NCBI GenBank assembly: GCA_002269645.1
Contig: NIVC01000059.1
Coordinates: 310,001-374,000, forward strand
Source of the DNA: Macrostomum lignano
Taxonomy: Eukaryota
Direction of reading: 5' to 3'
Length of the DNA: 64,000 nt
Of the stretch, positions 1 to 64,000 are shown piece after piece. Numbering within the stretch: position 1 is the stretch's first letter; the number at the start of each line of letters is the position of its first letter. A model generated the notes under the pieces. That model did not search any database and was not told the origin of the DNA. It saw only the letters and a program-made list of their open reading frames with translations. The translations under genes were made by a program, and so were the position numbers.

Positions 1-1272
1 ATGCAGCAATTCATAATATTATGCTAACTAAAAATATGTAAAATAGCACAAAACTTAGTAGATTCTAAAGCTCCATTTTTAAGTCTATTGACTACTTGGA
101 ATCATGATTTAAATTGCCCATTATATTGGCAACAAATTCAAATCAATAAACAATTCATCTGGTCTTTTTTCTTATTATCTCTGCTTTTCAGCTTTTGGTT
201 ATAAATTTTGCAATTTATCTTTAGTCTAGAATAATTGCATATGTATTTAGGGGTACAATAATATTGTATAAACTAGAATCAATTTTATATTTTGTTTCAA
301 TGTACCAGGTACTTAAAACTATTTCAATTTTGAAGGTTCAATAAAAACTTTAACATCATATACATAGCTAATAAACTTAAATCAATGCTCTCAACACAAG
401 ATTCTAGAGTCTAATACCAAGTGATAGAATAAAAACATAAAAGCAAAAAGCAAAAAGCAAATGTCAGAAAAACCAAAAAATAAATTTTTTGTTGCTCATT
501 TTAAAAGAATAAAACATAAGAATCATAGAATAAATAATAAATTAGAATAGCAATGCAAGTACAGACTGAGTTTATATAATACTAATTATAAAATGTTATG
601 ACTTTTATTTAAAAGAAATTACTAAGTTTATTAGAGAATTTATGACAGAAAATAAAATTTCTAAATTAATGCAAATAACACAATGCTGAAATCTAATATG
701 GAATAACTACATCAAGTTAAATATTATAATAACAAGATTTTTTAAATTAAATCTAAATTAATTAAGACATGATTTTTATATAGGCTATAGATATGAAATT
801 ATAAGGTTTATAAATATTAATCTTCTTGGAAATAGGCTTAGCAATAAAGGCCATGTCCTAGTTTCCCACATTAAATTATTCTGATACCAAGTTTTAAACA
901 AATAAACTAAAATAAGTTTCCTGAAGTATACATAAGTAAAAGTATAGCTTTTAGTCTTCAATAAATTAAAATACATGTATGCTTAAACTGTAAGTTTACT
1001 AATAAAGCTTACTATGAATTTTATACCTAAAGTTACAAATGGCACTAGTGATAACCTTTTCAGTTTTTGACTCTCACTTTAGCAAGTTCCTTTGGCAGTA
1101 ACTATTCCAAGAAAAGTGCTTTGGCAACTTTTTGTACTAGGTGCCCCCTATAATCTAGATCATGGCAGGCATATATTAGAATGAAAATTCATGTTATTTA
1201 ATTATAAGCCAACATAAAATAATTTTTTATGCCAAGTGCAAAGTTGTTTATATGCCATTTTTTGACAATATA

Positions 1273-2574
1273 CCGGGTGTCCGGATTGAACGGAAACGCT
1301 GCTGATTTTTTGAATATTTTTTGCAATTTCTCAGCAAGACAAGCAGCTGTACCATTTATTTTTGACAACAGTAAACAGGAAGGTGTCAGCATTGTTCTCA
1401 TTCAAAATGGCCGCCATTGGCCGCGATCACGCGCTCCAGCCTCTTCCTGAACTGCTGGCACACCTTCCTCACATAGTTGGTGTCCATTCTCTCCCACGCC
1501 AGCCGAACAGCAGCCTGCAGCGCTTCCACACTGCTGTGGCAGGATCTGCAGGCCTCGCTCTCCACACGCTGCCAGATTGAGAAGTCCAGCGGATTCAGGT
1601 CCGGACTGGAGGGCGGCCACATCGTCTTCGGCCAGAAGTTCGCCATGTTGTCTGCCAAGAACTGCTGGGTTGTGGCCGCTGTGTGAGCCGGAGCACCGTC
1701 CTGCTGCCACACGTACTGTCCGTCAGGGTACTGCTGATGCAGCCAAGGCAGCACGTGCTGCTGCAGCAGCTGCTGGTAGCATGCAGCATTCACTTTGGTG
1801 CCTGGGTTGATGAAAATGGGGGGACACCTCCGTCCATCACTCGCAACGACGCCCAGCATCATGATGGAGGCCGGGTGCTTAGACTTCATACTGTACTTCA
1901 CGTGGGCAGGTGTGTCCGCGCTGCTGGCGGCGCTGATGTAGCGAGTGTTGCGCCTGTTCACGGCTTGGTCACAGGTGAACAGTTTCTCGTCGCTGAACAC
2001 GCGCACCAGCGAGCCGTGGTTCTTCACCCACGTGAGCAACTGCCTGCAACGCTTGAGACGCGATACCTTCTGCTTCGAAGTGATGAGGTTCTTCGGCACC
2101 ACCACTCTGGACACCATGCCGAGGTCTTCTTTGACGAGCTCCGACATTGTCGTCTTGCTCATGTCGTGCTCACGTGCCAGTCGGCGAATCGACCTTCGGG
2201 GATTTCGGTTGACCTTCGCCCGGACGGCTGCGACGGTCTTCTTCGTCCTTTTTGTCCTCGGACGACCACCCCCATGTCTTTTGGTGACATCTCCTGTGTC
2301 GTTCAGCAGCTTCCTCACAGTGAAAATCCTCTTTCTGCTCACATTGAGCACTTCTCTGATGTCGCTAGTTGACTTTCCAGCGCAAAGTAATTCAGCGATT
2401 GCTCGTCTTTGAGCCTCGTGCTCAGCCATGGTTAGGAATAAAGCTGCAAGAGTGGATGTATTAAATTCTGTGATTTCTGCTGGTTCTGACACCCATGCAA
2501 AATTTTGAATTTTGCGAAAGATTACGTAATTAACGACGTTTTAAGCAGCGTTTCCGTTCAATCCGGACACCCGG
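1273..2574 (-). mobile_element. Tc1/mariner superfamily DNA transposon, maT (DD37D) type, apparently complete
   Basis: Perfect 31-bp TIRs (CCGGGTGTCCGGATTGAACGGAAACGCTGCT at 1273-1303, inverse at 2544-2574), TA on both flanks, one uninterrupted transposase ORF inside. Confidence 0.95.
1398..2429 (-). CDS. maT/Tc1-like transposase, ~343 aa
   Basis: Likely ATG at 2429 (MAEHEAQ). N-terminal HTH region; catalytic FSDEK, QQDGAPAH and SPDLNPLD, with 37 residues between the 2nd and 3rd Asp. No stops or frameshifts. Confidence 0.93.
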   Translation of the reverse strand: MAEHEAQRRAIAELLCAGKSTSDIREVLNVSRKRIFTVRKLLNDTGDVTKRHGGGRPRTKRTKKTVAAVRAKVNRNPRRSIRRLAREHDMSKTTMSELVKEDLGMVSRVVVPKNLITSKQKVSRLKRCRQLLTWVKNHGSLVRVFSDEKLFTCDQAVNRRNTRYISAASSADTPAHVKYSMKSKHPASIMMLGVVASDGRRCPPIFINPGTKVNAACYQQLLQQHVLPWLHQQYPDGQYVWQQDGAPAHTAATTQQFLADNMANFWPKTMWPPSSPDLNPLDFSIWQRVESEACRSCHSSVEALQAAVRLAWERMDTNYVRKVCQQFRKRLERVIAANGGHFE

Positions 2575-2900
2575 TATATGTATTAAAAATATAAGAGTTT
2601 TATTAAACTTTAAAACAACTGTTTTTAGCTAATAACTGATATTCTTTATTTTAATTTTGGTTTTCTTATAAATTGCATTATATAAATCATAATATTCTTT
2701 ATTTTAGTATCTAATTATTTTTAAAGAGCTTTTGTTAGTTGTATATTTATTTTTACAATTACAATAGCTCTGAACTTGGCTATTTTTTGTATACCAAATG
2801 TGTATACTTCATGATAAATTTAAAAATGCCAAGTGTATGCCAAGTTTGTCAATAAGAGCAAAAATATGCTGGAATTTCTTAGGCCTAGCATAAAGGCCAC

Positions 2901-4777
2901 TAGTGTTCCGCCGCTGCGAGTTTTGACCTCCGTAACCGTAACAGTAGCCGTAAGAAAGAAGCAACTTCCGTAGCCAAATTTTGCCGTCATTACGGGCTAA
3001 AAAAGTCCGTAACCATAATTTGCCGTAACTGTAGCCGTAATGTATAACAAAAATTGATATTTTTTCATGAAAAGTGGGGCAGACAGAAAAGGACAGATAA
3101 AAAGGATAAAAGGATAGCAATAAAACGTACTTGTTGTTCGTTCATGCATTAATATTAATTTATTTTTTTCGTAAATATAATATCTTTATCTAAGTATTCT
3201 ATAGCATTGTTGTATGCAATTGTGTGCTTGGTGCCTCTTTCAGTTTTCTGTGTTGTGATTCTGTTTTGTTTCGCTACAATATGCTAAGGAGCTAAATGCT
3301 ACATATGGCTAAGAAATAAGAATGCCAGATTCTTAGTCTCTTGCAGGCTTTGACTGGCTCTCTCTGTCTTGCTGCTATCATGCTATCGCTATGCTATGCT
3401 ATGCCGGATGCCTAATGAGAAAATTTGTGAAAAAATTCATTTTTTGTTTTCAAAAAGTTTTGTAGATATTTAGAAACTTAACAAATGTAAAAAATAATAA
3501 TAACTAGTAAAACAAAATGAAAACTGGTTGAAGTTGATATAAAAAATTTTCTTTTATAACACTAAACAGTTAAAAATAGATAATTTTTGTTACGGCTACC
3601 AATTACGGCAAGTCTAGAAAAATCTCCGTAATCCATAACCGTAAGCTCAAAATATGTCTGTAACCGTAATCCGTAATGAAAATACGGCTTCAAAAGTGTC
3701 GTAGCCGTTGTAGAGATCTCCAAACACAGTAGCCTACTAAAAGTAGTAACATAAAATTATGAACACAAATTTAAAAATAGCTATGTGTCATACTCTATTT
3801 TTAGTAATACCAGTCATATCACGCAAACAGCGAGTGACTATGCTATTGTTCGAAAAACCGGTTCTTGACATCTATTTTTAGAACTTCCAAATATGGTAAA
3901 TGTTAACCTGAATGTGACCCAAGTCTCACCCCTTTCTATTCAAAAACCCCACCTGTCAAATATCAATAATAAAATTCCTTTCGTGAACTCATCAAAAAAC
4001 CAGTTTTGAGCTCAAGGTCGACTCAAGGCCAACAAATTGTGTATAAATATAAACGAAAAATCCGAGCTGAAATCTCAGACTCGGAGCAGCCTCTGAAGAT
4101 CTTGAAGCTTGCTGGAGCAGCTAAGCGGGGCTATATCTCTGAGGAAGAGAAACACCAATTGGTAAGCTTTGTTCAAGTCTTCGTTATTTTGATTATTGAG
4201 AGCGATTGTTATTGCCGGCCGTTACTGTTCAGTTGATTTTATTGAGTCTATTGAGTTTGAGGCCTCCCTTTTTCCTAAGGGATTGGATAGGATCTGCGGA
4301 CCGATTCCGATACCCTTAGAGGATTATTGATTTGATTGATTTTGGTTATCCTAGATTAACCGATAGGAGCACACGACTCCGATTCCATTAGTTCTAGAAG
4401 AAGACGCCCTTTCTGGAGGACCTTGTATTGAAGTTGATTTTGTTATTAGGGCGCATCGTTGACATTGATTTCGGCACTCGAGAATATATTGAATTCTGCA
4501 CTTGAAGAAATACTGCGACGTCAATTTAATTGTTACGCTCTCACTTTCGGCCGATTCTAGACTTCAAGGAGACTACCCCAGGAGGAACAGCTCTACGGAG
4601 ACGAGCTCTACAGACACGCGCGACAAAGAAGAGGAGCCCGCAACAGTAAGTGATCACTGATTTTGTTCCCAGGCTTAAGTGTCTGGAAGTGGGAGTTTTC
4701 GGGGGACTGATCACCTCCCGAATCAACTCTTCACCGTAATTTGCCATAGCCATAGCCATAATTACGGCGGAACACTA
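2901..4777. mobile_element. Non-autonomous hAT-like element
   Basis: 13-bp TIR TAGTGTTCCGCCG / CGGCGGAACACTA; exact 8-bp TSD AAGGCCAC (2893-2900, 4778-4785); many subterminal CCGTAA/TTACGG motifs; no transposase ORF. Confidence 0.88.
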
Positions 4778-6657
4778 AAGGCCACCTTCCAGACTATGGG
4801 GTAACCCATTATGCTATGGCATTATTATATTATATAATGCTGTTTCTAAGACTTCCACAGTTTAAATTAAAGACTTATATATCTTAATCTTAAGTGTAAG
4901 GGGCCTATTTTAGTACTATAAATTATTTTGGTCTATTTCATTTTTTTAAATTTGGTATCAAAATAATTTTAATGTGGATAATTAGGACATTCCTACAATA
5001 AATAATTATGTTAAAAGCTAAGCCAACTTGGTTAGGCCTATAATAGGCTTACAAGTTAGTTGATTTTGTGATAACAAATTTGACCTTTTTTATTTCCCTT
5101 TTTGTAATGCATGCCATACTTTTTGAAGTTAAAACAAGCAAATAGCAGACTAAAATCTAGACCCATAGTCCTATAGTAAAGTATAAGTCTAGGCCTAGGC
5201 TTAGCTGCTTAGGCCCTATACTAATAGAATACTAGGCCTTAATATTAATTAAAGTGCAATATTAAACTAAGCTTAACTAATAATGATACTTTATTTTATA
5301 AACTAAGCATAGGGTTATATTATTAATTCAGATGTATATTGTTAAATAGCTTAGAAATAATAATATAGGCTACTTGAACTAGCTAAACAATGGCATACCA
5401 TATCATAATTGAAGAGCACAACTCCTGTACTGATCGCGCTTCGTCAAGTAATAGCGGAACCAATAGGTTCGCGTCTTTTTTTCTTTCCATAGCTAGCCAG
5501 TCGACTGAGTGGAGAAAAATATAGACTAGAGCTAGAGGCAACTAGAAAGCCTGTCGCCTACAGATGATACCAGCTAACCAGCTTAGTCTATCGTCAAATC
5601 AGCAAAACAATTACGAAACTACCACATTAGAGTAGTCTGAAAAGACTGACACAAAGTGTCAGCTTAGTTGATTACTATAGAAATTTAATTCAGCTTATTT
5701 ATTTAAATTTTCTGATCAAGACAGGGCGATTTTGGTTAAGAAACAATGGTTAATTTGTGAAATAAGGAATTTGCTAAGAAATTATGTCTTGTTTTTGTAC
5801 ACACGGCCTAAATAAATTTCAAGAATACTAAAATATAAAAGTGCAATTAAAATTCAATTATATGCAGTAAAAATTAAAAAAATTTTTTAGGAAATCATAG
5901 ATACATAAAAACGACCAACTATTCTATCAGTTTTGTTTTACTGCGACTTTAATATTACTTGAAACAATGCAGCTCGGAGTGTAATTGATATAATTAGGGT
6001 GTACCGTGTTGGTATTATAAGAGGTAAGTCAATTTTTTGAATTGTCTCTCCTCTTATAATATCTCATATTGTCATTTACTTAAAGTTTTGTGTTGTACGG
6101 CTTCTCTCCGTTCTGATGCAAACCTCTAAAGTACGGCTGAATGTAGTGTACATGTACTTCAAGCTATATGCATGGCTACGATCGTACTTTGGTTTTGGCC
6201 TCAAGTCACAGAAGAGACATCATGTGTGCACCCAACAACACAAGCCTATGTGCAGAACACCTGGGCCGGTGGGGTTGATTTTTGCTGATTTATTCACAAC
6301 CAACAAAGGCGTACCAAACGCATTAATAATTAATTTGGTTGTAGATTTTGACATAAGTAGAACATGTACATGTATATATTACAAGCAAGCAAAGCAAGGA
6401 TACAAACCTTAGAGATTTGTATATTTAGATTGCAGTCAGCTGTGTGATATTTGACATACCATGGAGAAGTTTGATCTTCACTTTTATAAATATTCGACAA
6501 GTCAAATATGGCTAATGGACACTTCGTCGATCAAATCCTTAGACGACCTGCATCAGATCGAGGCGTCACCATGGATTTTATGGTGGGGGACAAAGCCAAG
6601 AATTGTACATTTTGCATGACTAAATTCCTAAATTCGAAATCATTTTTGCGCCACAAT

Positions 6658-6762
6658 CACTCATTTTAGCGCCGCAGGCACTCATTTTAGCGCCGCAGGC
6701 ACTCATTTCAGCGCCGCAGGCACTCATCTTAGCGCGCCGTAGTCACCATTTTGGTGCCGCAG
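6658..6762. repeat. 21-bp minisatellite (CACTCATTTTAGCGCCGCAGG), 4-5 copies, possibly inside a degenerate MITE (~6560-6995)
   Basis: Tandem copies visible. The flanking imperfect inverted ends (GGCGTCACCA / TGGCGACGCC) are weak. Confidence 0.7.
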
Positions 6763-7572
6763 GCGCTATGTTTTGTCACCCTGAAGCAAAATTATTCATT
6801 TCCGGTCAGCAAAGATAGGGTCTATTATTAAATTTTTTACATTATTTTACACGCGATTTTACACGCGACCCATTTCTAAACGTCGCTGCTCCATAATGTG
6901 GGGGACAAAGAATCGGCATGTCCACCACCATAGCGTGGGGGGGGGGGGGCGGGGCCGTCATGTCCCCCTTGGTCCCCCCAGTGGCGACGCCCCTGGCCAG
7001 CATACAGTGTCATTTTATATTAAATGAGCAGCATTTCATTAAGTAAAAAGCAACTGCTCACCTGTGTTTTATACGCAGTTTTACACACATAAAATACATT
7101 TACTACTTGTCCTTGATTATTGCTTTTGTTTATTCTTTTACAAAACTGAACTACATGTACGAGCTATATAACGCTATTTAAATTTTGAGTATAATACATA
7201 AGGTACCCGTGCATATTGCAAGGGTGTAAGGGTGTAACATGTACGTGTACAGAGATTAGTGGATTTTGTGGATTTTAATTAAAATTACGTACGCATTTGA
7301 TTTAAAGCTATTTAAAAATAGACGCTTAAAGTAAACACAGATAGTACGTTACATGTCTCTTGGTCTTATAAATCTACACGAGAATTCGCTACAAAAGTTA
7401 CATTGTCGTTTCTTTCTTAGATGTACATGGTTTACACGTACATGTATACAATTGCCTAGAAAGCGTACAAAAGTAAAAAAACTACGTTCGAGAGTAGAAC
7501 GCCGTTTTCTGCAGTTTTGATCTTTCATAAAGAAAACCGATCGAAGCGACCCATTTCTAAACGTCGCTGCTC

Positions 7573-8698
7573 TCATCGCGGGATGTCGGGGCATTCCTGC
7601 AGCAGCCGGGCAGCCGCATCGCCCGTCACCAGGGCAGTTAGCAGACGCTGGTCGGAAGCTCCTTCACCGCCGTAGGGATTGGCTGCCACCGCAACAACAG
7701 CCGTCGAAGCTGTCATCCGGTCGGCTTTCTTGGCCATCAGACATCCGCCAGCTCGAACCCGGTGCACGTCATTTCCCCAGCAGTCGAGCACGGTGGCCCA
7801 GCCTCCGTTGATGACGATGAGCACACCCTGAAGGTCGCTGCCTGGCAGCAAAAGCGGCTGCCCATCTGCGAACCGTTTCAACTGGAAGCTGCCGTCAACC
7901 AGCTCGGCGAGGCGCCCGATGGAGACACTCGCCAGGGCTGGCGACCTGCTCAAGCTTTGAACAATTCGACTCCGTCTGCGGCGGACAGCCGGCAGGACGA
8001 AGGTCCAGTCCAGCACCCACAGGGAGCCTGGAGACAGCGGCTTCACCGTGGCCTGCAGGTGCTGATGCTGCTGCTGATGTTTACTGACGGCAAAACCGAC
8101 AACTCCGCTGTCTCTAAACAGGTGCAGCACCTGGCCACTGGCTTTGTCGGGCACTTCAGTCTTCACCTGGTAACTGCCGCTGCGAATCACCATTAGGTTA
8201 TCGGTTGGTATGGTGTCTCCTGGAAATTATCGAGCAAATTATAGAGTAATGAGCATTTGAAACTGTGACAGACGAATGATTACATGTAGATGTACTCGTA
8301 GTAGATCAGCAATGACAAGCACTATAAGAATGTCTGCAACTCACTCAGTCCAACCGGCTGCACGCGCATGGCGTCAGCAATTCGCTCCAGGTCGCTGTCC
8401 TCGAGCACATCTAAATATGAAGCGCTCCTAAGCGCTTTAACTATGCTCAACCGGTCTTCCGGCGATTTCTCGTAGAATGGCTGAAAATTTTAGTATAACT
8501 GGCTGTGAGCTTGGGACATGCGCGTCCAATTTGCACCGCAGAAGTGTCAACATTTCATCAGCAGATGCTTACCAAATTGGCCAGAATTTTTTTGTCGTTA
8601 AAGTCATAGCCGATGTCAAGTTTGTTAAAAAGAGTAATCAAGGACTTGCTAATCAGATGGGCTGGCTTTAATATAGGCAAGGAAGCGAGCTGGGCCAT
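7573..8698 (-). CDS. Tandem cyclic-nucleotide-binding (CNB) domain protein resembling the PKG regulatory region, no kinase domain; 3 exons, 302 aa
   Basis: Exons 8698-8573, 8480-8345, 8219-7573 splice GT-AG in frame (909 nt); CACCATGG start. LPFYEKSPEDRLSIVKALRSASYLDVLEDSDLERIADAM resembles the start of PKG CNB-A. The second CNB is SLSRSPALASVS...GVLIVING... Confidence 0.78.
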
Positions 8699-9255
8699 GG
8701 TGCCAAGAGTTAGCTTCGGACAAGGTGACTAAGACTGTTCGAAACGCTTAGAGAATCGATCCTGGCCCGCTTTCTCACCGCTCCGAGGTGCGGAAACTGA
8801 CCAGCTATATAGATAACCCTACAAACTCAACAGCTTCGATTTTGTGGGCGAGTCCAAAGCAATTTTTTCGCTCCGATTATTTCAGCAATTTTCTTTTTAA
8901 ATCTAAATAATTTGTTTTGCATCAACTGTTTTGCTTCAATCTCGGATCGAGTAGAATTACCTCTGCTAAAGGGACCTTCTGCCAATTTTGAATCCCTTCA
9001 ACTGGCGCCGCTGAATACGATTGAAAAATAAAAATTGGAAGAGACCTAGGTTATTACAATAATTATCGTTTTTGCCATAGTCTAAAAGCCTATGAAGCAA
9101 CTTTTCAGGAAAATTTACCTTTTAATTATTGCTTTGCGAGGCCGTAATCAGGAGGAATTACGGCGAAACAAGCTGCTAAATATGGAATTTTTAGGGTAGA
9201 AAAATTGTTGCGAAGATTGCTGTGGTACCAGGTTCTGCCGCAATTCGACTGCTGC

Positions 9256-9635
9256 CAGTGACGTGTGACTATCAGTGACGTGTGACTATCAGTGACGTGT
9301 GACTATCAGTGACGTGTGACTATCAGTGACGTGTGACTATCAGTGACGTGTGACTATCAGTGACGTGTGACTATCAGTGACGTGTGACTATCAGTGACGT
9401 GTGACTATCAGTGACGTGTGACTATCAGTGACGTGTGACTATCAGTGACGTGTGACTATCAGTGACGTGTGACTATCAGTGAAACTTGACTATCAGTGAC
9501 GTGTGACTATCAGTGACGTGTGACTATCAGTGAAACTTGACTATAAGTGACGTGTGACTATCAGTGACGTGTGACTATCAGTGACGTGTGACTATCAGTG
9601 AAACTTGACTATCCGTGACGTGTGACTGCCAGTGA
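9256..9635. repeat. 17-bp minisatellite (CAGTGACGTGTGACTAT), ~22 copies, followed by a TAACC-rich tract (part of a dispersed element)
   Basis: Tandem copies visible; a related inverted copy lies at ~30150-30402. Confidence 0.92.
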
Positions 9636-10754
9636 CAACTGCCGGCAATTCGATTATTGCATATTGACTGCCAACTCTATCCCCATCACTAACCTTACCT
9701 GCAACCTAACCTACCAAACCTAAACCACATAAAATAAACCCTAATCCTGACTAACCTAAATCATCGAGAGTCAAACGACTTGTATCCAGTATTTCAACCA
9801 ACTGTTCTTGACTTGCGCTGATTCCACTTTATATAATTTAGAAGATACCATGATTTCGGATTTTTATCATGTTTGATTCATTCGTATAGTGTAGCTGTAC
9901 ATGTACCAGATACAAACCGGCACCAGACACACTACAATACACTCGGCCCGGGTCCATATCTGATGGAACTGCCTTTAAGGGATCCCCTCTCAAGCCATGG
10001 CTGATTTTCTAGACATCGCTACCTCTAGGGAAAATTCCGCAGTTAAGAATGCCCATTTTGCCTCTCCGATGTTGAGAATACGAATCACTTCATCTGTGAA
10101 TGCCCCCAGCCTTTACTCAGGACAGGCTCACCTACCTCGGCCCAAACCCGGACGTTTACAGGCCCGGGAATTTCTGCAGTTCGCTATTTAAAGGCTAAGG
10201 GCTACTGGGCGAGCGACCATTTAACTCGCGTCGGCACCAGCACCACCGGATCTCCCGACACCGAAACACAAGCTGCCCAGAGACCTCTGAAGCTAAGTCA
10301 AGTGACGAAAGTAAGTCAAGTCTTTAAATTGGGAGGGGGGTGATTTCGCTTCAAAACGCTTTCATCTACTGAACAGTTTATTCTTCAAAATAATCCGTGC
10401 ATAAATTATCGGATTACGGTGCAGACGCAGAGTGACTACTGCAGTAAATCAGTGAACTGAACGCTACACATGTATAACAAAATTAACAAATATAAGTATA
10501 AAAATTTAACGTAAATAAAATTATTTTAATAATATATAAAGCCAGTAAATATGCACGTCAGTTTCATTTAAATATTAAAGTATTGACTTGAAGTTTTCAA
10601 ACACATTAACATTTCTCAAACAATGTGTGTACTTAGGCTTGTGGATTGTACATGTACTTCAGAGATCATTAGATTCTAGCTCATTCTAGCTCTTTTATTG
10701 TATCTCTGTTTTAGGGCATTTGGAAATTCAACTGTTTAAGCTAAAAAAAACCGC

Positions 10755-13700
10755 TCAGAAAGCGGTCATTATGTCCGCCTCGTTGGGGCCATGTACCTCG
10801 GAATCCTTGAGTTCATTGCTACCAGCTGCTGAGCAACCCTCGGATGCGCTGGGCCTCTGTCGCAATTTCGCTGCGAGCCTTTGGCTAATGTAGATGAGCA
10901 GCTCGACCACCTCGCAGACAGTCAGAATCGAGACGCCTGACCAGAGACCCAAGGCGCCTGTAGATTGAAAAAAATCGTTTACGATTCTAAGTGGGAATTC
11001 GATTGTCTACGTCTCTACGTAGCAAACAATTCGAATTAAATTTTTGCGATCGATACCGAAGTGAAATCATAGTGTATAGGTCACTCTGAAGTAGCTTTTA
11101 CAACCCCTAGGAACTGGCCTGTACTGGACTCTATAGGTGCAAGTTTTGTTTTAGTTCTCCCGACTTGCTTCCGCTTTGAGATCGCATTGGACTGAAACTC
11201 AACGCTGCAAAAGCTTTGGGAAAATTTTCAGAAACTTTTTGACGAAGTTTCGGTGCATTTTATTGCTTTTAATTTTTACCACACCGTGATCTGATTCGAA
11301 ACGCATGCTCGTAAAATATGAACGATTTCCTCCTATGTCTGCAACGAGATTCTTGGTAGGGTAGGCCTCCTCTTCGGTGATCTCCTGACCTTCGGAGGTC
11401 CACGCCTGAACTGTCAGTCTGGCCAGGCGGTTCTGCAGCGACTCGAGCTCTTTTTCGAAGCCCAGAATGTCCTTGGCGCTCTGATTGGCAAAAGGCACCC
11501 CGGTGAGGCTAAGTGACTTCAAGTACGCTTGGTAGAAATTGGCTACACCTCTAAGACCGCTAACGCTGGTCCGGTAGCCGTAGTTGCTTGCAAGCTTCTG
11601 CAATAGCAGAGTGGATCTGGCAGTCTTCAAGTTAGGCCACGGATAAGTGACGTAACGGACACTGTAGCCGTCTGTCCGACACGGAGACTGACAGCGCTTC
11701 ATCGCCTCAAACTCGTACTGGTTTATCCGCGATACCTGCTCATTGTACCGTATCTCAAGATCGATAGACAAGTTGCCGATGTCCTTGGCGTCGAAACAGT
11801 AGCTGTACTGGTCGAATAAGTCCACCTTGACTGGCAGAATCGACGGTAAACAGTTGCAGTTTTCGATGAACTGCTGTACAATGTACGAATTGATGCAATC
11901 CTCTCTACCGGAGACGTTGAACTGTCGCTCAGTGGCAGTCAGAACGCTGGATAAACGTTAAGTTATGACCAGTGAAATATCATGCACTTTTATCTGTTCT
12001 ACGCTCGTACCTTCGATGCTAGCTAAAGCTCACGCAATTATTTCTCAAGCACTGACCTTGAACTGTTCGGCAGTAGCAGCATCGCCCGGAGTCTACTGAT
12101 CATCTCAGACCAATTCCCAGAGTGGACGACCAACTCTGCAGCTTCCTCCATTCTGAAGAATGTTTAATTCAGTTTAAAGGAGCCATTGAAACCTTCTGCT
12201 TTAATTTGCCGTAGGCAATTTTCAAGAAAATTTAATGTCACTGAAGAAAGTTACCCACTTTAGGTCTTCGTTTGACATGGATTTCTTCCATGACGGCAGT
12301 CGATATACAATTGGCTCGGTGGTCTCTAGGCACGGCCTCGATGCAGTTGAGAGTCTGGAGTATCTTTCAAACCTGAGCTGCACGTCCATGCGTTGGGAGG
12401 CGGCCACGTCGATGCCCTTGGACGACCAGGGGAACGAATCTTCCGGAACAATGATCGCCTAGGAGTGGAAGGTTGTGGTAATAGTTTTGGATTTACGTGG
12501 GGTTTCTGCACTAGACTTCTTATTTTACAATCATTTGAGACATTTGACAATTTCATTTGAATTTTTAAAAATGTTTCGCATTTTGGCACAAAATAAAAGA
12601 AACATGCTTTCTAAGTCTTTCCAAGGTAGGTTCAGTCAAGTCTGCATTGACTTTCTGGATGTAACTTTTTTGTTACCTCAGGGTTAGCTTAGCTCTCGCT
12701 TTTGAGTTTGTAGTGTACAGTTTTGTGTGTTTTTGTCTTTGACTTCAGTCATTTTTATGATTCGGTGCAAAAATTTTTAATGACTACACCTCGATCAACT
12801 TTCCTTGTGTGCCTTTACTGATTCGCAAATGATATCTCATTGTGCACTTTCACATCCGGATTGTGATTCCTCTATCAAAAACACACCGCTTACCTTGAAA
12901 GCCAGGTCGCTGATCTCCAAGCTCATACCGTTATGAAACGCACTGGTCATTTCGGGCATGTCCTCGACTGTTTTCCCTTTAGAGTCTGTGGAGTCGGTGA
13001 AGTACGTTATTGACAGCTGACTCCCTGCTAGCTGGGTGCTCGACATGTTGGCGATGAAGCTCTGCTTGAGAAACTGGTGGCACATTCCCAGCTGCGGATG
13101 GTCGATATTGACGAAGTGCTCCTTGGTGCATTTCTGGCCAGCGAAGGTGCAGTCGGCCAGGCCGATGCTGAGGTCGTTGCTGAACTGCCTGGCGAGCAGG
13201 TGGCTGCCGACCGAGTCAGTGAAGACGCCTCTGACGCTGGTTTCAGCAGCTGAAATTTTTGTGCCGACAGGCAATGCGTGAAGCTCAGAATTTATAGTTT
13301 TAACAACTTTTAGGCTCCGACTTACAACAAGTAGGAATTGTGCAGCGTTCGAATGCCATCTCAAAAAACTGAGTTTGAAAAATTGGTACCGACATTGTGT
13401 GCAGCAGAGATGGATCGGCAAAGCAGACGGGAGAATTGGAGATTAACACTGGGTGCCGTCTGAAAGTGATGTTAAAAATGAGATGCAGTCGTTCTACAGC
13501 TGCTTGCAAAAAATGAGGCTAGTGAAACTCACGTGAAGGTGCCGTTCTCAGTTTCCGCTAGGTCAATAACTATGCTCACTGGACGACAAAAGTTGTCGCT
13601 GGTGTTCCCAATACGGTCGGGGGTTTGAATCTTTAGTCGCAGCAGTTTTTCAACAAAGCGAACACCTGAAATGCAATATTTATCAACTATAGTTCGGCGC

Positions 13701-16614
13701 ATTGGGTTCACTTCACGTGCATGTTGATTTAAAAACATCCATTCAGACGAATGAAAAGTTGCTGTTTTAAGATAGTGGGTGTGTGCTTTCTTGCTAATAA
13801 GATCGTAGCTAGATAGTCTTACTCCATCCACTCCCTAGGTGTGAAACTAAAACGGATACCAAAAATAGCACCAGCAAATCACTTGAACAATCGGCCTTCA
13901 AAATGTTTCTTTCCCTAGTTCGTTAGTGCCATTTTTGGTTTGCTAGTTTCCAACCGAGTACAAAAAATTGAAGAAATTGTTTTCCCTAGCAGAGATTAGA
14001 AAGTTCAGAAACGTACAAACCTTTATTGAGTTTCATCTTCATCTGCACGTTCTCCACGCTACTCCAAGGCAAACAGTCCCGGCCCGACTCTGTCCAGTTC
14101 GTCCGACCAGTGTACACCACATTCGCTCCGGCATTTTTGCTCACGGCGCAGTCGAACTCTTTAGTAGCGGCTGTAATGTGCTGCGTTAGTTTGTTAGATA
14201 AATCGCAACAGGCCACCCGCAGAGAATCGCCTAAGCTACCGAAGTTTCTTTCACCAGCCCTAAATTGATGTCTCAGTGAACGGAATGAATACTAGCTTCT
14301 TCGACTGCTTTGGCTGTAATCAACACCATTGACTCACCGCAGTAAGGGACGTCGCACAAGCCAGCGTTTAGTCTTTCAGAGTCCATGAAGAAGCAGTAGG
14401 GTCCGCCTGAATAAGCTTCCAATTGACCAAACCTTCCAATATGCATTGGTTTGTCTTCTAAAAGAAGTCACGGATTAAAGCTGATGGAGAAACTAATTAG
14501 CTTTATTAATTAGAGTATATTCAGCACACAAACCAACATCCCGGATGATCATAACAGCAGCGGTCCTGTCTGATCCGCATGGCTCCGTTTTGCTGTTGCC
14601 GCACTGCCTGTCGCAGCTGGTCCAGCTCCCGTCGGCCAGAGTGGCAGCGGCCTCGGAGCTGCCGCAGAGGCAGTCGCCGCGGTTCAGCAGCGCTGCAAAC
14701 GGAGCGTTGAACTTGTCGCAGCACTGGGCGCACGGCTCAAAGGCCTCCAGGCCTCCGCTGTAGCACGTGATGTTGAAAGCCGTGTCCGCTGTCACTGGGA
14801 AGCAGCCAATTATTTCCCGTCTGGGTCCTGTGTGAGCGCATGGAGTGCGTCAGTTCAAGAGTGAGAGAGTCAGTCAGTCAGTCAGTCAGTCAGTCAGTCA
14901 GTCAGTCAGTCAGTCAGTCAGTCAGTCAGTCAGTCAGCCAGTCAGTCAGTCAGTCAGTCAGTCAGTCAGTCAGTCAGTCAGCCAGTCAGTCAGTCAGTCA
15001 GTCAGTCAGTCAGTCAGTCAGTCAGTCAGTCAGTCAGCCAGTCAGTCAGCCAGTCAGTCAGTCAGTCAGTCAGTCAGTCAGTCAGTCAGTCAGTCAGTCA
15101 GTCAGTCAGTCAGTCAGTCAGTCAGTCAGTCAGTCAGTCAGTCAGTCAGTCAGTCAGTCAGTCAGTCAGTCAGTCAGTCAGTCAGTCAGTCAGTCAGTCA
15201 GTCAGTCAGTCAGTCAGTCAGTCAGTCAGTCAGTCAGTCAGTCAGTCAGTCAGTCAGTCAGTCAGTCAGTCAGTCAGTCAGTCAGTCAGTCAGTCAGTCA
15301 GTCAGTCAGTCAGTCAGTCAGTCAGTCAGTCAGTCAGTCAGTCAGTCAGTCAGTCAGTCACTCACTCACTCATTCACTCGCTAAGTCAGTCACTTACGAG
15401 TTGCAATTGGGAGAAACTCTGTCAGCGGCAAACCCGGAGGTAAGCGGCACCTGGACTCAGTCTCTGAGAAGTTGAGTTTCATCAGCAAGCCACCCAGTAC
15501 TTCAGCATTCGAGCTCCCTCTCTGCAGCATGCGTGCTGCATCATTCCATCGCATGCACTGCTTGTAGATCACGTAGGGCTGTACAGGTGGCTTAACCGAA
15601 TAGTTTCCAAGTGTTTTTGAATCGGAAGGATCAATCGTAATACTAGATGGCCCATAGACAACTGCATAGCTTGCGTTTCCAAGGTAGTTACTTCCGTCGA
15701 GACTTCTCCTACAGTCGGAGCTTTTATTTTTTGCTGCAAAAAATTGTTTTGACTCGCATTTTTGCGGGAAAATCTATTTTCACGCATTTATAATGCTGGA
15801 AATACATCGCTTAAAATTAATTTCAAGAATTTATAGTCACTGCTGAGTTCGTCTCGTAGAAAAGCAGCTGTAAGTACGAGTTATTCAATGTATAAACCGA
15901 CTTTTAGTCTCAGTACTGTAGCTTCTACCGGGGTTATGGGGATCTTTAGATGCTTACAGTCTTGCAGGTGCCAAGTGGATATCTAAGCTTAGTCGTGGAG
16001 GTGTCAGGTCGATCTCTAAAGCTAAGTAAATCTCGAAGGACCCGAGGTGAAGCTTAACTACACAAATTCGCAGGTTGTAGAAGGAAGCAAACATAAATTT
16101 AGAACTTTCAAGGCAGCTTACACTTTACTAGCAGTTTCAGTTGGCTCATCACGGCTGATTCAGTTTGCTCCAATGCAATCAAAAACGCTTGCGTCGGCTT
16201 GTTAAAAAAAATAGTTTCCGATTTAGACAAATCAAAGTCGTAAAGTTTGATTTTTTCGCTTGTGTTACTCTTAGAGCCGAGCTCTACATTGTAAATATCC
16301 GATGTCGACAGCATCGGAACAATTCTACTCATGGTGACGGCGTGAGTCGGGCAGATGTACACATCCGGGAACTGGTACGGCAGAGTGGACACCGTTATTG
16401 TTGTTAACACCGGAGCCTGCTGGTACCTGTCGAACAGGGTGTACAGGTGGTAGCCGAACCCGCTGTAGGTAGCCAGCAGAAAAGTGAGCCATAGTGACCT
16501 GCCGATGAAGCTGGACTGCTCAGAGAATCTGCCCAGTCCGTGAGCACTTGTGTAGCTGCAGAACTGCTTGACAGGTGAGCTCAGCTCATGCTGGTCAGCG
16601 GGTTCGCTGCTCAT
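10755..16614 (-). CDS. DEG/ENaC (FaNaC-like) channel subunit with kringle[WSC]-kringle ectodomain insert, copy A (~1035 aa; final splice donor anomalous)
   Basis: Exons 16614-16122, 15733-15398, 14827-14534, 14457-14338, 14230-14021, 13665-13580, 13518-13326, 13249-12894, 12458-12259, 11946-11330, 10957-10755 (3108 nt). Motifs: FCSYTSAHG, TM1, FPDVYICP, GMCHQF, thumb CNC, LVADIGG-ALGLWSGVSILTVCE TM2. Confidence 0.88.
14868..15362. repeat. (CAGT)n microsatellite in channel A intron 2
   Basis: ~120 tandem units. It explains the SQSV ORFs. Confidence 0.98.
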
Positions 16615-19127
16615 CGCTGGGGTTCGTCTGGGATGCAGCTAAAATGGAAGCTAGTATTATCTTTCTGTCTATATAGCCTATTTGCTGAGCTGCTGAGCTC
16701 CCTATATAGCCTATGGCTGCCAACTTTGTGTTCTCTCCCGTTAGGTGTAGCAGGCTCCCCAGTAAGTCAGCAATGGATTTGGTCCAGCCAGTGGCTGCAA
16801 AGTTATTTAATTATTTATTTTTATTCCGCAAAATATTTTAGCTAATTAGCCACATCAATAGTCATCAATCAAGTCATTATATATCGACTATTTCAAGCCG
16901 GATCAGTGAGTAGTTGACTAATAAAATCTACTGACTTTGAAGTTGTCCGGCGGGGGGGGGCTTTTGATACTACAGCAGATCAGAGTGACTAATAGACCCG
17001 CAGTCAGCTAAAACCCAAGCTGTCATGCATGCCATTACATGACCCTGAGACCGCTCAAGCATACGGATGCATACACAGCGGCCCTGTCTTTCTTCTTTGC
17101 ACGAAAATTGCTAGAAAAAGTGGCAATAACCATAACATGCAATCACTCTTACTGCAGCAACGGGATCGCAAGCCAAATGTCGTATAAGGCTTAACTACAT
17201 TGAACTACATTGAGTCGTAGGATGAAAAGTCGAGGGCGATTCTCTGCGGGTAGGGGGGGGGGAGTTGAGGAGGCGATTCTCTGCGGGTAGGGGGGTCGAT
17301 GGTGATTCTTTCGGTGGGGTTTCACTTGGACAGGTACTGACAAGTGTCACAGCAGGCAGTTGTTGTGCACCCGGCTTACTTTCTCACCGTCGGAAATTTG
17401 CTACACGTAAAAGTTCTACGTCACCTATACTGGCTGAATGCATGTCAAGGACTTCTAATCTAAAGCTTTCTAATTTGTCTATGGCAAAACCTCATTCAGC
17501 GCAATGCATTTAAAAGAAAAGAAGACAGTTGCATTTGAAACAACACAACAGTATTTTGATCGTTTTCGCTCTTCAGTACTTTAGCTTTTTGCAGTTCATT
17601 TGGGTTTACGCGCATTTATTGCAACTTAATCTAAGATGATTGTTACACAATTGCAATGTCGAAAAGCGTGCATTAAATCCTATAGTCTATGGTGACTCCC
17701 CATCTCACGCCAACCAAAAAGCAGAGGACCAAAGGAGAGGACCAAAAAGTCCTCTGCTGCACGCAGTGTGAAGTCTATCGTCATTGATGGTCCTAAAATT
17801 AAAATCCTGATTAAGTAAGTACGTGCAGACTTTTTTGAAGCATGGAAGCTATTGAGAAGAAGCATGAGTTATGCGTTATTCGTTTTCTGTTTTTCTCGTT
17901 TTCTATCAAATACACATTAATTGTTTATTAGTCTATGGTACACCCGGTCTTTCCCGAAACCATTAAATCATTTAATGGGCTCCGTTTGAAGACCATTGTA
18001 ATTATACTTTTACCCAGACGCAATGAAAAAATATTTTGGCCATTATTCCACAGTTTTGATGTGTACCATAGACATTTGGATTGAAAAAATCCATCGCTCA
18101 GTATTTTTGTTAATAAATACAGAACAACAAGAAGTAAATGAACAAAAAGGAAAAATAATTAAAACTAAAGTACCAGCTACACGAAAAGAGTTAATAATAA
18201 ATGTCACAGCTAGTGCAGTTCATCAGTTTGTAGTCGAATTTGACAATGTAAAAATCAATTTGTCACCCAAAGTGAAACATGCACAGTTCTCAAAGCCGCA
18301 GTTTCCAAAGATGCTCGACACTTTAACCTGATGATTTGGCACTGCAAAAGGAGTTGGTCTATGTTGAATGTTTTCTATGAAAGAGAAATACAGGTGCTCA
18401 AGTATAGTTGCCGAACTTACCATTTGAAAGATGCACATCTTGGTTAAGTTGGCATGCGACTGATGAGCTTCGTCTGATGAGCTTCTTTGGTACCGCAGTA
18501 TCCAAGCTGGGATTCTTTGGGACTGTCGGCTGCTCGACTGAATCGATTGGCCGCTTTCAGGCATCGTTTATAGCCGTCGAGGCGTTGAAGACTGCATGGT
18601 CGCGTTTTCTTCCTAGGTAGCGCCGCACGGTTCGTTCAGTCGTCGACAGGAAGATTTTTTCAATTAATAAGCGCGGCTGTTTGACGAGATGCACTATAGC
18701 CATAGTTGTTTGACAAGACAAATAACTTTTTCTCCACACTACTCGCTTTCCTGATTTCTTGCAAGAAGCAAGCAAATCAGCACTCATCACAGTGTTGTCT
18801 ATGGTCAAACTAAGCCACACAACTCAGTCGTCTATGGGTAAAACAACTCTTAAAACAGCCAATTGAAGCATGATAAAAAGTATGGAATAATGACCGCGAC
18901 AAAAGTGTGGAGTAATGGCCGCAAAAGTGTGGAACAATGACTGCGCGCTGAGTGAAAGTATAGATACAATGCACTTGTATAGTATGCAACTTCGTTGAAT
19001 AATGGCCATAGACACTCGTGCGCTACGATACTATACAATACTACCATTAAATGATTTATTGGTCCCGGTATAGAAGTATTTGTACCATAGACTATTGATT
19101 CCTTGCTGCGAGGGCGCCCATTAAAGG

Positions 19128-20517
19128 TCAATAAAATAAGCAATTGGATTTTATATGATAAAAGCGTGCATTAAATGTATAATCATTTGTTAACCATGTC
19201 GTAGTATTTCGCAGAAACATTAGATAGCGCTCTACCGTTCGTGTGCTTTTTTTGCCGGTGATCTTGCAAATGTCAGCATTTAAGAAGCTATCATCGGCGA
19301 GTTCTTTCACAACTGTTGGACGCACGCAGTGGGCGGTGTACCGACGACTAAGTCCAGCAGCTTGTGAAATGGTCGACATGAGACTCGCCAAGGTGTTGAC
19401 ACCGACAGGCTGTTTAGCACAGTACCAATTAGACGTTTTCCAGTTGGAAACTTTTGGCTTCAAAAAGAAAGGCGTGCCTGGAGCAGCACCAGAGCTGCTG
19501 CTAGAAATCGACTCGCTTTGCTTACGTAGATACATTTTTAGTGCCTCGACTGGGCACTTTTCTGCGATTGAGACCATCACCGCGTTCTTGTAGTCATCGC
19601 ACGCTTCTCGGTTGAGGCTGTTGCCTACATTCTTAACTTTGCCAAGCCTAAGCTGCACAACCTCCGCTCCGTCGGGCCTCTTCTCAAAGATAAAGCTGTT
19701 CTCACTGAGTCAGCGAAGCCACTCGCGTCCCCGATTTCCAAAGTAATAGATGCAGTTGTAATAAACTTCGTGCAACAACGCCGTCGGATTTTCTCTGCTG
19801 AAGTAAGCGGCCAGTTTGCGCAAATCGTCCTCCTCCAGGTCTTCAAAATGTTTAGATCTGCCACCTGCACTGATGAAACTACGAGCCAGTGCTTTCAAGG
19901 TCGCATTGGCATTAGAGAACTCTCTGTCGGAAATGATATTCATTCGCCTGGTCTTCATCAGATGTCGGTACAATGCCGCTCGCATACAAATCAGAGTAGA
20001 CGATGCCGGAAGGTTGCCGTCACGCTTCCTGAAGGTTCCATAGAACAACCGTAGTGCAGATGCAATGGCCTCAGCGGAATTGGTTTGCAGATCGACACGG
20101 GCCTAAAAAGTTACGACGTTCAAAAGCAATACAAGAATTGACGAAAAGACCTATAGAAAATCTGAATTCAAAGCATGTAGAATACAAAGATTAACTGAAA
20201 CCACAGGATATCTGATTTCGAAGCAACTAACCTCGGGATGTTCATCCATGAACGTGTTCAGCTTTTTTTACATAACATTCGGCTTGCTGTCTGCTACTGG
20301 CGTTCTCTGCTGAGCGTTCCAACTCGGAAATCGCAGCCTCCAGCCTGTTTAAATCAGGCTCGGTGCTCATCAGCTCCTCCAGCATGGCGTCATCGATATC
20401 TTCGGGCAAAGCATAGTTGGTGTCCAGCGGTCCATTATCAAGCTCCTCCTGCGTCCGATCGCGAGCATGTTGTTCGAGTGTTTTATCCGACTCGACAGAG
20501 GACGGGCCGCTAACCAT
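19128..20517 (-). pseudogene. Crypton-type tyrosine recombinase (DUF3504-like), disrupted
   Basis: FYGTFRKRDG...GNRGRE...CPVEALKMYL...PVGVNTL...YTAHCVR...TGKKS...ERY matches the YR catalytic layout. Intron at 20231-20103. Lesions: in-frame TGA at 19712-19710 and a +1 frameshift in an A7 run near 20265. The usual TGH is TGK. Confidence 0.85.
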
Positions 20518-20550
20518 CTCGTTGGGAAATCTAAGTATTGAATCCTATAT

Positions 20551-21349
20551 TTGCCAATGTAACGGAGCTTTTGTCTATGGCAGCAAGGCTGGCAGAGTGG
20601 CATTTAATTTGGCAGAGATCGCCTTCTACGGGGTGTCAATCGCCAAGGCAAGTTGTTCGAGAGCCTCTGATCCAAATGCTACTCGATGCAGTTGAAATGA
20701 ATCCTTTGTTGACGTTGTAGAAGTGCAGCAGAAGTTGAAGGAACAGTTCCAGTTGGTCATCAGATTTCGACTCCTCAGCAGAGCTCTGGAAAAGCGACTG
20801 AAAATTGTTGGTAGAGACGCTGACATTCCAACGGTACGCAACAACCCACAGACGCTTGAGAGGGGGCAAGAATTTGCCGAATGGCTCACAGGCGTTTGGA
20901 TCATAGATCTTATATTCCCTAGATAAGCCACTTTGTATGGCGGTAATAGGGAAAGTGCGACCGCTGTTTTTCGTCACTTGTGCCAAAAATGACATGCATG
21001 GGTTGCTTAAATTTTGAGTTCAGTAGCTTAGGGACATAGACGCAATTTTTTGAGAATGTGATAAAACTTTTGATGAATTAAATAAAGAGCTACTTAATCA
21101 AATTAGGAATGGTGCATGCACTGCAGATACTACTGACGAATTTGAGTTCAGTAGTTGATTTTCGCGCTGTCGCGAGATGCAAATTTTTTTACATTAGCTT
21201 CTATGGCCACATAAGCGGCTAATGAGTGGCCCATCTTGTGTATATATGATCTTTGGTTTAGTTTAGACCAAATTGGTGCTTGTTGGACCAAATTAGATGC
21301 CGATGTGCCAGCCTTGCTACCGTAGACAAAAGCTCCATTACATTGGCAA
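20551..21349. repeat. ~62-bp imperfect inverted repeats (20551-20612 / 21288-21349) bounding an ~800-bp segment
   Basis: TTGCCAATGTAACGGAGCTTTTGTCTATGGCAGCAAGGCTGGCA pairs with TGCCAGCCTTGCTACCGTAGACAAAAGCTCCATTACATTGGCAA; no TSD seen. Confidence 0.8.
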
Positions 21350-21409
21350 CGGGCTGCAAAAGCTATTATTTTTCTAACTTTTTATAGACAAACTTGTATA
21401 AATTGTAAG

Positions 21410-22100
21410 TGGAAGGCAGCGAAAACCAGTCTCTATAAAAAAAGTTTACTATGCTCTTAGCTTTGAGTTGGTATCATGAGTTCAGGAATTTTGAACGATC
21501 TAAAATGAATTTGAGCTGGTGAAGTATCAAGCTTGTACCCCCACGTTTTCAGCTTTTGGAAGCGCCTCAATTTTATTAATTGGCTAAAAGTTGCAGCAAA
21601 ACTCAGCCAAAGAGCTCTCTTGCCAGTTCATATTACTGATTTCCCTGAATCCATCCATGAAGGATCCGGATTTAATCGGACGACCAGCACCGGACAAATG
21701 GCGTTTTCTATCTTTCTACACTTTGCTATGCTGTACACTCGGTGTAGTATTTGCAGCAATACTGAAAAAGGGCGGCACAAAAGTGCAGAAGCGCATGCAC
21801 GTCGTCATCGTTCGATGTGAAGGCTATGAAATTTCAGGGACTACTAAAGCTTTTAAAGCTCAATTTGGAATGGAAACCAAACCGCCAAGGGCGGGATATC
21901 GCAATTTCCCGCTGGCATAGAGATCGGCATAAAACGTAAAAGTATAAAACCTGAAAACGTCACTTACTCTGTTAAATCAATGTCTTTTTATGATTGGCTT
22001 TCAATCCAGTAAAGTTCTAGTAGGACTTGCCTGTTACCCTTCCTGCCAAACGTAGGATATTCGATTCACGATGTCCTGAAAGGGCAGGGCGGAGGAAAAT
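21410..22100. repeat. Diverged dispersed repeat of unknown class; inverted homolog at ~33600-33040 continuing at ~31260-31190
   Basis: Colinear matching blocks, e.g. TGGCTTTCAATCCAGTAAAGTTCTAG vs the reverse complement of ~33045-33070, and CTTTCTACACTTTGCTATG. Confidence 0.7.
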
Positions 22101-22502
22101 TTCTATCTAAAAAATGTCTGAAATGAACGCGCGCAAAGCAAAGTGTACAGAGCCCATGCTGCTTCCGCACTGCACACCAAGTCCGATGACAGCAAAATTA
22201 GATTTCAAAAACACCATCACCAAAGCGAGTTAAATGTCTGCCTGCTGGCATATTGATGCAGCTCAGAAAAAAATCCATCTACCGATCATTCACCATCCAC
22301 CGTTTCACTGACGGGGAATCCGCAAACAGATGCTCCGCCAACGATCGGATCAGACTGCATGCACTTTTACACGGCTTTTTGCTGGCCAATAACTGGCTGG
22401 CTGGCTGATCAGCAAACGCATAAATGCAGCAGTGCCTCAATTGAAATGCTTCCAATGCTTCAAATCCTGCTCAGCATCAGATAGTCACCAACCAGCCCAA
22501 CG

Positions 22503-25500
22503 ATGAGCAGCGAACCCACTGACCAGCATGAGCTGAGCTCACCTGTCAAGCAGTTCTGCAGCTACACAAGTGCTCACGGACTGGGCAGATTCTCTGAGCA
22601 GTCCAGCTTCATCGGCAGGTCACTATGGCTCACTTTTCTGTTGGCTACCTACAGCGGGTTCGGCTACCACCTGTACACCCTGTTCGACAGGTACCAGCAG
22701 GCTCCAGTGTTACAAACGATAACGGTGTTCACTCTGCCGTATCAGTTCCCGGATGTGTACATCTGCCCGACTCACGCCGTCACCATGAGTAGAATTGTTC
22801 CAATGCTGTCGACATCGGATATTTACAATGTAGAGCTCGGCTCTAAGAGTAACACAAGCGAAAAAATCAAACTTTACGACTTTGATTTGTCTAAATCGGA
22901 AACTCTTTTTTTTAACAAGCCGACGCAGGCGTTTCTGTTTGCATTGGAGCAAACTGAATCAGCCGTGATGAGCCAACTGAAACTGCTAGTAAAGTGTAAG
23001 CTGCCTTGAAGGTTCTAAATTTATGTTTGCTTCCTTCTACAACCTGCGAACTTGTGTAGTTAAGCTTCACCTCGGGTCCTTCGAGATTTACTTAGCTTTA
23101 GAGATCGACCTGACACCTCCACGACTAAGCTTAGATATCCACTTGGCACCTGCAAGACTGTAAGCATCTAAAGACCCCCATAACCCCGGTAGAAGCTACA
23201 GTACTGAGACTAGAAGTCGGTTTATACATTGAATAACTCGTACTTACAGCTGCTTTTCTACGAGAGCGAACTCAGCAGTGACTATAAATTCTTGAAATTT
23301 ATTTTAAGCGATGTATTTCCAGCATTATAAATGCGTGAAAATATATTTTCCCGCAAAAATGCGAGTCAAAACAATTTTTTGCAGCAAAAAATAAAAGCTC
23401 CGACTGTAGGAGAAGTCTCGACGGAAGTAACTACCTTGGAAACGCAAGCTATGCAGTTGTCTATGGGCCATCTAGTATTACGATTGATCCTTCCGATTCA
23501 AAAACACTTGGAAACTATTCGATTAAGCCACCTGTACAGCCCTACGTGATCTACAAGCAGTGCATGCGATGGAATGATGCAGCACGCATGCTGCAGAGAG
23601 GAAGCTCGAATGCTGAAGTACTGGGTGGCTTGCTGATGAAACTCAACTTCTCAGAGACTGAGTCCAGGTGCCGCTCACCTCCGGGTTTGCCGCTGACAGA
23701 GTTTCTCCCAATTGCAACTCGTAAGTGACTGACTTAGCGAGTGAGTGACTGACTGACTGACGGACGGACTGACTGACTGACTGACTGACTGACTGACTGA
23801 CTGACTGACTGACTGACTGACTGAATGACTGACTGACTGACTGACTGACTGACTGACTGACTGACTGACTGACTGACTGACTGACTGACTGACTGACTGA
23901 CTGACTGACTGACTGACTGACTGACTGACTGACTGACTGACTGACTGACTGACTGACTGACTGACTGACTGACTGACTGACTGACTGACTGACTGACTGA
24001 CTGACTGACTGACTGACTGACTGACTGACTGACTGACTGACTGACTGACTAACTGACTGACTGACTGACTGACTGACTGACTGACTGACTGACTGACTGA
24101 CTGACTGACTGACTGACTGACTGACTGACTCTCTCACTCTTGAACTGACGCACTCCATGCGCTCACACAGGTCCCAGACGGGAAATAATTGGCTGCTTCC
24201 CAGTGACAGCGGACACGCTGAATGCTTTCAACATCACGTGCTACAGCGGAGGCCTGGAGGCCTTTGAGCCGTGCGCCCAGTGCTGCGACAAGTTCAACGC
24301 TCCGTTTGCAGCGCTGCTGAACCGCGGCGACTGCCTCTGCGGCAGCTCCGAGGCCGCTGCCACTCTGGCCGACGGGAGCTGGACCAGCTGCGACAGGCAG
24401 TGCGGCAACAGCAAAACGGAGCCATGCGGATCAGACAGGACCGCTGCTGTTATGATCATCCGGGATGTTGGTCTGTGTGCTGAATATACTCTAATTAATT
24501 AAGCTAATAATTTCTCCATCAGCTCTAATCCGTGACTTCTTTTAGAAGACAAACCAATGCATATTGGAAGGTTTGGTCAATTGGAAGCTTATTCAGGCGG
24601 ACCCTACTGCTTCTTCATGGCCTCTGAAAGACTAAACGCTGGCTTTTGCGACGTCCCTTACTGCAGTGAGTCAATGGTGTTGATTATACAGCCAAAGCAG
24701 TCGAAGAAGCTAGTATTCATTCCGTTCACTGAGACATCAATTTGGGGCTGGTGAAAGAAACTTCGGTAGCTTAGGCGATTCTCTGCGGGTGGCCTGTTGC
24801 GAACTATCTAACAAACTAACGCAGCACATTACAGCCGCTACTAAAGAGTTCGACTGCGCCGTGAGCAACAATGCCGGAGCGAATGTGGTGTACACTGGTC
24901 GGACGAACTGGACAGAGTCGGGCCGGGACTGTTTGCCTTGGAGTAGCGTGGAGAACGTGCAGATGAAGATGAAACTCAACCAAGGTTCGTGTGTTTCTGA
25001 ACTTTCTAATCTCTGCTAGGGAAAACAATTTCTTCAATTTTTTGTACTCGGTTGGAAACTAGCAAATCAAAAATGGCACTAACGAACTAGGGAAAGAAGC
25101 ATTTTGAAGGCCGATTGTTCAAGTGATTTGCTGGTGCTATTTTTGGTATCCGTTTTAGTTTCACACATAGGGAGTAAGACTATCTAGCTACGATCTTATT
25201 ATTGGGCTGTTAGGAAAGTTCTGTCCGTTTTGAGTAAAATAGGTTGGAGCGAGTTTTTATAGGAACGCAGCAGTGTTACTCAGTAAAATAATTGCCATCG
25301 CAATCGATGACCCTCTGCTAACGAGAGGGCAGACTTTGGAAGCCAGCTCTGTAGAAATCCTTGGGCTGTGATTCAAAAAAGTTAGTAATGCAGTCTTTGA
25401 CCCCTTTGTCATCTTCAAACGTTTTCTCTTTCAGATGATGGTGCAGCGCTCGAAAAAGATGGTAGTCTGTAGGGGCCAGATCGGGGCTGTAAGGTGGGTG

Positions 25501-28500
25501 GGGCAGCCCTTCCCAGCCCAGATCCAGCAGCTTTTGTCGGGTCAAATTGGCGGTGTGCGGCCGAGCGTTGTCATGAAGGAAGCGAACATGCTGACGCCCT
25601 GGACGCTGTGTGCGGAGGCAGTCGGCCACATTCTGCAGCTGGTTACAGTAGAGCTCGGCGGTGATGCTGGTGTTGGGCGGCAGCAGCTCGAAGTATACAA
25701 CTCCTTCACTGTCCCACCAACAGCAGAGCATCACCTTCTTAGGGTGCAGTGGGGCCTTTGGCTCTGGCTGTGGCGGCTTGCTGGCATCGACCCACTGGCG
25801 CTTGCGGTGTATATTAACGTACATCACCCACTTCTCATCACCAGTGAGTATTGAGGCCAGCCAGTCTGTTGTTCTCTTGTAGAAGAGCAGTGAGGTGCAA
25901 ATGTCTGCTCGGCTTTGACGGTCCCTGTCAGTCAGGTCATGGGGGGTCCACTGTCCGAGCTTGCTTTTCTTGCCCATGGCAGCCAGGTGTTCAGCGACTT
26001 GCACATGGGAGCACCCGAGAGTGGCTGCCAGCTCTCATGTAGTCTGGTGCGGATTGGCCTCCACAAGTGTCCGCAGCAGCTCAGTGTCTATCTCAGATGG
26101 GCGTCCAGGGCGAGGTTCGTCAGCAAGGCTGTAGTCGCCGCTGCGAAAGCGATCAAACCAACGACGGGCTGTGCGGTCAGAGACAGCATCCTGGCCAAAT
26201 GCACTGCACAGGCGTCGAGTCGATTCGGCTGCTGTAATACCTGCTAGAAAATCATATAGCATGCACTGCCTTAGAGCGATGCTGTTTAATTCAAAATTTC
26301 TGGCCATAATTGGGCGCTGAAAAGCAAATGACTTGGTTAGAATGACCACAACTCTGGCTGTATATGCATAACACAAGTATTGGATCCAACACAGCTTCAT
26401 GATCCTCTGCATAGAAAAATAAAAAAACGGACAGAACTTTCCTAACAGCACACACCCACTATCTTAAAACAGCAACTTTTCATTCGTCTGAATGGATGTT
26501 TTTAAATCAACATGCACGTGAAGTGAACCCAATGCGCCAATGCGCCGAACTATAGTTGATAAATATTGCATTTCAGGTGTTCGCTTTGTTGAAAAACTGC
26601 TGCGACTAAAGATTCAAACCCCCGACCGTATTGGGAACACCAGCGACAACTTTTGTCGTCCAGTGAGCATAGTCATTGACCTAGCGGAAACTGAGAACGG
26701 CACCTTCACGTGAGTTTCAGTAGCCTCATTTTTTGCAAGCAGCTGTAGAACGACTGCATCTCATTTTTAACATCACTTTCAGACGGCACCCAGTGTTAAT
26801 CTCCAATTCTCCCGTCTGCTTTGCCGATCCATCTCTGCTGCACACAATGTCGGTACCAATTTTTCAAACTCAGTTTTTTGAGATGGCATTCGAACGCTGC
26901 ACAATTCCTACTTGTTGTAAGTCGGAGCCTAAAAGTTGTTAAAACTATAAATTCTGAGCTTCACGCATTGCCTGTCGGCACAAAAATTCCAGCTGCTGAA
27001 ACCAGCGTCAGAGGCGTCTTCACTGACTCGGTCGGCAGCCACCTGCTCGCCAGGCAATTCAGCAACGACCTCAGCATCGGCCTGGCCGACTGCACCTTCG
27101 CTGGCCAGAAATGCACCAAGGAGCACTTCGTCAATATCGACCATCCGCAGCTGGGAATGTGCCACCAGTTTCTCAAGCAGAGCTTCATCGCCAACATGTC
27201 GAGCACCCAGCTAGCAGGGAGTCAGCTGTCAATAACGTACTTCACCGACTCCACAGACTCTAAAGGGAAAACAGTCGAGGGCATGCCCGAAATGACCAGT
27301 GCGTTTCATAACGGTATGAGCTTGGAGATCAGCGACCTGGCGTTCAAGGTAAGCGGTTTGTTTTTGATAGAGGAATCACAATCCGGATGTGAAAGTGCAC
27401 AATGAGATATCACTAGCGAATCAGTAAAGGCACACAAGGAAAGTTGCTCGAGGTGTAGTCATTAAAAATTTTTGCACCGAATCATAAAAATGACTGAAGT
27501 CAAAGACAAAAACACGCAAAACTGTACACTACAAACTCACAAGCGAGAGCAGATAACCCTAAGGCACAGATATTATATAGTATCTGTGCCCTGAGGTAAC
27601 AAAAAAGTTACATCCAGAAAGTCAATGCAGACTTGACTGAACCTACCTTGGAAAGACTTAGAAAGCATGTTTCTTTTATTTTGTGCCAAAATGCGAAACA
27701 TTTTTAAAAATTCAAATGAAATTGTCAAATGTCTCAAATGATTGTAAAATAAGAAGTCTAGTGCAGAAACCCCACGTAAATCCAAAACTATTACCACAAC
27801 CTTCCACTCCTAGGCGATCATTGTTCCGGAAGATTCGTTCCCCTGGTCGTCCAAGGGCATCGACGTGGCCGCCTCCCAACGCATGGACGTGCAGCTCAGG
27901 TTTGAAAGATACTCCAGACTCTCAACTGCATCGAGGCCGTGCCTAGAGACCACCGAGCCAATTGTATATCGACTGCCGTCATGGAAGAAATCCATGTCAA
28001 ACGAAGACCTAAAGTGGGTAACTTTCTTCAGTGAAATCAAATTTTCTTGAAAATTGCCTACGGCAAATTAAAGCAGAAGGTTTCAATGGCTCCTTTAAAC
28101 TGAATTAAACATTCATCAGAATGAAGGAAGCTGCAGAGTTGGTCGTCCACTCTGGGAATTGGTCTGAGATGATCAGAAGACTCCGGGCGATGCTGCTACT
28201 GCCGAACAGTTCAAGGTCAGTGCTTGAGAAATAATTGCGTGGAGCTTTAGCTAGCATCGAAGGTACGAGCGTAGAACAGATAAAAGTGCATGATATTCCA
28301 CTGGTCATAACTTAACGTTTATCCAGCGTTCTGACTGCCACTGAGCGACAGTTCAACGTCTCCGGTAGAGAGGATTGCATCAACTCGTACATTGTACAGC
28401 AGTTCATCGAAAACTGCAACTGTTTACCATCGATTCTGCCAGTCAAGGTGGACTTATTCGACCAGTACAGCTACTGTTTCGACGCCAAGGACATCGGCAA

Positions 28501-29361
28501 CTTGTCTATCGATCTTGAGACACGGTACAATGAGCAGGTATCGCGGATAAACCAGTACGAGTTTGAGGCGATGAAGCGCTGCCAGTCTCCGTGTCGCACA
28601 GACGGCTACAGTGTCCATTACGTCACTTATCCGTGGCCGAACCTGAAGACTGCCAGATCCACTCTGCTATTGCAGAAGCTTGCAAGCAACTACGGCTACC
28701 CAACCATCATTAGCGGACTTAGAGGTGTAGCCAATTTCTATCAAGCGTACTTGAAGTCACTTAGCCTCGCCGGGGTGCCTTTTGCCAATCAGAGCGCCAA
28801 GGACATTCTGAGCTTCGAAAAGGAGCTCGAGTCGCTGCAGAACCGCCTGGCCAGACTGACAGTTCAGGCGTGGACCTCCAGCAGTCAGGAGATCACCGAA
28901 GAGGAGGCCTACCCTACCAAGAATCTGGTTGCGGACATCGGAGGTAAATACTTGCGTACAATGTAGTCATTGAGCAGTTGATGTTTAAGTATAAGGCTTT
29001 GCTTGCGTGAATATGGGGACAGTTAAGTGCGGAGGATACTACTAGTGTGCATCGAGAATTTGCCAGTTTGTGAAAGGAATTTTCCTTTGAAGCCTTAACA
29101 CAGAGTAATTTAACTACGGCGTGGCTGGATTTGTAAATATTCACTGTTTGCACTGCACCATCAGGCGCCCTCGGCCTCTGGTCTGGCATCTCAATCCTAA
29201 CTCTGTGCGAGCTGCTCGAGCTGCTCATCTACATCAGCCGCGGGCTGGCCCGCAGACCTCAGCAGAATCCGAGTCGAGAGCGACAACAAACAGCAGCTGG
29301 TGGAGTCAGCCAGTTGGACCCAGAAGCAGTCGGCCTGGAGTCTGGCAAGATTGCGCTCTGA
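22503..29361 (+). CDS. DEG/ENaC (FaNaC-like) channel subunit with kringle[WSC]-kringle ectodomain insert, copy B (1035 aa)
   Basis: Exons 22503-22995, 23385-23720, 24171-24470, 24546-24665, 24775-24984, 26577-26662, 26724-26916, 26993-27348, 27814-28013, 28327-28943, 29165-29361. All GT-AG and in frame (3108 nt). TM2 LVADIGGALGLWSGISILTLCELLELLIY. Confidence 0.9.
23746..24130. repeat. (GACT)n microsatellite in channel B intron 2
   Basis: Inverted counterpart of 14868-15362, about 25 units shorter. Confidence 0.98.
25202..26449 (-). mobile_element. Mariner (DD34D) element, inactive, in channel B intron 5
   Basis: TA then TTGGGCTGTTAGGAAAGTTCTGTCCGTTTT; the inverse TIR at ~26424-26449 lacks its outer 4 bp. 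CDS 26307-25276 has WTPHDL, TGDEKW, HDNARPH, YSPDLAPTD and two nonsense codons (26037-26035, 25320-25318). Absent from copy A. Confidence 0.93.
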
Positions 29362-29584
29362 GATGTGCACCGCCGCTGGGAATAACTGCAGTCAAATACT
29401 CGAATCTTCGAGAGGGAGAATGAAGCTCCGTATGATCAAGTGATTATGTAGAAGAAAATTATTTGGAGAGAAAACGAGAAGTTCTGCTGCTTTTATGTAG
29501 CCTACTGCAGATGAGTTCGACTGTTGAGCCACCGTGACGCTTTTCAGAGTCAGAAACACTGGAGAAAAGTTTAAAAACACAAAC

Positions 29585-29845
29585 TCCATAGCACTGGAGA
29601 CATGTTTGGAGACATAAAGTCCATAGCACTGGAGACATGTTTGGAGGCATACCGGTAAAGTCCATAGCACTGGAGACATGTTTGGAGGCATACCGGTAAA
29701 GTCCATAGCTAGCTGCAGGGCTGTCCCGGAGGGGACACAGCGGGAAGGCGCGGGCGCCCATTCCGCTAAAAGTCCATGTAGCACTGGAGACAAGTTTGGA
29801 GGCATACCGGTAAAGTCCATAGCACTGGAGACAAGTTTGGAGGCA
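29585..29845. repeat. 41-bp minisatellite (GTCCATAGCACTGGAGACATGTTTGGAGGCATACCGGTAAA), ~5 copies, interrupted by a ~65-bp GC-rich insert
   Basis: Tandem copies visible downstream of the channel B stop codon. Confidence 0.88.
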
Positions 29846-30149
29846 CGACACCCCCAGACGGCCGATTTTCCTGCACAAGGTCCCAAATTACGGAATCAAA
29901 TCAGGGATAGAGGTGCGAGAGTCGGACGAGTCAAACAACTGCTCTGCTCTTTATATTATTATTTTAACTTATAGCTCGGCGTAAGCCAGTTGTGACGCTC
30001 TCTTGTCTTCTCTTGATAAGCTACGAGTAGAACCGGTTGGTTGTATTTGTTTATTCCATTCTTGATAATCGATAATCACAAAAAAGTTTTTAGTGGAGAT
30101 ACTGTCATGTGACTGCCGTCAATATGACTGCCACAAACTGACTGCTGAC

Positions 30150-30402
30150 AATATATGTTTTAGTTTAGGGGTTGCTTTTAGATTAGGGTTAATCGGTTTA
30201 GGGCTATATTGGCAGTCAATTTATGCCAGTCAAATCGCTGGCAGTGAAATGTCACCGATAGTCAAACCTCACTGACAGTTAAACGTCACTGACAGTCAAA
30301 CGTCACTGACAGTCAAATGTTACTGACAGTCAAATGTCACTGACAGTCAAATGTCACTGACAGTCAAATGTCACTGACAGTCAAATGTCACTGACATTCA
30401 AA
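30150..30402. repeat. TTAGGG-like tract plus 17-bp minisatellite (CACTGACAGTCAAATGT, ~8 copies); inverted relative of 9256-9760
   Basis: The unit and the flank TTGGCAGTCAAT match the reverse complement of the 9.3-9.7 kb element. Confidence 0.8.
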
Positions 30403-30724
30403 CTGATTACCATTGTAATTTTTATACTTCAACTTAAATCTAGTGGAATATGATTACTCAAAAAGACTGCAAAAAAAGAAAGTACTTTAACGTCAACATG
30501 ACCTTATTCATACTATTTCCGTCAAGTGAGGTGTGACAATATAAATTCAACGCTTAGAAAATTTGCTAAGCTTTTAGCGCCTTTGAGATTAACCGCGATT
30601 TTTAACCCCTAAGTGGTTTTTGAGCTTTAATACGAGCGTAATATTTACTTATGTAATTTTACAGTATATTTGTTTCATTTTTATACCCGCCTGTGCTTGA
30701 GCATTAATTAGCTATTAGCTCTGT

Positions 30725-30975
30725 TCCACAAAGAGGTGGAACACCTGACCCGGTTGCTACTCCAGAAGCTTCGTGTCTATGATTATTAACGAATTCCTGT
30801 GCGAGAAGTTAAATGAACAGCCCGGATTGAAAGTCCGTGAATCCGACAATCCTGTAATCATGTTACCCTTCGTTGGCTTGAGTTTAAAAAGAAGATTGAA
30901 AAAGTTATATTCCGAGGAAAACTCAGTGTTCAAATTCGTGTTGTTTATTTGCACTAAAAAGATTGCTAAATTTGT
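30725..30975 (+). mobile_element. Probable Penelope-like retroelement fragment (RT-to-GIY-YIG linker)
   Basis: VIMLPFVGLSLKRRLKKLY...FVLFICTKKIAKF resembles the LPY/FxG linker of PLEs; short and decayed. Confidence 0.45.
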
Positions 30976-31397
30976 GGTAGTTGCCATCAACTTTACTTTT
31001 TTAACCTGCTTGAATAACCCAGTCTGGACTCATTTGATCTATACCTTGCTTATCCACCCATGCAAACTCTTGTGCCCAGCCATGTACTCATGTACTTATT
31101 TTCAACTTCTAGCAAGGTCCCAAACCAACATTACATGCAAATGAACAATTTCGTTGTTTTAGTATATATGAATTCAATTAGGAATTAAATTCCTCCATCC
31201 TATCCAGGGCACCGTAAATCAATTTTTCTAGATTTTGGCAGGAAATATACAAGCCAGTCTCGTGCCGTGTAGTTGACAAAAAATTCTAAGATCTAAATTT
31301 ATTTCATCTTGCAAACAGCCTATTTAATGATGATATGAGCAGGGTCTGGTAGAATTACCAAACAAGGTCACGTGATGACAATTACTACGTACACAGT

Positions 31398-33040
31398 CAA
31401 CAACACAACAACAAAAACAACAAAGTACGCTGTCAGGTGACTTTGTACGTAGTGTACAAAGTCAGCGTCAGAGCCTGGGCGCGAACAAAGGCCGCACCAC
31501 TGGCAGAGTCCGGGGCGCCAGCGTGGGTCGGCAGGCAGTCGACGAAACGTCGAGTTCGGGCCTGGTCGCGCCGGTAGGGTGCCTGCAGCGTTAGCAGCAG
31601 CACCTCCTGCACCGGCTGCGGGCAGTAGGACTCGGCGCGGATGATGTGGCCTGCCAGCTGGAGTCGCCGAAGTCGCAGCAGTTAACTTGGACGGGCCAGG
31701 CCGGCGCGGCGATAGAGTGCCGCATTGGTGATCCGCTCGTCGCTGATCTTAAAGGCGGCACGCAGCAGGCCAGCGTGCGCCGCGTTGACTTGCTGTTCGA
31801 GCGAATTTGTCAGCGTCCAGGTCTCGGTGTTGTACAACAGGACGGTCTCGCCTGGAACAGCGCCGCCCTCTGGCGGTCAGGTAGGGCCTCGGACTGCAGG
31901 ACCGCCCTCACAGAGCGAAAGGCAGCCCAAGCGAGCCCGCGGCGACGCCGCAGATCTTCGCGGACGTCAGGTACCAGACCGCCGAGGTAGACGAACTGCT
32001 GACAGCGCGGAAGCTCCGTTACCTGCCCGCCAGCGCCTCGGCAGAAAATTGCGGCCTCGATGTCACCCGGCACGCAGAGCACAACGGTCTTCTTCGTGTT
32101 GACCACCAGGCCGACGCTCGCTGCAGCGCTAACTAGCTTGTCCAGCTGGCGCTGGGCGCCCTCTACGGTCGAGGACAGCAGGGCGAGGTCATCGGCGTAG
32201 CCAAACACGCTGAGCCGTTTCTCCGGTTGACGTCGACCCACGCGTCGCCGCAGTAGGAAGCCGTCTTCGTCGGTATGAATAGCAGTTCGTAGCACCCAGT
32301 CAAGCACCAGGACGAACAGGAACGGCGCTAGAGTGTCCCCCTGGAGCACCCCGGAGAATGTCTCGAAGGAGTCCGACAGGCCGTCCGGCGTCATCACAGC
32401 TGCTCTCGTAGCACAGTACAACGCCATAATGGCGGAGATCAGCTGTTCTGGTACATGATACGCTCGGAGCAGGGATCGCAGCCCTCGCAACCGAGTCGAA
32501 TGCCTTCATGAAGTCAATGAAGACAACAATCAGGTCCAACTGGCGCGTGCGCGCCTCCTCGATGATTCGGCGGAGAGCTAGGATCTGCGCCACTATGCCA
32601 CGGTGGGGCTAAAACCCGTTCTGCTCAGGTCGCAGGTAGGGATCCAGCACCGGTTGCAACCGTGATAGCAGCATCCGGTTGAACGACAGCACAGCACAGG
32701 ATTGCAGGCAGATGCCTCGGTGCTCGCGTCTAGTCGTGTAGTGCCCGGCTTCTTTGGAATGGCGATGATGTGCACCATGGTCCACTCGGTGGGTGCCATT
32801 TCACCTAAGAGCACGCGGTTCATCACACGGGCGACCTCACTGGCCACACAGTGGATGCGCAGCGCCTCGATGGGCACCTCGTCCAGACCCAGCGCCTTGC
32901 CGCCCGGCGTCTTCTGGGCAAGAATTACAACTTCAGCCATGGTGACTGGTGCAACGTTAAAACTGTCCTCAGACGGCAACGGCGTCTCTGGCGGCAGCGT
33001 CAGGATGTTGGGCAAGGATGTTGGGTACACATTCAGGTTC
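31398..33040 (-). mobile_element. 5'-truncated, frameshifted non-LTR retrotransposon (RTE-like reverse transcriptase)
   Basis: IAIPKKP, QILALRRIIE, FIDFMKAFDSV, GVLQGDTLAPFLF, GYADD and FVYLGG are spread over several frames; a (TTG)-rich tract lies at ~31398-31420. Confidence 0.92.
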
Positions 33041-33847
33041 TTCTAGAACTTTGCTAGACTGAAAGCCAACTAGAAACAGCACCATGGTAGATCGTAGCAA
33101 AACAAGGCCGGCTCATTGTTTAGACGTTTTCAGATTCTTTATTTGCATGTTTTACTCCAAAGTCATGCCGAAATTGCGATGTCTCGCCCCTTAATGGTTT
33201 TATTTCCGGTCCAGGGAAGCTTTAGTAGTCCCTAAAATTTCCTAACCCTCATAGACGGATGTTACATTCGGTCCTGCACTTTTGTGCCGCTCAGTTCCGT
33301 ATAGCTGCAAATTCTACACCGGGAGTGCATAACATAGCAAAGTGTAGAAAGATGAAAATGGCCATTTGTCTGGAGCTGGTTGCCCAATTAAAGCCGGAAG
33401 AACTGCATGAATCCAGGGAAATCAGTAATTAGGACTGCAACAGAGCCTTTTGGCTAAATTTTGCTGCAGCTTTAGGCCAGAATTGGGGCGCTTTCTGGAG
33501 TTCAAAACGTTACAAGCTTAAAGCTTCACCAGCAGGAAATTTACGAGTATGTTAGATCGTTTAAAAGCAAAGCATGGTCAGAGGCCGGTTTTCGCTACCA
33601 AATTCAGTAGCGAGACAAAAAGCTTTCAGATTTTAGCACCAAACTAGCAATCTAGTTATTCCCTTTGGGGCGGCCAATAAGCAAGGGAAGAAGATTATTC
33701 ACGTAAATTTCATTCGCCTTGACATCTCAGCATTTCCCCCAGTAAGCCTTGACATCTCAACAATTCCCTCAATAAGCCTTGAAATATCAGCATCCTTAAA
33801 TGGCAAGCATCCCTGGACATCCCTGAATTAGTATTAACTAATAGCAA

Positions 33848-34023
<176 letters not shown>

Positions 34024-34335
34024 CTTTGTTTGTTTGTTTGCTTTTGTCTGTGGGGCTGTCTGTGAGGGCTGTCTGTCGGGGACTCTGTCTGTGAGGGATG
34101 TGAGTGAGGGATGTGAGTGAGGGGTCTGATAGGATAGGAAAATACGAAATCAAAGCAGGCGACTGTCCTGGTTATACCTGCAGTTAGAGTTGGTGCCATC
34201 TACGATTTTATTGAAAATGAATATTATCGCATGGTTGCTTGCTAATTAAAATATTGTAAAATAATTTTTAACTTTTATAGATAAATAGCTCATATAATAC
34301 TCGTATGTCACTGGATCCACCAGCTGCAGAGCAGC

Positions 34336-34863
34336 TCAAAGTTGGCTCAAACTGAGCAGGCAGGCTGCGAGCAGACCGCCACCCGTCAGGAGGCCCGGCA
34401 GAGGCGGACCCGACACCCGGCCGACCGAGTTGCACAGGTCCGTGTCGCAGCAGAAGGTCCTGGAGCTTTCGACACAAAATGGCATTGCAGCTCGACTGAT
34501 CGTATCGCCAAAGACTGCTTTCTGTGTTGATTGGTTTGAAAGTTACTAGCAAGTGATTTTAGCAATCCTGGCTGTGTGGTTGAAACTATTCACGGGTACG
34601 ATTTCACGTGTCTGGTGACTATGATAATTTGACTAAGATGCACGAGACCTCAAGAGAGGGAGTGGAGACTGATGAGAGAGTAGAGGATAGTGAGAGCTAG
34701 GAAAATGGATGGACGGCGAGTAGAGCCATAGGATCGTTGCAACCATTAGCACTAAAAGCACTCACCTTGCAGTAGTTACTGGACGATGTTGCTGTGCTGC
34801 TGTCAACAGTCTTGCAATTGAAGCAGGAGTAGCATCTCACGGCAAGGCAACCAGTGAGGCAAG
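34336..34863 (-). CDS. Ly6/uPAR (three-finger) GPI-anchored protein; last two exons, signal-peptide exon not located
   Basis: Exons 34863-34766 and 34521-34336 splice in frame to LAVRCYSCFNCKTVDSSTATSSSNYCKKAVFGDTISRAAMPFCVESSRTFCCDTDLCNSVGR plus a hydrophobic tail. Not present in the ORF track. Confidence 0.85.
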
Positions 34864-36472
34864 CTAAAATTTTCGTTAAGCGATGATAATTAGTGCAATT
34901 CCAGAATATAATGCTGAAAAGCTAGAAACTGAATAAAAATAATTACCGGCTATTGTAAAGCTAATTAACAGGGCTCTAATGCTGGGCATGATAGAAATTA
35001 ATGTGATTAGAGCAGCTAATATGTGGTACAATTTTCAAACAATGCAGTAAATAGCTCGAATGTTTGGATTTCAAGAGCGACGTTTGAACTGACTCTGCTG
35101 ACAAATTAAATATATTTTAGAAGAAATTAAATTGTTTATGCCAAGTTTTAATATCGATGTAAACCACACGAGAATGTCATTAACTAATAGCATGCAACTG
35201 CACATCAACATGCAGTAATATCAATCTGGATTATAATATAAGCAAAACAATTTCGACAGGAAGCAGTGCCAGCAACAAGATTAAGCTGCGTTCAGTGGAA
35301 TCCACTGCTTGGTCACTGTGGCTGTATTTATATATATTATCATGTATATATAAAGTTTCAATTCTGGATTTAAAAATAAAACCAAGGTGTTTGAATTAAG
35401 GGACAAGACCTGATCTAGAGCCTGTCGTTTCAGGACTGTGTGCGTACGTACGAGTATGCATGAGTATTGACCCTAGTATTGAGTCCAGTGACCCTAGTCT
35501 GAATCAGGGTCACGACCTCTGACCACTGACACCACCTTTGCAGCCGGATTGATATGATTTATTGATATCATATCAATTTGATATGATACGGTCCTAGTCT
35601 GCAGTCAGAGAATTAGAATATAAAAAATATTTTGTCTGAACAAAAGCTCTTTACAAAGTATTAAAGCCGGTAGATAAACTAAGAACCTTACATGTAGTTT
35701 TTACTGAGCAATGTTGTATTCCAGGTCTGTATTGATTGAACGACCTGCTATGGTTATCCATTGTACTTTAAAGTTAACTCCGAAAAGTTGAACAACAGTT
35801 CGAAAGATCGAGACATAATGGAAATTATAACAAAATTCATCAAAAAGGCCGTAAGGCTTCATACGAGTATTTGTACCTGGTACCAAAAAAGCTCGAACTG
35901 TGCTTGCATAGGAGATATTAGCTCTTATTTTAACTTTCGCTTTGTCCAAAATTTATTTACTAGCTTCTCCTATTTTTCTCTGTCCCGCGGTTATCTTTAC
36001 ACATTATTATTGATCAAGCATTCAATATGCTCTACTATCAGTAGAGTAATTACAACAGTTCTTGCCGAATTGAAACCCTTAGAGAAAAACTCTAATTAAA
36101 TGCGCTGCACAGGATAAACAAATTTTCTAGCCTAGCTCAGTCCGAGCGGAGTTTTCATTGACCCAGAAAAACAAGAGAGTAAACAGCTCTGTTGCTTTCG
36201 CTCAACCAGAATTTTTTCTTTGCTATTACTATAAAAATCTCGCAATTAAATGCCAAATTTGTTTTTCTGTTTGGATATTTTGAAAATAAACGAAAGAATA
36301 ATGCTTTTTTCTCAATGTCAGGATCAACTCCCAGATAGTAATGAATTGCAGTCACATGTAGTAACTAAAACATGGATTGGTAAATTCTCAACTAAAATAA
36401 AAGTATAAAATTATTGCACAAGAAACTGAAATTAAGTAGCAATATTCTGAAACTAATTGTTAAGATTTTGAA

Positions 36473-36680
36473 ATCACTGGTAAGATTTGTAAGTCTCCGG
36501 TAAGGTTCCTGAGTCACCGTTAAGATTCGTTAGTCACCGGTAAGATTCGTTAGTCACCGGTAAGATTCCTAAGTCACCGGTAAGGTTCGTAAGTCACCGG
36601 AAAGATTTGTAAGTCACCGGAAAAGTTCGTCAAAGTCACCGGTAAGTTTCGTAGGTCACAGGTAAGATTTCCTAAGTCAT
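36473..36680. repeat. 20-bp minisatellite (GTCACCGGTAAGATTCGTAA), ~10 degenerate copies
   Basis: Tandem copies visible. Confidence 0.88.
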
Positions 36681-36957
36681 AAGTATTATACCTGTTGATT
36701 ATTATTTGATTATTAATTAATAATTACGTGATTAATAAGTTCAGCCCTAGGTTTCCCACAACACCAACATTCGATATAACGATTAAAACATTTCATTGTT
36801 TAGCAATTTGACGATCATTATTCACATTTTTAATGCAGAACAATCCATTACTACAAACAATGCATTGTCTGTAGGATCGTCAAACAGAAAAACAATGCAA
36901 AGAATCAGCGGTCGCAGCACGTGACAACGATTTGTCTATGGCTCGCGCCTACCGGAC

Positions 36958-37356
36958 ACGTATGAAACATTCGCCGACACTTATTCAGACACTTCTACAG
37001 ACACTTTAGTTTCTGTCGTACGAATCGTAGGAAAAAGCATTAAATTTGTTTATTTCTAACAAACTATCAGTAAAACTGCTTTATTTTAAGCTTTTTTGCT
37101 TTATTTTATTAAATATGAATCATGAAATTTGTTATTCTACATAGATTCTCTTCACGTGAAGAAGAATGTTAAATTTGTCCAGGACACTTCCTAATTTATA
37201 TTTAGTAAAATAAAGCAAAAAAAGCTTAAAATAAAGCATTTTACTGATAGTTTGTTAGGAATAAACAAATTTAATGCTTGTTCCTACGATTCTTACGACA
37301 GAAACTAAAGTGTCTGTAGAAGTGTCTGAATAAGTGTCGGCGAATGTTTAATACGT
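36958..37356. mobile_element. Mutator-like MITE (foldback), 399 bp
   Basis: ~170-bp near-perfect TIRs starting ACGTATGAAACATTCGCCGAC; exact 9-bp TSD CTACCGGAC (36949-36957, 37357-37365). Confidence 0.9.
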
Positions 37357-37974
37357 CTACCGGACCGCTGATTATTTATCCACTGTTTCCGTGAGCCCTT
37401 GTCCTTAAAAAATGATCAGCTAAATGTCAACAAGAGTTGTTTTGTCAACCCCGAAATTCTCGCCGTTTCAATTCGCATTCCTACCTGTTAATTTAGGAAG
37501 TCTAATACCTGAGTTTGATTGACAGTCGACCTGTCATTGAGCGATAACGGTCCAACAGCAGCAGATAAGGAGGCCCTTGTAGAGCTGCTGTAGTGTAGCA
37601 CAAGTCTAATAAAATTCAACTAAAGGAGTGTCTAAAAATGACGCAACCCTGTGTTGGACGCAGGCACAGCCTCTTGTACGAGCATTTGATATCGCTCAAC
37701 ACCCGGCCAGCCCCCAAACCCCCGGCTGCCCTCCCCAACGCCCTAAAGCATTTCAGGCAGCGGGTGACAACAACACATGATAATTAGCTTCTCTTCGAGC
37801 GGTGAGCATGGCTTGGAATGATTGACAGCACCTGAGATCGGGCTTTAATCGCGATGAAGAGGCCCCGAGAGATTTGGTTAAAATACCAAAAGTGTAAGAC
37901 AGATGGAGAAGATACTTATTGGTCTAAGATTTCTGGGCCACGCACCGAATTCACCCAGAACCCTTTCAAACAGC

Positions 37975-38886
<912 letters not shown>

Positions 38887-39974
38887 TCAGTTGGCAAAGA
38901 GGAAGTCCGAAGTCCATAGAGACAGCAATAGCAACTTGAACTTTTAAAGTCCCTCCTAGCGCGTAACTTTGAGCACAGTCAGGCTCAGCACTGCACAGAG
39001 CCGCAGAGTGTGCTCACAAATAAACAGTCGAAATTTAGACCTCGCCGGATTGCACTGGAGCGGCACCCTCGACTTTCGCCCTTCACTCATCCCCACATAC
39101 GAGCGTATAAAAATTCTAACTGGCTCTTCGCTCTACCATGCAGTTAGTGTCGTCTACTCAGTTGCATAGGCCCTGCTGCGGGCACAATACACTGACTGCG
39201 CTTAACATAATATGCGAATTAAGTGGCCGGTGGCCTTCCCTCTGTCTCTCCTCTCTCTCCTCTCTTCTCCTTTAACACTTAACAGCCAAGGCAAACTGGG
39301 GGTGGCGGGGCTAAGGGGAGGTGGGTCGCCTTGGGGTAGGAGGGGTTGTTTTGGCGAATAATAAAAAAATCGATAACACCGCAAGCGCACTGAGCCGCAG
39401 GCCCAGTCTGGCCCACTCCTATTGGCTCTGCACCCGATTCATTCAGTTTTTTCTTTCTCTCTCTCTCTCTCACTCTCTCTGTCTCTTTCTCGGGTCCTCA
39501 GCTCTCGTCTAGTTTTTCAGGCCTCTAGTTGAAGCTCTATCTCTTTAAATTCATTTCTTTACCGGATTTTCTTTATACATTTATTTTTCTCTCGCCCGCT
39601 GCAAAACAAACAAAGCGGACCAGGAGTATCTATTGCGCGAATTGCGCAATAAAACAAAAAAGTTTTTTTAAATTACACGTGAACCGGAGTAAAAGACAGG
39701 CCTTGCATACGGAAGTCTTTTCAACTCAGATTATAATTAAAAGCTAATACAGACTCAAGACAAAAGGGCTAGTAGCAGGACTTAATCCTTTCGACTATTC
39801 GACACGGCCAACAGAAATCGAAGCGCAAAATTCGATTTGGTCGGCGCCGATGGGCCAAGCGGAGCGCCGCCTGTCGTTGTTTCTTTTGATATGCAGAGTT
39901 CGCCGTTAATAGTAGTCGCAGGAGCGGCGGCGGCGGCGGCGGCGGCGGCGGCTGCGACCTATCGAACCGATCGG

Positions 39975-53511
<13,537 letters not shown>

Positions 53512-55947
53512 AAAAATGTTGACGACGAGAAGCTCATGGAGGATTCGGTTTGTTTTTCTCTGCTCTGGGAGAATTCGAGCGACTAATTTGAACTCCTAAT
53601 TGTCCTGCGCTATCAGCGTGCGCGAGTATTTCCAGTGTAAATACCATGTGCGTATTACAGAGAGAGAACGAGAAATGATTGCCTCTGCGTTTTAACAACA
53701 GTTTATCTAATACGATGGACCGAGATTTTAGGATATCCATATACTAAAAATGAAATAATGTACTATACGTGTAGCTATATACATATACATGTACATCCAC
53801 GTAACAATGATTGCCTTCCCTTGTCTGAGTGTACATGCATGCACATCCAGCATTAAAATGGCAAATCATATTTTTCTCCATCATTCTAATTACTTATTCT
53901 TTCAATTTGAATCAATCAGATTAAAGCAGTGGCATTGCATGTTTTGCTATTTTTTAAAGAGCTGAATATAGACAGTGAGGCGATCACAGAGTGCCGGTAA
54001 TTAGATCCGCAAGAACAAATTTTTAGCTATTGTAACAAGTCTCAGAAAAACTATTCGCCACATTGTACAATCATTTTTCTGCGTGCGAGACTCTACCACA
54101 CGAATTCTACAGTGCTAATTTGTTATTACCTGTCGCTCGTAATATTTTCGCGGTACTGAAAGATCACGATCGTTGCTAGGATCTACGCAGATACCCTCGT
54201 TGGTTTCATTTTTCTCTTAACTTGTTTTTGTATCTGTGCTCTTCATCGGTAAAACTTAGTATTGTATTGTTCGCTGTTACGTAAGAGCGTGTTGTACATG
54301 CAGCTAGCTATCTGTAGCTATACATAGTGGTATGTGTAGATTATGTTTTCAATTGAAACTAAATGTATGCTTACATGTACTTTAAAAACCGTGACATCGG
54401 TTTGGTCTAAAGGACTCGATTAGTGTTGCGTCCTGTCTACGTGTGCGCGGTATTCGTCTCTGCATACTGTGATTTTTCTCTCGGCGCACCTAATTTATTA
54501 TTTTTTTCTCTTCACTTACGACCTTAATTGTGCCTTGCTTTTTCGATACAGTATTTTTCTAAACGTACTGTTGTTAGAAACTTATTATTAAATCTACTAT
54601 TTAGGGGCTGACTTGTATGTTCGATTTCTATTACATACATACCTGCATTGTATTACTGTTACTAATGACGAGAAAGCTGAGGCACGAATTTTGGTCTCTC
54701 GAGATTCGCATTGCATTTTTCCATGCAATTCATAAATTGCTTTAACAATATTAATCATACCGTATATTAGAGAGGCGGCATGTACACATGTACATCGTTG
54801 TATTAGTCATTTTGATTCGTAAACAATGAAACAAAAAATATAAAGAGCGCTTATTAAAAAAACTCGCTCGCTCTTTCGGATTAACGTGCAGTCATTTTTT
54901 AAACTTCGTCTATACATTTTATCACGATACGTGACTGTCCATATCGTTCTCAATCATTTTTTGTTACTTCATTTTATGCTCATTTTCTCGCTGATATTGA
55001 TGTTCTAAACCGCCCGCCCCCCCTCCCCGAGGACTCATCAGATGACTCCCCCTACGCCTACCCGCCACTCATTTTTGTCACCCAACCCACAACTGACGTT
55101 CCGTGTTGGAAATCACTGCACGGACGATCGTATTTGATCTATTAGCTGCATCTCCCCCAAGCTATTTCCATATTCTGTCACTGGATTTGCTATGCAACAC
55201 TACGTGCATTATGTACGTGTATGACGTACATGGCGATTATTCGCTGGCGTTTTAAAAGTTAACAGTTTTAAAACAAGGAACATGAAATGACCAAATTGTT
55301 TTCGCGAAGCATATCGTTTGAAATCCCCAGAGGCAATATTGTGTCAAGAAAAAAAATCGCCACTAAATCGCTACCTCGCCAGCAATATTCACCGGCGATT
55401 CACTGGCGGCTTTCCGAGAGGGATATGTGTATTACATACCCTCTTCTTCGTCGTGACGGACCCAATTTTCAGCTAATCAGCAGCTAGGCAGTTGACGTTT
55501 TTGGCTACGACGCCTGCCGAGGATGTCATAGGCCAAGAGGTCTCTGTTCACGTATCAATGATTGTGATGCGTGATCCTGGCACATACACTTCTAAAAATA
55601 ATTACATGTAAGCAACTGTGCAGCTCTTCGACAGTTCGATCACCCATCTGGATGTGTATCCTCTGTCTGTCCTAATTTCTGGCCAGTCAATTCCATAATC
55701 GTCACCTTGCTATTTTCTGTCTAAACCTGATCCTTTAATATATACTCAACAACATCGAAAAGTCGGCATCACAGAAGATTTCGTCTGTGGTCGCCACTTT
55801 TGAGAGAGTGCAGGTAAATTCTCTCAATCTTTGAAAGTGACTCAACCTACTGTTGGGTTCATGCACGGTAAGATGTCGGAATTCCGCGGTCTTGGAATCG
55901 TGCGTGAAAAGGAACATTGGCTGGCGGGAAACCCCGTTGACTCCCGG

Positions 55948-56860
55948 TGTTATGGTTTAGGATCTCCGGGGGTCCGGTCAGTTTAGGGTGTCCGGGGCGG
56001 AGACCCTAAACCGTTTAGGATCTCCCCTGGAGACTTCTAACGGTTATGGGTCTCCGGGGTAGGAGATCTGAAACCGTTTAAGGGTCTCCGCGGGGCATTT
56101 TCAGGTCTCCGCACCCGGAGATCTTAAACCAGTTTCTGATCTCCCCCCAGGAGACTCTAAACCAGTTTCAGCTCTCCGTCAGGGCCGCAAAAACAAAGTC
56201 CTGGTTTAGGATCTCCGGTTTCCGATCTCCCCCCCCATTTGTGTAAAACCAATGGTCATGGTATTGAACGCGTACATGTATAAGAAGTGGAAAGGCATTT
56301 TTATCATCAACGTAGCATTAGTTTTATATGTATATGCTCGCACAACTGTGTATTTAAATGGAAAACTGTTTACTGTTAAAGTAATGACGTAAATGTCCGC
56401 TTAGTGAACAACCGGTGATGCACTTTCAGCCGGTGCTTGGAGGAAGCATCTCTTGAGGTGTTTCCCATTGACACACCTGGTTAGTCCTCCTAGCCTGTAC
56501 ACGTTTTGACCAAGACACCTGGTCACGATGTAGACTTGCTGACTCCAAGTGTATCGCATCTTACCACCCTTCCGATCGTCCCTGCGAAGATTGCGAAGCC
56601 TAACTCTGTCCCCTCGCTTCAGATCCTGAACCCCAGCTGCTCCCACGGTGTGACGCTTTCGCATCATTTCCTGGGCCTGCTTGATCCTGCTGGAGATTAG
56701 CTTTAGCACTGCCGCTCGCTTCTTGTCTTTGACTGCAACAGAACGCCTATTGATTGCAGTGGGCTCAGGAACATCAGTTAGCGTTGCGGCATGCTCGCCA
56801 AGCAAAGGCTCAAAGCCAAAGGCGGCTCTGCAAAATGGCTTAAAATTCAACTAAAACTGG
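55948..56860 (-). mobile_element. Ginger/Gypsy-type integrase C-terminal remnant with a TGT-starting terminal region
   Basis: ORF 56850-56401 (FGFEP...IKQAQ...GDRVRLRNLRRDDRKGGKMRYTW...VNGKHLK) resembles an integrase C-terminus. The end CCGG|TGTTATGG is at 55948, followed by alternating GTTTAGGATCTCC/GGAGATC..AAAC motifs. Confidence 0.55.
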
Positions 56861-56904
56861 CTTAAACTACGGCATAAAACAATCTTATAGCTATCTTAAG
56901 CTAT

Positions 56905-57310
56905 CCAAGACCACCTGCTCTGTTGCAACAGTTGTTGCGAAATTGAGCAAACTCAGCAGTTTAAAATTATTGATCGGTGTAGAACTGATTTTATGCTCAA
57001 CATACTTGAATCCATGTACATTAAAGACCAAAAACCTAATCTGAATATTCAGCTCTCCCATAGTGGTGCGGGCCATTTGCTCAAGGTTTATTCTAAGTAA
57101 AGGCACTATAGTCTGAACAATGTACTTGCAATCTATGCTTAACATTTTTTGGAAAATTCTGCCCATGACATGCCCTTTGGACTGTACAGTTAACATTTGT
57201 TCATTTATAAAGTTGTTGTGTGAGTTAAAAATACACCAGACCCTGAAGATGGTCATTGTTGGACCGAAACGCGTCGGAAGAAAGATTTATTTATCGCGAA
57301 GGTGAGCTTT
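56905..57310 (+). mobile_element. Penelope-like element 3' end: GIY-YIG endonuclease C-terminus plus pseudo-LTR
   Basis: Frame 56912-57100 reads HLLCCNSCC...FKIIDRCRTDFMLNILESMYIKDQKPNLNIQ...*; a hammerhead motif lies downstream. Confidence 0.8.
57241..57277 (+). ncRNA. Minimal type I hammerhead ribozyme
   Basis: CC-CTGAAGA-T-GGTC-attgttg-GACC-GAAA-CGCG-TC-GG: intact core, 4-bp stem II, palindromic ACGCGT stem III, predicted GUC cleavage after 57275. Confidence 0.82.
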
Positions 57311-57734
57311 TCAGACATGCAATAATCACAGGTCAGACTAGAACCCTTGAGAAAAGGCTGCCGCTCTATTGCGCAATTTTGAGTCAATTACAAAAGCACG
57401 CATGCGCATTTTTAGCTACACACTAGCAATCTTCGCCCCCCGTTGGGGGACATCTGGATAGAATCTCTGTTCTCTACAAGTAACAAAAAGACAGCCAAAT
57501 AAAGCCTTCACAAAGACGACAGACAAACTGCTCTAATAAAGTGTAATGCAAAAAGAAATCATCCCAAGACAGCAAGCATCCCCCAGATTGCAAGCATCCC
57601 CCAGATAGCAAGCATCCCGAAAAAGTAAGCATCCACCATAAAATAAGTAGCTAGTGCTACAATTTCCTTAGCTCTATAGTGGCTCCTTTAAAATTGGCAT
57701 GACGCTTAATTTTACGTTTGAAATTGTGTAAATT

Positions 57735-60700
57735 TTATGTTTGACTTGGTGGCTCTTTAATGTTTGACATGGTGGCTCTTTTATGTTCTACATGGTGGCT
57801 CTCTTATGTTTGATTCGGGGTTTTCTTAATGTCTGACATGGTGTCTCTTTATTGTTTGACATAGTGGCTCTTTTATGTTTGACATGGTGGCTCTTTTATG
57901 TTTGACATGGTGTCTCTTTAATGTTTGACATGTTGTCTCTTTAATGTTCGACGTGGTGGCTCTTTAATGTTTGACATTATGGCTCTTTAATGTTTGACAT
58001 GGTGTCTCTTTAATGTTTGACATGGTGTCTCTTTAATGTTTGACATGTTGTCTCTTTAATGTTTGACATGGAGTCATGTATATGTTTGCCATGGTGGCTC
58101 TTTAATGTTAGACATGGTGTCTCTTCAATGTTTGACATGGAGTCATGTATATGTTTGACATGGTGGCTCTTTAATGTTTGACATGGTGGCTCTTTAATGT
58201 TTGACATGGTGGCTCTTTAATGTTCTTAACGGTGTCTGTTTAATGTTTGACATGGTGGCTCTCTAATGTTCGACATGGTGGCTCTTTAATGTTTGACATG
58301 GTGGCTCTTTAATTTTCGAAATGTTGGCTGTTTTATGTTTGACATGGTGGCTCTTTAATGTTAGACATGGTGGCTCTTTAATGTTTGACATGGTGGCTCT
58401 TTAATGTTCGACATGGTGGCTCTTTAATGTTAGACATGGTGTCTCTTTAATGTTTGACATGGAGTCATGTATATGTTTGACATGGTGGCTCTTGTATTTT
58501 TAACATGTTAGCTCTTTAATGTTCGACATGGTGGCTCTTTAATGTCCAACATGGAGTCACGTATATGTTTGACATGGAGTAATGTATATGTCTGATATGG
58601 TAGCTCTTTAATGTTTTACATGGAGTCACGCATATGTTTCACATGGTGGCTATTTTATGTTTGACATGGTGGTTCTTAAAAGTTCGACATGGTGGCTCTT
58701 TAATGTTTTACATGGTGGCACTTTCATGTTTGACCTGGTGGTTCTTTAATGTTTGACATGGTGGCTCTTTAATATTTGACATGGTGGCACTTTCCTGTTT
58801 GACCTGGTGGCTCTTTAATGTTTGACATGGTGGCTCTTTAATGTTTTACATGGTGGCACTTTCATGTTTGTAATGGTGACTATTTTATGTTCTACATGGT
58901 GGCTCTTTTATGTTCGACATGGTGGCTCTTTAATGTTTGATAAGGTGGCTATTTAATGTTCGACATGGTGGCTCTTTAATTTTTGACAAGGTGGCTCTTT
59001 AATGTTTGAAATAGTGGCTCTTTAATTTTCGAAATGGTGGCTGTTTTATGTTTGACATAGTGGCTCTTTAATGTTCGACATGGTGGCTCTTTAATGTTTT
59101 TATTGGTGTCTGTTTTATGTTTGACATGGTGGCTCTTTAATGTTTGACATGGTGGCTCTTTAATGTTTGACATTGTGGCTCTTTAATTTTCGAAATGGTG
59201 GCTGTTTTATGTTCTACATGGTGGCTCTTTAATGTTCGACATGGTGGCTCTTTAATGTTCTTAATGGTGTCTGTTTTATGTTTGACATGGTGGCCCTTTA
59301 ATGTTTGACATGGTGGCTCTTTTATGTTAGACATGGTGGCTCTTTAATGTTCGACATGGTGGCTCTTCAATGTTTGACATGGAGTCATGTATATGTTTGA
59401 CCTGGTGACTCTTTAATATTTGACATGGTGGCTCTTTAATGTTTGACATGGGGTCTCTTCAATGTTTGACATGGTGGCTCTTTTATCTTTGACATGGTGG
59501 CTCTTTAATGTTCGACATAGTGGCTGTTTTATGTTTGACATGGTGGCTCTTTAATGTTCGAAATAGTGGCTGTTTTATGTTTGACACGGTGGCTCTTTAA
59601 TGTTCGACATGGTGGCTCTTTAATGTTTTACATGGTGGCACTTTCATGTTTGACCTGGTGGCTCTTTAATGTTTGACATGGTGGCTCTATAATATTTGAC
59701 ATGGTGGCTCTTTTATGTTTGACATGGTGGCTCTTTTATCTTTGACATGGTGGCTCTTTCATGTTCGACATGGTGGCTCTTTAATGTTTGACATGGCGGC
59801 TCTTTAATTTTCGAAATGGTGGCTCTGTTTTATGTTTGACATGGTGGCTCTTTAATGTTCGACATAGTGGCTGTTTTATGTTTGACATGGTGGCTCTTTA
59901 ATGTTCGACATGGTGGTTCTTTAATGTTTTTAACGGTGTCTGTTTTATGTTTGACATGGTGGCTCTTTAATGTTTGACATGGTGGCTCTTTAATGTTTGA
60001 CATGGTGGCTCTTTAATGTTTGACATGGTGGCTCTTTAATTTTCGAAATGGTGGCTGTTTTATGTTTGACATGGTGGCTCTCTAATGTTCGACATGGTGG
60101 CTCTTTAATGTTTGACATGGTGGCCCTTTAATGTTTGACATGGTGGCTCTTTTATGTTAGACATGGTGGCTCTTTAATGTTCGACATGGTGGCTCTTCAA
60201 TGTTTGACATGGAGTCATGTATATGTTTGACCTGGTGACTCTTTAATATTTGACATGGTGGCTCTTTAATGTTTGACATGGGGTCTCTTCAATGTTTGAC
60301 ATGGTGGCTCTTTTATCTTTGACATGGTGGCTCTTTAATGTTCGACATGGTGGCTCTTTAATTTTTGACATGGTGGCTCTTTAATTTTCGAAATGGTGGC
60401 TCTGTTTTATGTCTGACATGGTTGCTCTTTAATGTTCGACATAGTGGCTGTTTTATGTTTGACATGGTGGCTCTTTAATGTTCGAAATAGTGGCTGTTTT
60501 ATGTTTGACACGGTGGCTCTTTAATGTTCGACATGGTGGCTCTTTAATGTTTTACATGGTGGCAATTTCATGTTTGACCTGGTGGCTCTTTAATGTTTGA
60601 CATGGTGGCTCTATAATATTTGACATGGTGGCTCTTTTATGTTTGACATGGTGGCTCTTTTATCTTTGACATGGTGGCTCTTTCATGTTCGACATGGTGG

Positions 60701-63700
60701 CTCTTTAATGTTAGACATGGTGTCTCTTTAATGTTTTACATAGTGGCTCTTTAATTTTCGAAATGTTGGCTGCTTCATGTTTGACATGGTGGCTCTTTAA
60801 TGTTCGACATGGTGGCTCTTTAATGTTCTTAATGGTGTCTGTTTTATGTTTGACATGGTGGCTCTCTAATGTTCGACATGGTGGCTCTCTAATGTTCGAC
60901 ATGGTGGCTCTTTAATGTTTGACATGGTAGTTCTTTTATGTTTGATATGGTGGCTCTTTTATGTTCGACATGGTGGCTCTTTAATGTTTGACATGGTGGC
61001 TCTTTTAGGTTTGAAATGGTGGCTCTTTAATGTTTGACATTGTGGCTTTTTAATGTTCGATATGGTGGCTCTTTAATGTTCGAAATAGTGTCTGTTTTAT
61101 GTTTGACACGGTGGCTCTTTAATGTTCGACATGGTGGCTCTTTAATGTTTTACATGGTGGCATTTTCATGTTTGACCTGGTGGCTCTTTAATGTTTGACA
61201 TGGTGGCTCTTTAATATTTGACATGGTGGCTCTTTTATGTTTGACATGGTGGCTCTTTTATCTTTGACATGGTGGCTCTTTAATGTTCGACATGGTGGCT
61301 CTTTAATGTTTGGCATGGTGGCTCTTTAATTTTCGAAATGTGGCTCTGTTTTATGTTTTACATGGTGGCTCTTTAATGTTCGACATAGTGGCTGTTTTAT
61401 GTTTGACATGGTGGCTCTTTAATGTTCGACATGGTGGCTCTTTAATGTTTTTAACGGTGTCTGTTTTATGTTTGACATGGTGGCTCTTTAATGTTCGACA
61501 TGGTGGCTCTTTAATGTTTGACATAGTGGCTCTTTAATTTCCGAAATGTTGGCTGTTTTATGTTTGACATGGTGGCTCTTTTATGTTTGACATGGTGGCT
61601 CTTTTAGGTTTGAAATGGTGGCTCTTTAATGTTTGACATTGTGGCTCTTTAATGTTTGACATTGTGGCTCTTTAATGTTCGACATGGTGGCTCTTTAATG
61701 TTCGACATGGTGGCTCTATTAGGTTTGAAATGGTGGCTCTTTAATGTTTGACATTGTGGCTCTTGTGTGTTTGACATAGCGCTTCTTTTATGTTTAGCAG
61801 TTTTTTGTTTTTAAGGTGTTTTAATAAAAAATCATTTTGCGCTACCAAGATTCGAACCCAGTTCGCTACATTAGCAGTCCAGTCTGTTCGTATCTTACTT
61901 TAATTTTTTTAATTTTATTGGCTCTTTAATTTTTGACATGGTGGCTCTTTAATTTTCGAAATGGTGGCTCTGTTTTATGTCTGACATGGTTGCTCTTTAA
62001 TGTTCGACATAGTGGCTGTTTTATGTTTGACATGGTGGCTCTTTAATGTTCGAAATAGTGGCTGTTTTATGTTTGACACGGTGGCTCTTTAATGTTCGAC
62101 ATGGTGGCTCTTTAATGTTTTACATGGTGGCACTTTCATGTTTGACCTGGTGGCTCTTTAATGTTTGACATGGTGGCTCTATAATATTTGACATGGTGGC
62201 TCTTTTATGTTTGACATGGTGGCTCTTTTATCTTTGACATGGTGGCTCTTTCATGTTCGACATGGTGGCTCTTTAATGTTAGACATGGTGTCTCTTTAAT
62301 GTTTTACATAGTGGCTCTTTAATTTTCGAAATGTTGGCTGCTTCATGTTTGACATGGTGGCTCTTTAATGTTCGACATGGTGGCTCTTTAATGTTCTTAA
62401 TGGTGTCTGTTTTATGTTTGACATGGTGGCTCTCTAATGTTCGACATGGTGGCTCTCTAATGTTCGACATGGTGGCTCTTTAATGTTTGACATGGTAGTT
62501 CTTTTATGTTTGATATGGTGGCTCTTTTATGTTTGACATTGTGGCTTTTTAATGTTCGATATGGTGGCTCTTTAATGTTCGAAATAGTGTCTGTTTTATG
62601 TTTGACACGGTGGCTCTTTAATGTTCGACATGGTGGCTCTTTAATGTTTTACATGGTGGCAATTTCATGTTTGACCTGGTGGCTCTTTAATGTTTGACAT
62701 GGTGGCTCTTTAATATTTGACATGGTGGCTCTTTTATGTTTGACATGGTGGCTCTTTTATCTTTGACATGGTGGCTCTTTAATGTTCGACATGGTGGCTC
62801 TTTAATGTTTGGCATGGTGGCTCTTTAATTTTCGAAATGTGGCTCTGTTTTATGTTTTACATGGTGGCTCTTTAATGTTCGACATAGTGGCTGTTTTATG
62901 TTTGACATGGTGGCTCTTTAATGTTCGACATGGTGGCTCTTTAATGTTTTTAACGGTGTCTGTTTTATGTTTGACATGGTGGCTCTTTAATGTTCGACAT
63001 GGTGGCTCTTTAATGTTTGACATAGTGGCTCTTTAATTTCCGAAATGTTGGCTGTTTTATGTTTGACATGGTGGCTCTTTTATGTTTGACATGGTGGCTC
63101 TTTTATCTTTGACATGGTGGCTCTTTAATGTTCGACATGGTGGCTCTTTAATGTTTGACATGGTGGCTCTTTAATTTTCGAAATGGTGGCTCTGTTTTAT
63201 GTTTGACATGGTGGCTCTTTAATGTTCGACATGGTGGCTCTTTAATGTTTGACATTGTGGCTCTTTAATGTTTGACATGGTGGCTTTTTAATGTTGGACA
63301 TGATGGCTCTTTAATGTTTGACATAGTGGCTCTTTAATTTTCGAAATGTTGGCTGTTTTATGTTTGACATGGTGGCTCTTTAATGTTCGACATGGTGGCT
63401 CTTTAATGTTCTTAATGGTGTCTGTTTTATGTTTGACATGGTGGCTCTTTAATGTTCGACATGTTGGCTCTTTAATGTTTGACATGGTAGTTCTTTTATG
63501 TTTGATATGGTGGCTTTTTCATGTTTGACATGGTGGCTCTTTAATGTTCGACATGGTGGCTCTTTTAGGTTTGAAATGGTGGCTCTTTAATGTTTGACAT
63601 TGTGGCTCTTTAATGTTTGACATTGTGGCTCTTTAATGTTCGACATGGTGGCTCTTTAATGTTCGACATGGTGGCTCTATTAGGTTTGAAATGGTGGCTC

Positions 63701-63745
63701 TTTAATGTTTGACATTGTGGCTCTTGTGTGTTTGACATAGCGCTT
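57735..63745. repeat. 23-bp satellite (ATGTTTGACATGGTGGCTCTTTA), ~6 kb, with higher-order block duplications
   Basis: Direct. Blocks 60353-61895 and 61921-63857 are tandem duplicates that include unique flank. Confidence 0.97.
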
Positions 63746-63798
63746 CTTTTATGTTTAGCAGTTTTTTGTTTTTAAGGTGTTTTAATAAAAAATCATTT

Positions 63799-63868
63799 TG
63801 CGCTACCAAGATTCGAACCCAGTTCGCTACATTAGCAGTCCAGTCTGTTCGTATCTAGGCTATCTTTT
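63799..63868 (-). other. Degenerate tRNA-derived sequence (tRNA pseudogene or SINE head); 5'-truncated second copy at 61838-61895
   Basis: A-box-like TAGCCTAG, anticodon-loop-like CTGCTAA, B-box GGTTCGAATC, and a T6 run just downstream. The acceptor stem does not pair. Confidence 0.5.
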
Positions 63869-64000
63869 TTTAATTGGAGCACATGAATTGTGGCCCTTAT
63901 AATTCAATTCGGTTAGAAAGTCGCAAGTCGGTTAGAGTAAAAATTTATGACATAATCAATTTCTCAGTCAGCCAATATCAGTCTTTATTGAAGTTAGCAA

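Follow-up and report, generated by a model that had tools for sequence, protein, structure and literature searches.

Adjacent inverted paralogs that evolve under gene conversion include the Amy and hsp70 pairs of Drosophila. In Caenorhabditis elegans, the inverted hsp16-1/hsp16-48 modules, hsp70-7/-8, and col-12/col-13 show concerted evolution of adjacent inverted paralogs, and there are precedents in which conversion between such neighbors spans introns and leaves the flanks diverged (PMC3966223). Inversion of the spacer has been documented at palindromes as well (PMC8327919, PMC3723533). At primate X palindromes, the orientation of the spacer differs between species in about 50%, with one case known to be polymorphic in humans, at 18% (PMC8327919); at the human Y palindrome P6, 3 inversions were counted versus 56 conversion events (PMC3723533). 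Here we compare with these systems a pair of inverted channel genes of Macrostomum lignano.

Results

Two DEG/ENaC genes arranged head to head

Positions 10755-29361 of the analyzed window (64,000 nt of M. lignano contig NIVC01000059.1, positions 310,001 to 374,000, numbered here from 1) contain two 12-exon DEG/ENaC channel genes that are divergently transcribed, head to head. The gene models were obtained by tblastn of M. lignano proteins combined with GT-AG sites, followed by liftover between the left (L) and right (R) genes via the alignment of the arms, and the last exon, which the original prediction numbered exon 11, is exon 12 in the present models.

10755-16614, minus strand: left gene (L), DEG/ENaC channel, 12 exons, intact 1026-aa ORF
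L exons, minus strand: 16614-16122, 15733-15398, 14827-14534, 14406-14338, 14170-14021, 13665-13533, 13459-13326, 13249-12894, 12458-12259, 12152-12057, 11946-11330, 10957-10755
22503-29361, plus strand: right gene (R), DEG/ENaC channel, 12 exons, intact 1026-aa ORF
R exons, plus strand: 22503-22995, 23385-23720, 24171-24470, 24597-24665, 24835-24984, 26577-26709, 26783-26916, 26993-27348, 27814-28013, 28120-28215, 28327-28943, 29165-29361

The channel proteins nearest to L and R are UniRef entries. Proteins of the L and R types are the following.

P0001 and P0011: L-type proteins (earlier annotation)
P0012 and P0007: R-type proteins, P0007 being from another assembly

For exons 9 and 10 of R, a junction at 28017/28127 was dropped in favor of 28013/28120, since the splice sites are better there and the N-termini of P0011 and P0012 agree with it.

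The head-to-head inverted repeat announced in the original prediction is present, and the outer limits given there, 10755 and 29361, are precisely the stop codons of L and R.

11325-16621, minus strand: left arm of the inverted repeat, which reaches from 7 nt ahead of the ATG to some 5 nt beyond exon 11
22496-28949, plus strand: right arm of the inverted repeat; a mariner insertion explains most of its additional 1.16 kb relative to the left arm
16622-22495, no strand assigned: spacer, unique, 5874 nt, containing the 5' flanks of both genes

No homology was detectable between the two ends of the spacer, and a search for leftover palindromic homology in the spacer and beyond the last exons returned nothing except a 78-nt stretch encoding the second transmembrane segment (TM2). 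No further channel paralogs were found in the window outside the two arms. The palindrome was also considered as a possible trait of the family and rejected as such, since the locus of paralog P0008 (L001, NIVC01000649.1) is a single gene with no inverted partner.

DEG/ENaC channels are defined by an N-terminal F-x-x-x-T-x-x-HG motif ahead of the first transmembrane segment (TM1) and by a G-x-S tract in TM2. In agreement with this definition, exon 1 encodes FCSYTSAHG followed by a hydrophobic TM1, and exons 11/12 encode GGALGLWSG(I/V)SILT, as in a two-TM topology. The R protein matched Pfam ASC (PF00858), the profile of the amiloride-sensitive sodium channels, with 145.7 bits (cut-off 23.6, E=3e-42); WSC reached 25.9 bits, slightly under its cut-off, and Kringle was weak. 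L and R thus resemble the family in the F..T..HG motif before TM1, the cysteine-rich ectodomain and the pre-TM2 motif GG-x-x-GLW-x-G-x-S, but they differ from typical members by an ectodomain insert of about 350 residues that carries a WSC module and a kringle-like stretch, an architecture common to several M. lignano paralogs.

The arms are near-identical in exons and introns, and their divergence is not uniform

The arms mismatch at 98 of 4754 aligned sites (2.06%, the microsatellite left out), that is, they are about 98% identical. Their exons differ at 52/2875 sites (1.81%) and their introns at 52/2280 (2.28%); because the introns match as well as the exons, constraint at the protein level cannot account for the identity of the arms. 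Across exons 1-11, dS between L and R was 0.042, and the proteins are distinguished by 25-26 amino acid substitutions plus a 2-aa indel, nine being in exon 11; the differences counted originally in exon 1 (5 of 164 residues) and exon 8 (one) were right. The dN/dS ratio of the arms, 0.28 (P=1.2e-5), indicates that both copies have been under purifying selection.

The statement that the arms had been homogenized exactly could not be maintained, given the 2% divergence, a mariner-like element present in one arm only, and tetranucleotide arrays, (AGTC)n, of unequal length.

25206-26449, minus strand: mariner-like element in intron 5 of R only, 1.24 kb, perfect 26-bp TIRs, transposase in two ORFs
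14868-15392, no strand assigned: microsatellite (AGTC)131 in intron 2 of L, beginning 5 nt past the exon-2 donor
23726-24130, no strand assigned: microsatellite (TGAC)101 in intron 2 of R, homologous to the L array, which has 30 units more

Divergence along the gene, for which sliding-window identity and dS per exon had been suggested as checks along with the original prediction, is significantly non-uniform. Bins along the arms differed in divergence (chi-square P=6e-5), and the arm edges were 3.8% diverged versus 1.6% in the middle (P=5e-5). Synonymous divergence reached 0.097 in exon 11 and 0.064 in exon 1 versus 0.023 in the introns (P=1.7e-5 and P=0.013, respectively). The longest identical L/R run was 446 bp (permutation P=0.006). 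Divergence is therefore a mosaic with an identical tract longer than expected by chance, a GENECONV-type signal of concerted evolution. The signature of GC-biased conversion is absent, since the GC content of the converted introns (0.39) is not enriched with respect to that of the last introns (0.39-0.40) or the spacer (0.43).

These differences between the arms also bear on the reliability of the assembly. M. lignano is a neopolyploid whose repeat-rich genome is hard to assemble (PMC10733133), satellites and transposon fragments fill the window, and the adjacency and inverted orientation of L and R rest on this single assembly, so that the spacer might hide a false join between two inverted, non-adjacent copies (paralogs or homeologs). 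Such a join is highly improbable: the window sequence contains no N, both L-type and R-type proteins are present in an independent annotation, and the arms differ in 2% of their sites, in the mariner insertion, in microsatellite length and in their flanks, which argues against a fold-back read artefact. The conclusion on gene conversion is, moreover, independent of orientation.

Old homologous last exons lie outside the near-identical block

L and R become homologous 7 nt ahead of their start codons (R 22503 / L 16614) and cease to be so some 5 nt beyond the penultimate exon (R 28943 / L 11330). Downstream of this point, each gene has a last intron and a last exon of its own.

10958-11329, minus strand: last intron of L, 372 nt, unalignable with the R intron
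28944-29164, plus strand: last intron of R, 221 nt, canonical GTAAAT donor
10755-10957, minus strand: last exon of L, TM2 (ALGLWSGVSILTVCEVVELLIYIS) and L-specific C-tail, terminus ..IMTAF*
29165-29361, plus strand: last exon of R, TM2 (ALGLWSGISILTLCELLELLIYIS) and R-specific C-tail, terminus ..GKIAL*

Both last exons are in phase 1 and homologous, and they lie downstream of unalignable introns. They share 31/56 amino acids (20/24 in TM2), and at the DNA level they can be aligned only over the 78-nt TM2 stretch, with 83% identity. Their dS was 0.60 over the TM2 portion (24 codons) and rose to about 1.9 in the tail, which bears out the earlier description of this exon as clearly diverged, and synonymous divergence differed significantly between neighboring segments (Fisher P=0.006). 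A near-identical block that includes non-coding sequence is therefore flanked by homologous sequence that is far more diverged, as expected for concerted evolution, and the presence of homologous, same-phase last exons behind unalignable introns (372 and 221 nt) indicates that two complete genes predate the homogenization.

The last exons also argue against a recent partial inverted duplication, reaching from the ATG to exon 11. In that case there would be no older paralog, and the promoter and last exon of the new copy would be unrelated sequences taken up from its neighborhood, as the fog-2/ftr-1 model has it. Such an event would agree with the low divergence of the arms (about 2%), and a review on Caenorhabditis paralogs warns that partial duplication can yield high ORF identity with dissimilar flanks (PMC3966223). 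We nevertheless give it hardly any credence. The homology of the last exons in TM2, at the protein and DNA levels, together with their common phase and similar intron distances, shows that the tail was not recruited out of unrelated sequence; the R tail is also found in a third gene, and the non-uniform divergence of the arms is unlike that left by a single event.

The last intron of L has GA (11329-11328) instead of GT at its donor, which makes normal use of the L tail doubtful. The closest in-phase GT is located at 11323-11322, and its use would add two residues (NR) ahead of TM2. No L-type tail was found among known proteins, so that use of the L last exon is without backing from existing annotation. 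The L copy, with no canonical last donor, may be a decaying partner.

A third copy groups differently with the block and with its flank

The predicted proteins P0002, P0003 and P0007 derive from an older, fragmented assembly, and some of their models are visibly imperfect. When P0003 was added as one additional copy in a protein-level incongruence test, 25 informative sites as far as residue 905 united R with L, whereas from residue 918 onward 35/35 united R with P0003. The phylogenetic breakpoint is located within exon 11, about 135-170 nt ahead of the last-intron donor.

28772-28811 of R, plus strand (equivalent in L, 11501-11462): switch zone in exon 11, where informative sites change from R+L to R+P0003

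In exon 10, R matches L at 28/29 residues versus 17/29 for P0003; in exon 12, R matches P0003 at 63/64 residues, and L matches P0003 at 31/56. Block and flank thus group differently once P0003 is included, a further mark of concerted evolution, although with three taxa it is formally possible that the P0003 gene, instead of R, could be the recombinant. With regard to the limits of similarity proposed originally, just upstream of the ATG and at the last intron, similarity does end near both points, but the phylogenetic breakpoint lies inside exon 11 (R 28772-28811). Other family members carry mixed signals as well: P0002 is a mosaic in which blocks about 97-99% identical to L/R alternate with blocks of about 40-60%, and P0007, an R-type protein, bears L-type states at some sites. 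Both observations are compatible with recurrent exchange in this channel family.

The spacer and its possible inversion

The spacer contains the decayed remnant of a recombinase gene.

19128-20048, minus strand: Crypton-like tyrosine-recombinase (DUF3504) remnant, in the spacer, decayed

An in-frame stop separates the box-I Arg (..NRGREWLR*) from the HxxR..Y motifs; with the stop bridged, the remnant scored 40.9 bits on DUF3504 versus a cut-off of 29.7. Its nearest relatives, at most 57% identical, form a dispersed Crypton-like family. Since this ORF, similar to DUF3504 and phage integrases, sits between inverted repeats, it might be supposed, by analogy with FLP of the 2-micron plasmid, that its product would catalyze inversion between the arms as part of a programmed invertible element. 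This is almost certainly not the case. The stop of the ORF falls inside the catalytic domain, a clear N-terminal part is missing, GKKS stands at the conserved His/Trp position, its closest relatives belong to a dispersed family, no tie links it to the arms, and nothing of this kind is present at the paralog locus L001. No intact dedicated recombinase accompanies the inverted repeats, because the sole candidate in the spacer is interrupted by the in-frame stop.

Inversion by homologous recombination is a separate matter. As the original prediction pointed out, correctly as far as the geometry is concerned, a crossover from arm to arm within one chromatid would turn the spacer around and give each 5' flank the other tail, the promoters being located in the spacer and the last exons outside the arms. 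Since the promoters are within the invertible segment and the pore/tail exons are not, inversion would swap the regulatory region that drives each TM2/C-tail variant. It is unlikely, however, that recurrent crossovers toggle the spacer so that both orientations segregate and the 5' flanks alternately join the other TM2/tail exon, a reading that would be a compatible addition to gene conversion. The geometry is suitable, the 5.3-kb arms are 98% identical and 5.9 kb apart, and the X palindromes of primates often have inverted spacers (PMC8327919). Nevertheless, the one assembly has a single orientation, resolution by crossover is rare relative to conversion in P6 (PMC3723533), and inversions of this type are germline polymorphisms rather than a regulated switch. 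Furthermore, with arms so nearly alike, an inversion would have little functional effect, and the L tail, with its GA donor, may splice poorly. Occasional resolution by crossover may invert the spacer from time to time. That both orientations segregate in M. lignano, making this a heritable two-state channel-isoform locus that is generated by non-allelic homologous recombination (NAHR) and kept recombination-competent by conversion, is decidedly unlikely.

Discussion

Taken together, these results make it very probable that the locus originated by an old inverted duplication followed by recurrent interlocus gene conversion between the L and R gene bodies. According to this model, the duplication would have left two full-length DEG/ENaC paralogs, head to head and 5.9 kb apart, and repeated non-allelic conversion would then have rewritten a gene body of about 5.2 kb, its ten internal introns with it, to give the identity of about 98%; the interior of the block would have been homogenized latest and the edges earlier. 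Conversion tracts would begin and end only within homology, and the neutral 5' flank and last intron would have diverged past recognition. Loss of homology in these two regions pins the block to the conserved coding sequence of exons 1 and 11, so that its limits look as if they were the ATG and the last intron. Exon 12, encoding the pore-lining TM2 with the G-I/V-S filter position and the cytoplasmic tail, would remain copy-specific outside the block, as would the 5' flanks.

The original prediction had proposed an old duplication under ongoing conversion. An old duplication with conversion of the gene bodies is in agreement with the contrast in dS, the homologous last exons, the non-uniform divergence and the incongruence found with P0003. 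Exchange between L and R may still continue, and selection, rather than the mere loss of homology, may protect the tails. The last conversion events may nonetheless be old, given the 2% divergence and the lack of very long identical tracts.

As in the C. elegans inverted paralogs, the two neighbors are near-identical over the gene and its introns with fully diverged flanks, and conversion accounts for this better than recent duplication. Unlike in those pairs, the M. lignano block extends over 11 exons and 10 introns, a long stretch of about 5.2 kb, and a third copy places a breakpoint inside exon 11. Because the block excludes the exon for the pore helix and tail, the L and R products stay different at their C-termini. 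In this respect the locus resembles C. elegans fog-2/ftr-1, where conversion affects the shared part and a distinct C-terminal exon outside the block can preserve a functional difference (PMC3966223). However, the 3' end of fog-2 stems from unrelated sequence that was acquired following a partial duplication, and fog-2/ftr-1 are in tandem with a KS of about 28% (PMC3966223). The L and R tails, by contrast, are homologous and old, the genes are inverted, and the silent-site difference between their bodies is only about 2-4%.

The primate sex-chromosome palindromes (Y P1-P8, X) share with this locus the inverted arms, the unique spacer, the arm-to-arm conversion and the expectation of inversion by NAHR (PMC3723533, PMC8327919). 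Their arms exceed 8-10 kb and are over 99% identical, in contrast to 5.3 kb and 98% here; with arms that measure 5.3 and 6.5 kb and are about 98% identical, and genes that run past both arm ends, the locus is not a large palindrome of the sex-chromosome type. Since L and R extend beyond the arms, unlike the genes of primate palindromes, inversion would make promoter/tail chimeras.

The locus is a clean but ordinary instance of a known conversion process, and it leaves the current understanding of the mechanisms unchanged. It provides a well-delimited animal case in which conversion homogenizes the 5-kb, 11-exon body of inverted paralogs but leaves their regulatory flanks and pore/tail exon untouched, and it illustrates that seemingly exact conversion boundaries can arise simply where homology survives only in constrained coding sequence. 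Toggling of the spacer, if it occurs, would amount to a promoter swap carried out by nature on a DEG/ENaC channel. For the annotation of M. lignano, these results imply that divergence of gene bodies will badly underestimate the age of paralogs and that assembled transcripts will be interrupted where exon 11 joins exon 12.

Two inverted channel genes and the limits of their similarity

A repeat search and blastn found the inverted repeat where the original prediction had placed it, its two arms, left (11325-16621) and right (22496-28949), being separated by 5874 nt, and the predicted outer limits, 10755 and 29361, turned out to be the stop codons of the two genes, L (minus strand) and R (plus strand). 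In a global alignment, each 200-column bin within the arms was 97-100% identical, and identity dropped sharply to the random level outside them. On the 5' side the homology reaches 7 nt upstream of each ATG (R 22503, L 16614), and on the 3' side it continues for about 5 nt past exon 11, whose last base is R 28943 or L 11330. L and R could not be aligned in either flank (5' or 3') or in the last intron (221 nt in R, 372 nt in L); beyond the arms, the sole similarity was a stretch of 78 nt at 83% identity where the last exon encodes TM2.

The 12-exon models of both copies were guided by M. lignano proteins and required GT-AG introns and frame continuity, and they gave intact ORFs of 1026 aa each. 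Exon 1 starts with MSSEP..FCSYTSAHG followed by a hydrophobic helix, and the penultimate and last exons encode ..LVADIGG/ALGLWSG(I/V)SILT.. (the slash marks the junction). The nearest database proteins all belong to the flatworm M. lignano and carry the annotation amiloride-sensitive sodium channel or WSC-domain protein (PF00858 and PF01822). The Pfam ASC domain scored 145.7 bits and WSC 25.9 bits, just below its threshold of 27.8, and the kringle-like stretch was weak. The cysteine-rich WSC module and the kringle-like stretch lie in the ectodomain (R exons 3-5, 24171-24984; L 14827-14021); such an insertion is unusual in a DEG/ENaC channel and is common to several M. lignano paralogs, PF01822 being annotated in the predicted proteins P0001, P0002, P0007 and P0010. 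No additional paralogs were found within the window beyond the two arms. The C-termini differ, R ending in -KIAL (residues 1023-1026, 29350-29361) and L in -MTAF (10755-10769), which we take to resemble PDZ ligand motifs of class II and class I, respectively.

The arms had been predicted to be homogenised exactly, but they differ at 98 of 4754 aligned sites (2.06%, the tetranucleotide array left out), by a 6-nt indel in exon 3, and by the following repeats:

25206-26449, intron 5 of R only: mariner-like element of 1.24 kb with perfect 26-bp terminal inverted repeats
14868-15392, L: (AGTC)n array, 131 units
23726-24130, R: (AGTC)n array, 101 units

The mariner-like element encodes a Mos1-type HTH plus a Transposase_1 domain divided between two ORFs. 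Intron 5 has 3.2% mismatches, against a mean of 2.3% for all arm introns, and so ranks with the more diverged ones. The (AGTC)n array, long and pure, begins 5 nt past the exon-2 donor in both copies and has been retained in both arms with a 30-unit length difference. L and R differ by 25-26 amino-acid substitutions, 9 of them in exon 11, 5 in exon 1 and 1 in exon 8, the last two counts agreeing with those first reported.

The adjacency of L and R rests on one assembly, in which the window contains no N bases. A fold-back or mis-join artefact is nevertheless unlikely, because the arms differ by 2%, a transposon and array length, their flanks differ, and both arm types occur in an independent annotation. 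No inverted partner was present at the locus of the paralog P0008 (NIVC01000649.1), indicating that the inverted arrangement is specific to the L/R pair.

Divergence along the arms

Arm introns (2.28% diverged) and exons (1.81%) are equally similar, so protein constraint cannot account for the identity of the arms. The arm dN/dS of 0.28 is significantly below 1 (P=1.2e-5), which places the pair under purifying selection.

Silent (dS) and replacement (dN) divergence of L and R, Nei-Gojobori method
Exons 1-11: dS 0.042, dN 0.012
Exons 2-10: dS 0.015
Exon 1: dS 0.067
Exon 11: dS 0.10
Exon 11, second half: dS 0.135
Last exon, 24 TM2 codons: dS 0.60
Last exon, tail: dS about 1.9, dN 0.87

After one duplication or one replacement, silent divergence should be the same throughout; divergence along the arms was instead non-uniform (chi-square across bins, P=6e-5). 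Divergence reaches 3.8% in the outermost 500 nt of either side but 1.6% in between (P=5e-5), the longest stretch of identity spans 446 bp (27588-28035; permutation P=0.006), and synonymous divergence exceeds arm-intron divergence in exon 11 (P=1.7e-5) and exon 1 (P=0.013). Some mismatch clusters beside indels are alignment artefacts and are not what drives these tests.

Probable gene conversion on an old duplication

A recent partial duplication must be excluded before conversion is invoked (PMC3966223, a review). Such an event is highly improbable here. The last exons of L and R are homologous and spliced in the same phase (phase 1, G/GC), with 20 of 24 TM2 residues identical, indicating that two complete genes existed beforehand. 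The third gene copy, represented by P0003 from an earlier M. lignano annotation, also argues against it: its tail is R-type (63/64 residues; L versus P0003, 31/56), whereas in exons 10 and 11 R has more residues in common with L (28/29 and 196/205) than with P0003 (17/29 and 190/205). Site by site, the grouping of the three proteins shows one clean switch: of the informative sites as far as residue 905, 25 unite R and L, 3 unite R and P0003 and 2 unite L and P0003, but all 35 between residue 918 and the end unite R and P0003. Taken together, the homologous last exons, the tail and body grouping of P0003 and the site switch support the predicted old duplication with gene conversion, although, with three taxa, the recombinant could formally be the P0003 gene and not R.

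The switch maps to R 28772-28811 (L 11501-11462), within exon 11 and about 135-170 nt before the donor. The predicted extent of similarity, from just before the ATG to the last intron, stands, but the newest homogenised block does not stop precisely at that intron. L and R share about 93% identity over the final ~135 nt of exon 11, which reflects older causes, for example earlier exchange and constraint, and similarity is then lost in the unconstrained last intron. Conversion requires homology, which at both ends only constrained coding sequence has retained, and this accounts for the boundaries coinciding with the ATG and the donor. Converted introns showed no GC enrichment, and thus no signal of GC-biased conversion.

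P0002 is a mosaic relative to L/R, in which blocks ~97-99% identical (residues 1-103 and 542-631) alternate with blocks of ~40-60%; the tail of this third family member (P0002/P0003) is also among the ~97-99% blocks. P0007, an R-type protein from another assembly, has the L-type state at three residues (71, 262 and 400). Both patterns are suggestive of recurrent exchange across the family, as read from imperfect protein models. Given the neopolyploidy of M. lignano (PMC10733133), the P0002/P0003 gene is possibly a homeolog in which the original R-type body persists.

The last-intron donor of L

A feature absent from the original prediction is found at the last-intron donor, which reads GGAG/GTAAAT in R and GGAG/GAAATC in L, with GA at bases 11329-11328 (minus strand) and no GT. 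The L sequence resembles a 1-nt loss relative to GTAAAT of R (11322-11330, minus strand). The nearest in-phase GT (11323-11322, C/GTTCAT) lies 7 nt downstream and is similar to weak donors elsewhere in the same gene (GTTCGT, GTTTGT); its use would insert two residues (NR) before TM2 and break the GG-x-x-GLW spacing, otherwise invariant in all paralogs. No L-type tail was found among database proteins, partial proteins of both L-type and R-type end at ..LVADI, and the last exon of L has remained an open, conserved TM2 exon. Splicing at the shifted donor, recent impairment of L and an assembly error at this base are the candidate explanations.

Spacer and surrounding repeats

The spacer showed no palindromic homology within it. 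It contains one recombinase-like ORF:

19128-20048, minus strand, mid-spacer: Crypton-like tyrosine recombinase (DUF3504/phage-integrase-like)

The DUF3504 module scored 40.9 bits, above the Pfam cut-off, once a single in-frame stop separating the box-I arginine from the HxxR..Y motifs was bridged. With this stop, and relatives at most 57% identical, a dedicated invertase was rejected in favour of a decayed transposon remnant.

As originally described, the arms enclose the 5' flanks and leave the last exons outside, so an intrachromatid crossover in the arms would invert the spacer and pair each 5' flank with the other tail. Such inversion is the standard NAHR outcome at palindromes. About half of primate X palindromes differ in spacer orientation between species, one human case being polymorphic at 18% (PMC8327919), whereas Y palindrome P6 showed just 3 inversions to 56 conversion events (PMC3723533). 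A flip-flop locus, in which a segregating inversion swaps promoter and tail, is nonetheless unlikely given the single orientation in one assembly, and such inversions would amount to polymorphisms of the germline, not to a switch.

Repeats also surround the locus:

1398-2492 and 31810-32490, minus strand: mobile-element debris (DDE_3/HTH transposase ORF, reverse-transcriptase fragment)
21587-21852 (spacer) and 33217-33473 (4 kb beyond the R gene): 270-nt repeat, 78% identity
37975-38886, 50503-51519, 33847-34038: (AGAT)228, 100% pure; (GTCT)260; (AGTT)48
57733-63756, 46389-48749, 44319-45028, 41763-42408: large satellite arrays, units of 23 bp x261, 24 bp x about 98, 31 bp x23 and 34 bp x19

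The satellites have strong strand-composition skew, and long "ORFs" at 46394-49007 were rejected as genes, being artefacts of the 24-bp array. The very long tetranucleotide microsatellites and the intronic (AGTC)n of the channel genes form a single class.

Relation to known systems

The locus resembles the C. elegans hsp16 modules and hsp70-7/-8 (PMC3966223) in the concerted evolution of adjacent inverted paralogs, and fog-2/ftr-1 in having a copy-specific 3' exon beyond the convertible block. It shares the form of sex-chromosome palindromes but falls short of the arm size and identity that define them, and its genes run past the arm ends. The process is already known, and the locus would not surprise a specialist. 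The different PDZ-like tails would, quite speculatively, fit distinct trafficking partners. The pair is a tidy, well-resolved case that calls for caution in paralog dating and transcript assembly in the M. lignano genome.

Follow-up and report, generated by a model that had tools for sequence, protein, structure and literature searches.

The gene at positions 22503-29361 (plus strand) of the window, i.e., the whole 64,000-nucleotide stretch of Macrostomum lignano DNA analysed here, is an intact DEG/ENaC subunit gene with 12 exons and a single open reading frame, and its predicted product of 1043 amino acids carries an extra block of 391 residues (residues 166 to 556, exons 2 to 7) between finger α1 and α2/α3. 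As established by profile comparisons, this block is predicted to consist of two divergent kringles, the first of which holds a whole WSC module in its Cys3-Cys4 loop, in the order kringle-1 N-half, WSC, kringle-1 C-half, and kringle-2. The preliminary description had proposed a chimeric DEG/ENaC channel with kringle and WSC modules, which is confirmed by an ASC score of 153 bits, WSC matches at approximately 1e-8, and kringle hhalign scores of 63 and 81; the approximately 400 extra residues noted there are also borne out. The cassette is a putative macromolecule-binding or tethering module acting on gating, a reading to which we assign a probability of about one half.

Gene structure and exon layout

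All introns are of the GT-AG type, the start codon lies at 22503, and the stop codon occupies 29359-29361. The transcriptome-derived paralogue P0005 has matching exon junctions throughout, and its locus (L001) shows the same exon layout. The acceptor site of exon 4 is backed by both P0005 and P0004. The exons and the second gene copy in the window are as follows.

22503..22995, plus strand: exon 1; ATG, short cytoplasmic N-terminus, HG motif (AHGLGRF), TM1, FPDVYICP strand, and finger α1 region; ends in phase 1
23385..23720, plus strand: exon 2; kringle-1 N-half, Cys1-Cys3 (DCRRSLDGSNYLG, QCMRW, SRCRSPPG); phase 1-1
24171..24470, plus strand: exon 3; one complete WSC module with 10 Cys between Cys3 and Cys4 of kringle-1; phase 1-1
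24546..24665, plus strand: exon 4; kringle-1 C-half, Cys4-Cys6 (GGPYCFF, FCDVPYC); phase 1-1
24835..24984, plus strand: exon 5; kringle-2 part a, Cys1-Cys2 (FDC, YTGRTNWTESGRDCLPW); phase 1-1
26577..26709, plus strand: exon 6; kringle-2 part b, Cys3 (DNFCRP), assigned by hhalign; phase 1-2
26783..26916, plus strand: exon 7; kringle-2 part c, Cys4-Cys6 (SPVCF, RCTIPTC), assigned by hhalign; phase 2-1, block ends in phase 1
26993..27348, plus strand: exon 8; channel resumes with the finger α2/α3-like stretch (SHLLARQFSNDLSIGLADC), DCTFAGQKC, and GMCHQF (β-ball/palm)
27814..28013, plus strand: exon 9; extracellular domain, palm strands
28120..28215, plus strand: exon 10; short extracellular exon (MKEAAELVVHSGNWSEMIRRLRAMLLLPNSS), included from comparison with P0005
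28327..28943, plus strand: exon 11; Cys-rich thumb and palm region, up to ADIGG
29165..29361, plus strand: exon 12; TM2 with GIS filter motif (ALGLWSGISILTLCELLELL), cytoplasmic tail, stop
10788..16621, minus strand: second gene copy, head-to-head with the gene above; same exons including kringle/WSC; UniProt A0A1I8HN37 (P0001)

The 12 exons join into one continuous reading frame, and its product is 1043 residues long, not 1035 as given previously. Seventeen of the 18 peptide motifs quoted earlier were found in place on the plus strand, and the other, DIGGALGLWSGIS, is split between exons 11 and 12 and is present in the protein after splicing. A mariner element lies within intron 5. The older UniProt models of the window loci are fragmentary and mutually inconsistent, and among the matches of the word-indexed protein search no BOX15 (RNA-derived) model represents the window locus, such models being found for paralogues only. 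The inclusion of the module exons in the channel mRNA is supported for the paralogues P0005 and P0007, both of which are GenBank BOX15 models from an annotation built on RNA-seq assemblies.

The kringle/WSC block enters and leaves in phase 1, and isoforms that skip it would therefore keep the frame. Judged from these exon phases, the cassette of phase-1 module exons is a signature of exon shuffling, and a kringle whose Cys3-Cys4 loop houses an entire WSC exon is an unusually clean example of module-in-module shuffling.

Channel core

The Pfam ASC profile (PF00858) matches the spliced protein at 153.4 bits (cut-off, 23.6) in two stretches separated by the insert, and the paralogues score 76 to 174 bits. 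The HG motif occupies residues 24 to 30, TM1 approximately residues 39 to 61, and TM2 is ALGLWSGISILTLCELLELL with GIS. The best-scoring solved relatives are the FaNaCs of Aplysia (7yvb, 3.8e-16) and Malacoceros (FaNaC1, 8on7, 5.5e-15). These matches establish the predicted product as a DEG/ENaC (ASC-family) subunit whose closest solved relatives are FaNaCs. TM2, described earlier as FaNaC-like, is near-identical to that of 7yvb and 8on7, including the GIS motif, which is also present in FaNaC1 (PMC11026163), and the HG motif and the overall ASC layout are common to both. On the other hand, the finger residues of the M. lignano protein cannot be aligned with FaNaC, and the finger is interrupted by the insert: α1 to α3 are compact in FaNaC and form the peptide pocket, whereas α1 is split from α2 by approximately 390 residues of kringle/WSC in M. 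lignano.

In published trees, some M. lignano genes lie beside, not inside, the FaNaC clade, and three other M. lignano DEG/ENaCs near this clade, which do not belong to the kringle/WSC subfamily, gave no oocyte currents with the peptides tested, RFamides included (PMC9234716). The channels of Dandamudi et al. 2022 were considered as members of the kringle/WSC subfamily and rejected because their IDs and both of the N-termini shown differ.

Position of the block in the finger

Exon 1 provides the ASC N-terminal match to FaNaC residues 61 to 158, and exon 8 aligns with Aplysia FaNaC (7yvb) from residue 184; the ASC profile breaks at approximately 129-132 and resumes at approximately 132-150. 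A helix-forming stretch (PTQAFLFALEQTESAVMSQLKLL) precedes the block and the α2/α3-like stretch (SHLLARQFSNDLSIGLADC) follows it, which places the block in the α1-α2 loop. Because the flanking finger helices are retained, the modules are inserted into the finger and do not replace it; the former wording, that they lie where the finger should be, does not hold. The same interval holds the GRIP domain in ENaC (PMC6197857) and borders the peptide pocket in FaNaC (PMC11026163). The insert contains 22 cysteines and 8 N-glycosylation sequons, and the latter fit its predicted extracellular location. The full-length AF2 model (9-sequence alignment; pLDDT 36.7) served solely as a weak hint of secondary structure.

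WSC module

The exon 3 product scanned alone matches Pfam WSC (PF01822) at 29.9 bits and passes the gathering score of 27.8, while the score within the whole protein is 25.9 bits. The module scores 39.1 bits in paralogue P0010 and 41.4 bits in P0159, and the paralogue WSC profile matches Kremen1 (1.3e-8) and yeast Wsc1 (1.8e-8). In a Foldseek search with the AF2 model of the cassette, which is of modest confidence (pLDDT 63), Kremen1 (1.5e-4) and Wsc1 (6.8e-4; TM 0.58 on target) were matched, and this model confirmed the WSC fold only. At the sequence level, the WSC assignment is solid. Carbohydrate binding by WSC domains is putative only.

Two divergent kringles

Both kringles fall below the Pfam Kringle (PF00051) gathering score of 34.3, since kringle-2 reaches 17.7 bits over its N-terminal third only and kringle-1 has no Pfam Kringle match at all in the scan of the window protein; the paralogues score 14 to 24 bits. 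Thus, of the domain assignments made previously, those of ASC and WSC (exon alone) pass the profile check, whereas the kringles are backed by profile-profile comparison and, for kringle-2, by HMM matches. With a kringle profile validated by Pfam as the hhalign template, kringle-1 with the WSC excised gives a probability of 97.5% (E = 7.7e-12, template columns 1 to 84) and kringle-2 gives 98.5% (E = 2.2e-15), each with six Cys in register. The corresponding scores, 63 and 81, compare with values of 20 or lower for the controls (reversed, WSC, and 20 column-shuffled). Kringle-1 matches kringles only when the WSC exon is removed, and an HMM search of PDB sequences with the WSC-excised kringle-1 profile returned no kringle, its detection being by profile-profile comparison only. 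The proposed arrangement of a WSC within a split kringle, followed by a second kringle, is backed by the WSC profile matches and hhalign together.

Residues 392 to 455 match the tandem HGF kringles in phmmer (E = 1.8e-6), the kringle-2 profile matches kringles of HGF, prothrombin, tPA, and ROR at approximately 1e-6, and in the library-wide search with the paralogue profile true multi-kringle proteins were matched via the segment of the kringle-1 C-half and kringle-2 N-half. Foldseek with the cassette model (pLDDT 63) returned zero kringle-only matches, and Kremen1 was aligned over 203 columns with a high rmsd.

The canonical lysine-binding site, which we take to consist of Asp55/Asp57, Trp62, Arg71, and Trp72 (plasminogen numbering), is not conserved. 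In the hhalign alignment, the two Asp positions of kringle-1 are P/G, with the WSC inserted in that very loop, and Trp62 is replaced by Y; the corresponding residues in kringle-2 are V/I and V. The canonical residues are therefore absent from both kringles at the aligned anionic and aromatic positions, and it is unsafe to carry lysine binding over from known kringles as was done before. With these residues absent, the ligand is not inferable by homology.

Paralogues, twin copy, and selection

The insert is kept in at least seven M. lignano paralogue lineages, and 20 of the block cysteines are conserved, to identities as low as approximately 30%, wherever a paralogue has kept the segment in question. 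One lineage (P0024) has neither the WSC nor the kringle-1 C-half. Identity among paralogues is 24 to 54% in the modules, 32 to 68% in the channel ectodomain, and 12 to 31% in the α1 region; the modules are conserved comparably to the channel ectodomain and more than the α1 region. The search for encoding contigs returned no record for P0003 or P0004.

The twin copy in the window is 96 to 98% identical in DNA over a stretch that begins 7 nt before the ATG and ends 6 nt beyond exon 11. A 6-nt deletion in its WSC exon leaves the reading frame of the shared exons open, its TM2 exon differs from that of the window gene, and the GT donor after exon 11 is lost. Between the two copies pN/pS is 0.26; for the insert alone it is 0.52 from 11 changes, a comparison of little power. 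A simple recent duplication was considered as the origin of the twin and set aside: the homology ends sharply at both limits and the last exons are not alike, a pattern at least as compatible with gene conversion between older neighbours.

Distribution and previous description

Protein-library searches and structure predictions were queried with UniProt/NCBI paralogues and their subsequences rather than with the spliced window protein. An exhaustive search of 1.84 billion proteins found the kringle(WSC)-kringle channel arrangement in M. lignano only, and the word-indexed protein searches returned only M. lignano proteins, with zero non-Macrostomum ASC relatives. The WSC+ASC architecture is already present in public databases, where it is labelled "WSC domain-containing protein", and is not confined to the window gene. 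The searched literature contained nothing relevant on ENaC/degenerin with kringle, WSC, or discoidin, nor on the Mlig gene IDs. The kringle/WSC DEG/ENaC design is thus undescribed in this literature rather than unseen, and novelty, which the earlier description left to a search, holds to this extent only, as the architecture was already deposited and is shared by other paralogues.

Possible function of the cassette

Gating by a protein or glycan, or a role as a tether, as had been suggested, is a reasonable hypothesis and putative. In each subunit of the trimer, the cassette would project from the upper outer corner, at the site where FaNaC binds its peptide and ENaC carries the protease-sensitive GRIP, and would probably provide a binding surface for a large extracellular partner, such as a carbohydrate of the matrix or glycocalyx or a protein that is secreted or surface-bound. 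Occupancy by, or pull on, this partner would be passed through α2 and the thumb to the pore, where opening would be tuned or triggered. Such a channel would have a built-in macromolecule sensor or tether instead of a small-ligand pocket.

A possible but doubtful alternative is that the kringle/WSC stack has no role in gating and serves to localise or cluster the channel or to assemble it with other subunits or partners; cilia, the rhabdite- or mucus-rich epidermal surface, and the basal lamina would be candidate sites, and gating would be by another stimulus such as a peptide, pH, or ions. Modules of these types are characteristic of extracellular receptors and adhesion proteins (with Kremen1 and Wsc1 as the best matches), the paralogue expansion is large with variable module content, as in the P0024 lineage, and the FaNaC-like core is kept. 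However, no other part of the ectodomain is coupled to gating as strongly as the one that carries the insertion, which is neither terminal nor in a neutral loop; this makes a purely passive role less likely. It is unlikely that the cassette is instead a GRIP-like autoinhibitory or regulatory domain, which would hold the channel shut or modulate it until cut by a protease or displaced by a cofactor, with no ligand or tether sensing. The insertion site is identical to that of GRIP, a furin-type RPRR (residues 277 to 280) lies exactly at the junction of the kringle-1 N-half and the WSC in the window gene, and kringles are a characteristic feature of protease zymogens and the proteins that partner them; on the other hand, the other paralogue lineages have different residues in place of RPRR (SVFR, MLRL, LLQR, MHLY), a second cleavage site is not evident, and the cassette is predicted to be a disulfide-locked stack of three modules rather than a short excisable tract.

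An artefact at this locus is quite improbable; in that case the module exons would seldom be included, or the copy would be a duplicate in decay within a highly duplicated genome, and the 1043-residue protein would not be the main product. The unrecovered BOX15 model, the inconsistent older UniProt models, the mariner element, the phase-1 symmetry that permits in-frame skipping, and the lost donor of the twin would agree with it, but the reading frame is intact over 12 exons with good splice sites, pN/pS against the twin is 0.26, the same architecture occurs in RNA-derived paralogue models, and conservation of the modules is on a par with that of the channel core.

The DEG/ENaC scaffold senses protons, peptides, proteases, and force, with this diversity encoded in the finger, and the finger elaborations known so far, such as ENaC GRIP and the nematode extra domain, are folds specific to one family. 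In M. lignano, mobile extracellular modules (kringle and WSC) appear to have been shuffled into the finger and then retained as the gene family expanded. Should the cassette bind matrix, glycans, or protein, as in the reading that we prefer, it would offer a simple deletable construct with which to examine gating of a DEG/ENaC by a tether or a macromolecular ligand, and M. lignano is transgenic-tractable, which makes expression and knock-down tests feasible. A speculative and rather unlikely extension is that the α1-α2 loop of DEG/ENaCs is a general plug-in socket for sensor modules, and that the M. lignano channels and, independently, the amphioxus channel are self-contained channels, tethered to matrix or glycans or gated by macromolecules. 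If so, these would be the first DEG/ENaCs in which the stimulus is read by shuffled adhesion modules within the subunit, and the tether model of DEG/ENaC mechanosensation, which has long been debated, could be approached directly through them.

Comparison with known systems

To our knowledge, Kremen1/2 (Wnt/Dkk co-receptors) are the only well-known animal proteins that join kringle and WSC, and Kremen1 ranks first, by both sequence and fold, among the matches of the flatworm WSC part. The Kremen modules are arranged in series (Kringle-WSC-CUB) with a single TM, whereas in the flatworm protein the WSC is nested in a kringle, a second kringle follows, and the host is a two-TM ASC channel; the Pfam scan gave no CUB match.

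The nematode degenerins (MEC-4/MEC-10) and their matrix tether model share the idea of a DEG/ENaC or channel complex coupled to the extracellular matrix. In Caenorhabditis elegans, the matrix links are separate proteins (MEC-1, MEC-5, and MEC-9), and the degenerin-specific extra domain is neither a kringle nor a WSC. Polycystin-1 carries a WSC domain in a mechanosensory context.

The GRIP domain of ENaC is likewise a lineage-specific insertion between finger α1 and α2, and it governs gating and is in contact with both finger and thumb (Noreng et al. 2018, PMC6197857). GRIP is a small β-sheet domain with protease-excisable inhibitory tracts, whereas the flatworm insert consists of three recognisable shuffled modules, and a sequence relationship between the two was not detected.

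The amphioxus protein XP_078661500.1 (uncharacterized LOC144905634, 1559 residues), known as a RefSeq prediction only, is an ASC channel (290 bits). Its insert of approximately 1100 residues differs from that of M. lignano in carrying two F5/8-C (discoidin) domains, other Cys-rich repeats, and a canonical kringle (73 bits), without WSC. On the other hand, its ASC profile is broken at the same position of approximately 129 by adhesion-type modules, of which the kringle adjoins α2.

Gene structure

The exons of the window gene were set from three-frame reading and splice signals, and one small exon was then corrected against a full-length paralogue. The resulting gene has 12 exons, with GT-AG at all introns, and an uninterrupted ORF of 1043 aa rather than the 1035 aa of the preliminary description. 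Of the 18 peptide motifs given there, 17 were located on the forward strand, and the remaining one, DIGGALGLWSGIS, is interrupted by the last intron. The full-length M. lignano paralogue P0005 (BOX15_Mlig006056g1; 1049 aa, 48% identical) is concordant with the model at all junctions, and the exon layout of its locus is identical.

Exons of the window gene, from reading frames and splice signals
22503-22995, +, exon 1
23385-23720, +, exon 2
24171-24470, +, exon 3
24546-24665, +, exon 4
24835-24984, +, exon 5
26577-26709, +, exon 6
26783-26916, +, exon 7
26993-27348, +, exon 8
27814-28013, +, exon 9
28120-28215, +, exon 10
28327-28943, +, exon 11
29165-29361, +, exon 12

Exons 2-7 encode the cassette (residues 166-556). 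Exons 2-5 are each phase 1-1, and the exon 2-7 block starts and ends in phase 1; phase-1 entry and exit is classically a mark of extracellular modules spread by exon shuffling.

Modules of the cassette

The WSC domain scores 29.9 bits when the exon-3 product is scanned alone, which passes the Pfam gathering score of 27.8, 25.9 bits within the whole protein, and up to 39-41 bits in paralogues. A six-paralogue profile finds Kremen1 (1.3e-8) and yeast Wsc1 (1.8e-8) by their WSC domains, and the same two proteins are matched in Foldseek by the AF2-modelled cassette (pLDDT 63). Kringle-2 reaches 17.7 bits in Pfam, under the gathering score of 34.3, and its paralogue profile matches the kringles of HGF, prothrombin, tPA, and ROR at ~1e-6. 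Kringle-1 has no match in Pfam, and its WSC-excised profile has no HMM match among PDB sequences.

Both kringles were aligned by hhalign with a reference profile of six kringles (Pfam-validated, 73-113 bits) and 40 kringle domains from library matches. Kringle-1 with the WSC domain excised aligns over the whole domain with six of six cysteines in register (probability 97.5%, E 7.7e-12, score 63), and kringle-2 aligns to template columns 6-84 (98.5%, 2.2e-15, 81), versus probabilities of at most 9.6% and scores of at most 20 for the reversed, WSC, and 20 column-shuffled controls. Because of these matches, the unusual arrangement proposed earlier, in which Cys3 and Cys4 of a kringle flank a nested WSC domain, is supported. 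Long loop insertions occur in both kringles, and in the hhalign alignment neither has the canonical lysine-binding residues at the corresponding positions.

Position of the cassette in the channel

The protein scores 153 bits against Pfam ASC. The relatives of known structure with the best scores are Aplysia FaNaC (3.8e-16) and Malacoceros FaNaC1 (5.5e-15), with ASICs and ENaC far behind. TM1 and the HG motif were also found. As first noticed, TM2 (DIGGALGLWSGISILTLCELLELL) is FaNaC-like: it is nearly identical to those of both FaNaCs and contains the GIS motif reported for FaNaC1 (PMC11026163).

The ASC match breaks off at profile position ~129 in its N-terminal stretch and is taken up again at 132-150 in the C-terminal one. 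The segment preceding the cassette (PTQAFLFALEQTESAVMSQLKLL) is predicted to be helical in a poor full-length AF2 model, and the segment after it (SHLLARQFSNDLSIGLADC-TFAGQKC) aligns to the FaNaC helix pair ahead of β3. The modules had been described as standing in place of the finger; since finger helices flank the cassette, we read the order as α1, cassette, α2/α3, i.e., the finger is interrupted and not replaced.

Paralogues and conservation

The insert as sole query retrieved four M. lignano UniProt entries titled "WSC domain-containing protein" (Pfam WSC and ASC), and profile searches retrieved further paralogues, including two GenBank models. In an exhaustive HMMER search of 1.84 billion representative proteins with a three-paralogue profile, 11 matches fell below 1e-30, and all whose source was looked up are from M. 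lignano. Further lineages of this species among the top matches are Mlig007204/028168, Mlig034226/026586, and that of the paralogues P0024/P0166. The weaker matches are WSC-repeat proteins, multi-kringle proteins, and ASC N-termini; genuine multi-kringle proteins, their kringles confirmed by Pfam, were matched via the segment of the kringle-1 C-terminal half and kringle-2 N-terminal half. UniProt and NCBI already contain the architecture, in the form of uncharacterised predictions. In full-text literature searches, neither these gene IDs nor a description of a DEG/ENaC bearing a kringle, WSC, or discoidin domain came up. Dandamudi et al. (PMC9234716) assayed other M. lignano channel genes.

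Across eight paralogues (identity down to ~25-33%), 20 cassette cysteines are kept in every sequence retaining the segment. Identity to the window protein is 32-54% for kringle-1, 24-36% for WSC, 20-36% for kringle-2, 21-68% for the remaining ectodomain, and 12-31% for the α1 region. WSC and the kringle-1 C-terminal half have been lost from the P0024 lineage, so module content is variable.

Twin copy and surrounding sequence

The head-to-head twin copy (10788-16621, -) is 96-98% identical to 22496-28949 (+), introns included; the likeness begins 7 nt ahead of the ATG and ends 6 nt past exon 11. The last (TM2) exon differs between the copies, at only 56% identity, and looks intact in the twin. 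In the paralogue P0003, too, near-identical blocks are mixed with diverged ones. Judged from sequence, gene conversion among neighbouring paralogues looks a better account of the two copies than simple recent duplication. In the twin, the exon-11 donor (11325-11335, -) reads GA for GT, apparently by loss of T; its last intron may therefore not splice canonically, and the copy may be defective. Beside the point where the likeness ends, 8 nt 5' of the start codon, an AG (22480-22502; CCAACCAG/CCCAACG ATG) could be a candidate spliced-leader trans-splice acceptor; such trans-splicing is common in M. lignano.

A mariner/Mos1-type element of ~1250 bp (29-nt inverted terminal repeats, 97%) lies inside intron 5 of the forward copy only, its transposase broken into two ORFs, HTH_48 and Transposase_1 (107 bits). 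Since the twin is without it, the insertion is later than the homogenisation. A (TGAC)n microsatellite, with ~101 repeats in one gene copy and ~131 in the other, occupies much of intron 2; read on the opposite strand, it gives a spurious (SQSV)n ORF of 171 aa. The large tandem arrays account for the strong GC/AT skews of the window's right half.

Other features of the window (transposase, DUF3504, reverse transcriptase, and PSI by Pfam)
1398-2492, -, Tc1-like DDE_3 transposase ORF
14868-15392 and 23726-24130, (TGAC)n
19128-19658, -, DUF3504 fragment, between the two channel genes
25203-26452, -, mariner element
31810-32490, -, reverse-transcriptase fragment
37975-38886, (AGAT)228
46389-48749, 24-bp repeat x85-98, source of spurious 750-800-aa ORFs
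48911-49804, +, ORF with PSI (plexin repeat) domain, which may belong to another gene
50503-51519, (GTCT)260
57733-63756, 23-bp satellite x261

Proposed function and comparison with known channels

In FaNaC, α1-α3 form the peptide pocket, whose closure initiates gating (PMC11026163). The cassette would form a rigid, glycosylated stack rich in disulfides, sited at the outer corner of each subunit, which is coupled to gating; most plausibly, a macromolecule (matrix, glycan, or protein) binds to it, and occupancy or tension is relayed to α2 and the thumb.

Alternatively, though improbably, the module exons might be unused at the window locus: skipping of the block would preserve the frame, given phase 1 at both ends, and insert and profile searches of protein databases recovered no RNA-derived model for the locus itself. 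The Mlig_3_7 GenBank annotation was built on a genome-guided RNA-seq transcriptome (StringTie/TACO; TransDecoder ORFs) (PMC5730564), so the kringle/WSC exons belong to the channel mRNA in P0005 and in P0007 (BOX15_Mlig013355g1, a GenBank model). A GRIP-like autoinhibitory role is suggested by a furin-type RPRR motif (residues 277-280) exactly at the exon junction of the kringle-1 N-terminal half and WSC (nt ~23720/24171); however, the motif is shared by the window clade and P0003 and missing from other lineages. We consider such a role quite unlikely. A pure anchoring or assembly module is also unlikely, and binding of a partner with relay to gating is preferred.

Among the top 150 matches screened with local HMMs, the only protein outside Macrostomum combining ASC and kringle is amphioxus XP_078661500.1 (Branchiostoma floridae x belcheri). 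By Pfam, its ASC match (290 bits) is split at profile position ~129, and two F5/8-C (discoidin) domains are present; just ahead of the channel restart lies a canonical kringle (73 bits, residues 1116-1195). Its insert of ~1100 aa (residues ~150-1225) occupies the same finger position and also contains a degenerate kringle-like stretch (~591-666), as well as Cys-rich repeats of unknown type. This predicted DEG/ENaC shares the break position and a kringle with the M. lignano channel, and the cassette occupies the same α1-α2 interval as the GRIP domain of ENaC (PMC6197857).

What the first reader, a model, noticed from the sequence alone, without database searches (positions are those of the whole stretch)
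23385..24665. WSC domain nested inside a kringle as a single phase 1-1 exon
Kringle 1 Cys1-3 are in exon 2 and Cys4-6 in exon 4. The entire WSC domain is exon 3 (300 nt in B, 294 nt in A), flanked by phase-1 introns, as are exons 2, 4 and 5. This is a clean exon-shuffling signature that gives a three-level nested architecture (WSC in kringle in channel). Kringle 2 has long insertions in the same C3-C4 loop. Exon 3 could be skipped in frame, giving isoforms with or without WSC.
Basis: partly seen in the sequence, partly recalled or inferred. Interest (0 to 1): 0.7.

Follow-up and report, generated by a model that had tools for sequence, protein, structure and literature searches.

The report
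WSC domain nested inside a kringle
In a flatworm (Macrostomum lignano) sodium-channel gene, a single exon places a whole sugar-binding WSC domain in the middle of a small, disulfide-knotted kringle domain; this is a clean and apparently undescribed case of one protein module built inside another, and its function is untested.

Summary
The window is Macrostomum lignano DNA. It carries two inverted copies of a DEG/ENaC channel gene: B on + (22503-29361) and A on - (16614 downwards).

In B, exon 2 (23385-23720) holds kringle Cys1-3. Exon 3 (24171-24470, 300 nt; 294 nt in A) is a complete WSC domain. Exon 4 (24546-24665) holds kringle Cys4-6. All junctions are GT-AG, and exons 2-5 are phase 1-1.

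- **Kringle halves:** profile-profile comparison matches exon 2 to kringle columns 1-62 and exon 4 to columns 59-84. Spliced together they cover 1-84 of 84 (97.6%), and controls score far lower.
- **Family conservation:** at least seven diverged M. lignano paralog lineages keep the layout. Three RNA-seq-based GenBank models keep the same three exons and phases.
- **Fixed features:** cysteine counts per exon (3, 10, 3; one paralog has 11 in the WSC exon) and stalk lengths (15-16 and 21 residues) are nearly constant.
- **Position in the channel:** the cassette kringle1[WSC]-kringle2 splits the channel's extracellular ASC domain.

Two things are not shown. AlphaFold models were of low confidence and gave no coordinates, so the cross-insert disulfides remain untested. 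There is no evidence that exon 3 is skipped. No relative was found outside M. lignano, and none without WSC.

Verdict: real, a new variant of a known kind, moderately interesting.

The parts
22503..22995 (+). Gene B exon 1. It encodes the N-terminus with the His-Gly motif (TSAHGLGRF), TM1 and the first part of the extracellular ASC domain. It ends in phase 1.
   Evidence: Splice assembly. Pfam ASC matches residues 18-147 to profile positions 1-129.
23385..23720 (+). Gene B exon 2 (336 nt, phase 1-1). It encodes the N-terminal two thirds of kringle 1 with Cys1, Cys2 and Cys3, then a 16-residue stalk (SPPGLPLTEFLPIAT).
   Evidence: hhalign of the family exon-2 alignment against 78 canonical kringles: template columns 1-62, probability 93.7%, E 1.9e-7. 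Controls.
23726..24130 (+). (TGAC)n microsatellite of about 101 copies that fills most of intron 2. The copy in gene A is at 14868-15392.
   Evidence: Tandem Repeats Finder.
24171..24470 (+). Gene B exon 3 (300 nt, phase 1-1). It encodes one complete WSC domain with 10 Cys.
   Evidence: Pfam WSC 29.9 bits against a 27.8 cut-off. Foldseek of the paralog model to yeast Wsc1 7pz2: target TM-score 0.69-0.71, probability 1.00.
24546..24665 (+). Gene B exon 4 (120 nt, phase 1-1). It encodes a 21-residue stalk and then the C-terminal third of kringle 1 with Cys4, Cys5 and Cys6 (GGPYCFF...GFCDVPYC). An alternative in-frame acceptor lies at 24597.
   Evidence: hhalign template columns 59-84, E 5.4e-9. 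phmmer to the HGF kringle 1 end and kringle 2 start, E 1.3e-8. Paralog transcript models have the equivalent 123-nt exon.
24835..24984 (+). Gene B exon 5 (150 nt, phase 1-1). It encodes kringle 2 Cys1 and Cys2.
   Evidence: K2 family against canonical kringles: probability 97.9%, E 5e-13.
26577..26709 (+). Gene B exon 6 (133 nt, phase 1 to 2). It encodes kringle 2 Cys3 (NFCRP) and the first half of the long Cys3-Cys4 loop.
26783..26916 (+). Gene B exon 7 (134 nt, phase 2 to 1). It encodes kringle 2 Cys4, Cys5 and Cys6.
26993..29361 (+). Gene B exons 8-12: 26993-27348, 27856-28013, 28120-28215, 28327-28943, and 29165-29361 including the stop codon. They encode the rest of the ASC extracellular domain and TM2 (GALGLWSGISILT). 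The full product is 1029 aa.
   Evidence: Frame-constrained GT-AG assembly. Pfam ASC E 7.4e-40.
15398..15733 (-). Gene A exon 2 (336 nt, phase 1-1). It encodes the kringle 1 N-terminal part.
14534..14827 (-). Gene A exon 3 (294 nt, phase 1-1). It encodes the WSC domain.
   Evidence: Identical to the corresponding part of UniProt A0A1I8HN37 (P0001).
14338..14457 (-). Gene A exon 4 (120 nt, phase 1-1). It encodes the kringle 1 C-terminal part.
14021..14170 (-). Gene A exon 5 (150 nt, phase 1-1). It encodes the start of kringle 2.

Best explanation
**What it is (shown).** The region is a real, conserved nested domain. These genes belong to a lineage-specific subfamily of DEG/ENaC (amiloride-sensitive type) channels in Macrostomum lignano. 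Their extracellular domain is interrupted by a cassette kringle1[WSC]-kringle2, soon after TM1 and just before the conserved CxFxGxxC segment. Within kringle 1, a complete WSC module encoded by one symmetrical phase 1-1 exon sits in the surface loop between Cys3 and Cys4.

**How it most likely arose (inferred).** A class 1-1 WSC exon was inserted into a phase-1 intron of kringle 1, which is classical exon shuffling. This happened before the paralogs radiated.

**How it most likely folds (inferred).**
- The WSC domain folds on its own. Its first and last beta-strands are neighbours in an antiparallel sheet, so its two ends lie close together.
- It hangs on two length-invariant stalks of 15-16 and 21 residues.
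- Exon 2 and exon 4 residues then close the kringle through the three canonical disulfides (1-6, 2-4, 3-5). Each of these must bridge the two exons.

**What it most likely does (inferred).**
- The insert replaces the loop that carries the anionic centre of the lysine-binding site in classical kringles. Kringle 1 is therefore probably a scaffold that presents the WSC domain, not a lysine binder.
- The cassette is probably a constitutive extracellular binding 'antenna' (for a glycan or matrix ligand) on the variable finger region of the channel.
- Its role would be to tether or modulate gating. It is probably not an alternatively spliced option.
For: **Gene structure**
- GT-AG junctions, exon lengths and phases are confirmed in both window copies.

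**Kringle identity**
- Exon 2 and exon 4 match complementary parts of a kringle profile: columns 1-62 and 59-84. The spliced pair matches 1-84 of 84 at 97.6% probability.
- Controls score much lower: reversed 9, column-shuffled at most 19, WSC family against kringle 8.8.
- The unspliced alignment also bridges the insert (92.5%).
- Exon 4 plus exon 5 match the HGF kringle-kringle boundary (E 1.3e-8).

**WSC identity**
- Pfam gives 29.9 bits for B exon 3 and 40-41 bits in two paralogs.
- Foldseek finds Wsc1 at target TM-score 0.7. The top hit is Kremen1 KR+WSC, E 1.6e-5 over 202 columns.

**Conservation across the family**
- An exhaustive HMMER search found the layout in P0004, P0005, P0007, P0009, P0010, P0011, P0018 and P0049, all from M. 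lignano.
- Transcript-derived GenBank models of three paralogs have K1N exons of 297-303 nt, WSC exons of 276-312 nt and K1C exons of 123 nt, all phase 1-1. The annotation method is described in PMC5730564.
- Cys counts per exon are 3, 10 and 3. Stalk lengths are 16 (15 in one paralog) and 21 in six sequences.
- The two kringle pieces evolve at the same rate (41% and 40% mean identity). WSC evolves faster (29%).

**Geometry and position**
- WSC strand order is beta1-beta5-beta3-beta4-beta2, so the terminal strands are adjacent (PMC5014086).
- The ASC profile is split at positions 129|137.
Against: - Pfam's kringle model does not reach its cut-off on kringle 1 (12-15 bits against 34.3).
- A HMMER profile of the spliced kringle 1 finds no significant kringle in the PDB (best E about 0.7, C-terminal part only). 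The kringle assignment of exon 2 therefore rests on profile-profile comparison and motifs alone.
- The AlphaFold2 models are only moderate to low in confidence (pLDDT 66.8 and 59.7). The Cys1 region scores below 50, and helices are predicted in the Cys2-Cys3 loop.
- No stand-alone kringle appeared among the Foldseek hits.
- Disulfide closure could not be read because coordinates are not returned.
- No donor gene, no WSC-less relative and no species outside M. lignano was found. The shuffling event and its timing are therefore inferred.
- Kringle 2 has an intron in the same loop but in phase 2, so it gives no independent sign of an ancestral phase-1 recipient intron.
- No transcript evidence exists for the two window copies themselves.
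- The function is entirely inferred.
Confidence: 0.8

Rival explanations
1. Cassette-exon reading. Exon 3 is alternatively spliced, so the animal makes channels with and without the WSC domain. The WSC-less form would carry a kringle 1 with a 37-residue Cys3-Cys4 loop, similar to kringle 2. This reading is compatible with the nested architecture. It differs only on whether the WSC exon is optional.
For: Exon 3 is 300 or 294 nt long and lies between two phase-1 introns, so skipping it keeps the frame. Without WSC the Cys3-Cys4 distance would be 36-37 residues, close to the 28-34 of kringle 2.
Against: - Frame symmetry holds equally for exons 2, 4 and 5, and it is the norm for extracellular modules (PMC8001218). 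It is therefore not evidence of skipping.
- All transcript-based models of the three paralogs examined include the WSC exon.
- No WSC-less protein appeared in any search.
- The exon is kept in every paralog, together with stalks of fixed length.
Confidence: 0.15
2. The two kringle pieces no longer form one kringle. Exon 2 would encode a diverged, partly helical domain of its own. Exon 4 would be a relic hairpin that packs elsewhere, for example against kringle 2 or WSC. The architecture would then be nested only in the historical sense.
For: - Pfam and a HMMER profile do not recognise exon 2 as a kringle.
- AlphaFold2 predicts two helices in the Cys2-Cys3 loop and gives pLDDT below 50 around Cys1.
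- The Cys1-Cys2 loop carries 41-51 residues instead of about 21.
Against: - All six Cys are invariant, three in each exon. That is an odd number per exon, so neither piece can pair all its cysteines on its own.
- The two pieces diverge at the same rate.
- The stalks have near-invariant length.
- The hallmark motifs are kept: C-R-x-T-L-x-G-E-E-Y-x-G-N, C-x-x-W, S-R-C-R-x-P and G-P-Y-C-F.
Confidence: 0.1
3. Origin by deletion instead of exon insertion. An ancestor had kringle - WSC - kringle in tandem (compare Kremen's kringle-WSC pair). It then lost the last third of the first kringle and the first two thirds of the second. Two complementary fragments were left that now fold together around the WSC.
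For: Kringle and WSC are neighbours and pack tightly in Kremen1 (PMC5014086). Kremen1 is the top structural hit of the model. Tandem kringles are present in the same protein (kringle 2 follows directly).
Against: - It needs two precisely complementary deletions. No remnant of the lost parts is visible.
- The profile coverage of the two pieces abuts almost exactly (1-62 and 59-84).
- The symmetric phase-1 exon that equals the WSC domain is what exon insertion predicts directly.
Confidence: 0.05
4. Annotation or assembly artefact. The WSC exon would belong to another transcript or to a decaying pseudogene, and its apparent continuity with exons 2 and 4 would be accidental.
For: The automatic UniProt models of the window genes disagree with each other. 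P0001 shortens exon 4, and P0002 and P0003 drop it. No transcript-based model of genes A or B themselves was retrieved.
Against: - Reading frames are open with consensus splice sites in both copies.
- The same exon chain reproduces, residue for residue, three RNA-seq-derived GenBank proteins at other loci (PMC5730564).
- The layout is conserved down to 24-37% identity.
Confidence: 0.02

Closest known systems
Kremen1/Kremen2 ectodomain (kringle-WSC-CUB; PDB 5FWS)
   Same: It has the same two module types in one extracellular unit. In Kremen1 the kringle and WSC pack tightly and together form the ligand (Dickkopf) surface (PMC5014086). Kremen1 is the best structural match of the predicted model (E 1.6e-5, 202 aligned columns).
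   Different: In Kremen the WSC follows a complete kringle in tandem. Here it lies inside the kringle, between Cys3 and Cys4. Kremen is a single-pass receptor with a CUB domain, whereas this is an ion channel. By sequence the WSC here is no closer to Kremen (E about 2) than to yeast Wsc1 (E 0.008).
Classical class 1-1 kringle modules of plasminogen, tPA, HGF and invertebrate multi-kringle proteins
   Same: Six-cysteine pattern, hallmark motifs, and phase-1 introns at both outer borders of each kringle. Exon 4 plus exon 5 align to the HGF kringle 1/kringle 2 boundary.
   Different: Both kringles here are far below Pfam's cut-off and carry long loop insertions. Kringle 1 hosts a whole foreign domain in the loop that, in lysine-binding kringles, bears the Asp55/Asp57 anionic centre (established knowledge of plasminogen kringles; not tested here).
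WSC domains of yeast Wsc1 (cell-wall stress sensor, PDB 7PZ2) and polycystin-1
   Same: Same fold (target TM-score 0.69-0.71, rmsd 2.9-3.5 A). Pfam WSC match. An extracellular, cysteine-rich domain found in mechanosensory proteins.
   Different: Ten cysteines instead of eight. It is inserted in another domain instead of being an N-terminal head. Carbohydrate or cell-wall binding was not tested.
DEG/ENaC channels with extra modules in the variable finger region (ENaC inhibitory-tract/GRIP region; the extra cysteine-rich domain of C. elegans degenerins); closest solved relative FaNaC (PDB 7YVB)
   Same: Two TM segments, the His-Gly motif, the GxS-type TM2 motif, and a Pfam ASC match of E 7e-40. 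The best PDB match is the FMRFamide-gated channel (E 1.7e-16). The insert lies in the region aligned to FaNaC residues 160-184, before the CxFxGxxC segment (these sub-alignments are weak).
   Different: No described DEG/ENaC channel carries kringle or WSC modules, as far as the literature searches show. The comparison with ENaC and degenerin inserts comes from general knowledge and was not tested here.
Multi-level nested domains such as integrin beta subunits (beta-I domain in the hybrid domain in the PSI domain)
   Same: Three levels of domain-in-domain insertion in an extracellular region.
   Different: The domain types are unrelated, and the host here is an 80-residue disulfide knot instead of a larger fold. 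Recalled from general knowledge, not tested here.

Membership tests
Kringle (Pfam PF00051), for kringle 1 = exon 2 + exon 4 | Score at or above the curated Pfam gathering threshold (34.3 bits) | tested here: not met
   The spliced kringle 1 of four paralogs gave 12.2-14.7 bits on the C-terminal part only, or no hit at all. Exon 2 alone gave no hit. A HMMER profile of the spliced kringle 1 against the PDB found kringles only at E 0.7-1.
Kringle (Pfam PF00051), for kringle 1 = exon 2 + exon 4 | Full-length profile-profile similarity to canonical kringles | tested here: met
   hhalign against 78 kringles cut from 21 invertebrate multi-kringle proteins: probability 97.6%, E 2.9e-12, template columns 1-84 of 84. 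Exon 2 matched 1-62 and exon 4 matched 59-84. Reversed, shuffled and WSC controls scored 9-19.
Kringle (Pfam PF00051), for kringle 1 = exon 2 + exon 4 | Six conserved cysteines with the hallmark motifs (C..G..Y.G; C..W; CRxP; GP[WY]C[YF]; C..P.C) | tested here: met
   All six Cys and the motifs are invariant in every paralog that covers them.
Kringle (Pfam PF00051), for kringle 1 = exon 2 + exon 4 | Disulfide connectivity 1-6, 2-4, 3-5 and the kringle fold | not testable with these tools
   The AlphaFold2 models had pLDDT 66.8 and 59.7 and no coordinates were returned. Foldseek cannot bridge a 130-residue insert. No stand-alone kringle hit appeared. Only the odd Cys count per exon (3 + 3) argues for cross-exon pairing.
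Kringle, for kringle 2 = exons 5-7 | Profile-profile similarity and six cysteines | tested here: met
   hhalign probability 97.9%, E 5e-13. Six Cys in eight paralogs, with a Cys3-Cys4 loop of 28-34 residues. Pfam gave only 16.7-21.7 bits on the N-terminal part.
WSC (Pfam PF01822) | Score at or above the gathering threshold (27.8 bits) | tested here: met
   Exon 3 of gene B alone scored 29.9 bits. Paralogs P0157 and P0161 scored 40.2 and 41.4 bits. Within the full-length B protein the score is 25.6-25.9, just below the threshold. Paralog P0153's WSC is too diverged to be detected.
WSC (Pfam PF01822) | WSC/PAN-like fold | tested here: met
   Foldseek of the paralog model: yeast Wsc1 7pz2 with E 2e-5, probability 1.00, target TM-score 0.69-0.71. 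Kremen1 with E 1.6e-5. The model's pLDDT in this part is 64-82.
DEG/ENaC channel (Pfam PF00858 ASC) | ASC profile match with two transmembrane ends and the conserved N-terminal HG and TM2 G-x-S motifs | tested here: met
   E 7.4e-40 for the assembled 1029-aa gene B product. The motifs AHGLGRF and GALGLWSGISILT can be read in the sequence. Best PDB relative is FaNaC, E 1.7e-16.
Class 1-1 mobile module acquired by exon shuffling | The domain coincides with one exon flanked by introns of the same phase (phase 1) | tested here: met
   True in the two window genes and in three diverged paralogs. The Pfam match covers residues 7-87 of the 100-residue exon.
Class 1-1 mobile module acquired by exon shuffling | An identifiable donor module or a relative with the empty recipient intron | tested here: not met
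   No relative without WSC and no family member outside M. lignano appeared among 1.84 billion representatives. The nearest WSC matches are multi-repeat proteins of diplonemids and oysters, which are not informative.
Alternatively spliced cassette exon | Transcripts that join exon 2 directly to exon 4 | not testable with these tools
   No read-level RNA data are available here. All retrieved transcript-based models include the exon.

The most novel reading that the evidence does not exclude
The kringle1[WSC]-kringle2 cassette is a built-in extracellular tether or ligand sensor. The WSC domain, presented on a kringle scaffold at the top of the finger region, would bind a glycan or matrix component (as WSC does in yeast cell-wall stress sensors). 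It would pass force or ligand occupancy directly to the channel gate. That would make these channels self-contained mechanosensitive or glycan-gated DEG/ENaC channels that need no separate tethering proteins.
Probability: 0.15. Interest if true: 0.75.

Novelty: new variant of a known kind. Interest (0 to 1): 0.5.

Why it matters
Domain insertion and exon shuffling of class 1-1 modules are well-known processes. This case pushes them to an extreme.

- **For protein evolution and folding:** a 100-residue domain sits inside an 80-residue, triple-disulfide knot. All three disulfides of the host would have to form across the guest. It is a natural experiment on how much a small disulfide-rich module can tolerate. 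The gene structure (one symmetric exon, conserved in every paralog) gives an unusually legible record of how it was built.
- **For channel biology:** it adds kringle and WSC to the modules found on DEG/ENaC ectodomains. They sit in the region where other family members receive peptides, proteases or toxins.
- **For experiment:** the family of at least seven paralog lineages is in a flatworm for which a transgenesis method has been published. The question of what such an antenna does to gating can therefore be tested.

Its limits are that it is known from one species only and that no function has been shown.

Tried and rejected
1. **Pfam on single sequences.** It does not see kringle 1 (12-15 bits on the C-terminal third only). 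A HMMER profile of the spliced kringle 1 against all PDB sequences gave no significant kringle; the top 'hits' were chance talin matches at E about 0.4. Only profile-profile comparison with controls was decisive.
2. **Structure prediction.**
   - Model 1: paralog P0004, kringle1[WSC], 11-row alignment, pLDDT 66.8, pTM 0.57.
   - Model 2: gene A product as in P0001, kringle1[WSC]-kringle2, pLDDT 59.7, pTM 0.42.
- Foldseek confirmed WSC and pointed to Kremen1. It cannot align a kringle across the insert, and no coordinates are available to measure Cys-Cys distances.
3. **Search for relatives lacking exon 3 or from other species.** A word-indexed search found 4 M. lignano proteins. The exhaustive profile search gave 210 hits, with family members only in M. 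lignano. A second word-indexed search with the family alignment added nothing.
4. **Donor of the WSC exon.** The best outside matches are WSC-repeat proteins of Diplonema and oysters, or unnamed metagenome proteins. No conclusion was possible.
5. **Shared intron between kringle 1 and kringle 2.** Kringle 2 does have an intron in its Cys3-Cys4 loop, but in phase 2 and in unalignable sequence. It gives no support for an ancestral recipient intron.
6. **Literature.** No paper in the library links kringle or WSC with DEG/ENaC or describes a domain inside a kringle. A FaNaC study tested three M. lignano DEG/ENaC genes without any peptide response and does not mention these domains.


Full report
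**1. What the window is**

The region around the finding is eukaryotic DNA with GT-AG introns. A protein search with the translated exons returned only Macrostomum lignano proteins. One of them (UniProt A0A1I8HN37, P0001) is essentially the product of the minus-strand copy in the window.

The window holds two inverted, head-to-head copies of one gene:
- gene B on the plus strand, from the ATG at 22503 to the stop at 29359-29361
- gene A on the minus strand, from the ATG at 16614 downwards

The copies are 96-98% identical from 7 nt before the ATG to the end of the penultimate exon. They are unrelated upstream and much more diverged in the last exon.

**2. The observation**

I rebuilt gene B exon by exon, requiring GT-AG borders and an open frame.

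| Exon | Coordinates | Length |
|---|---|---|
| 1 | 22503-22995 | 493 nt |
| 2 | 23385-23720 | 336 nt |
| 3 | 24171-24470 | 300 nt |
| 4 | 24546-24665 | 120 nt |
| 5 | 24835-24984 | 150 nt |
| 6 | 26577-26709 | 133 nt |
| 7 | 26783-26916 | 134 nt |
| 8 | 26993-27348 | 356 nt |
| 9 | 27856-28013 | 158 nt |
| 10 | 28120-28215 | 96 nt |
| 11 | 28327-28943 | 617 nt |
| 12 | 29165-29361 | 197 nt |

The product is 1029 aa. Exons 2, 3, 4 and 5 each begin and end in phase 1.

Gene A has the same borders: exon 2 at 15733-15398, exon 3 at 14827-14534 (294 nt), exon 4 at 14457-14338, and exon 5 at 14170-14021.

Exon 2 has three cysteines, exon 3 has ten, and exon 4 has three.

One detail to add is a second in-frame acceptor 51 nt inside exon 4 (24597), which an automatic UniProt model uses. 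Three transcript-based paralog models use the upstream site, and the 17 residues in question are conserved among paralogs.

**3. Is exon 3 a WSC domain?**

Yes.
- Alone it scores 29.9 bits against Pfam WSC (cut-off 27.8), over residues 7-87 of 100.
- Two paralogs score 40-41 bits.
- In the AlphaFold2 model of a paralog, this part (pLDDT 64-82) superposes on the yeast Wsc1 sensor domain with target TM-score 0.69-0.71. The Kremen1 ectodomain is the top hit.

**4. Are exon 2 and exon 4 two parts of one kringle?**

*Sequence-to-profile methods are weak.* Pfam sees only the last third (12-15 bits against a 34.3 cut-off). A HMMER profile of the spliced domain finds nothing significant in the PDB.

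*Three other lines of evidence are strong.*

- **Kringle-to-kringle boundary.** Exon 4 plus exon 5 align to the end of HGF kringle 1 followed by the start of kringle 2 (E 1.3e-8). Exon 4 is therefore the end of a kringle that is immediately followed by another.
- **Profile-profile comparison.** I compared the family with 78 canonical kringles cut from invertebrate multi-kringle proteins found in the exhaustive search. Controls (reversed or column-shuffled queries, and the family's WSC alignment) score only 9-19.

| Query | Kringle columns matched | Probability | E-value | Score |
|---|---|---|---|---|
| Exon 2 alone | 1-62 | 93.7% | 1.9e-7 | 38.9 |
| Exon 4 alone | 59-84 | 95.9% | 5.4e-9 | 39.7 |
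| Exon 2 + exon 4 spliced | 1-84 of 84 | 97.6% | 2.9e-12 | 64.9 |
| Unspliced alignment, bridging the insert | 1-84 | 92.5% | 4.8e-7 | 42.7 |

- **Family conservation.**
  - All six cysteines and the hallmark motifs are invariant.
  - Each of the two exons has an odd number (three) of cysteines, so neither can satisfy its cysteines alone.
  - The stalk lengths (15-16 residues after Cys3, 21 before Cys4) are nearly the same in six sequences only 24-54% identical.
  - The two kringle pieces diverge at the same rate (41% and 40% mean identity), while WSC diverges faster (29%).

*What is not shown is the disulfide closure itself.* The two AlphaFold2 models are of moderate and low confidence (pLDDT 66.8 and 59.7). 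The Cys1 region is poorly predicted, no coordinates are returned, and Foldseek cannot align a kringle across a 130-residue insert.

**5. Context in the protein**

Kringle 2 (exons 5-7) is also a true but very diverged kringle (97.9%, E 5e-13). Its Cys3-Cys4 loop has 28-34 residues, and its other loops are long as well.

Each kringle as a whole is bounded by phase-1 introns. Kringle 2 has two internal introns, in phases 1 and 2.

The Pfam ASC match of the channel is split. Profile positions 1-129 lie before the cassette and 137-455 after it. With the cassette removed, the flanks align weakly to FaNaC residues 61-160 and 184-225. That places the insert just before the conserved CxFxGxxC segment, in the variable finger region.

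The three-level description (WSC in kringle in channel) is therefore accurate.

**6. Distribution and age**

An exhaustive profile search of 1.84 billion representative proteins found the cassette only in M. lignano. At least seven diverged paralog lineages carry it: A/B, P0003, P0004/P0005, P0007, P0009, P0010 and P0011, plus fragments. All of them have the WSC between the kringle pieces.

For three paralogs with GenBank models I reproduced the proteins exactly from genomic exons.
- The kringle 1 N-part exon is 303, 297 or 297 nt.
- The WSC exon is 300, 312 or 276 nt.
- The kringle 1 C-part exon is 123 nt in each.
- All are phase 1-1, and kringle 2 is in three exons with the same phases as in the window.

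The GenBank annotation of that assembly was derived from RNA-seq-guided transcript assembly (PMC5730564). Inclusion of the WSC exon is therefore transcript-supported for the paralogs, though not directly for genes A and B.

The insertion predates the radiation of the family. No member lacks the WSC.

**7. Mechanism**

*Shown:* a WSC-sized, phase 1-1 exon lies in the Cys3-Cys4 loop of a kringle and is conserved with its stalks.

*Inferred:*
- **Origin.** A class 1-1 exon was inserted into a phase-1 intron. This is the standard exon-shuffling route for extracellular modules (PMC8001218).
- **Tolerance of the insert.** The first and last strands of the WSC sheet are neighbours (strand order beta1-beta5-beta3-beta4-beta2 in Kremen1; PMC5014086). 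The two chain ends can therefore leave through one loop.
- **Role of kringle 1.** The host loop is the one that carries the anionic centre of the lysine-binding site in classical kringles (general knowledge). Kringle 1 probably serves as a scaffold, not as a lysine binder.
- **Function.** In Kremen1 the kringle and WSC form one rigid ligand-binding unit. A similar composite surface, permanently fused and mounted on the channel's finger region, is the most economical functional reading. It would be an extracellular binding antenna that tethers the channel or modulates gating. This has not been tested.

**8. Rivals**

- **Alternative splicing of exon 3.** It is possible arithmetically, but the same is true of exons 2, 4 and 5, and no WSC-less product was found.
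- **Origin by reciprocal deletions** from kringle-WSC-kringle. This cannot be excluded without outgroups, but it is less parsimonious.
- **The two kringle pieces no longer fold together.** This is disfavoured by cysteine parity and co-conservation.
- **Annotation artefact.** This is effectively excluded by the paralog transcripts.

**9. Novelty and verdict**

The proteins exist in UniProt and GenBank as uncharacterised 'WSC domain-containing' or hypothetical proteins. Kringle 1 is not annotated because it fails the Pfam threshold.

I found no paper that describes a kringle hosting another domain, or a DEG/ENaC channel with kringle or WSC modules.

The process (domain insertion by exon shuffling) is well known, so this is a new variant of a known kind and not a new category. 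Interest is moderate. It is a textbook-quality example for protein evolution and a testable oddity for channel biology. It is limited to one species so far and has no functional data.

Noticed in passing
window 22496-28949 (+) against 16621-11325 (-): Genes A and B are 96-98% identical, introns included, in a sharply bounded inverted block. The block starts 7 nt before the ATG and ends at the end of the penultimate exon. Upstream DNA is unrelated. The last exon (TM2) is only about 83% identical over 75 nt and then diverges completely. This looks like gene conversion between older paralogs, or a recent partial inverted duplication.
   Followed up: partly
window 25202-26446 (ORFs 25321-26034 and 26038-26463, - strand): A mariner/Mos1-type transposon copy (Pfam Transposase_1 E 5e-31, HTH_48 E 3e-20) lies in intron 5 of gene B, with its reading frame interrupted by one stop. 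It is absent from the same intron of gene A, so it inserted after the two copies were last homogenised.
   Followed up: partly
window 23726-24130 and 14868-15392: Long (TGAC)n microsatellites (about 101 and 131 copies, 96-97% pure) fill most of intron 2 in both gene copies, directly upstream of the WSC exon. Copy number differs between A and B.
   Followed up: partly
window 24597 (gene B) and the matching site in gene A: An in-frame alternative acceptor (ttattcag|GCGGAC) lies 51 nt inside exon 4 and is identical in both copies. UniProt model A0A1I8HN37 uses it, which removes 17 residues of the stalk between WSC and Cys4. Paralog transcript models use the upstream site.
   Followed up: partly
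window 31813-33042 (- strand): Reverse-transcriptase fragment (Pfam RVT_1, E 6e-13) of a non-LTR-like retroelement downstream of gene B. One UniProt model (P0006) wrongly reads through from a channel gene into the homologous region at another locus.
   Followed up: no
window 19131-20102 (- strand), between the two gene starts: Two adjacent open frames. The first has a near-threshold match to DUF3504 (27.8 bits against a 29.7 cut-off). From memory, this domain is seen in Crypton-type tyrosine-recombinase-derived proteins. It may be a transposon remnant in the spacer between genes A and B.
   Followed up: no
window 1401-2540 (- strand): A 380-aa open frame with helix-turn-helix and DDE_3 transposase matches (a Tc1/mariner-like element).
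   Followed up: no
window about 37900-39000, 40100-40700, 44250-51500 and 57800-64000: The second half of the window is dominated by simple and tandem repeats. These include a pure tetranucleotide array near 38-39 kb, several kb of (CAGA/GTCT)-like arrays at 46-51.5 kb with extreme strand skew, and a satellite with longer units from 57.8 kb to the end. Between them (51316-53508, + strand) are open frames with thrombospondin-type 'WSxWSxCS' motifs that gave no Pfam hit.
   Followed up: no
locus L003 (paralog P0153/PAA86857.1), exon 2962-3237: In this paralog the WSC exon is shorter (276 nt), has 11 cysteines and is no longer detected by Pfam WSC. Its position, phases and stalks are nevertheless kept. 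The insert may be degenerating or changing function in one lineage.
   Followed up: partly
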